Source: a virus
Strand: one strand, 5' to 3'
Length of the DNA: 40,869 nt
Virus record (IMG/VR): IMGVR_UViG_3300001200_000002
Location: 1 to 40,869 of that record
Positions within the stretch are counted from its first letter, which is position 1, and each line of letters begins with the position of its first letter. The position numbers and the translations under genes were made by a program. Positions 1 through 40,869 of the stretch are shown in pieces. Below the pieces are notes generated by a model, which saw only the letters and a program-made list of their open reading frames with translations, had not been told where the DNA came from and ran no database searches.

Positions 1-53
1 GGGAGTTTTTTAATTTCTTTTTGAAGCCTTGTAAGTTCGTTTTCTATTTCCTC
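1..53. repeat. 53-bp direct terminal repeat, copy 1 (identical to 40817..40869)
   Basis: Bases 1-53 (gggagttttttaatttc...tatttcctc) recur exactly at 40817-40869. An ORF reads through the junction, so the molecule is circular or terminally redundant. Unique length is 40816 bp. Confidence 0.95.
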
Positions 54-734
54 ATTAGACATAGTTGTTGCAAGTTTTTGACTCTCAGTTTCTTTTTTAT
101 TCACATTCACGTTTAAAGATTTTTGATTTATATTTAAAGTCTTTGGAGCCATACCCCTAACTCTATTTTCAATCATTTGATGGATCTTAATTTTAGAGTT
201 TATAACAGTAGCGTTTGGCTGACCGTCTTTAGCGTAGTTAGACATCTGAAGAATCTCTCTAAGCTCTTGAGTAGACTGATCAAGAAGCTGACCCATTGCC
301 AAATTATAATCAGCAGGTGGGTATAAAACATAAGCCATTTTTTTACTGTTATAAACTAAAGTTTCATACAAATACTTATGATCACAAATACCTCTAGTGA
401 TTGCAGAGGTGGACATCATTCGTCCTGCATCAATAGCATCATGATACTCTCTCCAAAAAGAAATTCGTATCTGCTTATCCCTAATAGTTAGCTTATCCCC
501 AAGGGCTTTTTCAATAGCTTTTAAAGACCAGGTTTTTATATATTTTGGAACATCATCAAGTGCTTGTTTTAATTTACCACTAGCTCTGTACCAAACAGAG
601 TCCGTGTTGTCGTGATCATAAATAGTTATACAATGTTGTTTTTCAGCAGCTGTAATAGGCCTGTCTCTTCTAGTGGGGTTAAGTTGTGGCGATCCCCCAA
701 GAGCTCTTGCTGATTTAATTTTAGTATCACTCAT
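1..734 (-). CDS. putative terminase small subunit, N-terminal part (ORF continues across the circular junction to 40702)
   Basis: ATG at 734..732 follows a GGGGGA Shine-Dalgarno-like run. The frame is open to base 1 and resumes at 40816, ending at TAA 40704..40702 (about 283 codons). It ends 9 nt before the large terminase start. No motif was recognised, so the call is positional only. Confidence 0.45.
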   Translation of the reverse strand, partial: MSDTKIKSARALGGSPQLNPTRRDRPITAAEKQHCITIYDHDNTDSVWYRASGKLKQALDDVPKYIKTWSLKAIEKALGDKLTIRDKQIRISFWREYHDAIDAGRMMSTSAITRGICDHKYLYETLVYNSKKMAYVLYPPADYNLAMGQLLDQSTQELREILQMSNYAKDGQPNATVINSKIKIHQMIENRVRGMAPKTLNINQKSLNVNVNKKETESQKLATTMSNEEIENELTRLQKEIKKL

Positions 735-750
735 AATCCCCCAGTGGTGC

Positions 751-951
751 TTAGGATTTTGTTACATCAAAGTATACATACTCCGCGGCCTTTACTTCAA
801 GCTTTTCCCCACAACATGTGCAGTCATACACCTTTGTAGAGGCTAAAACCTCAAACCAGTTCTCGCTACCGGACTCTACAGTAACATTCATAGGCAGTGT
901 AGTTGTTTCTTGGCAATAAGGGCATTCTATATCTTGCTCAAAAGTTTCCAT
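751..951 (-). CDS. small zinc-ribbon-like protein (CPYC ... CTCC)
   Basis: 66-aa ORF with two Cys pairs (CxxC and CxCC). It is tightly packed between neighbouring ORFs on the same strand. Confidence 0.5.
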   Translation of the reverse strand: METFEQDIECPYCQETTTLPMNVTVESGSENWFEVLASTKVYDCTCCGEKLEVKAAEYVYFDVTKS

Positions 952-1133
952 TATACTTTAAACCTTCCTTGATCAATTTTTTTAAATGTAACTTCAGTTT
1001 GCACAGCTTCAGACTGAGTGTAAAGAGTGGTTAGAGTAACTTCATCTATAAGCTCAGAACCAAATAGTTTTCTTAGCGTTATATGAAACTCATCTAATAT
1101 TTTTTTTAATTCTTTTTTCTTTTCTTCAGTCAT
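951..1133 (-). CDS. hypothetical protein
   Basis: ORF track 951..1193. The internal ATG at 1133 overlaps the upstream XRE stop as ATGA, suggesting translational coupling. Confidence 0.45.
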   Translation of the reverse strand: MTEEKKKELKKILDEFHITLRKLFGSELIDEVTLTTLYTQSEAVQTEVTFKKIDQGRFKV

Positions 1134-1401
1134 TTTGAATATTCTTAAAATGTATAAGGGTTTTTTTAATTCGCTCCGTTTCTGCTTGAACATAGGCCTC
1201 TACGTAAAAATCAAAGTTCAATCCCAGAGCTTTACACAAAAGATAAACGTATTTTTTTGGTGGCAGGCTTACACCTCTTTCCCAATCACTTACAGCTTGG
1301 GAGCTTGCACCTATAGCCTGTGCAAGCTGTGCTTGAGAGATGCTTTTGTCATCTCTTTTTTTTAAAATTATATCTGATGCCTGCTTTGAATAAAAACCCA
1401 T
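1126..1401 (-). CDS. XRE/Cro-CI family helix-turn-helix transcriptional regulator
   Basis: ISQAQLAQAIGASSQAVSDWERG is a canonical HTH_3 signature. It is the first gene of the minus-strand operon and faces a divergent intergenic region. Confidence 0.8.
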   Translation of the reverse strand: MGFYSKQASDIILKKRDDKSISQAQLAQAIGASSQAVSDWERGVSLPPKKYVYLLCKALGLNFDFYVEAYVQAETERIKKTLIHFKNIQND

Positions 1402-1498
1402 GGGCTTTATTCTACACTAAGTAAAATTTACGTACAAGTTAAATAGCTATAAAGCATGTAAAGCTCAAATAAAAGCATTCCCGCTACTAAAAACATGG

Positions 1499-1559
1499 TC
1501 ATAATGATATAAATAGCCCACCAATTCACTTTTTACCCCCGAAAATTCTCATAATGATA
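1499..1559. promoter_or_regulatory. pair of 11-bp direct repeats TCATAATGATA (1499-1509 and 1549-1559), candidate operators
   Basis: Exact 11-mer repeated 50 bp apart in the divergent region between the XRE gene and the 1624 gene. Each contains the inverted half-sites TCAT-n-ATGA. Confidence 0.4.
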
Positions 1560-1623
1560 CGATATATGGGAATTATTTACAAATATCACTAAAGTTTTTT
1601 TACTTAGTATCCGATAGGTATAT

Positions 1624-2052
1624 ATGAGAAAAACAATACTTTTACTACTTATTTCGTTGAATGTGGCTTGTGGGTCTGAAAACTTTCCAGGTGAGAGAGT
1701 GATGGATGAGCAGTTTAACCAATTCGTTCTAGAATTTAACGAAGACTACCAAACACACTTGGGTGAAGAGCAGTTTAAAACTGTTAAAATGTATTTTGAC
1801 ACTGAGGGTGTACTTGCTGCCAATAGCCAAGCTGGTTGTGAAGCAGAATCAGGGGAAGTTATTTTTGTAAATGAAGAGTGGTGGGGATATGCATCAGACT
1901 CTTACAAAAAATCTGTTATATATCACGAACTAGGCCATTGTGTTTTAGGTTTAGAACACTCTGATAACTCTAATGACATTATGTATAGAGCCTTAAACTC
2001 TAGTTTTGTTCTAACAATGGAAAGAATAGCAAACTTATTTTTAGGTGAGTAA
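1624..2052 (+). CDS. small secreted or lipid-anchored zinc metalloprotease (metzincin/matrixin-like)
   Basis: N-terminal signal MRKTILLLLISLNVAC followed by Cys. Catalytic signature HELGHCVLGLEHS (HExxH plus third His) with a downstream DIMY Met-turn-like motif. Only 142 aa. Confidence 0.7.
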   Translation: MRKTILLLLISLNVACGSENFPGERVMDEQFNQFVLEFNEDYQTHLGEEQFKTVKMYFDTEGVLAANSQAGCEAESGEVIFVNEEWWGYASDSYKKSVIYHELGHCVLGLEHSDNSNDIMYRALNSSFVLTMERIANLFLGE

Positions 2053-2053
2053 T

Positions 2054-2239
2054 ATGTATATAACAGCTGAAGTGAGAATTGAAAATTTAAGAGAGTGCAT
2101 CGTAATGATGAGGGATGTGATTGAGGATATGAAAAAGATCCCAAGCTTTGATAAAAAGATTATTGAAGACAGCGAGAAGAAACTTCGTAAGATGGAATTT
2201 GATTTAGCGTATGAGCGTGCGCTTAATCCTGAAATTTAA
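2054..2239 (+). CDS. hypothetical protein
   Basis: ORF track 2045..2239 (GTG). The ATG at 2054 follows AGGTGAG and lies just after the upstream stop. Confidence 0.45.
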   Translation: MYITAEVRIENLRECIVMMRDVIEDMKKIPSFDKKIIEDSEKKLRKMEFDLAYERALNPEI

Positions 2240-2405
2240 CATACACACCATATCCATCAGGAGAGATAACAGCTTCAGATATTTTTTTATTGTAGTCATA
2301 GCTTGAAGAATACAATTTAAACCCTTGATCAGTCAGTGCTTTAATTTTTTTTCGCATTCTAACTATTTCTTTCTTCTCTGAAAATGTATACTTAAACGGT
2401 AACAT
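2223..2405 (-). CDS. hypothetical protein
   Basis: 60-aa ORF with AAGGAG-like sequence upstream. It converges on the 2054 gene. Confidence 0.4.
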   Translation of the reverse strand: MLPFKYTFSEKKEIVRMRKKIKALTDQGFKLYSSSYDYNKKISEAVISPDGYGVYVKFQD

Positions 2406-2437
2406 GAAACTCCTTTAAAGTGCCGTCTTTCCGGCTG

Positions 2438-2632
2438 TCACTCTTCTAGCTGCTCTTTAGTCATTTGAAGATCATCTAGGATCTGTTTTTGTCTAAATTT
2501 ATAATCATCAATATGTTTATGAAGCGGGTATTTATTCACACCGACTGTTTGCTTTCCGTTTTTACAAACTGCCAAAAGAGTTGCCTCTTCAATCTTACCC
2601 TTAAGAAAAAAATACTCTTCATTCAACGTCAT
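2438..2632 (-). CDS. hypothetical protein
   Basis: 64-aa ORF preceded by AAAGGAGAGAAG. Confidence 0.5.
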   Translation of the reverse strand: MTLNEEYFFLKGKIEEATLLAVCKNGKQTVGVNKYPLHKHIDDYKFRQKQILDDLQMTKEQLEE

Positions 2633-2644
2633 CTTCTCTCCTTT

Positions 2645-2820
2645 AAAAATACCCCAGGCACCTCGCTACTGGTGCGCCTCAATTAGGTAGCTGACTGAAT
2701 AGCGCCATATATGAGGTTCAGTCATGTGTTCTAGTGGGCGCTTCACGCCTGTCTAAGTTTGTTGCCAAACTCGCATTTTTCATTGCGCTACGGATGCCAC
2801 AGCTTCCACACCTCTGGGGT
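2645..2820 (-). ncRNA. candidate structured RNA (about 170 nt, GC-rich island, unknown class)
   Basis: No ORF. Visibly more GC-rich than the flanks. Closing helix ACCCCAG (2814-2820 rc) with CTGGGGT (2651-2657 rc), followed on the minus strand by ATTTTT. Internal hairpins: 8-bp TGACTGAA/TTCAGTCA (2692-2699/2717-2724), GTTTG-GCAA-CAAAC GNRA-type loop (2757-2770), GGCG/CGCC, and GCACC/GGTGC (2658-2675). Confidence 0.4.
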
Positions 2821-2827
2821 ATAGCTA

Positions 2828-3040
2828 TTATTTAATGTGTGCTCTTACTATGCAGTCTTTTGCTTCAAGTAATTTTCTCATACCTGCAGTAGCTTCAGCA
2901 ATATCTAATATTATCTGAGCTTTCCAGTCATTATTTATTTTGTGTGCCATATCGTAAAACTGCTTTGAGACACCTTGTAAATGCTCTGGCAAGTGGCTGT
3001 ATTCAAAAAACTTTATTAGTTTTATATCATGTGGTTCCAT
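2828..3040 (-). CDS. small conserved-looking phage protein, possible Acb2/Vs.4-like nucleotide sponge (unverified)
   Basis: 70 aa with FEYSHLPEHLQGVSKQF ... MRKLLEAKDCIVRA. From memory this pattern matches a widespread small phage protein family. No search was possible. Confidence 0.3.
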   Translation of the reverse strand: MEPHDIKLIKFFEYSHLPEHLQGVSKQFYDMAHKINNDWKAQIILDIAEATAGMRKLLEAKDCIVRAHIK

Positions 3041-3261
3041 TATTTCTTTAACTCCTCGTTAAGTTCTTCATCATCTATATAAATAGAATCATTATAATCA
3101 TCATACTTTTCACTAGGTATTTCATATTCAACATCAGGCCAAAGCTCTGGCGGTAACACTGTGGCCCTTTCAATATCAGCTTTATATGTGGTGCAACCTT
3201 GATGCAGTGAAAAAACACTAAGTGCGAAAGCTGACCAAAAAAGTTTAATGTCTAAATTCAT
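3040..3261 (-). CDS. putative lipoprotein or secreted acidic protein
   Basis: ATG at 3261 follows GGAG. N-terminus MNLDIKLFWSAFALSVFSLHQGC is a hydrophobic signal ending in Cys with a degenerate lipobox. Acidic C-terminus. Confidence 0.5.
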   Translation of the reverse strand: MNLDIKLFWSAFALSVFSLHQGCTTYKADIERATVLPPELWPDVEYEIPSEKYDDYNDSIYIDDEELNEELKK

Positions 3262-3386
3262 CCAAACACTCCACACCTTAAACACCTAAGTTTGATCTCT
3301 ACCAATTCACCATGCCTGCACTTTTCAATAAGCTGCTCTTTGGTTCCATTAAGAATAAAATTGTGTCCCCAAAAGTAACAAATCAT
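3258..3386 (-). CDS. small Cys-containing ORF (42 aa)
   Basis: Not in the ORF track because it is under 60 aa. It fills the gap between two genes exactly, and its TGA overlaps the next ATG as ATGA. The RBS is weak. Confidence 0.3.
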   Translation of the reverse strand: MICYFWGHNFILNGTKEQLIEKCRHGELVEIKLRCLRCGVFG

Positions 3387-3394
3387 TTTAGCTA

Positions 3395-3706
3395 TCACGA
3401 TACGTCACCGCTATCTATTGTGTTTGGTGGTTCTTCATTGTCTCGCCATTTTTGTAAAACTTTATCAGCTAATGGGTATTCTCGTTTAGCAATTATTCTT
3501 AAAGCCTCAACAAGCTCCTTAACATGTGGGTTTTTGAGTAAAACTTCAGGAGGTATTTCTTGAATTAAACTAGAATTTTTAAAATTGTCCCATTCAATTA
3601 AATATTTTTCTGTAAATTCATGAGCGCTGCTTGCAAAAGTTAAGTACTCTTTAGCATCTTCAAATGTTTTAGATGCTGTGAATGTTATTACGCCCTTTTT
3701 ACTCAT
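3395..3706 (-). CDS. hypothetical protein
   Basis: 103-aa ORF whose start overlaps the upstream small ORF stop (ATGA). Confidence 0.55.
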   Translation of the reverse strand: MSKKGVITFTASKTFEDAKEYLTFASSAHEFTEKYLIEWDNFKNSSLIQEIPPEVLLKNPHVKELVEALRIIAKREYPLADKVLQKWRDNEEPPNTIDSGDVS

Positions 3707-3813
3707 ACAAAATACCTATCCCACATCCAAAATAAACCGTGGATCGCTAACTGAAACATTGCTGTGAAAATCATTGTAAGTGCTATAGACGAAAGTAAGA
3801 GCAAAAACTCCAA
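3703..3813 (-). CDS. small hydrophobic peptide (36 aa, one predicted TM)
   Basis: TTG start 5 nt after AGGAG. Sequence (M)EFLLLLSSIALTMIFTAMFQLAIHGLFWMWDRYFV. Its stop overlaps the next start as ATGA. Confidence 0.35.
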   Translation of the reverse strand: MEFLLLLSSIALTMIFTAMFQLAIHGLFWMWDRYFV

Positions 3814-4013
3814 AATAACTCCTTTGATGTACCTAAATGCAAAGTAAGCCCGGGAGCAAAAAAGGTCAATTCTTTTTGGAGAGCTCTAAAATACAGCATT
3901 CTTTGTTCGCAATATGAGAATCATTTAAATGCGGTGTGGCAAAGAATTTATGGGGTTTTTTGGTTTTTGAGCGGATCTTAGGTCGCGTAGATTTCATCTG
4001 GGCCGGGGGAGGC

Positions 4014-4089
4014 TTTTTTTTAAAAAAATTTTTTAAGAATCTCGGGGCTGGGGACATTCAAACTCGAACCTCCGAGACCCCCACCCCCC
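4014..4089. other. T8-A7-T6 tract followed by a G/C-run hairpin in a 620-bp non-coding region
   Basis: T8 (4014-4021), A7 (4022-4028), T6 (4029-4034). GGGGCTGGGG (4044-4053) pairs with CCCCACCCC within 4078-4089 (9 of 10 bp). This encloses an inner CTCG/CGAG hairpin (4063-4076). Confidence 0.5.
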
Positions 4090-4439
4090 TATTAATATTT
4101 TTTCCTACAGCCGATTCAGCCTGCCTTATAAGCGATCATGACGCGCGGCTCATCTGTGTCCTAGGCGTAGTAGGGCGCGAATGTAACATAATGTAACTTA
4201 TCAGAACTTTTTCTAGATCCAGAAATCAAGGAGAGCTTTAGGAAACTCGGAATTTTTCGGGGCATTTTACATGTTCTTAAATGCAACTGTAATATAGCAT
4301 ACTTATTAAGCAATGTGTATTTATAATATTATGTTACGGTATTATGCTTAAAAACCTTGCATTATTCAGGACTATAGGCTAAAGTTTACCGAGAGGCTTC
4401 CGATAAGATTAATGGTTACACAAACAAAAGAGGTACGAA

Positions 4440-4652
4440 ATGAATATAAAAGAAGAAAAAAGAAAGCTGATAGAAAGTTACATTCTTGAAACTACTAATG
4501 TGAAAAAGACACTTGGTCAGCCAGAATGCTCAGCTCATCTGAAGCAAGCTGTTAGAATAGACAACAAGTTTAAACAAATGTTTGGGCAAGACATAGGACG
4601 CTTCTACACGCTCATACTGAGGCTTCAGGACAAATCACACATCTACCAGTAG
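4440..4652 (+). CDS. hypothetical protein
   Basis: 70-aa ORF preceded by AAGAGG. First gene of a short plus-strand cluster. Confidence 0.5.
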   Translation: MNIKEEKRKLIESYILETTNVKKTLGQPECSAHLKQAVRIDNKFKQMFGQDIGRFYTLILRLQDKSHIYQ

Positions 4653-4705
4653 AAATCAGCTCATAGGCCGTTTAAATCGCTCATAACTAACAAAAAAGGA
4701 CACAT

Positions 4706-4927
4706 ATGAAACTAATACTAAGCTTACTAACAATAATGATGCTCACTAATTGCACAACTCTTAATCCAAATGGAGTAGCAGCACTTAACAACTGGATCCA
4801 ACAAGACCAATACCAAAAGAATCAAAGACAAGACTTGATCAATCAGTCAACAAGGCTTCCTGGTCAGAACACTCAAAGACAAAAGATCCAAGTCATCCAC
4901 CAAAACACAAATCCATGGAGTAGATAA
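4706..4927 (+). CDS. putative lipoprotein or secreted Q/N-rich protein
   Basis: MKLILSLLTIMMLTNC signal ending in Cys (degenerate lipobox). AAAGGA upstream. Confidence 0.5.
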   Translation: MKLILSLLTIMMLTNCTTLNPNGVAALNNWIQQDQYQKNQRQDLINQSTRLPGQNTQRQKIQVIHQNTNPWSR

Positions 4928-5238
4928 TGGGATTATTCGACGAAGAAAAAGAAGAACCACAAGCTGTAAGAACTGCAAAAGTGGAAGCAAAGAAAAACTC
5001 TGAGCTGACTAAAGCAAAAGACATCATGAAATCTATGTTTGCTACTTTTGAATTCAAAACTCAGCTCAATGCCAACAAAAAAAGATACTATCCAGTGAAC
5101 CAAGCGGCCCATGATATCTGCACTTTGATTAAGCAAAAAACAGTCACACCAAAAGACATTGAGAACCTAAAAACACTGTTGAAAACTCTTAATATTGAGC
5201 CAAAAATAAGGGCAATTCAAGCAGAAGAAGAGTTGTAA
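4927..5238 (+). CDS. hypothetical protein
   Basis: 103-aa ORF whose ATG overlaps the upstream stop (TAATG). Confidence 0.5.
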   Translation: MGLFDEEKEEPQAVRTAKVEAKKNSELTKAKDIMKSMFATFEFKTQLNANKKRYYPVNQAAHDICTLIKQKTVTPKDIENLKTLLKTLNIEPKIRAIQAEEEL

Positions 5239-5343
5239 AATCATAAAAATTATATGAGTTTTCCACATCAATTATCTCATTAATTAAGCAGTTTTTTGCA
5301 CACACATTAAGCTGCTATTTTTTAGGCAATTTCACCAGTCTCA

Positions 5344-5731
5344 GTCCCAAAAAAACAAATCCTGTCCCTTGTCCCAATTGATTTCCCTATTTAATATATA
5401 TATTTTTAATTTTATATTTTCTTATTTTCTTTATACTTACTTACTCACTTTTTTCAATTATATTAATTAATTATAAATATAATTGGGACAATGGGACAAG
5501 AAAACCTAAACACCTAAAATAATTAAACAAATCCTGTCCCAATCTTCCTAAAACAATTGGGACTGTCCCAATTCTCTTTGGGACAGGGTATAGTTTTTAA
5601 GCATTGACGCAAACCTTTAGCCGAAGTGCGTTATTCCTTCAATGACGTATTTTCGGGCACCGTTGAACCTTGCTCTAGTTTTACGCACTTCTTTTGTCCC
5701 TGTCCCAATCTTGCGACCCGACAATTGGGAC
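5344..5731. other. predicted origin of replication: iteron cluster flanking an AT-rich unwinding tract
   Basis: 12 copies of the GTCCCA/TGGGAC core in both orientations. The 15-mer AACAAATCCTGTCCC occurs twice (5354, 5526). Perfect palindrome AATTGGGAC-t-GTCCCAATT at 5555-5573. The repeats bracket 5390-5483, which has almost no G or C. The region abuts and enters the 3' end of the primase-helicase gene. Confidence 0.65.
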
Positions 5732-8022
5732 AGGATCCTGGCTGTAAAAACTTTCGTGGCCACCGGTTTTTCCCCGTTTTTTTTGCACCATTCTGCATAA
5801 GAAGCACGCATATCTTCAATCACCCCAAAGAAGCTCCCACCATCAGATTTTTGGATCCATTCCGGTGCAGTTCCATCATCCGATGCTGGTCCAATTTCGA
5901 CATGCATTTCGGCCCATCTTGCCACCGAATCTATGTCTCTTTTATAGGCAACAAGACTACGCTCCATGGCCTCACTTTTGGTGAACTGGTAATTATTATT
6001 CTTCAATCGGTGGTACATTTTTAAGGCAATGTTTGCCACCCCAGGCATTTCATTTTCAATAATTCTTTGGTCAATATTGGTATCAAGGTTTCCAAGTTCT
6101 TCACTAAAGATGGCGTTAAATTCAGCAATCAGAAGCCGCCTAAAAAACCCATGATTTTGAGAGGCTCCACTTGGAAGCTCATTGCAGGTCATAATGAACT
6201 TACACTTATTCTCAAAGTCATAGGGATCCTTAAACTTCCTCGACACAGTCACTGAGCCCCCGGTGGCAAGCTTTTTCATAGTCTCCCAAAAGTTCTTATC
6301 AGTAAAAGAGGGAACCTCCTCCATTATGTTAAATAAGGCCCCATCAAGCTGCTGGAGGTGAAAAGCATTATCTAGATCACTCACCCCTAGGGCTTTTACC
6401 CCACGGCCACCAAGTTTCTTCCAGACATTTAGGAATCTTGATTTACCGTTTTGCCCACCACCAGTGAGTACTAGGATTTTATCAGACTTTGGTTGATCGT
6501 TACTCATGCAGTAGCCAAGGTACTCCATTAAGACAGTCTGCATTTTGGTATCACCACATGTGACATTATTAAGCATCTTCTTAAACTCATGCGCTTCTGC
6601 TTCTGGGTCATAGTCAAAATCAAGGGAGTCTCTAAACCCATATTTTGGTGAGTGCTCCATAAGCTCCATGGTATCAATGTCTAACACCCCATTTTTAAAG
6701 CTAATCTTTCTATCAGTGGATTTTAGAAACCACTCAGGGTCTTCTAGGTTTGTCCGCTTCACTTTACCCTTAAACTCATTACACACAGTGTTTTTAGGAG
6801 GTGGGCTAAACTGTTCTTCAGCGTAGGCTTCAATGTAGACATCACTTACCTCTGTCCACTTGGTTTCATCAAACCTATAGTGTGAGCCTGCCACATTTTT
6901 ATAAGGGATTTTTTTGTCATAAAACTTTCTTAAATCATCATACTGGGGGATCAAAGCGCCCTTGGCATTGATCATGTGAAAGCCTGAGTGACTCGTTGCT
7001 ATAAAATCAGGCCCTTTTATAGTTATAGGGGACTTACATTTTTTATAAAAGGGACATTTTTCACACCCCCCCCAAAGTTTATTAATATTATCACAGGTTC
7101 TTGGGCCACTATTGGTTAGCGCTTGCTTTAGCTTCCTATCAGTTTTTTGAGGCGAGTAGCCAGGGTGTCCCTTGGAATATTCATGAGCCAATGACTCCCC
7201 ATTTTCTAATCTACCAACGACTGAGAGCATGGCATACCACTGGGCTTCATTTACACTTGCCGGGTGTTTTTTGCAATAATCTAGAAAAAGGCACTCTTTT
7301 TTAACAGTTTCAGTGTCTAATTTGATATAACTAAGCTCTTTTTCACTTAAAAAGTCTTTTTTTGGATCTAAAACTGGTAAACCCGTGGCTTTTTGAATAT
7401 CCCAATCCACAGCCTCCACCACTTCCACTGGATTTAAGTACTCTACTATCTCATCTTTTCTTCCCGGCTTTTTGGAAATAGAAGATGGGGCTCTAAACAT
7501 TCGGTTTGGTGCAAACACTTGTGTGTCTAGAGCCCCTGAGAGTCCACTATCCAATAGGCTGTCATCTATTTGAGCACAGAGGACTTGGTAATCTAAGCTG
7601 TATTTTTGAAACCACTGTTTATCAGTGATAGCTTTTTTAAGCTGCATAACAATGTGAAAACCACCCCCGGTTTTTATTAGAACCAGGTTGTGTTCTTTAA
7701 CCCCTAAAACTTTTGCTATCACTGATAAATATTGTTCATGTTTTTGTTTGTCTGAGTCTTCTACATCATCGACATCCCACATTATTAAATCTTGGGCTAA
7801 CCAGTTTTCCACACGTTTTTCCACATCTTCTTTTACCTGATTACAGGTGACATAAAGATTGAATCTTTCATGGCTTGGTAAAGCTTGTATGCAGTCTTCG
7901 TGATTTTTTAGAAAATCATTTAAGTCTTTAAAGTATATTTGTGGTTTAAAGGATTTCTCAACAGCCTCTGTATCCGTTGCTCCATCTGGTGTATACGTTC
8001 TTATGCGTCTAAGTTCTAACAC
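5617..8022 (-). CDS. bifunctional primase-polymerase (AEP) / SF3 (D5-P4 type) replicative helicase
   Basis: AEP motifs IMWDVDD (DxD), TGGGFHIVM (sGxGxH) and NRMFRAPSS. Cys cluster CDNINKLWGGCEKCPFYKKC. Walker A VLTGGGQNGKS, Walker B FNIMEEV, motif C IMTCNELP. Confidence 0.9.
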   Translation of the reverse strand: MLELRRIRTYTPDGATDTEAVEKSFKPQIYFKDLNDFLKNHEDCIQALPSHERFNLYVTCNQVKEDVEKRVENWLAQDLIMWDVDDVEDSDKQKHEQYLSVIAKVLGVKEHNLVLIKTGGGFHIVMQLKKAITDKQWFQKYSLDYQVLCAQIDDSLLDSGLSGALDTQVFAPNRMFRAPSSISKKPGRKDEIVEYLNPVEVVEAVDWDIQKATGLPVLDPKKDFLSEKELSYIKLDTETVKKECLFLDYCKKHPASVNEAQWYAMLSVVGRLENGESLAHEYSKGHPGYSPQKTDRKLKQALTNSGPRTCDNINKLWGGCEKCPFYKKCKSPITIKGPDFIATSHSGFHMINAKGALIPQYDDLRKFYDKKIPYKNVAGSHYRFDETKWTEVSDVYIEAYAEEQFSPPPKNTVCNEFKGKVKRTNLEDPEWFLKSTDRKISFKNGVLDIDTMELMEHSPKYGFRDSLDFDYDPEAEAHEFKKMLNNVTCGDTKMQTVLMEYLGYCMSNDQPKSDKILVLTGGGQNGKSRFLNVWKKLGGRGVKALGVSDLDNAFHLQQLDGALFNIMEEVPSFTDKNFWETMKKLATGGSVTVSRKFKDPYDFENKCKFIMTCNELPSGASQNHGFFRRLLIAEFNAIFSEELGNLDTNIDQRIIENEMPGVANIALKMYHRLKNNNYQFTKSEAMERSLVAYKRDIDSVARWAEMHVEIGPASDDGTAPEWIQKSDGGSFFGVIEDMRASYAEWCKKNGEKPVATKVFTARILSQLSGRKIGTGTKEVRKTRARFNGARKYVIEGITHFG

Positions 8023-8061
8023 TTATCATCCCCCTGATGCTTTTAAAATTTAGTCATAGTG

Positions 8062-8092
8062 TTTGACAGCCTATGAGTGTAATACTCTAGAA
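8062..8092 (+). promoter_or_regulatory. sigma70-like promoter candidate (TTGACA-N19-TAGAAT)
   Basis: Consensus -35 TTGACA at 8062-8067 and TAGAAT at 8087-8092, in the divergent region between the primase gene and the plus-strand block. The spacer is 2 nt longer than optimal. Confidence 0.35.
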
Positions 8093-8201
8093 TATCTCAA
8101 CGCATAGTCTTGAGCGTCAATGAAAACTTGCTTTGCTTGCACCTGGACAAAGTGCTATTTTCTATTAATTGCTATTAAACTACACAAAGAAGGTTTTTAT
8201 A

Positions 8202-8408
8202 ATGTCCGATCCAAGCATGGAAACAATTGATATCCTTCGTAAAAAGATTGCAGATTACAAAAGTGCGCTTAGAATTTTTTATCTTTTTGTTGATATCGCT
8301 CATCCTTTAAATGAAGAAGAAAAAAAAGAAGTCAGAAAAATGTTTGAAAAGCACAACGTGTCTGATGTTTTGGATTTAATAGAGAGTGATAGCAAAGTTG
8401 GGCATTGA
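8202..8408 (+). CDS. hypothetical protein
   Basis: ORF track 8169..8408 (TTG). The ATG at 8202 is the likelier start. Confidence 0.5.
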   Translation: MSDPSMETIDILRKKIADYKSALRIFYLFVDIAHPLNEEEKKEVRKMFEKHNVSDVLDLIESDSKVGH

Positions 8409-8856
8409 TGATTTTAGAGAGTTTAATCTACATGGAGGTTACACGTTGATAGATGTAAGAGAATTTAAAAATGCAGAGGATAGTCTTAACGCTACTTATT
8501 TAAGTAAAGACATAAAAATTAAGTTCATATTAATGCCAGAAAATTATAATGTAAGAGCTGATCTAGTTTGGAATAAAAAATACACTCCAGATGAAGTTGA
8601 TCCACCAATTGAGCTTGTTATAAACGCTAAAAAAGATTTATTAGAAGCTTTAAAGGAAACTCAGTTTTTTAAAAACGAGGAAGAAAAATTTAAAAAGGTA
8701 TGTGAAGATTATGCTAAACAAATTTCAGAGTTGGTTAACGAAGTCAAAAAATACAAACCCTACTATGAACACTTCAAACTCGGATACAAAATGCAGCACG
8801 GAGAACTCCCCGCTGAATTACCACCTATTCACAAACCAGATAGAAAAGACGGTTAG
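8386..8856 (+). CDS. hypothetical protein
   Basis: 156-aa ORF with a GTG start overlapping the upstream gene end. Confidence 0.5.
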   Translation: MIAKLGIDDFREFNLHGGYTLIDVREFKNAEDSLNATYLSKDIKIKFILMPENYNVRADLVWNKKYTPDEVDPPIELVINAKKDLLEALKETQFFKNEEEKFKKVCEDYAKQISELVNEVKKYKPYYEHFKLGYKMQHGELPAELPPIHKPDRKDG

Positions 8857-8881
8857 TTTTTTAAGAGAACTTGATGGATAC

Positions 8882-9106
8882 ATGAAGTCCCCTGATGTCC
8901 AAGGGGTAGAGTATTATAAAACACTTTACTTTGAAACTTTGGATGAGGTTGAAAAGTATGAAAAAGAAGTGGATCAAAAACTAAGAGAGCTTCAGTTAAA
9001 AAATGCTGAAAAAGGAAAACGTATTGGAGAGTTATTAAATAGGCTTGAAAAATACGAACCACCCGTGGAAGTTACAAAAGCAAAAGGGTCTGATAGTTAC
9101 TCATGA
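8882..9106 (+). CDS. hypothetical coiled-coil protein
   Basis: ORF track 8702..9106, whose N-terminal part overlaps the previous gene out of frame. The first non-overlapping ATG is at 8882. Confidence 0.45.
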   Translation: MKSPDVQGVEYYKTLYFETLDEVEKYEKEVDQKLRELQLKNAEKGKRIGELLNRLEKYEPPVEVTKAKGSDSYS

Positions 9107-9801
9107 AAACACCTAAATGGAACACCTTTGATTTTCACATAAGCTACTTAAAAAGCCCGATAAAAAACTTAGTTAAAAGACAAGTGCTATCGGGTGACAA
9201 TTCAGGGGTTGTACACCAAAGAGCTCCAAGCTTTTGGACTGTTGGTATGGCTACTTATAAAGATGGTGTTAGTGATATTAAGGCAATTGAAAAAAACAAT
9301 GAGCTTTTATACAAATACTTCCCTGATTTTTATGATTACCAGATTCAAAAACTTCAAACGCTTCTAGAAAAGCCGGTGTGTTACATGAAAAATATGCCTC
9401 TACCTGGTTTTCATGTTTTTGTGTACTGCAAGGAGTTTGAAAAGCCTTTAGCTAGACCTCATGTGGATGTGCCATTTAATAAATATGATTGGGGTAAAGA
9501 GGTTGGTGAGGATGATATATTTACTCACGTTATAGGCGTAGAGGTTCCAAAAGATGCAGGATTTTACATGTGGGACTATGAGGCCAAGGACATGGCAAAA
9601 GAAGGCCCAGATGTGATTGTAGAAAGGGCTAGGAAGACAGTCCCTGATGCGTTGGTACATCATATGAGTAATAAAATGATCATACACACTGGGAAAAATG
9701 TCCATATGATTAAGCCTTTTTCTGGTCCAACGGATATGTGGCGTATAACTCTACAATCACACGCAGTGTTTAAAGATGGAGTATGGCAGCTTTACTGGTG
9801 A
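9103..9801 (+). CDS. possible 2OG-Fe(II) oxygenase-fold protein
   Basis: Ordered motifs RPHVDVP (HxD), NVHMIKP (distal His) and WRITLQS (RxT). ATGA overlap with the upstream gene. Motif-level call only. Confidence 0.4.
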   Translation: MKTPKWNTFDFHISYLKSPIKNLVKRQVLSGDNSGVVHQRAPSFWTVGMATYKDGVSDIKAIEKNNELLYKYFPDFYDYQIQKLQTLLEKPVCYMKNMPLPGFHVFVYCKEFEKPLARPHVDVPFNKYDWGKEVGEDDIFTHVIGVEVPKDAGFYMWDYEAKDMAKEGPDVIVERARKTVPDALVHHMSNKMIIHTGKNVHMIKPFSGPTDMWRITLQSHAVFKDGVWQLYW

Positions 9802-9882
9802 TATATAAAACACCGTCCATGGTGTAAAAAATACCTTCCTTGGCGATGGTGCTAAGTGTAGTATTACATAAAAGGGGATAAA

Positions 9883-10188
9883 ATGCTTAATATAAAACCG
9901 AAAACTTATGTTTTAACCCTTACTGGTGTTGCAAGAGACATAACACCAGATGATGCCACTAAAAAACTATTCACTTCAGCCCTTGCTATTCAAAACTCCT
10001 CTGGGAATGATTTATTTATTGGGGATGAAAATTCTCAAGATTGGTTAGTTCCTGATGGATGTGAGTTTGAATTTTCGCATGTTAATGAAGAGCCAAGTGG
10101 AACTGATTCAGTTATACCCACAAGTAAATTTTGGGTTAGAGGGACTGGTAGAATTGTTGTGCTTATTTCAGAGGGGACTAGAGGCTAA
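9883..10188 (+). CDS. hypothetical virion-associated protein
   Basis: 101-aa ORF preceded by AAAGGGGATAAA. First gene of the fibre module. Confidence 0.5.
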   Translation: MLNIKPKTYVLTLTGVARDITPDDATKKLFTSALAIQNSSGNDLFIGDENSQDWLVPDGCEFEFSHVNEEPSGTDSVIPTSKFWVRGTGRIVVLISEGTRG

Positions 10189-10460
10189 TGAGTGTAGGGA
10201 ACAAGGCCAAAAAGTGTCTTACAGCTAAAACTGGCCTATTGTCCTATGTTGACGAATATTTTGATGTCGATCCTACTATAGTAACTAATGGCTATATAAG
10301 TTTGTTGAATATACCATCGCACGCAAGGGTTTTATTAAATGGGATTGAACTATCTGAAGGTATTAGTAGAGATTATATAATCCAAGGAAACGATATCGTT
10401 TTCAATACACCCGAATGTTTGGAGCCAACAGATTTAATAAAAGTTAGTTACCTACCATAA
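10188..10460 (+). CDS. small protein sharing a C-terminal module with the next fibre protein
   Basis: VLLNGIELSEGISRDYIIQGNDIVFNTPECLEPTDLIKVSY aligns with VYLNGLRQVRGGVDYTLNDTTGVITFTDPLLTDDCVVVDY of the 10481 ORF. Confidence 0.55.
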   Translation: MSVGNKAKKCLTAKTGLLSYVDEYFDVDPTIVTNGYISLLNIPSHARVLLNGIELSEGISRDYIIQGNDIVFNTPECLEPTDLIKVSYLP

Positions 10461-10480
10461 TAACAATAAAGGGGATAAAT

Positions 10481-11404
10481 ATGGCAGATACTAAAATAAG
10501 AGCGAATACACAGATTAAGTCCGGAACACTTGATCGTGATAAACTACAGTCGGATTTTCTAGAAGGTACAAACCTAGATTTAACAGGTGGTAACAACAAC
10601 GCCACTATAACTGGTTTAGCAGCCGGTGTGGCACTTGATGATGCTGTAAATGTTGCACAGTTAAACGCAGCCGTTTCAGGATCAATGAACTACCAAGGAA
10701 CTATTGATGCATCAGATGCTACTGGTGCAGCACTAGATGGAGCAGCAATTGGTGATTTCTTTTTAGTTTCTACAGCTGGGACACTTGATGGGGTTCAATA
10801 CAATGTTGGTGATCACTTAGTAGTTAACGATGCTATCACTGATTTTAGTGTTGATGGGGCTGGTAAGATTGATATCATTGATAACACTGAGTCTGCAGAT
10901 ATTCTTAGAGATGCTGATATCGTTAACGACCTGACAACAGGTGGTACAACTTCAGTTCTTTCAGCTCAACAAGGTGTTGTGCTTCAAGGTCTTGTTAATG
11001 GGCTTCAAACTGAGCTTGATGATACTCAAACAGGTGCAGGTCTTAATGCTGATGGTACATACAACACTCCATCAGGAACAGACTACATTGATACAGCTAC
11101 AAGCTTGGCAAACGCTGATGAGCTATTAGATGCTCAGATTGCTGCAAACGCTGCTGCAATTGCTGCTATTCCAGGTGCTGTAAATGAGGTTTGTGGGGAG
11201 CTCCCAACAGTTACAAATGGCTCTGCAGTTTTACCTGCATTAGCAAACGTGCCTGTTATAGCTGGTTCGGATAAGGTATATTTAAATGGTTTAAGACAAG
11301 TCCGTGGTGGTGTAGATTACACACTTAACGATACTACAGGAGTAATTACCTTCACAGACCCTCTTTTAACAGATGACTGTGTTGTTGTTGATTACAAGTA
11401 CTAA
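10481..11404 (+). CDS. tail fibre / virion fibre protein
   Basis: N-terminal LDDAVNVAQLN motif typical of phage fibres, then a Gly/Ala/Thr/Asp-rich sequence. Strong RBS AAAGGGGATAAA. Confidence 0.65.
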   Translation: MADTKIRANTQIKSGTLDRDKLQSDFLEGTNLDLTGGNNNATITGLAAGVALDDAVNVAQLNAAVSGSMNYQGTIDASDATGAALDGAAIGDFFLVSTAGTLDGVQYNVGDHLVVNDAITDFSVDGAGKIDIIDNTESADILRDADIVNDLTTGGTTSVLSAQQGVVLQGLVNGLQTELDDTQTGAGLNADGTYNTPSGTDYIDTATSLANADELLDAQIAANAAAIAAIPGAVNEVCGELPTVTNGSAVLPALANVPVIAGSDKVYLNGLRQVRGGVDYTLNDTTGVITFTDPLLTDDCVVVDYKY

Positions 11405-11407
11405 ACA

Positions 11408-11431
11408 AATAGGGGATGAAAGTCCCCTATT
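11408..11431 (+). terminator. 9-bp stem hairpin just after the fibre gene stop (no U tract)
   Basis: AATAGGGGA-tgaaag-TCCCCTATT. No T run follows, so it may be an attenuator or stabiliser rather than a full terminator. Confidence 0.3.
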
Positions 11432-11449
11432 ACTAAAGATAGGAAAAAA

Positions 11450-11764
11450 ATGTCAGGAAGAACGTCAATAACAGGAAGACAAGTCAGAGACGAATCTCTT
11501 ACAGGGGATGATATACTTGATGGCTCGGTGCAAAGAAAAGATCTTGATGTTTCTACTCCAGGGCAAGCCGTTGTAAGAAGAATTATTGCAGGAACAAATA
11601 TAAGTATAGGTTCAACAGGCATTGACTCAGGAACTGGTGATGTAACAATTAATGCATCAGGTGGTGCAGCGTTGATTAATTGTGCTAAGGGTGGCACCTC
11701 AGCAAACGCTCTAGCTAATAGTGGAGCATCATGCGCAAGAGGGGGGGATTCTAGTGTCATTTAG
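11450..11764 (+). CDS. tail fibre protein, N-terminal segment
   Basis: 104 aa. ITGRQVRDESLTGDDILDGSVQRKDL resembles fibre N-termini. It ends just after a G7 tract (11741-11747). Confidence 0.55.
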   Translation: MSGRTSITGRQVRDESLTGDDILDGSVQRKDLDVSTPGQAVVRRIIAGTNISIGSTGIDSGTGDVTINASGGAALINCAKGGTSANALANSGASCARGGDSSVI

Positions 11765-12371
11765 CGGAGTAGTAGCAGACTTAAGGTATGCCCAAATTTC
11801 AGATACGACCGCAAACTGGTCAACAAACAACCCAATACTTGAAAATGCAGAAATAGGCTGGGATGAAACAGTTCTAGATTTTAAAATAGGCGATGGTGTG
11901 ACTGCATGGAACTCGCTTCCTTATTATAAAGACACAATTACTGCAGCAAGCTTTCCATCTTATGAAGCTTATCAAACAGGAACCACAACATTAGCTGAAA
12001 ATCCTGCACCAGCTTCTATTATTCCAATGAACACACAAGTCGATGCTGTAACTGGATACGCTCAAGTAAGTAGTGGTGTTCAAGTTACTGATGCTGGTTC
12101 TTACAACTATGCATTTTCAGTAAGTGCAGATGGCGGTGATAATGATAGAGCAACACTTGTTTCAAGTATTTATGTAAACGGTATTGAGGTTACAAGAACA
12201 AGAGCTTTTGGTTATTGTAGAAATGTAAACAATGGTGAGGGCAGTGCTGGTAAATCTGGTAAGCTCATCTTATCTGCAAACGACATTGTAACGGTTAGAG
12301 CTTTTATCTTTGGTGACAATGCTACAACAATTACTGAAACAAGTAATTTATTCTTGGAGAGAAAGTCATGA
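11754..12371 (+). CDS. tail fibre protein, distal segment
   Basis: GTG at 11754 lies 6 nt after GAGGGGGGG. TTANWSTNNPILENAEIGWDETVLDFKIGDGVTAWNSLPYY is the motif seen in Mtd-N / HylP-type fibre proteins. Confidence 0.6.
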   Translation: MSFSGVVADLRYAQISDTTANWSTNNPILENAEIGWDETVLDFKIGDGVTAWNSLPYYKDTITAASFPSYEAYQTGTTTLAENPAPASIIPMNTQVDAVTGYAQVSSGVQVTDAGSYNYAFSVSADGGDNDRATLVSSIYVNGIEVTRTRAFGYCRNVNNGEGSAGKSGKLILSANDIVTVRAFIFGDNATTITETSNLFLERKS

Positions 12372-14302
12372 TTTTAACTACAACAGGTAATGCAACAACA
12401 GTTGTTATCACAGGACTTAGAGCACAGGACAACAATGATCTTACGCTAACTCATCCACAGACACTTAACTTATTAGAATTTTATGACAACGAGGATATCA
12501 AAGGTGTTGAATCAGTTATTCAAGCAGCCATTGATAATAATTTTATTACAGCTGAGACTGAAAACGGTGATCCTATCACTGATGTTGACGCTTCACTTCA
12601 AGATCTTTCAGAGATCATTGCAAGCGTTGATGCTTTAGAAGCTGATCAAGACGCACAAGACATTACTATAGCTCAGAATCAAGCAACAAATACAACTCAA
12701 GACGTTGATATAGATGCAGCCGAACAAGATATAGATAACCTTGAAGCAAACGATGCCACTCAAGATACAAACATTTCACAAAACACTTCAGACATCACAG
12801 CTGTAGAGGGCGTAAACACAGCTCAACAAGCAGAAATAGATCAAGCTGAACTTGATATAGATAATTTAGAAACTGAAAACGCTGCACAACAAACTGAGAT
12901 TGATAATATTGAGAGTGATCAAACTACTCAAGATTCTAACATTGCAACAAATGCAGCTGCTATTATAACCGAAGCAGCTGTTAGCGCTCAAGCTGATGCC
13001 AATTTACAAACAGAGATAGATGCAGCAGAGGTTGTAAACACTAACCAACAAACTGAAATAGACGCAGCCGAACAAGACATTGATGACATTGAAGCATTGA
13101 TCCCAAACTTTGCAGTTAAAAATGCAAACAATAACTTTACAGCTAACCAAACAATAGCGCCTGCTACGGGTAACGCTTTTGCTACAATAGATTCAGATGA
13201 TGGGGATTCTTCTATTATATTTAGATCAGAGAATCATCTTTGGTCTATCGGAGCACCTGGTTTTGTAAATTCAGATGAGTTTAGAATTACAAAAACAAAT
13301 GGTCTTGGCAGTAGTGTGGCTTTTTCAATTCAAAATTTTGAAGCCAATTTTTTTAATAAAAGATTAAACAATCTTATTGATCCTTTTGCAGCTCAAGACG
13401 CTGCCACTAAAAACTATGTGGACACTGAAATAGCTGCCAATGTTGGCGGTGGGGGAGCAACCGAGCTTAACGATTTAACAGATGTGGACACTGCAGGTGT
13501 TCAAACAGGTGATATACTTGAGTGGACAGGGACAGAGTTTGTTCCAAAAGCTATTAACAATGGTTTTACTTTACTTAAGATATGGTCAGAAGAAAACGGT
13601 GGTATCTCAAACAATTCTTATGAATGGTCATATGGTAACGGTGCTACTGGTCAGACAATTGGTATCGTTATTATGGAAGACTGTGAAATGTATAAAGCTG
13701 CTCTTAATGCAGAAAACTTTGGTACCAGTGTTTCAATGAATATTTATAGAAGAAGAGCTGGTGTAAACACTCTTGTTCAAACTGTTAACTTTACTGCAAA
13801 CAACCAAGTTGTTGAGTTTGCACCTATTGAATTTTTAGAAGGTGACGTTGTTATTCATCAAACAAACACAGTTGTTGGTAGCACAAGTGATTGTAGGTTT
13901 ATAAACATGTGTAGAGTCATTGCTCAGATAACTTTTCCCAAAACTGATAGAGCAAGGGTTCTTAATTCAGGTGTTGCTTTTAGCTCAACTACATTCGTAA
14001 CTGTCCCAGGTATGAGTACGACAGTAACGCTTACTCAACCAGGTGAGGTTGAAGGTGATTTTATTTATGGTGGGCAACGTACAGGAACAACTAATGCAAA
14101 CGTAGAATTTAGAATTAATATTGAAGGTGTTACTGGGGGTAATCTGCAAGAAACACTTTCTACTTTTAACGACACTGGGGCTGTATCATTTTTTAGAGAG
14201 AATTTACCAGCTGGAACTTACACTGTATCAGCTGAGGCTTTAACCAGTGCCCCAATTAATTTTAATAATATTAAATTAAGGGCTGAGGCCAACGAGGATT
14301 AG
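12368..14302 (+). CDS. tail fibre protein with acidic periodic shaft
   Basis: 644 aa. Repeated IDAAEQDIDNLE / QQTEID units (about 12690-13100) and a DPFAAQDAATKNYVD fibre motif. ATGA overlap with the upstream gene. Confidence 0.75.
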   Translation: MILTTTGNATTVVITGLRAQDNNDLTLTHPQTLNLLEFYDNEDIKGVESVIQAAIDNNFITAETENGDPITDVDASLQDLSEIIASVDALEADQDAQDITIAQNQATNTTQDVDIDAAEQDIDNLEANDATQDTNISQNTSDITAVEGVNTAQQAEIDQAELDIDNLETENAAQQTEIDNIESDQTTQDSNIATNAAAIITEAAVSAQADANLQTEIDAAEVVNTNQQTEIDAAEQDIDDIEALIPNFAVKNANNNFTANQTIAPATGNAFATIDSDDGDSSIIFRSENHLWSIGAPGFVNSDEFRITKTNGLGSSVAFSIQNFEANFFNKRLNNLIDPFAAQDAATKNYVDTEIAANVGGGGATELNDLTDVDTAGVQTGDILEWTGTEFVPKAINNGFTLLKIWSEENGGISNNSYEWSYGNGATGQTIGIVIMEDCEMYKAALNAENFGTSVSMNIYRRRAGVNTLVQTVNFTANNQVVEFAPIEFLEGDVVIHQTNTVVGSTSDCRFINMCRVIAQITFPKTDRARVLNSGVAFSSTTFVTVPGMSTTVTLTQPGEVEGDFIYGGQRTGTTNANVEFRINIEGVTGGNLQETLSTFNDTGAVSFFRENLPAGTYTVSAEALTSAPINFNNIKLRAEANED

Positions 14303-14303
14303 T

Positions 14304-15116
14304 ATGGAATATAAATTTACAAAATCACAGTTTAATGGAACAAAGTTTTTAAGACTTATAGAATCACCTCTAAAAGAAAAAATATACGCAACCACTCATG
14401 TTGATGGGTTGGTTACTATTTTTGTAAAGGAAGAGCTAAGCACAGAAGAGATAAATTTAATACAACAAATTGTTGATACACACGACCCGTCCCCTGATTC
14501 GCCTTTAAAAATATATAATTTTATACATCCAGATTTAGACCATAGAACCACTGATTTTACTATCGTTGGACTAAAAAAGTCTTCTCCACGTTATGACAGA
14601 GGAAGAAAGGTTGAGGCTGATTACATTGATCCTGAAACAAAAAAGATGGTTGTGCGAAAAGTATTTACTGACCAAAGAGATGTAGAAACTGGTATCCTCA
14701 CAGGACTTTTAATTGATTTTGAGTGGTATAAAGAAAACGGTGAGGTTGGAGACACAAAGACTGAGCTTGTTAAAGAATATAACGAGTGGGAAGCTGAAAC
14801 TATTGAGCGACAAAGAAGGCAAAAGCAAAAAGACTTTCTTGTTCGTGAAGGAAAAAGGTCAGGTGCAGAGGCTTACATGACTATGCTTCTTCATTATTTT
14901 AGCGAACAGATTAGTGACTACATAGCCCTTGGTTCAAACGCATGGGCTGAGGCTTTAAAAGCTCACATGCCAAAGTTTATCAATGACGATCCTACTGGAG
15001 AGCCTGATCAGTCTGCAATAGAAACTCAAATTTATGGGATACTAACAGCAAAGCCAGAAGGTAACTTAAGCATTAAAGAAGCTATACTTTATCAAATAAC
15101 AGGGAGTGTTTCATGA
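14304..15116 (+). CDS. hypothetical protein (fibre-module associated)
   Basis: 270-aa ORF starting 2 nt after the fibre stop. Confidence 0.5.
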   Translation: MEYKFTKSQFNGTKFLRLIESPLKEKIYATTHVDGLVTIFVKEELSTEEINLIQQIVDTHDPSPDSPLKIYNFIHPDLDHRTTDFTIVGLKKSSPRYDRGRKVEADYIDPETKKMVVRKVFTDQRDVETGILTGLLIDFEWYKENGEVGDTKTELVKEYNEWEAETIERQRRQKQKDFLVREGKRSGAEAYMTMLLHYFSEQISDYIALGSNAWAEALKAHMPKFINDDPTGEPDQSAIETQIYGILTAKPEGNLSIKEAILYQITGSVS

Positions 15117-15310
15117 TTACAATAACCAATGGAATAATGATTCTTACAATTTTAGTGTGGGTCATCTGGGATGTTTACCTATTTAAAAGAATAAAAGACG
15201 GTAAGAAAGAAAAAACATTTTCTATGATTATCACTGAGCTTTCGTGGTACACTCCTGCAATTCCTTTTGCTCTTGGGTTTTTAATGGGCCACTGGTTTTG
15301 GCCTGCATGA
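15113..15310 (+). CDS. small two-TM membrane protein (holin-like candidate)
   Basis: 65 aa with hydrophobic segments ITNGIMILTILVWVIWDVYLF and YTPAIPFALGFLMGHWFW. Confidence 0.4.
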   Translation: MITITNGIMILTILVWVIWDVYLFKRIKDGKKEKTFSMIITELSWYTPAIPFALGFLMGHWFWPA

Positions 15311-15318
15311 GATAGACA

Positions 15319-16770
15319 TTGATACCAGAAAACTTTTTTAAGGTAAAACCTTGGCAGCACCAATCCAAGGGGGTTATAGAAGCCTCCAAATCCAATGATG
15401 GATATGCTTTCTTTTTTGAAGTAGGTACTGGTAAAACTATGACCGCCATCTCTACTTTAAGAATGAAATACATGGAGTATGGATCTTTAAGAAAAACATT
15501 AATTTTAGGACCTGTAATTGTTTTAGAAAACTGGAAAAGAGAATTACTAGCACACTCTAATTTAAAAGAAGAGAATATTCATGTGCTTCATGGACCTGGT
15601 AAAAAAAGAATAGAGAAGTTAAAAGAAATAGAAGATGATATTGTAATTACAAACTACGAAGCGCTATCTTCCATTAAAGGTTTTACTGAAGCTATTCAAA
15701 AATGGGAACCTGAGATTCTAGTTCTTGATGAGTCTCATAGATGTAAAAACATTCAGGCCAAGATGACAAAAGCTTGCATAAAAATAGCCGACAAAGCAGA
15801 GCATTCATACCTCTTATCAGGGACTCCTATCTTAAATAGTTTAATAGACATTTTTGCACAGTATAGAATTCTTGATAAAGGTAAAACTTTTGGGAAGAGT
15901 GTATTTAGTTTTAGGAATAAATATTTTTATGATAAGAATGCAGGAATGAGCAGGGACAAATACTTTCCTGATTGGATAGCCAAAAAAGAAAGTGCAGATG
16001 AGATAAACGCTCTTGTAAAAGCTAAGAGTATGCATGTTAAGAAATCGGATTGTTTAGATTTACCACCGCTTGTGAAAAAGAAAATTTATGTAGAGTTAGA
16101 GCCTGACCAGAAAAAAGCATATGCTGATTTAATGAAAAACTTTATCGCCTTTGTTTCTGATGACACACAAACTGCAGCCGTGGCAGAGCTTGCTTTAACT
16201 AAAGCTTTAAGGCTTCAACAAATAACCACAGGTTTTGTTGGGACCGAAGATGTTGAGGGTAAAAAAGACATACACAGGTTTAAGAAAAACCCTAGGAAAA
16301 AGGCACTACAAGAACTCTTGGCTGACCTTACACCAAACCATAAGGTTATTGTGTGGGCAGTTTTTAAGGAAAACTATAAAGACATTCGAGAGGTTTGCGA
16401 AAAGCTAGGAGTTGAGCATGCGGAAGTACATGGGTCTGTATCTCAACAAGACAAACTTTTTGCAATGGACAGCTTTAATAACGATGAAAAGTGTCGTGTG
16501 CTTATTGGGCATCCTGGTAGCGGTGGCATTGGTATTAATCTTGTTAGTTCTGATGTCAGTGTTTTCTATAGCCGTAATTTTTCATTGGAATATGACATAC
16601 AAGCAGAAGCTAGAAACTACCGTGGAGGCTCTGAGAGGCATGAAAAGGTCACTCGCTATGATCTTGTCACACCAAACACTATAGATGAGCAAGTGCTATC
16701 AGCCTTGCAGGATAAGAAAAAAATTGGATACAAGGTGTTAAAAGACATGGCTTTAAAAGAAAACGGATGA
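15319..16770 (+). CDS. SNF2-family (SF2) DNA helicase/translocase
   Basis: EVGTGKTMTAI (motif I), LVLDESHRCKN (DExH), LLSGTPILNS (III), GGIGINLV (V), QAEARNYRGG (VI). TTG start. Confidence 0.9.
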   Translation: MIPENFFKVKPWQHQSKGVIEASKSNDGYAFFFEVGTGKTMTAISTLRMKYMEYGSLRKTLILGPVIVLENWKRELLAHSNLKEENIHVLHGPGKKRIEKLKEIEDDIVITNYEALSSIKGFTEAIQKWEPEILVLDESHRCKNIQAKMTKACIKIADKAEHSYLLSGTPILNSLIDIFAQYRILDKGKTFGKSVFSFRNKYFYDKNAGMSRDKYFPDWIAKKESADEINALVKAKSMHVKKSDCLDLPPLVKKKIYVELEPDQKKAYADLMKNFIAFVSDDTQTAAVAELALTKALRLQQITTGFVGTEDVEGKKDIHRFKKNPRKKALQELLADLTPNHKVIVWAVFKENYKDIREVCEKLGVEHAEVHGSVSQQDKLFAMDSFNNDEKCRVLIGHPGSGGIGINLVSSDVSVFYSRNFSLEYDIQAEARNYRGGSERHEKVTRYDLVTPNTIDEQVLSALQDKKKIGYKVLKDMALKENG

Positions 16771-16846
16771 CTCTGTTTTTTTAATTTTATATAAAATCAA
16801 AGGGTTAAAGTCCGCCTACCAAAAGGGATGAAAAGGGAGATTAGAT

Positions 16847-17263
16847 ATGCCAGAGATGACATTAGAAGAACTAGATAAGCTAACCACCAGGGTTATTGAG
16901 CTTAAAGAATTCAAAGAAAAAAAAGATCAAGAAAAAAAAGAAGCAGAAAAAGCATTTAAGACAGCGCAGGCTGAGCTTATAACAGCTTTGGAAGCTCATG
17001 GTAAAACTGAAAACGAGGGTGATTTTGGAAAAGTTAAACTTGTTACAACTGAATACTATAAGATGACAGATAAAGATGAAGCCATGGGGTGGTTAAAAGA
17101 TACGGGTGATTTTGATGCTTTAGCTAGTGTTAATGCAAGAACTTTTTCATCACACGTAAAACAACTCATAGCTGAAAAGCGCGATGAGGGTGATTTTGTT
17201 TGGATGCCCCCAGGTGTTGAAGACGCTACCAGTGATTATAAATACGTAAGGATAACTAAATGA
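16847..17263 (+). CDS. hypothetical protein (replication/recombination module)
   Basis: 138-aa ORF preceded by AAGGGAG, with a coiled-coil N-terminus. Confidence 0.5.
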   Translation: MPEMTLEELDKLTTRVIELKEFKEKKDQEKKEAEKAFKTAQAELITALEAHGKTENEGDFGKVKLVTTEYYKMTDKDEAMGWLKDTGDFDALASVNARTFSSHVKQLIAEKRDEGDFVWMPPGVEDATSDYKYVRITK

Positions 17264-17583
17264 GCACAGAAAAAATAGAAGCAACAAAGTTAGAAGTGGT
17301 TAACAAAGCGTTTGAAAAAGCGATGGCTGAGATAAATATTCTTACTCAAGATTTAATGCAAGATTTTAAATCAAAGGGTGATATCACTCCAAAGGTTGCA
17401 AAAGAGATGGCCAAGGAAAGATACATTTTAGGTCTTTGCTATATGGCTTTTTCCAAGGGTTCACAAAAGAAAATAGTTGATGAAATTGTAGAAGAAAAAG
17501 AACAAGAAAAAAGACAATTAAGTTTATTAGAGCAAGAAGAAACAGATGGAGACAAAGAAGATGGAAAAACAAATAGTAAGTAA
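17260..17583 (+). CDS. hypothetical protein
   Basis: 107-aa ORF with ATGA overlap. Confidence 0.5.
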   Translation: MSTEKIEATKLEVVNKAFEKAMAEINILTQDLMQDFKSKGDITPKVAKEMAKERYILGLCYMAFSKGSQKKIVDEIVEEKEQEKRQLSLLEQEETDGDKEDGKTNSK

Positions 17584-18418
17584 AGAAGAAACAAATGAAT
17601 TAGCAACGCCTTTTGAAGCAGGTGCAGGCATGGGCTCTACAACAATTGATGCCTCTGATATACAAATACCAAAGCTGCAATTACTGCAAGCTATGAGTGA
17701 TGGAGTGTCTGACAACACTTTTAACATGGGTGATATTATCCACACTGCAGACCAAGAGGTTTTGGCAGGCAAGGATAAAAAGGTTGAGGTTATCCCTTTT
17801 CATATCGTAAAGGTTTCACAAAAATTTAGAACAGATGTTCAACCAAAAGAATATATACTTACTGAAGAGTATAGGAATCAGCCTTGGGAAGAGGAAGAGT
17901 ATGTCTGGCAACAACAAGATGGAAATCAAATCAGTTGTAAGGTTAATAACTTTAAAACTTATATTGTACACGCTATTGTACTTGGCGATGACATGGATAT
18001 GAGTCTTCCAGTTACAATTACATTTAGAAGTAGCGCTGGGAAAGACGGTAAAAAGATTGCAAGTCATTTTGCTACCGTTATGCAGTTTAATGCTGTTAAA
18101 AAGAATTTACCAAACTTTAAACCCCAACCCCCATACAACGCTGTTTGGCAGTTATCCAGTGAGTCGGTTAAGGGTCCTAAACAATCTTATTTTAAATGGG
18201 CATGTAAAAAGTCAAGAAAAGCAACGGATGAAGAGATGTTAGCTTGTGCTGAGTGGGAAGCTGCAATTTCTGCAAACGCCCAAAAGTACACACAAGCTGC
18301 AGGGGATGAGTCTGATGTGGAAACCCCACAACAACTAACACAAAAATCTGGTCGCACAGAAAAAGTTTCCACAGAAGCTAATCCTCCAGCACCAAAAGAT
18401 AATGACTTACCCTTTTAA
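17546..18418 (+). CDS. hypothetical protein, possibly DNA-binding (positional guess)
   Basis: 290-aa ORF between the SNF2 helicase and the DNA polymerase. No motif recognised. Confidence 0.5.
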   Translation: METKKMEKQIVSKEETNELATPFEAGAGMGSTTIDASDIQIPKLQLLQAMSDGVSDNTFNMGDIIHTADQEVLAGKDKKVEVIPFHIVKVSQKFRTDVQPKEYILTEEYRNQPWEEEEYVWQQQDGNQISCKVNNFKTYIVHAIVLGDDMDMSLPVTITFRSSAGKDGKKIASHFATVMQFNAVKKNLPNFKPQPPYNAVWQLSSESVKGPKQSYFKWACKKSRKATDEEMLACAEWEAAISANAQKYTQAAGDESDVETPQQLTQKSGRTEKVSTEANPPAPKDNDLPF

Positions 18419-18436
18419 ATAAGGTTATATTTTAGT

Positions 18437-18516
18437 GCGAGTGAAAAAATGTGTAACCCAGGAACGCTCCCTTTGACGTACCACTCTAAAGAAGTGTTCC
18501 CGCTCGCACCATTTTT
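18437..18516 (+). terminator. compound stem-loop ending in ACCA-TTTTT (putative intrinsic terminator)
   Basis: 7-bp outer helix GCGAGTG/CGCTCGC (18437-18443/18501-18507) encloses a long GGAAC...GTTCC hairpin (18461-18500). ACCATTTTT follows. It lies just downstream of the 17546 ORF stop. Confidence 0.4.
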
Positions 18517-18527
18517 AAAGGATTCTT

Positions 18528-18701
18528 ATGCCATTTAAATCAGAAGCTCAAAAAAAGTACTTTCAAAAATTACTTGAGCAAAAACAAATCACAAAAGAAG
18601 ATTACTCCCGCATGGAAGCGGGGACTCCCAAAGAACTACCTGATAGGTCAAGAGCTAGTGGCCCCATGGTTATACCGGTAAGAAGGGTTAAAAAGTATTG
18701 A
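18528..18701 (+). CDS. small basic protein (57 aa) with N-terminal KSEAQKKYF motif
   Basis: Not in the track because it is under 60 aa. ATG follows AAAGGA. MPFKSEAQKKYF resembles the KSxxQxxxF/M start of a small phage protein family, recalled from memory. Confidence 0.4.
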   Translation: MPFKSEAQKKYFQKLLEQKQITKEDYSRMEAGTPKELPDRSRASGPMVIPVRRVKKY

Positions 18702-18707
18702 CTTAAA

Positions 18708-18732
18708 GATATCAGATGCTAATTTGATATCA
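18708..18732. promoter_or_regulatory. two GATATCA sites 18 bp apart upstream of the RHH gene
   Basis: GATATCA at 18708-18714 and 18726-18732, each containing the palindrome GATATC. They overlap a TTGACT-N16-TAATTT promoter-like sequence starting at 18698. Confidence 0.3.
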
Positions 18733-18746
18733 AAACAGGAGTTAAT

Positions 18747-19013
18747 ATGAACACCACTGAAGTCCTCTACGCTCGCGTTGATATCACTAATATGTTATAC
18801 CTTGAAAAGCTTAGTAAAAAAACAGGTAAATCAAAAGCTCAGTGTGTTGATGAAATATTAAAATCAGCAAGACTTAAAAAACAGTACACTCCAGAAAAGA
18901 AAGCAAGTCCTGCAAAAGGGGTTGATAGAAGACAAAGAAGGATAGCTACATTGGAGGCTAGGAAAAATGAGTACAAAAAATCCAAGAATTCAACAGGTAA
19001 TAGTAACTCATAA
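18747..19013 (+). CDS. ribbon-helix-helix (Arc/CopG-like) DNA-binding protein
   Basis: The N-terminus LYARVDITNMLYLEKLSKKTGKSKAQCVDEILKSA fits a strand-helix-helix pattern. The C-terminus is basic. Confidence 0.45.
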   Translation: MNTTEVLYARVDITNMLYLEKLSKKTGKSKAQCVDEILKSARLKKQYTPEKKASPAKGVDRRQRRIATLEARKNEYKKSKNSTGNSNS

Positions 19014-20775
19014 AAACTTCGATCTTTGTCTCTTAGAGTTAGAAAAAGCAAAGTATAAGTCATTCGATACAGAAACAACAGGGCTTTATCCTTATCATGG
19101 GGACAGGGCTTTTTGTGCTACTTTTTCAACACACGATAAAGACTTTTATTTTAATTTCCAAGAATATGAAGGACTAACACCTTCTTTGGTTCTACCACGT
19201 TCTAAGATTCTTGAAATGCAGCCTATATTTAATTCAGGAAATATCATCATACAAAATGCTAAGTTTGATATGCATTTTTTTGGTATAGAGGGGATTAAGT
19301 ATAAAGCTAGAATTTTTTGTACCAAGGTGTTTGAAAGACTCGTAAATAACGAAAGGTTTTCCTATAAGCTAGAGGCTATTGGAAAACGCATTGGCTATGA
19401 AAAAGATGATGCTGTTATGAACTACATCAAAAAACACAACCTTTATGACCTTAGAAAAAGAGCTGGGAAAGAGTGGAAACAGCCTATGTTTTATAAGGTT
19501 CCTTACAAGATAATTAGTGAGTACGCCATGAGAGATTCCAGGGTTTGCTATGAAGCTTTTATGGATCAATTAAAATCCTTAAAACAAATGGAGAGGCATC
19601 TTGGTAAGTCGGTTTATGATGTGTGCACGAATGAGTCTGAGCTTTTAAAAACAGTATACGAGGTTGAAAGAGTAGGTGTTAAACTTGATGTACCATATGC
19701 CAAAAACGGTCTTGATGTTGCACAGTACTCAGTTGAAAGAAAGCTTGCAGAATTTAGGAAACTCACAGGCGAGAGGTTTGTAGACTCTGCGATTTGTTTC
19801 ACCAAGGTGTTTAAGAAGACTGATTTTGAAAGATTTAAACGCTCTGATAAAGATAACTATGAGTTTAATAAAACCATACTAAAAACATTTAAATCCCCTG
19901 CAGCCAAGCTTGTTTTGGATATTAGAAAATTAAACGTCCAAATACAGTCTTTAAAACAGTTCCTTTTTGCAGCCGATGAGGATGGTATTATTCACACAGA
20001 CTATGACCCTGCAGGAACCAGGACTGGTAGGTTTTCATCAAAGAATCCAAACCTTCAAAACCTTAAAAAAGACGTAGATGCTAGAGGGGATGACCTTGTC
20101 ATAAGGAGGGCTTTTATACCAAGAAAAGGGTATAAATTCGTGATGATTGATTATGACCAAATGGAGTACCGGATGATGTTAGACATTGCTGGTGCGAAGG
20201 GTTTAATTAACAAGGTTTTAGGTGGCCTTTGCGTTCACTCTGCCACGGGCGAGATAGCTGGAATTGAGAGAGCACCTGCAAAAACTGTGAACTTTGGGAC
20301 ACTCTATGGACAAGGAATTAAGTCTTTAGCACTCTCTTTAAACAAGACTGAAAAAGAAGCACATGCTTTGCAGCAAAAGATTTTTAAAGCCTCCCCTGAA
20401 GTAAAAGACCTTATCTACCAAATTATAAATAAAGCTAGGACTAAGAAGTACATAAAAAACTGGCTTGGTAGAGTGTATAGATTTCCAAAGACTTTTCTTT
20501 GTTATAAGGCGCCTAATACATTGATCCAAGGGGGCGCTGGGGATGTAGTTAAAAAGGCAATGAATGATGTACATTCGTTCTTAAATGACTATGATTCTAG
20601 GCTTATTTTAAACGTACATGATGAACTTGTTTTTGAAGTAAAAGATGAGGAAGATAGCATAATTCCAAAGATTAAAGAAATTATGGAAACCACCTACCCT
20701 CATAAAAGACTACCACTTACTTGTGGGGTTGATTATTCAAATAAATCTTTAGCTGACAAGCAGGCTTATAGCTAG
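18967..20775 (+). CDS. family A DNA polymerase with 3'-5' exonuclease domain
   Basis: Exo I FDTETTGL, exo NAKFDMHF, motif A DYDQMEYRMM, motif B RAPAKTVNFGTLYGQG, motif C NVHDELVFE. Confidence 0.95.
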   Translation: MSTKNPRIQQVIVTHKNFDLCLLELEKAKYKSFDTETTGLYPYHGDRAFCATFSTHDKDFYFNFQEYEGLTPSLVLPRSKILEMQPIFNSGNIIIQNAKFDMHFFGIEGIKYKARIFCTKVFERLVNNERFSYKLEAIGKRIGYEKDDAVMNYIKKHNLYDLRKRAGKEWKQPMFYKVPYKIISEYAMRDSRVCYEAFMDQLKSLKQMERHLGKSVYDVCTNESELLKTVYEVERVGVKLDVPYAKNGLDVAQYSVERKLAEFRKLTGERFVDSAICFTKVFKKTDFERFKRSDKDNYEFNKTILKTFKSPAAKLVLDIRKLNVQIQSLKQFLFAADEDGIIHTDYDPAGTRTGRFSSKNPNLQNLKKDVDARGDDLVIRRAFIPRKGYKFVMIDYDQMEYRMMLDIAGAKGLINKVLGGLCVHSATGEIAGIERAPAKTVNFGTLYGQGIKSLALSLNKTEKEAHALQQKIFKASPEVKDLIYQIINKARTKKYIKNWLGRVYRFPKTFLCYKAPNTLIQGGAGDVVKKAMNDVHSFLNDYDSRLILNVHDELVFEVKDEEDSIIPKIKEIMETTYPHKRLPLTCGVDYSNKSLADKQAYS

Positions 20776-20790
20776 ATACGATAAGGGGGT

Positions 20791-21120
20791 ATGGCTAAAA
20801 AACCTGAAACAGTATTTAAAGAAAGAATACTTCCACAGCTTAAAGCACTGCCAAACACCTACGTATTAAAAACCCAAGAGGTTTCAAAGCGTGGAGTGCC
20901 TGATGTTTTAATGTGTGTTAAAGGGGTTTTTGTAGCGCTTGAACTTAAGAAGGATTTAAAGAGCAATCCTGATGACCTGCAAAGATGGATTATGGTACAA
21001 ATAGCAGAGGCCGGGGGGATTACTATGGTGGTGTATCCAGAAAATTGGAAACTTACCTATCGTATAATTCACGACCTTGCACATTTTGGGATAGAAAAAA
21101 CAGACTTAGAATTACACTAA
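20791..21120 (+). CDS. VRR-NUC / PD-(D/E)xK nuclease-like protein
   Basis: GVPDVLMCVKGVFVALELK matches the (G)xPD...ExK nuclease core, followed by LQRW...GG. Confidence 0.6.
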   Translation: MAKKPETVFKERILPQLKALPNTYVLKTQEVSKRGVPDVLMCVKGVFVALELKKDLKSNPDDLQRWIMVQIAEAGGITMVVYPENWKLTYRIIHDLAHFGIEKTDLELH

Positions 21121-21138
21121 AAGGAGACATAAAGCACC

Positions 21139-21603
21139 ATGGAAAACGTAACTGAAATCAAAAAGGAAACTATAAGACTTCCCTACACTGTATTTGAAAA
21201 CTACGAGGCTTTGCAAAGCACTACAAGAATGATGCTTACAACAAAGTACACACACCTAAGATCGGCAAAGCGTGTGGATAAACTTTTAAAATTAATCAAT
21301 GAAGAGTACCAAAAATTCAACACCCAAAGGCTTGCTATACAAGAAGAGTGTGTTTGGGAAACTCCTTCTACTAATAAAATTTCTGCTGTCTTTAAAAAAC
21401 AAAATGAGTCCCAAGACCCGGTTCTAAAAAACAAAGAAGAAATTGAAGGTAAACTTAAAGAGTTGTTAAAGAAAGAAGCTCAGCTAGATTGCAGCCCTTT
21501 AAAAGAAAAAGAATTAAAGCTTTTTAAAGTAAGCCCTCAAGAGCTAGGTGTGTTAGAAATACTATCTGATAAAGCTAGCTTTGAAGCTCTTTTAAACTCT
21601 TAG
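21139..21603 (+). CDS. hypothetical protein
   Basis: 154-aa ORF, the last gene of the plus-strand block. Its 3' end overlaps the convergent minus-strand ORF by 29 nt. Confidence 0.5.
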   Translation: MENVTEIKKETIRLPYTVFENYEALQSTTRMMLTTKYTHLRSAKRVDKLLKLINEEYQKFNTQRLAIQEECVWETPSTNKISAVFKKQNESQDPVLKNKEEIEGKLKELLKKEAQLDCSPLKEKELKLFKVSPQELGVLEILSDKASFEALLNS

Positions 21604-21970
21604 AGATATCTCTAATTTCAGATGAAGTGTGCTTTTGTTCTTTTTCAAGCCACTTCACTTGATCAAGAGTTTCATCAAATTTAAGTACAAACCTAGAGTA
21701 CTCATACTTAATGCGTTTTATATCCTCTACAGTGTCTTTTACTTCTTTTAAAGAGGCATCTATAGTGGTCCTAAAAGCATGATTATCATAGGATATACGC
21801 TCAAGCTTTGTTCCAAGTTCTCTAATAGAGTCTTGGGTTTGCCCGTGGCGGGTGTCATTTTGTGATATTAGCCTATTCAAGAAGTAAGCACACAGCGCAA
21901 GCAGCATGCCTAGTATCCCTTGAAATATAAAGCTAGTCATCGACTCCATCGTTGTCATCCTCTTTAGCAA
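21575..21970 (-). CDS. membrane-anchored coiled-coil protein
   Basis: 131-aa ORF with the TM segment FIFQGILGMLLALCAYFL near the N-terminus. The true start is probably an internal ATG (21949 or 21940). Confidence 0.5.
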   Translation of the reverse strand: MLKRMTTMESMTSFIFQGILGMLLALCAYFLNRLISQNDTRHGQTQDSIRELGTKLERISYDNHAFRTTIDASLKEVKDTVEDIKRIKYEYSRFVLKFDETLDQVKWLEKEQKHTSSEIRDISKSLKELQS

Positions 21971-22220
21971 GCTCTTGTCTTCTTTCTTCTAAGTCCTCAA
22001 TGCTTGTATAGGCTTTCTTAGAGGCCTTTGCTTCTTTTTCTAAACACTTAGAAACAAACCTCATCATCTTCTCATCGCCTTTAATTTTTTCAGCACGAAT
22101 AATACACTCAGCAGCGTCTTTTATTTCGTAATCAGCAAAAGCACCATCTTGGCCATACTCATTATCACGCTCTTCAATCATACGCTCTTCGCAAACTTTT
22201 ACTCCAGAACCATCTTCCAT
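21933..22220 (-). CDS. acidic hypothetical protein
   Basis: ORF track 21933..22241. The ATG at 22220 follows GAGGGA and lies 1 nt after the upstream stop. Confidence 0.5.
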   Translation of the reverse strand: MEDGSGVKVCEERMIEERDNEYGQDGAFADYEIKDAAECIIRAEKIKGDEKMMRFVSKCLEKEAKASKKAYTSIEDLEERRQELAKEDDNDGVDD

Positions 22221-22221
22221 T

Positions 22222-24027
22222 TTATCTTCCCTCATCGTCATTTAAGTTTTTCCATATATTTACACCACTTTGAATTCTTGGTGTAAAGGGTGCAATATCC
22301 GGTGCTAAATTTTGTACCCCACTTAAACCTTTTCCAAGTCTAGCGTTTGCTTTCATATAAGCTTTAAACGCTTTTGGTGATCCAAGAGCTCCAACAAAAG
22401 CACCCGCAGTTCCACCTATTGCAGCACCTTGAGCACCACCCGCTTCACTCCCAAGATATGAACCCCCTAGGATACCAGCCGCTTGAAGCGCTGTGTTTCT
22501 TCCAGTGGCAGACTTACCTAGTGATAAAATCTGAGAGTCGGGATCAGCAAAAATATCTTTAACCTTAATCGATTCGGCCAAGTCTTCTATTCCATCAACC
22601 CCTGCATCTTTTATCTTCCTAGCAGTAGGGTCTACTTTATCGCCTTTTAGAACTTTACCTAAAGTTCTTTTGGTAGTGTCTTCATCTTTAAAGTATTTTT
22701 GAAGAGTTTTTTGACCATCTATTAGTTTACTATATTCTTTGTTAGCAGCTTTTAAAGCGCCTCCATCATCCATACCTAGCCCAATAGAGTCATCAAGTTT
22801 TACAGCAGCTTTTTTAGAGATACGAGCTAAGTCTTTTTCAACCTGGCTTTGCTTAAAAGCCTGCGTATCTATACCAGAATTATTTACTTTCTTTATTCTT
22901 GTAAGATCATTTAAATCTTTCTTTAAAGAAATAGCACTCTGACCATCAAGACTTGAAGCTTTTGGAACATAAGTGTTATAAGCTTTTTTAACAAAAGCTA
23001 AATCTTCTTTTGCTTTATCAGTTCCTAGTTTTTTAGCGCGAACAGAGTAGTCTTTTATAAGATTCAAGTATTCTTTTCTAACTTCTTTTATATCAACTGA
23101 AGCGTTTGATCCATCAATCATATCACCAATCTTAGTACCAAGAGTGGACATCTTGTCAGAATGGTTTTTAAACACTTCATCTTTTAAACCTGTTAGAGCA
23201 CCAACAGCATCATAGTCATCAATGCTATCAATGTTTTCTGAAGCTCTTTTAAGAAACTTAGATTTAATTCCACTAATCTGTTCTCCAACACGGGGAGCCA
23301 CAGCGTCTTTAGTTTGACCTAAAAGACCTCTTTGAGTTTTACCAAGCTGTTTGGCCAAAGCCTCAACAGCTTCTTTTGTGGCATTAGGCCCTAGTTTTTT
23401 AGCAGCCTCTTTTAGAAGTACTTTACTCCCAGCACCGGTACCTAAAAGTATAGGGGATACAGCACCAAAAGCACTACTTGTTTTTATATCATCGTAGTTA
23501 AGATCTTGGTCTATACCTGACCAAGTTCCAATCTTTTGTCTTAAAGCCTCAAGACCGCCACCAGCAGCAGCACCGGCCGCAGCACCTCCTGTAAGACCTG
23601 CAACAACTGCACCAGGTCCTGAAGGTATTGCAAGAGTACCGGCAGCTAATCCACCTAAGACTGCTGCTGTCCCCTCAGCAAAACCAGAACCTATATCATA
23701 CACAGAGTCTGATATATCTTGAAGGCCAAAGCCTTTTTCATCTAAACGCCTCCACTCTCTTTCTTCTGGTTTTTTTGCAAGAACATTACCACTTGCATCT
23801 TTTTTGAAATTTAAGTTAGGTAGCTTTTTTTGTAAGTAATTAAAAGAAGCCTCTGGATCATTACCAAAGTTTTTATAGATAGCTCTTGTTTTAAAGTCGA
23901 TATCAGGGTGCATTTCATCAAGAACAGGAGCCTCTTTGTTTTGAAGCTCCATGTATAACTTTTTAGCTGTATCTTTATCAATCTTACCAGCTTTTAAGGC
24001 TTGTAGGATTTTTTCCGAACCCTTCAT
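22222..24027 (-). CDS. internal virion / ejection protein candidate with Gly/Ala-zipper segments
   Basis: 601 aa. AAVLGGLAAGTLAIPSGPGAVVAGLTGGAAAGAAAGGG and the C-terminal AGILGGSYLGSEAGGAQGAAIGGTAGAFVGALG. The call rests on position in the late operon. Confidence 0.5.
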   Translation of the reverse strand: MKGSEKILQALKAGKIDKDTAKKLYMELQNKEAPVLDEMHPDIDFKTRAIYKNFGNDPEASFNYLQKKLPNLNFKKDASGNVLAKKPEEREWRRLDEKGFGLQDISDSVYDIGSGFAEGTAAVLGGLAAGTLAIPSGPGAVVAGLTGGAAAGAAAGGGLEALRQKIGTWSGIDQDLNYDDIKTSSAFGAVSPILLGTGAGSKVLLKEAAKKLGPNATKEAVEALAKQLGKTQRGLLGQTKDAVAPRVGEQISGIKSKFLKRASENIDSIDDYDAVGALTGLKDEVFKNHSDKMSTLGTKIGDMIDGSNASVDIKEVRKEYLNLIKDYSVRAKKLGTDKAKEDLAFVKKAYNTYVPKASSLDGQSAISLKKDLNDLTRIKKVNNSGIDTQAFKQSQVEKDLARISKKAAVKLDDSIGLGMDDGGALKAANKEYSKLIDGQKTLQKYFKDEDTTKRTLGKVLKGDKVDPTARKIKDAGVDGIEDLAESIKVKDIFADPDSQILSLGKSATGRNTALQAAGILGGSYLGSEAGGAQGAAIGGTAGAFVGALGSPKAFKAYMKANARLGKGLSGVQNLAPDIAPFTPRIQSGVNIWKNLNDDEGR

Positions 24028-25073
24028 AAACCAAGCTCCTTACGAAGTTCATCTTCAGCACTCATACCTGGTTCTGCTGAAGTACCAGAGTTTGTGATAA
24101 TGCCTGGAACAGCTGGGATATCTGTAATACTCTCTAGTCCTGAAAGATTATATCCTTGTGTTTTAAAAGCATCTAAATCTGATTTTTGTTTCTGCATTAA
24201 AAGCCTGTTAACAATTGCTAATTTATTTTCTGCAATTTCTGGAGTATCCCCAAGGGAAGGAAACATCTTTTTGTACTTTTCCTCATCCTCTTTTCTTAGA
24301 ACCCCACCCTCCATGAATCTACCAAAAGCTTGGGACGACGCCTTCATCTGTGCGTTTATGGTTTGAGCCTGTTCGTCGTAAGGATTCATAGAAGATATTG
24401 CACCCCTAACTGGATCGAATCTGTCCTTGTTAAGAGCTATAGTGTTTTTAACATCAACAAGCATAGCAGGAATTTGATTACCCTCATTTATTTTTTTAAC
24501 CATGTTGGCGGTTAAATCTTTAGAGTTCTCAGATACCTGACCTCCTGTAGAACCACCTGAGGCCTTAAGACTGTTTTTAAACCCTGCAAGCTGTTCTTGC
24601 ATCTTATACTGTTGGTTTAGGTAATCCAATTTATTTTGCTGTTTAAGGTTTTCTTGAGCCATTTTATCATTAGGTTTTTGAAGCTGTCTTTGAGCGTTTA
24701 TTAAATCAGAGGCCGTTCCCATAACACCTTGTCTTTGAGACATAAGTTTTTGCTCAAGCTGAGCTCTTTGATCAGCCACACTAGGGCCTCTCATTTGTTG
24801 GTACTGACCCGTAAGGTTTTGTCCCGGATTAAACATATCTGCAAGCATTGCAAGACCGGTTAAATCTCTTTTATCTTTCTTACCCTCTAACCCCTGAAGT
24901 TGTTGTTGAGTTTTTTGAATCCCTTGATTCTGAGCCTCAAATTGTGAAAGCTGTGCTTCTTGAAGCCTTTTCATAAGCATATCCGTTGGACTAGCCTGCA
25001 TCTGAGGATTCATGACACCTTTTAAGTTTGAGACAGCTTCTTCAACTGTCATGTCTTTTGGATCTTTTTTCAT
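24024..25073 (-). CDS. Q-rich virion protein candidate
   Basis: 349-aa ORF with ATGA overlap, in the late operon. Confidence 0.5.
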   Translation of the reverse strand: MKKDPKDMTVEEAVSNLKGVMNPQMQASPTDMLMKRLQEAQLSQFEAQNQGIQKTQQQLQGLEGKKDKRDLTGLAMLADMFNPGQNLTGQYQQMRGPSVADQRAQLEQKLMSQRQGVMGTASDLINAQRQLQKPNDKMAQENLKQQNKLDYLNQQYKMQEQLAGFKNSLKASGGSTGGQVSENSKDLTANMVKKINEGNQIPAMLVDVKNTIALNKDRFDPVRGAISSMNPYDEQAQTINAQMKASSQAFGRFMEGGVLRKEDEEKYKKMFPSLGDTPEIAENKLAIVNRLLMQKQKSDLDAFKTQGYNLSGLESITDIPAVPGIITNSGTSAEPGMSAEDELRKELGL

Positions 25074-25076
25074 AAA

Positions 25077-25475
25077 TTACCTCATATTAAAGTAAGGGCT
25101 AAAATTAGGCTGATAACTTAACTGAGAATATTGGGTCATACCAGGAGCTGCTGAGCCTGCAGCCATAGCACCTTGAGCTGCACCAGTTGTAGAAGCCGCG
25201 CCTGTAGTGGCACCTGAAGCACCAGCCGCTGCACCCGCACCGCCTAAAGCTTGTCCAACCATAGCACCTTGAGCTGCACCGCCTAAAATACTACTTGCAT
25301 AGTTTTGGTTTCCAAAGTTACCCGCACCTGGATCACCAAGGCCAGTCCATGGAGACATAGCAATAGCTGTTTTTCTATAGGCATCATGCTCTTTTTGCAT
25401 TTTTCTATTTTCTTTAGTATCAATAGCGCCTTTTATCGCACCCGCTCCACCAACAGCTACCATTACCCATGACAT
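25077..25475 (-). CDS. Gly/Ala-rich small membrane-active protein candidate
   Basis: 132 aa with an MSWVMVAVGGAGAIKGAI N-terminus and a long GxxxG/A-rich tract. Confidence 0.5.
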   Translation of the reverse strand: MSWVMVAVGGAGAIKGAIDTKENRKMQKEHDAYRKTAIAMSPWTGLGDPGAGNFGNQNYASSILGGAAQGAMVGQALGGAGAAAGASGATTGAASTTGAAQGAMAAGSAAPGMTQYSQLSYQPNFSPYFNMR

Positions 25476-25478
25476 ATT

Positions 25479-25919
25479 CTACCCCTCTTTTTCTTGTAAC
25501 TTGTAAAGCTCACCAATTCCCTCTACTTCAGAGTAATCTTGAGCTATAAATTTATCTTCAATCTTTTCTAAATCAGTTTCATCTGTTCCATGAACCGTCA
25601 CCCAAGTGCAATCTTCATGGATATATGCAGCTCTTTTTATACCAGGTTTTGATACCACAGTGTAAGGAGCTTCTATTGTTTTAAGACCATCCTCTGTTAA
25701 AAGAGTCATCTTCCCTTTTGCTAGAATATTTAAGCTTGAGTGTTTGTGAATCTTACCAACAAGCACAGTTCCTTTTGGTATGAATAGTTCACGCCCATAA
25801 ATGTCTTTTGAGAAGTGATGCTTAACAGGAAGATCCACGTGGTGTTTTTTAGGGATGTTTTTTAAAGTCTCTTGAAGTGAATATATTTTACTTCTAAAAG
25901 TTTTTATCAATTCACTCAT
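25479..25919 (-). CDS. cupin-like (double-stranded beta-helix) protein
   Basis: 146 aa with a beta-rich pattern (FIPKGTVLVGKIHKHSSLNILAKGKMTLL ... WVTVHGT). Low-resolution call. Confidence 0.35.
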   Translation of the reverse strand: MSELIKTFRSKIYSLQETLKNIPKKHHVDLPVKHHFSKDIYGRELFIPKGTVLVGKIHKHSSLNILAKGKMTLLTEDGLKTIEAPYTVVSKPGIKRAAYIHEDCTWVTVHGTDETDLEKIEDKFIAQDYSEVEGIGELYKLQEKEG

Positions 25920-26341
25920 ATCATGTGCTCCTCTAAAAGAAGCTCTAGCATTATATCACCTTTAAAAGTCCTAGTTCCAATGACTAAAAACCCTACTTTA
26001 AGAGCTATTTTTAGCATGCTTAAGTTAGTGTTTTGGATGTAGGTGGTGATTCTTTTATACCCATTAGAAAAACACCATTTAGCATTTCTTAAATAACTTT
26101 GATAAGCATGAACGGTGCCTTTTGAATTTGGGAAAGCTCCTCCGTGTTGCCAGTAAACTGATTCAGAATCAAGCTCCCTAACAGTGCAGTAGTTCATTGG
26201 CATTCTGTCTTTTATGTTTAACAAGCAAAAATCAATCCTATCCATGGAAGGATCTCTTTCTTGGTTAAAACATATTACGTGAGCTTGTGTAGAATATTTT
26301 TTCCACTCCTCACTAGAAAGCTTTTGAACCTCTACACTCAT
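25916..26341 (-). CDS. GNAT-like acetyltransferase-fold protein
   Basis: 141 aa. YWQHGGAFPNSKG ... ITTYIQNTNLSMLKIALKVGFLVIG resembles the GNAT core (beta4-alpha3, beta5-alpha4). Motif-level call only. Confidence 0.4.
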   Translation of the reverse strand: MSVEVQKLSSEEWKKYSTQAHVICFNQERDPSMDRIDFCLLNIKDRMPMNYCTVRELDSESVYWQHGGAFPNSKGTVHAYQSYLRNAKWCFSNGYKRITTYIQNTNLSMLKIALKVGFLVIGTRTFKGDIMLELLLEEHMI

Positions 26342-26955
26342 TACTTTTTACCACCACCGCTTGGAGCTGCATCTGCTGTTTTTATACTGGCCCAGGCATT
26401 CATGTTTTGATCAAAAACATTTGAATCAAACGCTCTTTCTTGAGAGATGTCTCCAAGGGTGTTTTGAATATTATATTGATCAACATTTTGGTTAAACTGA
26501 GCAGTGTTTAACTCTGCCTGACCTAAGCTATTTAAACTGTTAAGTCTGTTTTGTTCATCTGCAAGGTTAGCCTGTAAGCCTTGTCCAAAAACATTTTGTT
26601 GGTTTTGAAGGCTTTGTCTCATCCCATCTTGAGCTAGTAAAGAGGCAGCACCAGAGTTAACACCACCACGCATTGCAAGCTGGTCCATTTGTTGAGCCTG
26701 CGCTTGAGCAGTTTGTGCTTGGACATCACCGGCTTGTCTGTTTATCTGCTGCTGTTGAAGCTGTCTCCAAGTGCTTTGCTCGCCCGGTTGTCTTAAGCCT
26801 TCTTGCCTCATCATATCAAGGTAATCGGTGTTTAAGTTATTCCCAAGAACGTACTGGTTTTGTAAAGAACCATCAGCATTTCTAATGCTCTCAAACTCTG
26901 GAGCATCTGGCATTGAACCGTATTTTTCAAAGTAGGCAGTGTCTAACCAATTCAT
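26341..26955 (-). CDS. Q/N-rich virion protein candidate
   Basis: 204-aa ORF, contiguous in the late operon. Confidence 0.5.
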   Translation of the reverse strand: MNWLDTAYFEKYGSMPDAPEFESIRNADGSLQNQYVLGNNLNTDYLDMMRQEGLRQPGEQSTWRQLQQQQINRQAGDVQAQTAQAQAQQMDQLAMRGGVNSGAASLLAQDGMRQSLQNQQNVFGQGLQANLADEQNRLNSLNSLGQAELNTAQFNQNVDQYNIQNTLGDISQERAFDSNVFDQNMNAWASIKTADAAPSGGGKK

Positions 26956-27665
26956 TAATTTAACTCCTCGTAGTAAGAAAGATCCATTTCAATTTCATCA
27001 TTACCATCAGGCTGTGCATCAGATAAAGCTGTTTGCATCTTGCCTCTTTGCTGCTCAAGCATTTGAATAGCTACTGGTAAATTAGGGTGCCCCTCTTTTT
27101 CATACACTCTAACTTTTATAAATTGATAAATAAAGTTTATAAAAACAGGGATATCACATATGTCTGTATCCAATCCCGTCATTCTATTTAAGTTTCTTAA
27201 AAACCAAATATCAACAGCACCTGTGGCTGTCTCCCTAGCAGTTGGAATAAGAACAATCTTTGGGTCTGCCACTGCAGGGTTGTATATAAAATATTCATAC
27301 AAATCAGAGGTATTAAAGTTATCAGCTATTGCTTTTTTCTGAAACTTCTTATCCCCTGCAGGCTTTATTTCATAAACAGTAGACTGGTTGTTAAACATGA
27401 TTTTTCTAATTTTATGAGCGTATATCTCATCAGGTAGAGAATACTCATCTTGGTCGGCTACCAAATCTAGAGAATACTTATCAAGAAAATAATCAAGAGC
27501 CCTTCCTGACATTGTATTGATCTCGCCTTCGTACTCATCAATGGCCTCGTTTGCATAAGCAACAAGCTCATCAGGGCGCACAAAAAGCTCCCCTTGAAGA
27601 TCAAGGTCTCTTTGGATTTTAGCTTTGATCTCACCCCAGGTGTAGTATTTCTTTAAAGTGCTCAT
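26955..27665 (-). CDS. possible head-tail adaptor protein
   Basis: 236 aa. The call rests on position and a vague resemblance to podovirus adaptor proteins. Not verifiable here. Confidence 0.35.
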   Translation of the reverse strand: MSTLKKYYTWGEIKAKIQRDLDLQGELFVRPDELVAYANEAIDEYEGEINTMSGRALDYFLDKYSLDLVADQDEYSLPDEIYAHKIRKIMFNNQSTVYEIKPAGDKKFQKKAIADNFNTSDLYEYFIYNPAVADPKIVLIPTARETATGAVDIWFLRNLNRMTGLDTDICDIPVFINFIYQFIKVRVYEKEGHPNLPVAIQMLEQQRGKMQTALSDAQPDGNDEIEMDLSYYEELN

Positions 27666-27677
27666 AATCTTCCTTTA

Positions 27678-28160
27678 TTATAGCTGTGATTGCAGGTAAA
27701 ATCCAAGCCTTACATTAGACGTTGTGCCTACAGAGCTTGCTATATTGTAGTCAACCAAATCCCCTGGACTAAGTTCTATTAAAGTATCTAATTTTATAAT
27801 TTGTCCACGGCTTGTGAAATCAAGAGTGGCTTCAATATTGCTATTTTTTAGTATTTCTATGGATATAGAGGTCCCAAAGCTTGAACAGCTTAAAGATAAA
27901 GCCTCTATTTTAGAATCTTCGTGAGCTGTGAATCCTATACTCTCTTCTGCAGGTACAATAGACTTTACGAACAAATCAACAGCTACAAAATCAGTACCGT
28001 TATATCTTAAGTAAGACCCTTCTCTTGCAGCGTTTAGATTCACATCCCCTGCAGAGCCAATGGAGAATTGATTAAGGTAGCGCCTTAGAATCCTAAAGTT
28101 TTCTTGCACGTACTTGTCTTCAATCTCTCTTTCTAAAAGCTCTAAACGATTATTGATCAC
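27678..28160 (-). CDS. virion protein candidate
   Basis: 160-aa ORF in the late operon. Confidence 0.45.
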   Translation of the reverse strand: MINNRLELLEREIEDKYVQENFRILRRYLNQFSIGSAGDVNLNAAREGSYLRYNGTDFVAVDLFVKSIVPAEESIGFTAHEDSKIEALSLSCSSFGTSISIEILKNSNIEATLDFTSRGQIIKLDTLIELSPGDLVDYNIASSVGTTSNVRLGFYLQSQL

Positions 28161-30448
28161 TCTGGATTACTCCCATTTGAACCTTTAGTAAACGGTGTAT
28201 GAGACTTGCTTAAGTAACTCCAATGAAGAACATATCCGTTTAAAACAAGAACCTCGTTTTTTGGAATCCCAACCATAGAGAATTTAAAGTTTCCATCTAC
28301 CAAAATATCATCAGGGTCTTCTAAAACCACTTGGTTTGAGGTCCTTGAAGAAATTAAAAATCTTTCAGTGTAGTTGTCGTTTTCAAGTGTTATGAAGTAA
28401 TCCTCTACATCATCAGGGAAAGTAAAAACCCCACCTAACGTAGCTGTTTTGTTTGTACCATCAACTGTTATGTTCCCTATTAGATCAGAAGTAACAATCA
28501 AGGATTCAGCATTTGTAAGCTGAATCTGCTTGTATTGGCATCTTAAGCTGCCTGCTGGAAACCTTCGCCACTGCTCAATAATTCCTTGAAAATTCCAAAG
28601 AGCACGAGCGTCCCCCCAAATAGGAAGGGGTGATCCCCATACAATGCTCTGGTTGTATGTTATGGGCTGTAAGTCCCCCACAACTCTGTTAGAGTCATTA
28701 CTTGATTTAATTGCAAGGGATAAATTTGTGGTGTTTTCTGCTGAAATTAAAATACGTGGAACAAACTTTCTATAAAACTTTGAACCAAAGTCATGAAAGC
28801 ATGATTTATAGCTGTAAATTATGGCCTGATTTATCCAGTTTGCAGGGTCTGCAATGGAAAGGTCAACTTTTCTATCAGAAAACAAACTGTCTTCGTGATA
28901 AAAAATTAGACCCCTTGTGTCTCCACGATAAATTCTAAGCTCTTGAGTTTGAGGATCTTTGTGAAACTTTATGGCTGTGGGCCTAAAAGAATCCCCTCCA
29001 TCCATGGTGGTAAATGTAGAAGCTGCGCGTATTCCAAAACGAAGATCAAGTACAAAACACTTATTAGGTTCATCATCCACACCGTCTTCATTTACACTCC
29101 AAATAACTCTCTCATTGTTGGGATCATAAGTTCCCTGTATTCGCCTTGCTTTTTCAGTGTTTGAAACAAGCTTTTGATAGGTCTCATTTATACTATCTGA
29201 AATTTTCATAACCTTGTAGCCATCAGACCAATAAAATCCAATCTCTCCAGCCCAGAAAATACCTTTGTGCGTTTGAACAATAGAGTTGTTAGAAACACAC
29301 CCGGCTCTATCATCTATACGCCTAAGATCCATTGATCCATTGCCATCGCTTCCAAAGAATTGATCAATTCTGTAAATGAACTGTCTGCAAAAAAGCATTG
29401 GTCTATCAAATATAGAAGAAAGTCCAAAAATCTCTTGCTCTACCTCAGAGGTAAACTCTTTAGGAACACTATCAGGATCCCCTGGGATTGATTGATGAAC
29501 AGTGTACCTGCTTACTGCTGAGCCTTCTTGTGTGTGCGCGTAGTATCCAGTGTTATTGACTACGTGAACGTATTTACACAAAGGTGGGGCTGAATTAGAA
29601 ATGCGACCATTATCCCCGTATAAAACAGTGTTGTTTACAAGAGTTTCATCCTCAACTTCGTCTACAAAGGAAAGGGTAGTAAAGGGAACGGTTCCAACTC
29701 TGAAGTAATCGTCTGCACCGTTTTGCGTCCTGTAGATTTCGATTTGTAAATTATCTGTGTCATAATTACCTGTACCTGAAAAGCTTGAAGGAAGAGTTAT
29801 AGTTGAACCGTTACCTGCTGTAATCTCACCACCTGAAACAATGCGCGGGAAGAAGGTTACTGGCCCTCTATCCAAATAAGTTGTGTCTCCAACTTGGTAT
29901 GTGTAGGAAAAAATAAAAGCATAAGAATAAGTAAAATCAGAACCAGATGGATCCGTGATGTCCCCCGTTGCGAAGTCTGGAACATCTGGAAGACCCGCTG
30001 ACCTAACTTGTAAATCTTGGTTTTCATCAAAGTATACTCGCTGCACCTGTGAAAAAGCATCATTAGCCATAAGGATTTGACCTTGGTAATGAGCAGTTGA
30101 AATTAAAGAGTTGCTATCTCCTTGATCAAATAAAGGTCTATTTGTAGGACCTAATAATTCTGCATAAACTCCGGCATTATCATAAAAAAGCCTAGTTCCA
30201 GAAACAGACACTAGCGTGTCTTCATCCAAAAGAGTGTCGGGTACAAAATCAATCAAAGAAACTCTGTTTAGACCAGAGGGAAGTTGTGTGGTGATAAATA
30301 AATCACTACCCCATCTTGTCCTAGGTCTTTTATGGTTTGTGTAAAAAAAGTTCTTAAACTCTTCTGCAGTATTTGTCTCACCATCCACAAAGTAATCAGT
30401 TATCCCGCCTGAAAAATCTATAACCTCTAATGGCTGTGTTTGCATCAT
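28157..30448 (-). CDS. large tail structural protein (nozzle/tube-like by size and position)
   Basis: 763-aa ORF with beta-rich composition and ATGA overlaps on both sides. Confidence 0.5.
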   Translation of the reverse strand: MMQTQPLEVIDFSGGITDYFVDGETNTAEEFKNFFYTNHKRPRTRWGSDLFITTQLPSGLNRVSLIDFVPDTLLDEDTLVSVSGTRLFYDNAGVYAELLGPTNRPLFDQGDSNSLISTAHYQGQILMANDAFSQVQRVYFDENQDLQVRSAGLPDVPDFATGDITDPSGSDFTYSYAFIFSYTYQVGDTTYLDRGPVTFFPRIVSGGEITAGNGSTITLPSSFSGTGNYDTDNLQIEIYRTQNGADDYFRVGTVPFTTLSFVDEVEDETLVNNTVLYGDNGRISNSAPPLCKYVHVVNNTGYYAHTQEGSAVSRYTVHQSIPGDPDSVPKEFTSEVEQEIFGLSSIFDRPMLFCRQFIYRIDQFFGSDGNGSMDLRRIDDRAGCVSNNSIVQTHKGIFWAGEIGFYWSDGYKVMKISDSINETYQKLVSNTEKARRIQGTYDPNNERVIWSVNEDGVDDEPNKCFVLDLRFGIRAASTFTTMDGGDSFRPTAIKFHKDPQTQELRIYRGDTRGLIFYHEDSLFSDRKVDLSIADPANWINQAIIYSYKSCFHDFGSKFYRKFVPRILISAENTTNLSLAIKSSNDSNRVVGDLQPITYNQSIVWGSPLPIWGDARALWNFQGIIEQWRRFPAGSLRCQYKQIQLTNAESLIVTSDLIGNITVDGTNKTATLGGVFTFPDDVEDYFITLENDNYTERFLISSRTSNQVVLEDPDDILVDGNFKFSMVGIPKNEVLVLNGYVLHWSYLSKSHTPFTKGSNGSNPE

Positions 30449-30819
30449 TAGTATAAAACCTCAAGATCCAGGGGCTCATTTAAAAATACATAAATGCTTG
30501 TACTGCTTAAAAAAGCAATGCGTGGATATATCATCTCTTTAGTTGTCGGATCTCTAAAAGACACCCTTGTTGTAGCAATCAAAGATCCTATAGGAAGATT
30601 TAAAGTAGCTCTGTACTCAGTCCCCTCTATAGAAAAATCAGCTTGGGTTATGTTATCTACAGTAGTCTCAACACTAGAAGATGCTATCTTTCTAGAGGTG
30701 ATGCCATCATGAGTGTGATCGTTTTGAATTTCAGCATTACTACCAAGTGCGGGGAACCAAACATCACCCGTGTCACCTGTTTCTGGTTTAATAATACCTT
30801 TACTTAGCGTTTGTGCCAC
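30448..30819 (-). CDS. virion protein candidate
   Basis: 123-aa ORF in the late operon. Confidence 0.45.
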   Translation of the reverse strand: MAQTLSKGIIKPETGDTGDVWFPALGSNAEIQNDHTHDGITSRKIASSSVETTVDNITQADFSIEGTEYRATLNLPIGSLIATTRVSFRDPTTKEMIYPRIAFLSSTSIYVFLNEPLDLEVLY

Positions 30820-31234
30820 GTCTTACCCCCACAAGTTCAAAATGTGGAAGGTCATGAAAACTCTGGTCATCAAAATGATTATCAGAATCCCAGTCTCCGC
30901 CCCACCTTATCTTATATCCTAGTTTAAATGCTACACCCTTAACTATGCCAGCTAAAAAATAAAACCTATCCCAGTCGTTCCAATCAACTGGATAAGGTAT
31001 TACATCAACTGCAAGGCTTGGGCTTGTATTGTGTTTTGATCTAGGCCAGCGAAGTTTAGACTGGCCAATATCGTAGAGCTTGTTCTGTTCTTCTCTGTCT
31101 CTGTGACCTTCTATAACAGCACAATCTATGATTTTTATAACTTCATTAAAAATTTCTTGTAAGTAAGGGTGGGCTTCATCCAGGTTTTGTCTGGATCTTT
31201 TTCCAAATGCGTAGGTCTTTTTCTTTCGTGCCAT
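30800..31234 (-). CDS. endolysin, peptidase M15 (VanY / L-alanyl-D-glutamate peptidase type)
   Basis: EGHRDREEQNKLY, SKHNTSPSLAVDV and WGGDWDSDNHFDDQSFHDLPHFE match the H..D...H zinc site of M15 phage lysins. Confidence 0.85.
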   Translation of the reverse strand: MARKKKTYAFGKRSRQNLDEAHPYLQEIFNEVIKIIDCAVIEGHRDREEQNKLYDIGQSKLRWPRSKHNTSPSLAVDVIPYPVDWNDWDRFYFLAGIVKGVAFKLGYKIRWGGDWDSDNHFDDQSFHDLPHFELVGVRRGTNAK

Positions 31235-31533
31235 TATCGCCCCTCTATTTCATCAAAAATATACTCTAGATAAAACCTTTTATCTATGACTATAAATTTA
31301 TCCATATCAGGGTTATCCTGAATGGGAATGATTTGTTCTTTTTCGTCTTTAAGTTCACGAAAAAGAACTAAATCTTGTGGGTCAATCAGCCAAATCTCTA
31401 TCTCTGTTTTTCTTCTCTCGTGTGCGCATCCCATCGTAATCATACTTAGTAGGACGACCGCTAACACCAGATGCGTGCTCTTCAAGAGGTTTTTGAGACT
31501 TGTTTTCTGTACTTTCATCAACAGCCCCTTCAA
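31234..31533 (-). CDS. lipoprotein, outer-membrane spanin candidate
   Basis: Signal STHLVLAVVLLSMITMGC ending in Cys. It lies immediately upstream of the endolysin gene. Confidence 0.45.
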   Translation of the reverse strand: MKGLLMKVQKTSLKNLLKSTHLVLAVVLLSMITMGCAHERRKTEIEIWLIDPQDLVLFRELKDEKEQIIPIQDNPDMDKFIVIDKRFYLEYIFDEIEGR

Positions 31534-31595
31534 CTTCTTTTTTCAACTCAATCTTTTTTAGGTACACCAAAGCATCCCTAATAAGAAAAAGTATA

Positions 31596-31862
31596 TCACG
31601 TATCGCTAGAAGAAGTTTCAGCTTGTTTTTCCTTGTTAAGCGACTCCACCGCATCCTCTAACTGTTTAGTAAGAGGATTCTTACCAAGGGTAGGGAACAT
31701 CTGTAAGACTTTCATTATTAGGTTTCTGCCCTTACCAACAATTAAGTCATCCTTAGTTGATGGCGTTAACCTTACAACAACTGTGGCAATCAATACCAAA
31801 CCTAAAAATATAGATGGTAAAAGGCTAACCCAAGCCGGTAAGTTCGTTAAAATGTCTTCCAT
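31596..31862 (-). CDS. single-TM membrane protein (holin or inner-membrane spanin candidate)
   Basis: 88 aa with the TM segment WVSLLPSIFLGLVLIATVVVRL and a charged C-terminal region. Part of the lysis cluster. Confidence 0.45.
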   Translation of the reverse strand: MEDILTNLPAWVSLLPSIFLGLVLIATVVVRLTPSTKDDLIVGKGRNLIMKVLQMFPTLGKNPLTKQLEDAVESLNKEKQAETSSSDT

Positions 31863-31880
31863 TTGTCCCCCTAGTTAAAA

Positions 31881-32099
31881 TTATCTGTAATCTTTTCTAG
31901 TGAGTACTAACTCAAGTCCCCTTACTTCTTTGATTAAGAACTTTTCACCACCCACTACAACAGTAGGCTCTTCGCCTTTTTTTGCATCTTTCTTAAGCCC
32001 TAAAACGATTTCTTCGTTAGACTTTGGTCCCTTTGGAGCCTCAGTTTTAACTGGTGCTTTTGCTGAAGGTTTTTTCTCTTCTTTTTCTTTAGTAGCCAT
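31881..32099 (-). CDS. Lys-rich small protein
   Basis: 72-aa ORF preceded by AAAGGAGA. Confidence 0.5.
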   Translation of the reverse strand: MATKEKEEKKPSAKAPVKTEAPKGPKSNEEIVLGLKKDAKKGEEPTVVVGGEKFLIKEVRGLELVLTRKDYR

Positions 32100-32112
32100 G
32101 TGCTATCTCCTT

Positions 32113-33204
32113 TTATAAACTATTATTCTCTGTAATATTATTTAACTTTTTAAGTGTTACGTAAGACTGTCCTATACCAGCGATAACAGTGACGGATCCG
32201 CCGGATACAGCTACATCAAACTCCAAAGACTGTACCCCTGAACTACCAGTTTTAAAAATCTTAGACGCTCCAGCACTTAAAACTAATGCATCAGCTCCAT
32301 CTTGAGATTGACCTTGAGCACCTACTCGTGTAACCCCCGTCCTCACTCCATTGTCATTTAAAACAGCTACTACTTGAATATCTTCGTCATTCTGTATAGA
32401 CAACTTCCCATGTATATGAACCTCGTAAGTAGAATTATTTTCTAAAGCAGGAAATTTTAAATCAGTTAGTGTATCTGTAGTATTTGCTGAAAAAGAAGCA
32501 GAAACTGATAAAGTTTTTGTTCTAAACTGATCTGCATTTGGAACTTTTGTACCTATCTGTCTCCAAGTAGACCCATCGCTATAGAATGCATGCACAGGTT
32601 TAAAGGCAGCATTACTAAAAGGTGCATTCCCGTCAAAAGGGATTGTTCCTGAATTAGTGTTAACAGTTGTTGTTGTTTGGCCAGAACCGTTTGTGAAACT
32701 AAAACCTTGTGCGTAAAAAACTAAACCGGGAACAGATGCGGGGTCACCAAGGTTTATGTTCTCTATGCCTGTGGCTGAGCTCTCAACCCAAGAAATACCT
32801 ACGTTTCTAGTAATGTCATTATCTAGAAATTGTGATTCATAACCAACGTCGATACCACCCGCGCCACCAACTTCAGTTTCAACTCCATTTTCATCTAAAG
32901 AAAACAAACCTCCGCTAGGCTTTGTAAATAAAGTTGTAAACCCCGATGTTGGGTTTGTAGGATTTGAAGATAAGTTTTGAATATTGAAACCACCATTTAT
33001 TTGAGGTCTTTGTAAAATTTTATTTTGAAAAGTTTGTGCTGAAGTTAAATCAGCAAAAGTGAGCCAAGTTGTGGCGTCTCCTAAAACTTTGTACTCTTTT
33101 GTATCTGTTCTAAAGATACCACGCCCGATTGTTTGCGCTGTCGGTGTAGGGTCTGATGTTACATTCTCAAATTGTGCTGCAATTAATTGACCGTGTACTC
33201 TCAT
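32113..33204 (-). CDS. fibre-like virion protein
   Basis: The N-terminus MRVHGQLIAAQFENVTSDPTPTAQTIGRGIFRTDTKEYKVLGDATTW resembles a common phage fibre N-terminal motif. Confidence 0.55.
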   Translation of the reverse strand: MRVHGQLIAAQFENVTSDPTPTAQTIGRGIFRTDTKEYKVLGDATTWLTFADLTSAQTFQNKILQRPQINGGFNIQNLSSNPTNPTSGFTTLFTKPSGGLFSLDENGVETEVGGAGGIDVGYESQFLDNDITRNVGISWVESSATGIENINLGDPASVPGLVFYAQGFSFTNGSGQTTTTVNTNSGTIPFDGNAPFSNAAFKPVHAFYSDGSTWRQIGTKVPNADQFRTKTLSVSASFSANTTDTLTDLKFPALENNSTYEVHIHGKLSIQNDEDIQVVAVLNDNGVRTGVTRVGAQGQSQDGADALVLSAGASKIFKTGSSGVQSLEFDVAVSGGSVTVIAGIGQSYVTLKKLNNITENNSL

Positions 33205-33219
33205 TAAAATTCCCCTAAT

Positions 33220-33423
33220 TTAGACAAGTTTATTGTCTGAAAAAAATAGTGTGTTGTCTAGTATGGAGGCCCCTACCCCAACTGTGTTAGAAATACCCAA
33301 ATTAGCAGCACCATCAGCAATCCAAGTATCCCTTGATTTGAAACGTATTGAAGTAAGGACCATAATAAAAAAATTGAGTGAAAGAAGCGATGTGGCTTTT
33401 TTAATAAATTGGTGCGCTATCAT
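33220..33423 (-). CDS. hypothetical small protein
   Basis: 67-aa ORF whose ATG follows AAGAGG by 5 nt. It lies between the capsid-gene terminator and the fibre-like gene. Confidence 0.4.
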   Translation of the reverse strand: MIAHQFIKKATSLLSLNFFIMVLTSIRFKSRDTWIADGAANLGISNTVGVGASILDNTLFFSDNKLV

Positions 33424-33450
33424 CCAGACCTCTTTAAAGACTTAAAGTTA

Positions 33451-33475
33451 AAAAGGGACTCATTGAGTCCCTTTT
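33451..33475 (-). terminator. rho-independent terminator (bidirectional form) downstream of the capsid gene
   Basis: AAAA-GGGACTC-att-GAGTCCC-TTTT: a perfect 7-bp GC-rich stem flanked by A and T runs, starting 13 nt after the capsid stop. Confidence 0.8.
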
Positions 33476-33487
33476 AAAGGTTTTAGC

Positions 33488-34753
33488 TTACAAGAACGCT
33501 GCTGCGTCGATGTTGTAAGCAATACCGTTGTTACCCGGCTTAGTGTGCTCCATTTCGCCGAACAGACACATGTCTACGATGTACTGGTAGCCGTCTTCAG
33601 TTCTAAGTTCATAGAACTCATGACCTTCTGGATTCTTTCTTTTCTTGAAGAAACCGTTTGAACGGAAAGTACAAGAATCTTCATCGTGATATACTACTAT
33701 ATCAGTATCCCATTCTTGAACCATGATGATCTTAAGCTTGCCTTTTACAGTGTTAAGCGTGATCTCATCCCAACCATAAACAGTAGCTTTTCTGCTCTCG
33801 ATGCTTACGTTGTAGTTTCCTCTGTAAGCATTAGAACCACCACCGTTTTCGATAGCCTGCATAACAGCTCCACCGATAGTGTAATCCATAATGATTGTAG
33901 AAGCTTTACCACGAGCCTTTTTTCTAACTTCTGAGTATCCATCAAAAAGCTTTCCAAGAATATTAGTTTTAGTCCAAGAAGAACCATCAATATTCACAGC
34001 TTGTAAGAAAGGATAAGCAGTTTTAGTTTGACCGTGTAAAGTAGCCGAACCACCGTTTGCAGCTGAAAGATAAGCATCTCTCATAGACTGGAAACTTACT
34101 AAATCAGCATCATCTGTAAAGATCAATGCGTTATCAGCTGTAGTAGCTGCACTAACATCAGCGGCTGCGCCACCTCTAGTAGCTGATAAAGTGATTGCGT
34201 TTGCATTGATATCAATAGCAATTACATAAAAATCAACAGCTGCAAGCGTGTCACCTTTAATAGTGATTTTTTGGTTTAATGCGAATCTATCGATTCTATC
34301 AACAACTAATACACCACCTGCAGTACCGTCAACAGTAGCTTTAGCAAAGTGTGGGCCTGTTCCTAACTGAATAGATACAGTCATTTTGAAAGCATCCATG
34401 AAGTCATTGATAGTATCAGGAAGTATCTTTAAGAAAGAATCTTCATTGATACGGCCACTGTGATCAACTAAATCTCTGTGGTTAAAAATCATTGATCCCC
34501 AAGCTTCCTTGTAATCATCGATTGAACCACGAACATATAAGTCTTCACTGATATCATTAGCAGCTGTTAACTTACCCATTCTGATAGAAGATGCTCCAGA
34601 ACCCTTAAATGGAACTATTAATTTTCCACCTTTCCAAGAATCATCTTTCTTACAGTTAGTTAAAATATAATCTCTTTTAATTAGCTCTTCTTTTAGAAGA
34701 TCATTTGGCAGATACTCATTAAGCATCGCCTGAAATGTACGTGTAGTACTCAT
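33488..34753 (-). CDS. major capsid protein
   Basis: 421-aa ORF directly after the scaffold-like gene, with a strong RBS (AAGGGGAAACC) and a strong terminator behind it. The portal-scaffold-capsid gene order supports the call. Confidence 0.7.
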   Translation of the reverse strand: MSTTRTFQAMLNEYLPNDLLKEELIKRDYILTNCKKDDSWKGGKLIVPFKGSGASSIRMGKLTAANDISEDLYVRGSIDDYKEAWGSMIFNHRDLVDHSGRINEDSFLKILPDTINDFMDAFKMTVSIQLGTGPHFAKATVDGTAGGVLVVDRIDRFALNQKITIKGDTLAAVDFYVIAIDINANAITLSATRGGAAADVSAATTADNALIFTDDADLVSFQSMRDAYLSAANGGSATLHGQTKTAYPFLQAVNIDGSSWTKTNILGKLFDGYSEVRKKARGKASTIIMDYTIGGAVMQAIENGGGSNAYRGNYNVSIESRKATVYGWDEITLNTVKGKLKIIMVQEWDTDIVVYHDEDSCTFRSNGFFKKRKNPEGHEFYELRTEDGYQYIVDMCLFGEMEHTKPGNNGIAYNIDAAAFL

Positions 34754-34783
34754 TTGGTTTCCCCTTCAAATTTTTAAAAGATG

Positions 34784-35785
34784 TTAACCTTGCTGTTGAA
34801 GGCGCGCATCCCTAAGTTTAATAATGTCATCAATGGACTTGGGTTTCTTCTTAAGTGGTGAAGTCCCTTTGCCCTGAATGTTTGGAATCACTTGCTGCTG
34901 CTTGTGAACCACCCTGTTCGCTGGTTGTTGTGTTCCCACATTACCTATTTGAGGATTTTGCTGCGTTCCCGTAGCCGATAATCCCAGTAAAGATACAGCG
35001 TCTTGCACTGCTTCTTGAGCCGTTAAGTCACGACCATTTACTTGGTGATGAAAGATCCCTCTCTCGATCGCTACCTGTCTGAATGCACCTGGCTTTCCAA
35101 CCTGAGCATCATACTTTTGAGCCATAGTTTGAATGCTTGGCTCTGCTAAGCTTTGATCAAGTTCCATCGACCTCTGGGCTCTAGCAGTTTGCTGAATCTG
35201 AGTTTCCAAATGTTGGTTTTGAGTTTGCAGATTCTGCATCGTCATAACCCTTTGCTTCTCAGCATCAACTTGTGCTCTTTCCTCGGGCGAAAGTTCTTGA
35301 TACTTTAACTTCTCTATAGCGTAATTTATAAACATGTCTTCAGGCAAGCCCAAAGCTTTAATAAAAGTTTCAGCATCTCTTTTTTCCACAAGCTCATTTA
35401 CTTTTTGAAGACTTGTATCAAGAGTTGTAAAACGATCTTTATAATCATCTCTTTCAGCTTTTGCTAATTCTAGACCATGGCCCCTAGTATAAAGGTCCTG
35501 AAAATTCTTATAAGTTTCCTCGTCTTTAATAAAAGGCTTTGCCCACTCATCAAATTGTAGCTCTTCATCTCTAACTTTATAATTGTAGTTAGGCTCCCAA
35601 GTAGGAGTTTGAGGTTCTGTAGTTTCAGCAGATGCTTGGACATCTGTTTCACTAGAATCCGCTTCAGTCTCTGACATCTGTGTAGCATCATCAACTGCAG
35701 TTACTTCTTCTGCAGTGTCCGCTGCTGTAGTTTCTTCAATAATGTTTTCTTCTACTTCCGGTGTTACTTGTTCTATAGTTTCCAT
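34784..35785 (-). CDS. scaffolding protein
   Basis: 333 aa with an acidic, low-complexity N-terminus and a Q-rich helical body, located between portal and capsid. Confidence 0.55.
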   Translation of the reverse strand: METIEQVTPEVEENIIEETTAADTAEEVTAVDDATQMSETEADSSETDVQASAETTEPQTPTWEPNYNYKVRDEELQFDEWAKPFIKDEETYKNFQDLYTRGHGLELAKAERDDYKDRFTTLDTSLQKVNELVEKRDAETFIKALGLPEDMFINYAIEKLKYQELSPEERAQVDAEKQRVMTMQNLQTQNQHLETQIQQTARAQRSMELDQSLAEPSIQTMAQKYDAQVGKPGAFRQVAIERGIFHHQVNGRDLTAQEAVQDAVSLLGLSATGTQQNPQIGNVGTQQPANRVVHKQQQVIPNIQGKGTSPLKKKPKSIDDIIKLRDARLQQQG

Positions 35786-35815
35786 GGTGCTGCTTCTCTC
35801 CTTGTTTGTTTTTGT

Positions 35816-38017
35816 TTACCCCTGTGGAGGTACGGGAAGACTTTCCATATTCCCGCCATTTAATTGTTGTTGTTGGTTCATCATCTGTGCAATCTGCGCC
35901 ATGCTAGATCGCTCCATTTCTTCCATTTTATCTAAATTAATTCCTTGAAGCTCAAGCTGTTTAAGTAACCACTCAACAGCTTTTTGATCAATACGTGCCC
36001 TTTTTGGCTGTTTAGAAGGATCTTCATTAGGAACATACATGTCAACAGAAACAAGTGCTCCGCCTGTAGGTATAAACCCTTGTTGCGCGCGCTGAATCTC
36101 TTGAGATTTTCTTGTAACTTCATTTTGATGCATCTGCATAAAAGTTTGGTAGTATTGTTGTTGCTCTGGTGGTAAATAAGCAAAGTCTGATTGCTTCATT
36201 CTATGGGTAAGCTTTTTAATGTAATACTCATTATTATCAAGAGGATTAACCTTTGGCTGACTTCCTCTCTCTATTGCAAGCATGTCATTTGTAACATTGT
36301 CGTAATCAATTGTTAAATCAGAAAAAGAATCCTCAGTGTTAACGTAAGGCATGTTTTTTATGATTTTACCAATGTCATCAGGATTTAAGTTTTTACCAAC
36401 GTATTGTAAAATGTGCTGGAAGTTTATCTGCTTACCTAAAAGAGTTTCTGCATCATCAGAAACAGGCTCTAAGTTTATGCGATAACAAAGCTTAGTTGTT
36501 TTTCTAAACTCTGGAATGTTAACCATTTCATTTTTTCCAATTGCAGATATTAAAGCATCATCTGGTAGGTAATGCTTTGCATACTCTAAACTTGTTTCAC
36601 ATATATCAACCATGAATCGTTCCCATTTTTGAATGTATGGAACATAAACTGACTTTTGTGAAAGAGTTCTAAATAACATTGTATGAGGATCAAGCTGATT
36701 GTTTTTTTCAGCCATAACTTCATCTAAAAATGTAGCTTTATAAAGCTCTGCAATTGTTCTTTGGTTGTAATCACCAAACTGTGCGCCTGTTCTACCTGGC
36801 AAAATTTGTGGTGGTGCTCCATTGTAAGAAACCCCTCGAACACCAGGAAGCAATGCACCTTGAGAGAGTTTAGATCCTTTTTGATAAAGTATTTTATCAT
36901 CGCCTAAAGTCACTTGGTGGGTGGCTTCTTGAGAAGCACTTCTATTAATTTCAGCTTGATATGGTCTTGCGACTTTTACAATAGACCTTGCTCTTGGATT
37001 TGTTACATACTCATCAAAACCAACCCAATGAATTGGAAAAATACCAAAAGGTAATTCGCCTTGTTCTAAAATTCCATGCTCTGTAAACATGTAAAAATAT
37101 CCTTTAGGATATAAAATAGAAGGCTTTATAAACATCTCTTTTACTAAAGTTTCAGTCTTTGTGCTTTTGTAAGCCACTTTGTTAGAATCAAAAACTACAA
37201 AGTCATCGCCCTTAGACTCTTCTAAAAATCTAAGTTTATCAGGGTCCTCTTTGTATTTTTTCATCAATGATCTTTTATCAACCATCTTTCTAATTATTAA
37301 ATGCTTAGCTTCTTGCATGTCCTTACACTCTGCAGGACGCAAAAGATTAAACCCATGAATAGGTTCGTAACAAAAATCCCCTGACATAACAGGTTTTGTC
37401 TCATCGGGAACTTCTTGTAAAACAGGCTCCATAGTCATTGGATCTATTATGGGTTGACCAGTAGCATCGTCCACTGCCATTTCCATAACTTGTTCACCAG
37501 TTTCCTCATCGATTAAAGGCTCATACCCTATATGCTGACCCTTATCTGGATCCCAAAAAACTTTTAGTGCAAACTCACCAACTTCTACGAACTCTTCAGC
37601 CCATTTTCTAAATTTATCTTTAAACTTGTGACGCTCTTTTATATCTTCCCAAACCGCTCGGTTTAGTTCTGCGTCTTTTCTGTCCTGCATCTCAGTATCA
37701 TTCTTGGGAACAGGTCTAACCCCAGGGGCTTTTTGAATAATAGAGTTTGTGTAGGTTTTAACAACTCTATAAATGTGGTTTTTTGTTAAGCGAAGTTTTG
37801 TTTGAGGCGATAACTTATTGGTTTCACGAAGACGCGAAAAATGCTTATTAACATTTTTTGTGTAATGCTCACCTGCAGAAAGTAATACATTAGAACGCAT
37901 TTCAGAAAATGCGGACTTATCAACTTCTTCAGATTCGGTATAGAGCCTATTGAGCTCCTCCACTTTCATCTCGTCTAAATTTTTCAGCTTCTCGTCCATC
38001 TCTTTTGACCTCACCAT
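35816..38017 (-). CDS. portal protein
   Basis: 733-aa ORF downstream of the large terminase and upstream of scaffold and capsid. Size and position are typical of podovirus portals. The true start may be an internal ATG. Confidence 0.7.
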   Translation of the reverse strand: MVRSKEMDEKLKNLDEMKVEELNRLYTESEEVDKSAFSEMRSNVLLSAGEHYTKNVNKHFSRLRETNKLSPQTKLRLTKNHIYRVVKTYTNSIIQKAPGVRPVPKNDTEMQDRKDAELNRAVWEDIKERHKFKDKFRKWAEEFVEVGEFALKVFWDPDKGQHIGYEPLIDEETGEQVMEMAVDDATGQPIIDPMTMEPVLQEVPDETKPVMSGDFCYEPIHGFNLLRPAECKDMQEAKHLIIRKMVDKRSLMKKYKEDPDKLRFLEESKGDDFVVFDSNKVAYKSTKTETLVKEMFIKPSILYPKGYFYMFTEHGILEQGELPFGIFPIHWVGFDEYVTNPRARSIVKVARPYQAEINRSASQEATHQVTLGDDKILYQKGSKLSQGALLPGVRGVSYNGAPPQILPGRTGAQFGDYNQRTIAELYKATFLDEVMAEKNNQLDPHTMLFRTLSQKSVYVPYIQKWERFMVDICETSLEYAKHYLPDDALISAIGKNEMVNIPEFRKTTKLCYRINLEPVSDDAETLLGKQINFQHILQYVGKNLNPDDIGKIIKNMPYVNTEDSFSDLTIDYDNVTNDMLAIERGSQPKVNPLDNNEYYIKKLTHRMKQSDFAYLPPEQQQYYQTFMQMHQNEVTRKSQEIQRAQQGFIPTGGALVSVDMYVPNEDPSKQPKRARIDQKAVEWLLKQLELQGINLDKMEEMERSSMAQIAQMMNQQQQLNGGNMESLPVPPQG

Positions 38018-38330
38018 GCATATGACTGTCTATGATGTCTTGCTCCCACTGTAATGGGTCATCCAACATCGTTTGATTGTCCTCTAAGTCTTGAAGGGCT
38101 TGTTTATCCTCTTCAGATAACTCGAGTGGTTCTACTGGTTTTGATGCGTTCGTTCCCGAATCACTTGGTGTGTCAACTTGCATTCCTGCAGGTGATGGAT
38201 TGGTCCCCCAACCTCTAAATTCTACCTCAAATCCGCCTAACTTGAGAGTTTTTACTCCCGATTTAGCACATTGCTTTATAATATTACAAATTTCATTAGC
38301 TTGTAACTCTTTAATTTCCATATTGCTCAT
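37947..38330 (-). CDS. hypothetical acidic protein between terminase and portal
   Basis: ORF track 37947..38342. The ATG at 38330 follows GAGGAG and overlaps the terminase 3' end. Confidence 0.5.
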   Translation of the reverse strand: MSNMEIKELQANEICNIIKQCAKSGVKTLKLGGFEVEFRGWGTNPSPAGMQVDTPSDSGTNASKPVEPLELSEEDKQALQDLEDNQTMLDDPLQWEQDIIDSHMHGEVKRDGREAEKFRRDESGGAQ

Positions 38331-40692
38331 TCCACTCCTCAAAATCGTTTTCTAAATCGTGCCAATCTTGAGGATCGTTCGCAGAATTACCATCTTCAAA
38401 AATACCCCGCCTTTGAGCAAGGTGATAATCTTCCCACGCCTGCTTAGTCTGTGGCATTTTTGCCCCTTGATCAACATCATCCTCATCAGAACCAGCTTTT
38501 ATATCATCAAAATCAAAAGGAACCTCGACAACCCCATATCTTGAGGTGTCCGTTAAGTCATCCTTGGCTTTATTCTTAGGCGTGGCCTTTTGAAGGCTTA
38601 TGTACTCAGAGCCTAGTTTTCTTATCTCATCATCCCCATCAAATAAGAAAAACATGTCATTCTTGAAAAGAGTGTTTAGTAAATCTTCCCCTAGCTCATG
38701 TGATTTATTGGCTTTTTCAAAACTCTCCCCAAGTCTGGCTGTAATCGTACCAAAGTCCTTGGCCGCGTAATCATACACCTTTTTTTGGAATATTTCATGC
38801 TTACCCTGCATCTCTTTAAATTTCGCGTACACATCACCTGAAGTAGTTGGAATACCATCACCTCTCCAAGCCTTGTAAATCCACCCCTTTTTAAAATCTG
38901 GTTGAACTGCAATAAAAACAATTGCACTAGGGTGGCCTGTTTCACCACCACTTCCAATATCTACAGCTGCGTATCTTGGCCAATGCTTAGGAATTTCAAA
39001 AGGCTCAACGTAATGCCTTGTAGGGTCAAACTGGTGTATAGTTCGCCCTTCTTCCTTTACAAACCTCCCCCAAACTCTTCTTTTAATCTCGTTTTTACTC
39101 TTACACTTAGCCTCAACTTTTTTAATTCTTTCTAAAGTCCAAGGTGATAGGTTACCATCTGCGTATTTTAAACAATCATACATAGAAACAGTTCTCTTCC
39201 ATGCATCTTTTAAAAACTCTTGATCCGTACCCCTTGCCTCCATAGCTCTCCACCACATCTCTTGTCCTAGTGTGGCTGTAAAAACCATATGGAAAAAACC
39301 TGCAGTTCCCGCTGTACGGAATTGTAATTCATCGTAAAGATTCTCAGGAAGCTCTTCATCACAATTAGAAAGGTTAACTCCTGATAGATAGTAATTATGG
39401 ACGTTCTTGACGTTTATATTATAGACTTTTTGCTTTTTTGTATAAAGAGCCACACTGTCTAGTACAAAAGTATCTTGCGGAGTCCTTCCTAGTGCTAAAT
39501 TTTTCAGAGCAGTAATCACATGATCTAGTTTCAGTGTAGGCTTTTTTTCTACATCTTTGAGAACAATAATTTCCTGTTGTTTTCTGAGTAGAGCGAGTCT
39601 TAAAACTTTTTTTACACTGTTTACAAACTTTTTCTTTATACTTACCAAGCGTCCCATTTCCCCACTCATGGAGTTTGTGGATTCTTGTGTGCTCAGCCCT
39701 TGTAATAAGCTCCAGATTAGAAATTTTATTATTAGTAATATCCTCATCTTTGTGATGTATGACACTACCTTTTGGAACTTTACCCCTGTACTCTTCCCAA
39801 ATAACCTGGTGTAAATAGGATCCGCTTCCTCTGTTAGACTCTGCAAAATAGTGGTGCCTCTTGTCTTTCGACTCAGGGTATCTTGAGTACTCTTTTCCTT
39901 TAAACTTAACTGTTTCTTTTTTTGCCATGAAGGACTTACATCAAGAACGTCCTTAGAAGTCAAATGTTGAAGCTCCACATAACCGCTGTTTTTTGTCCAG
40001 ACCCTGTGATCCGGGGTCCCTTCTAATTTTAATCCATTGCTTAGGTACCGGGTTATTACCCCCGCCTCTCTAGAATAGTTAGTGACAACTTTTTCGTAAG
40101 CACCTTCTCTAGTAAGAACATCAACGCCTGCTTTTATATCCTGTATTGGAAGTAAACCATCTTTGGTTTCAATTAGATGATCTTTAGTAAAACAAAAAAT
40201 AGAATATACAGAACCTGATTGAAGCGTGTGCGAATCCTGCATATAAGTTTTAAAATAAATAGAAACGCCACTTCTAAAATTAATTTGTTTTATAAATCTT
40301 TTATCATACTGAGCGTCCCAACCATAAACAGCATCGGTCTTCATCTCACCTCTTGGCATAAACTCAGGAACCCATTTTTTTTCAAACTCAGCAGTGGCCA
40401 CATCTTTTGAAGGGTAAAGATACCAAAACATGTTTGGCTCCCTACCCCATAGTCCTTCCCACTTATCTTTATTCGTGGCCCAGTCAATACACTTTCTTAT
40501 TTGAGTCGAGCTTTTAGAGATTTGGTTTGCAGCGCATAATAACTGGACGTCATCTTTAGTGTTATTAAAAAACTCCCAGGCCCACTGATACCAGGGCCAT
40601 CCGTACAAGTGAGGAAGATCTTTTTGTATCTGCTCTTGTCTTTTTAATAATTCTAGTTTCCGTTCTTGGTATATTCTGACATAATCTTTCAT
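38311..40692 (-). CDS. terL: terminase large subunit, interrupted by an intein (precursor 793 aa)
   Basis: P-loop-like LLCAANQISKSS. Walker B is restored as VYSIF-CDEE once 277 codons are removed. The C-terminal nuclease region has YAAVDIGSGGETGHPSAIVFIAV. Confidence 0.85.
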   Translation of the reverse strand: MKDYVRIYQERKLELLKRQEQIQKDLPHLYGWPWYQWAWEFFNNTKDDVQLLCAANQISKSSTQIRKCIDWATNKDKWEGLWGREPNMFWYLYPSKDVATAEFEKKWVPEFMPRGEMKTDAVYGWDAQYDKRFIKQINFRSGVSIYFKTYMQDSHTLQSGSVYSIFCFTKDHLIETKDGLLPIQDIKAGVDVLTREGAYEKVVTNYSREAGVITRYLSNGLKLEGTPDHRVWTKNSGYVELQHLTSKDVLDVSPSWQKKKQLSLKEKSTQDTLSRKTRGTTILQSLTEEADPIYTRLFGKSTGVKFQKVVSYITKMRILLIIKFLIWSLLQGLSTQESTNSMSGEMGRLVSIKKKFVNSVKKVLRLALLRKQQEIIVLKDVEKKPTLKLDHVITALKNLALGRTPQDTFVLDSVALYTKKQKVYNINVKNVHNYYLSGVNLSNCDEELPENLYDELQFRTAGTAGFFHMVFTATLGQEMWWRAMEARGTDQEFLKDAWKRTVSMYDCLKYADGNLSPWTLERIKKVEAKCKSKNEIKRRVWGRFVKEEGRTIHQFDPTRHYVEPFEIPKHWPRYAAVDIGSGGETGHPSAIVFIAVQPDFKKGWIYKAWRGDGIPTTSGDVYAKFKEMQGKHEIFQKKVYDYAAKDFGTITARLGESFEKANKSHELGEDLLNTLFKNDMFFLFDGDDEIRKLGSEYISLQKATPKNKAKDDLTDTSRYGVVEVPFDFDDIKAGSDEDDVDQGAKMPQTKQAWEDYHLAQRRGIFEDGNSANDPQDWHDLENDFEEWNEQYGN
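39364..40194 (-). mobile_element. Hint-type intein (277 codons) in terL
   Basis: Block A CFTKDHLIETKDGLLPIQDI, block B LEGTPDHRVW (TxxH), blocks F/G LDSVALYTKKQKVYNINVKNVHNYYLSGVNLSN followed by the +1 Cys. The central ~165 codons have no recognisable domain in this frame. Confidence 0.8.
39419..39928 (-). CDS. HNH homing endonuclease nested in the intein, in a different reading frame
   Basis: 169-aa ORF with SVIHHKDEDITNNKISNLELITRAEH (HNH_3 type) plus two zinc-ribbon-like repeats, CKQC...YCSQRC and CDYC...FCTRQC. Its codon phase is offset by 1 nt from terL. Confidence 0.85.
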   Translation of the reverse strand: MAKKETVKFKGKEYSRYPESKDKRHHYFAESNRGSGSYLHQVIWEEYRGKVPKGSVIHHKDEDITNNKISNLELITRAEHTRIHKLHEWGNGTLGKYKEKVCKQCKKSFKTRSTQKTTGNYCSQRCRKKAYTETRSCDYCSEKFSTRKDSARYFCTRQCGSLYKKAKSL

Positions 40693-40701
40693 AGGTAAGT
40701 C

Positions 40702-40869
40702 TTAGCCCTTACCTGACTCTGTTTCAGTGTTAACGTCTTTTATGTTTTTGTCGTTAGCACTTACTTCCACAGCAGGGGTTTTGTAGTGGTTGATGTTGTT
40801 AGCAGCCTCTGCTGGTGGGAGTTTTTTAATTTCTTTTTGAAGCCTTGTAAGTTCGTTTTCTATTTCCTC
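40702..40869 (-). CDS. putative terminase small subunit, C-terminal part (continuation of the ORF starting at 734)
   Basis: Same frame as 1..734 across the junction, ending ...NTETESGKG-TAA at 40704..40702. The last 53 nt duplicate bases 1-53. Confidence 0.45.
   Translation of the reverse strand, partial: EEIENELTRLQKEIKKLPPAEAANNINHYKTPAVEVSANDKNIKDVNTETESGKG
40817..40869. repeat. 53-bp direct terminal repeat, copy 2
   Basis: Exact copy of bases 1-53. Confidence 0.95.

Follow-up and report, generated by a model that had tools for sequence, protein, structure and literature searches.

How a complete homing endonuclease gene can lie out of phase inside an intein while the host frame stays open is the question raised by the terminase large subunit gene (terL) of the 40,869-nucleotide viral sequence analysed here, the whole of which is referred to as the window. 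The original prediction, that a 169-aa HNH ORF lies entirely within the terL intein on the same strand and out of phase with it, was borne out by the ORF list: with a start at terL offset 764 (mod 3 = 2), the ORF occupies the -1 frame. We consider it very likely that terL carries a non-canonical two-gene intein, in which a Hint domain of the class 1 type is combined with a separately translated HNH_3 homing gene in the -1 frame.

Anatomy of the terL intein and of the nuclease gene within it

The features of the locus, from the ORF list, alignments and motif inspection, are as follows.

38311-40692, minus strand: terL precursor ORF (ORF list), 793 aa, comprising N-extein, intein and C-extein
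40195-40692, minus strand: N-extein, aa 1-166, last residues ...SGSVYSIF, followed by a Walker-B-like C-D-E (alignment)
39364-40194, minus strand: intein, 277 aa, with Cys1 (CFTKDH...), block B TPDH, blocks F/G VYNINVKNVHNYYLSGVNLSN and a +1 Cys
39929-40194, minus strand: N-terminal Hint half, ~88 aa, 5' of the HNH start
39941-39943, minus strand: TGA stop in the -1 frame, 4 codons 5' of the HNH ATG, closing the HNH frame upstream
39419-39928, minus strand: HNH_3 homing-endonuclease ORF, 169 aa from ATG to TAA, with an HNH core and two C4 zinc-ribbon modules
39916-39922, minus strand: A_AAA_AAG heptamer in the terL frame, just 3' of the HNH ATG, a formal -1 slippery site
39427-39928, minus strand: terL-frame read-through stretch, ~167 aa, WQKKKQLSLKEK...LYTKKQK, linking both Hint halves
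39364-39426, minus strand: C-terminal Hint half, 21 aa, with blocks F and G
38311-39363, minus strand: C-extein, CDEELPEN... through to the stop

The limits of the intein were set by intein-less homologues reading ...SVYAIF|CDEELPE..., and these colinear proteins reproduced exactly the coordinates 39364-40194 that had been proposed. With the intein (aa 167-443) removed, the terL precursor aligns end to end with homologues of ~515 aa. The insertion is precise and in frame at a conserved site, since P0004, P0006 and P0025 read ...SVYAIF|C(T)DEELPE and are gap-free elsewhere. From the hhhh-DE pattern we infer that this site corresponds to the Walker B motif of TerL. In Pfam searches Terminase_6N/6C were matched by relatives with an intein at the same terL site (L008), and the window intein matched Hint_2, Intein_splicing and PT-HINT. 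The window TerL protein is itself recorded from two sources, JGI and Logan.

The residues expected of a class 1 intein were mostly found. The block A nucleophile is present at intein position 1 (Cys167, 'CFTKDHLIETKDG'; Hint_2 match at aa 167-210), Hint-N contains the block B TxxH motif in 'EGTPDHRVW', and blocks F/G end in 'VYNINVKNVHNYYLSGVNLSN|C', that is, in Asn followed by Cys+1. The penultimate intein residue is Ser and the usual His is absent, as in many relatives including the cultured phage TJE1. Compared with L087, the closest relative, the N-terminal Hint half shows 69% amino acid identity with a pN/pS of 0.33, and the C-terminal half 90% identity. The splicing blocks had been thought to overlap the last ~15 HNH codons; this has to be corrected, as block F starts at VYNINV and the overlap comprises the last 2-3 codons. 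The residues 'LDSVALYTKKQ' are the HNH tail read in the other frame and do not belong to a splicing block, and the TAA stop of the HNH ORF spans the Tyr-Asn codons of block F. A Pfam search of the read-through stretch between the Hint halves gave no domain and no family match. A group I intron with an endonuclease ORF was also considered and rejected, since an Rfam search of 39200-40400 at E<=1 returned no relevant match, group I ribozyme core included; RNA splicing is further disfavoured because the host frame is open under selection.

The two domains separate cleanly by frame, as had been claimed: HNH_3 (PF13392) was matched at E=1.4e-17 solely in the ORF frame, and Hint_2 and Intein_splicing solely in the terL frame. 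Across 61 aligned HNH sequences H58, H59, D61, N66, N67, N71, H80 and H84 are invariant, as is H40, and the Cys pairs are conserved. In the window HNH every catalytic and zinc-binding residue is intact, and the protein is short, with 169 aa vs ~210 in most relatives and the EWHxSxEG insert missing. An AF2 model built on a 117-sequence alignment reached a pLDDT of 90.2 (a run on a 3-sequence alignment was poor, at 65, and was discarded). The best PDB match of the HNH core was I-HmuI (1U3E; hmmsearch E=3e-4), which was also the top Foldseek match of the model (probability 0.91, E=0.03); the match is modest, with a TM-score of ~0.29 and thus a low overall structural similarity. Judging by the HNH_3 domain, the invariant residues, the model and the I-HmuI match, the ORF very probably encodes a real nuclease.

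Distribution of the element and translation of the nuclease

Of the 120 top-ranking TerL homologues, ~110 are intein-less proteins of ~515 aa, and six, the window's own TerL included, carry this intein. When three intein-less relatives were scanned, no HNH homologue was found within +-10 kb. The sporadic occurrence of the intein, together with the absence of the HNH gene from the intein-less relatives scanned, fits a selfish homing element.

The nuclease might instead be a packaging accessory enzyme that has become lodged in terL, comparable to the terminase-assisting HNH proteins of cos phages. The positions of free-standing members of the family speak for this: they lie between terL and portal in CL2, L024 and L057, adjoin terL in Shemara and are found upstream of terS in BP10, and packaging-associated HNH proteins also occur beside terS, terL or portal genes. 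We regard a packaging role as unlikely, however, because the close intein-less relatives have no HNH homologue within the +-10 kb scanned, TerL homologues carry the element sporadically, an intron homing enzyme is the closest match by both structure and sequence, and the relative L077 retains its intein despite a truncated HNH.

The nuclease would be translated separately, starting at an ATG of its own within the terL mRNA, as suggested by the conserved starts and the Shine-Dalgarno (SD)-like motifs of relatives. ATG is the start codon in 60/64 HNH ORFs, and SD-like 4-mers were observed upstream of the start in 29/64 vs 6.8 expected. In relatives the distance from the upstream -1-frame stop to the start is 1-27 codons, and <=10 codons in most. 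The ATG starts and the SD-like enrichment point to independent internal initiation, not frameshifting. The HNH ATG of the window is without an SD-like motif, though most window genes have one, and initiation at this particular codon is uncertain. Upstream of the HNH start no promoter-like site was found, the regional total of 4 vs 3.7 expected being the chance rate. If translated on its own, a toxic nuclease could be kept at a dose independent of the strong late production of TerL.

Recoding would be another route, in which -1 frameshifting or transcriptional slippage at A_AAA_AAG yields an N-extein/Hint-N/HNH fusion. This heptamer is of the dnaX type, stands in the right phase where the HNH frame begins and is kept in L087, and the missing SD motif at the window's ATG is in keeping with such a mechanism. 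Recoding nevertheless appears improbable. Among relatives the heptamer is common to L087 alone, and a search for a conserved slippery site in the HNH family found none, a slippery heptamer being absent in most members. The RNA downstream of it (-5.7 kcal/mol vs a shuffle mean of -5.4) folds no better than shuffled sequence and provides no stimulatory structure, and in nearly all relatives the HNH ATG follows a -1-frame stop, with SD-like motifs enriched. Frameshifting as a general expression mechanism was rejected on the lack of a conserved heptamer and of downstream structure. The heptamer is probably incidental, arising from the Lys-rich 'MAKKE' / 'WQKKK' coding.

Recurrence of the layout and selection on the two frames

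In a megablast comparison with 50,697 phage records terL had no match, and as no DNA similarity was detected, relatives were sought at the protein level. The HNH protein used alone as query in a word-indexed search recovered 2 hits, and a profile of 61 sequences recovered 930. The same layout, with an HNH ORF, a stop-free +1 (host) frame and an ORF of 600-1100 aa, was observed in 77/80 IMG/VR relatives (the best 80 of at least 364 hits), at loci with a GC content of 0.32-0.66. Three TerL relatives of the window have the same -1-frame layout at the same site. Pfam identifies the host ORFs as TerL (Terminase_3, Terminase_6N or GpA_ATPase) and also matches Intein_splicing/Hint domains in them, and at all loci blocks F/G and N|C resume directly after the HNH stop. 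The layout also occurs in the cultured phages TJE1, Highwayman and phiCDHM19, whose hosts belong to Clostridium, Acinetobacter and Tetrasphaera. These phages are plaque-forming and the arrangement sits in their only terL, showing that it is viable. When near-identical pairs were removed, pairwise identities of Hint and HNH correlated weakly (Spearman 0.18-0.26).

Over the HNH ORF the terL frame of the window contains 0 stops and the third frame 26, confirming that the host frame is open throughout. The probability of finding no terL-frame stop was 0.007 when synonymous HNH codons were resampled with window codon usage, and 0.05 when the HNH's own codons were shuffled. Among other window genes, 0/4987 windows of 170 codons were open in the +1 frame, the longest open run being 91 codons. 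The argument that so long an open stretch is unlikely to be accidental thus stands, and the relatives bear it out: over 73 unique ORFs 0 host-frame stops were observed vs ~202 expected under synonymous shuffling. Free-standing HNH homologues have 8-20 stops in the corresponding frame.

In 39 close pairs dN/dS over the overlap was ~0.1 (range 0.03-0.38) in the HNH frame vs ~1 in the host frame, and changes fall preferentially at HNH codon position 3. For the window and L087 the values were 0.30 in the HNH frame vs 0.85 in the terL frame, with amino acid identities of 64% for the HNH frame and 42% for the terL-frame stretch. Ordinary purifying selection acts on the HNH frame, and the terL-frame stretch is constrained solely against stops. 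The proposed selection on both frames therefore holds, but is asymmetric: the HNH protein is kept, and the terL stretch is merely stop-free. A host-frame stop would need T at HNH codon position 2, the position that marks hydrophobic residues. The HNH protein is basic, hydrophilic and DNA-binding, and the terL frame is therefore the easiest to keep open. At its 3' end the ORF is bounded by the intein's own codons, with a T|AA or T|GA stop formed across the block F Tyr-Asn/Asp.

These data bear on whether the nuclease gene is a silent relic, that is, a free-standing endonuclease gene that entered a mini-intein and has since been decaying, so that the terL frame alone matters. L077 shows that such decay is possible, and the window HNH is short, lacking the insert mentioned above. 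A relic is very unlikely all the same, given purifying selection on the HNH frame both in relatives and between the window and L087, the intact catalytic and zinc-binding residues and the retained start codon.

An assembly artefact, in which the HNH is truly in frame and compensating indels at A7 39917-39923 (a run located as described) and at A runs near 39427-39439 have displaced it, can be dismissed: both frame junctions do lie at A-rich runs, and in-frame HNH_3 inteins do exist, such as that of cyanophage CL131 gp069, for which splicing was shown (PMC6293099), but the layout recurs in the 77/80 IMG/VR loci, the three GenBank phages and the three TerL relatives, dozens of diverged and independent assemblies among them, with junctions mostly free of homopolymers; an in-frame HNH would leave the other frame unprotected, yet it holds 0 stops vs ~202 expected; and long Hint+HNH fusions number 0/120 among the best 120 of 930 protein homologues.

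Proposed mechanism and comparison with known inteins

We propose that a Hint domain sits in TerL immediately ahead of the Walker-B-like Asp-Glu, and that the HNH_3 gene, in the -1 frame, fills the usual endonuclease-insertion point of this intein. Ribosomes translating terL would pass through the nuclease gene and produce a sequence-unconstrained stretch of ~167 aa between the Hint halves; intein and stretch would then be excised together, leaving a TerL of 516 aa. The nuclease would cut intein-less terL alleles in co-infection, and repair would copy the whole element in. Two kinds of selection would keep the layout stable, one maintaining the nuclease protein and the other acting solely against stop codons in the terL frame.

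A wider reading, which we put forward tentatively and with some doubt, is that the -1-frame HNH_3/Hint unit represents a single, old and very successful mobile family specialised on terminases, in which the out-of-frame state is stable and possibly obligatory and not a short-lived step towards an in-frame endonuclease. The 86 loci and the best 120 of 930 proteins included no in-frame relative. The unit is present in three TerL Pfam families, and at least three insertion sites in TerL were seen: the Walker-B site 'F|CDE', a C-terminal nuclease-motif site with a C-extein that starts C-(x)-D-A-x-R-Y, and 'CDP'. In the relative L039, terL is fractured and the same HNH family lies between the split-intein halves. 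Overprinted, free-standing and fractured copies thus coexist, so that all stages of an endonuclease gene meeting a mini-intein are visible in one family. With copies standing free next to terL, overprinted within an unbroken intein or located between split-intein halves, the family offers a large natural collection, rich in sequences, with which to examine the view that inteins gain their endonucleases through invasion of mini-inteins by free-standing genes of this type.

It had been argued that neither the in-frame nor the fractured arrangement applies here. The window element is indeed not in frame, and it is not fractured, terL being a single 793-aa ORF; the implied novelty was overstated. 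Inteins with an out-of-frame endonuclease are already described, and the HNH_3 terL family is a new and very widespread case. Literature searches worded as overprinting in inteins or different-reading-frame inteins returned nothing specific. An intein endonuclease in another frame or strand is attributed to Gorbalenya (1998), as cited in 10.1101/2025.01.02.630785. In that paper Gosselin et al. (2025) described frame-3 endonuclease VII-like ORFs in actinophage inteins and called such architectures rare. The likeness to the window is close: the splicing domain is contiguous, the extein/intein frame is unbroken, the ORF is placed between the blocks in frame 3 (= -1), the phage terminase large subunit is among the hosts, and the origin they proposed, a free-standing endonuclease gene invading a mini-intein, would be common to both. 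The window nuclease differs in being HNH_3 (PF13392) with zinc ribbons, and Pfam gave no Endonuclease_7 match in the HNH family; unlike the rare architectures, the window family is widespread (77/80 best IMG/VR relatives, GC 0.32-0.66). A tblastn search with the TJE1 HNH at E<=1e-8 found no other actinophage.

Phillips, DeSimone and Gogarten (bioRxiv 10.64898/2026.09.14.751524) described an intein in cyanobacterial dnaX whose LAGLIDADG endonuclease is out of frame. There, too, the overlapping ORF is under purifying selection with raised dN/dS in the host-frame overlap, in-frame relatives are not known and distribution is sporadic; that nuclease, however, is a LAGLIDADG enzyme in a cellular gene of a cellular genome. 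The ShiLan domain, a hidden out-of-frame HNH in a mycobacteriophage methylase without an intein (Arsenault et al. 2025, PMC11855218), likewise has a stop-free host frame and a stop codon at the far end of the insertion. It has no splicing domain and the insertion stays in the mature protein, whereas the window HNH is flanked by Hint halves and predicted to be excised. The HNH family showed no sequence link to either ShiLan or the endonuclease VII-like ORFs.

Among in-frame elements, the dCTP deaminase gp069 of cyanophage vB_AphaS-CL131 carries a canonical HNH_3 intein with experimentally demonstrated splicing (PMC6293099). It shares the order Hint-N, HNH_3, Hint-C, and its HNH core matches the family profile (E=6.5e-16), but its HNH is in frame within the intein polypeptide and is without the double zinc-ribbon tail. 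The fractured genes of Dassa et al. (2009, PMC2677866) place a free-standing endonuclease gene between split-intein halves, at the intein's endonuclease-insertion point; L039 is exactly of this kind, whereas the window terL is unbroken, with one ORF through the nuclease gene. I-HmuI (PDB 1U3E), the HNH homing/nicking endonuclease of a phage SPO1 intron, resembles the window nuclease in its HNH core by profile and fold, and differs in being encoded in a group I intron and in its DNA-binding tail.

As a case of overlapping genes the element is unusually clean, setting a normal protein against a stop-free frame that would later be discarded by the predicted protein splicing. The cultured carriers phiCDHM19, TJE1 and Highwayman open splicing, internal initiation and homing to direct testing. 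Such inteins may be mistaken for decaying or mini-inteins in annotation; in GenBank, TJE1, Highwayman and phiCDHM19 are each annotated with one long 'terminase large subunit', and the nuclease gene is missed.

The HNH gene nested in the terL intein

The original prediction placed a complete HNH endonuclease ORF within an intein of the large terminase gene, terL, out of phase with it, and its coordinates, frame and lack of terL-frame stops were all confirmed. The features are as follows:

38311-40692, minus strand: terL ORF, 793 aa
39364-40194, minus strand: intein, aa 167-443 of the terL ORF, delimited by colinear intein-less homologues
39419-39928, minus strand: HNH ORF, 169 aa, ATG to TAA

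The HNH ORF starts at offset 764 within the 793-aa ORF and therefore lies in the -1 frame; across its span there are no stops in the terL frame and 26 in the remaining one. A frame-specific Pfam search agreed with this arrangement, with HNH_3 (E=1.4e-17) confined to the small ORF and the splicing-domain families Hint_2, Intein_splicing and PT-HINT confined to the frame of the large one. Without aa 167-443 the terL protein has 516 aa. Its nearest matches among 5.8 billion proteins measure ~515 aa and are colinear across the junction ...SVYAIF|CDEELPE..., which sets the intein at 39364-40194, the bounds originally predicted. The intein begins with Cys (CFTKDH...), has TPDH as block B and terminates in VYNINVKNVHNYYLSGVNLSN, followed by Cys+1. 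The insertion point lies immediately before a C-D-E that, judging from the motif, is Walker-B-like. No second HNH copy was found in the window, the sole copy being in the intein.

HNH_3 matched all family members tested and Endonuclease_7 none of them, and the catalytic His/Asn/His and four Cys pairs are conserved in the family. An AlphaFold2 model built on a 117-sequence alignment had a pLDDT of 90.2. Profile (E=3e-4) and fold (probability 0.91) comparisons both rank I-HmuI, an HNH homing endonuclease from phage SPO1, as the closest protein of solved structure. The C-terminal modules of the nuclease resemble YacG-type zinc ribbons.

When HNH synonymous codons were redrawn from window codon usage, the terL frame was stop-free in 0.7% of trials, and in 5% when the ORF's own synonymous codons were shuffled. 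Open 170-codon stretches were absent from the +1 frame of the window's other long ORFs (0/4987; longest open run 91 codons). For one sequence, these window-alone statistics are suggestive but not decisive.

Recurrence of the layout and selection on the two frames

A tblastn search with the HNH protein gave matches within the genes annotated as terL in Tetrasphaera phage TJE1 (L001) and Acinetobacter phage Highwayman (L002). In both, the HNH offset is 2 (mod 3) and the surrounding terL ORF is open; Clostridium phage phiCDHM19 (L084) has the same layout. All three records carry one long 'terminase large subunit' CDS, the nested gene being unannotated. A pattern scan of IMG/VR, derived from the HNH alignment, gave at least 364 relatives, of which the best 80 loci were analysed. 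In 77 of these the +1 frame was fully open with an HNH ORF (170-260 codons) inside a 600-1100-aa ORF, the third frame having 2-41 stops; loci with the overprinted HNH range in GC from 0.32 to 0.66. Blocks F/G (consensus VYNLxVE..HEFFANGILVHN), then Cys/Ser, directly follow the HNH stop in every such host ORF. Pfam analysis of ten host ORFs detected Intein_splicing/Hint in nine and a terminase family (Terminase_3, Terminase_6N or GpA_ATPase) in eight, while one (L030) had no Pfam match. At this Walker-B site, an intein with a -1-frame HNH is also present in each of three TerL relatives of the window phage, including one from a TARA ocean sample. This recurrence rules out compensating assembly indels as the cause of the frame offset. 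At least three sites in TerL host the family, namely F|CDE, CDP and a C-terminal nuclease-motif site whose C-extein begins C-(x)-D-A-x-R-Y, and Hint and HNH identities are only weakly correlated across it.

Over 73 unique HNH ORFs, an own-codon synonymous shuffle, which is conservative, predicted 202 host-frame stops, and none was observed. The free-standing homologues from Lactobacillus phage CL2, Salmonella phage Shemara, Acinetobacter phage BP10 and loci L024, L039 and L057 form a natural control: they have 8-20 stops in the corresponding frame. An accidentally open host frame is thus unlikely, as had been proposed. In 39 close-relative pairs, substitutions were concentrated at HNH codon position 3, and Nei-Gojobori dN/dS was 0.03-0.38 (mostly ~0.1) in the HNH frame; for the same nucleotides read in the host frame it was ~1 (0.4-3.4). 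Between the window and its nearest relative, L087, the HNH frame showed 64% identity (pN/pS 0.30) against 42% (pN/pS 0.85) for the host frame, and the Hint halves and exteins evolve as normal coding sequence. The stop deficit and the dN/dS asymmetry identify the nuclease as the constrained product; the terL-frame stretch over it is constrained solely against termination. The proposed selection on both frames therefore holds for stops in the host frame, but not for an amino-acid constraint like that on the HNH.

Probable expression route and mobility of the nuclease

In nearly all loci an HNH-frame stop lies 1-27 codons (mostly <=10) 5' of the start, and the conserved N-terminus M-E-x-x-T-I-x-F-N-G-x-x-Y-R-R-Y-P directly follows the start, which is ATG in 60 of 64 unique cases. 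SD-like 4-mers occur 5-17 nt upstream in 29 of these 64, against 6.8 expected from the same host ORFs (P<1e-5, simulation), an enrichment indicating that the HNH is probably translated by independent internal initiation. The window's HNH ATG has no SD-like motif upstream, although most window genes have one, and an A_AAA_AAG heptamer lies in the terL frame just past this ATG; both would suit frameshifting at the heptamer as an extra route. This is improbable, since the heptamer is common to the window and L087 only, most relatives have no counterpart and no stimulatory structure was found 3' of it. Often, the T|AA or T|GA that ends the HNH ORF straddles the block F Tyr-Asn/Asp codons, so the nuclease ORF occupies exactly the intein's endonuclease-insertion point.

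Among the best 120 TerL homologues, ~110 have no intein, six (the window's TerL included) have this one, at least two (P0033 and P0058) have LAGLIDADG-type insertions, and P0060 and P0114 are two further long homologues. In three intein-less relatives whose gene order is conserved, no HNH homologue was found within +-10 kb. A stop prematurely interrupts the HNH frame of L077 (IMGVR_UViG_3300029353_000133, 2965-3549), with the terL frame open throughout and the intein kept, which looks like a decaying endonuclease gene inside a persisting intein. Because the intein is sporadic, these three intein-less relatives lack a nearby HNH and L077 retains its intein with a truncated HNH, the sequence comparisons favour a homing element rather than an essential packaging nuclease. 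Free-standing HNH copies do adjoin terS, terL and portal genes, as a packaging nuclease might, but the HNH-free intein-less relatives and L077 make that role unlikely.

Free-standing genes of the same HNH family were seen in CL2 (L083), Shemara (L085), BP10 (L086), L024 and L057, beside intein-less terminase genes, either between terL and portal or 5' of terS. Of these, BP10 might be paired with Highwayman, which has the intein, for homing studies: Acinetobacter is the host in each case, and the genomes are similar in size, at 44.4 kb for BP10 and 45.0 kb for Highwayman (the genus, Obolenskvirus, is on the BP10 record only). L039 (IMGVR_UViG_3300021431_000028, 1436-3727) has a fractured terL with an HNH of the same family between Hint halves. 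One ORF has the N-terminal half of Hint at its end (..TGDHPILTERGYV..), the free-standing HNH is at 2935-3567, and a third ORF (3386-3727) holds blocks F/G and the C-extein; there are five host-frame stops within the tblastn match (3001-3561) and eight over the whole HNH open span. It may be either a split-intein state of the same HNH element or a recently broken one.

Published systems and genomic setting

Inteins with an endonuclease in another frame or strand are credited to Gorbalenya 1998 in two preprints (10.1101/2025.01.02.630785; 10.64898/2026.09.14.751524). In the former, Gosselin, Arsenault and Gogarten describe actinophage inteins with endonuclease VII-like ORFs in frame 3 and propose that free-standing endonuclease genes invaded mini-inteins; in the latter, Phillips et al. 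report an out-of-frame LAGLIDADG ORF in a cyanobacterial dnaX intein, with the same dN/dS asymmetry as here. The out-of-frame HNH of Arsenault et al. 2025 (PMC11855218) likewise leaves its host frame open, but there the splicing domain is absent. Cyanophage CL131 has an in-frame HNH_3 intein that splices (PMC6293099); its HNH core matches our family profile (E=6.5e-16), whereas its tail differs. We found no description of HNH_3 ORFs overprinted in terL inteins in the open-access and bioRxiv literature. The element belongs with the documented out-of-frame-endonuclease inteins rather than being a separate kind, and is apparently their most abundant member. The original view that neither known arrangement applies is thus right about a single ORF with an out-of-frame HNH, but not about novelty; with this caveat and that on selection, its overall interpretation is supported, and the sequence data agree well with the predicted mechanism.

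Window bases 1-53 are identical to 40817-40869, so the assembly is circularly closed and the window covers the genome in full (unique length 40,816 bp); the record for TerL lists the contig at 40,869. Good matches exist for replication genes, namely primase, family A DNA polymerase and helicase; no tRNA genes were found. In the structural module (22222-38017), five large ORFs match no PHROG family at E<=1e-5, one of them listed here with the sixth:

35816-38017: 733-aa ORF, presumably portal
28157-30448: sixth large ORF, weak match to virion-protein families

Marine (TARA) and other metagenomes are the source of the relatives, and the phage looks like a member of an uncultured lineage. Some TerL genes carry a LAGLIDADG-type second insertion beside or in place of the HNH-overprinted intein, as in L041 (509-3835; LAGLIDADG_3 match, aa 258-322); P0033 and P0058 (864 aa) have PF14528. 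In this phage group, several different inteins invade TerL. In cyanophage CL131, the 935-aa large terminase subunit (gp059; L090, 18845-21652) contains a LAGLIDADG-like segment (..YMYGALIGDGS..), which suggests an intein there too, besides the published dCTP deaminase one.
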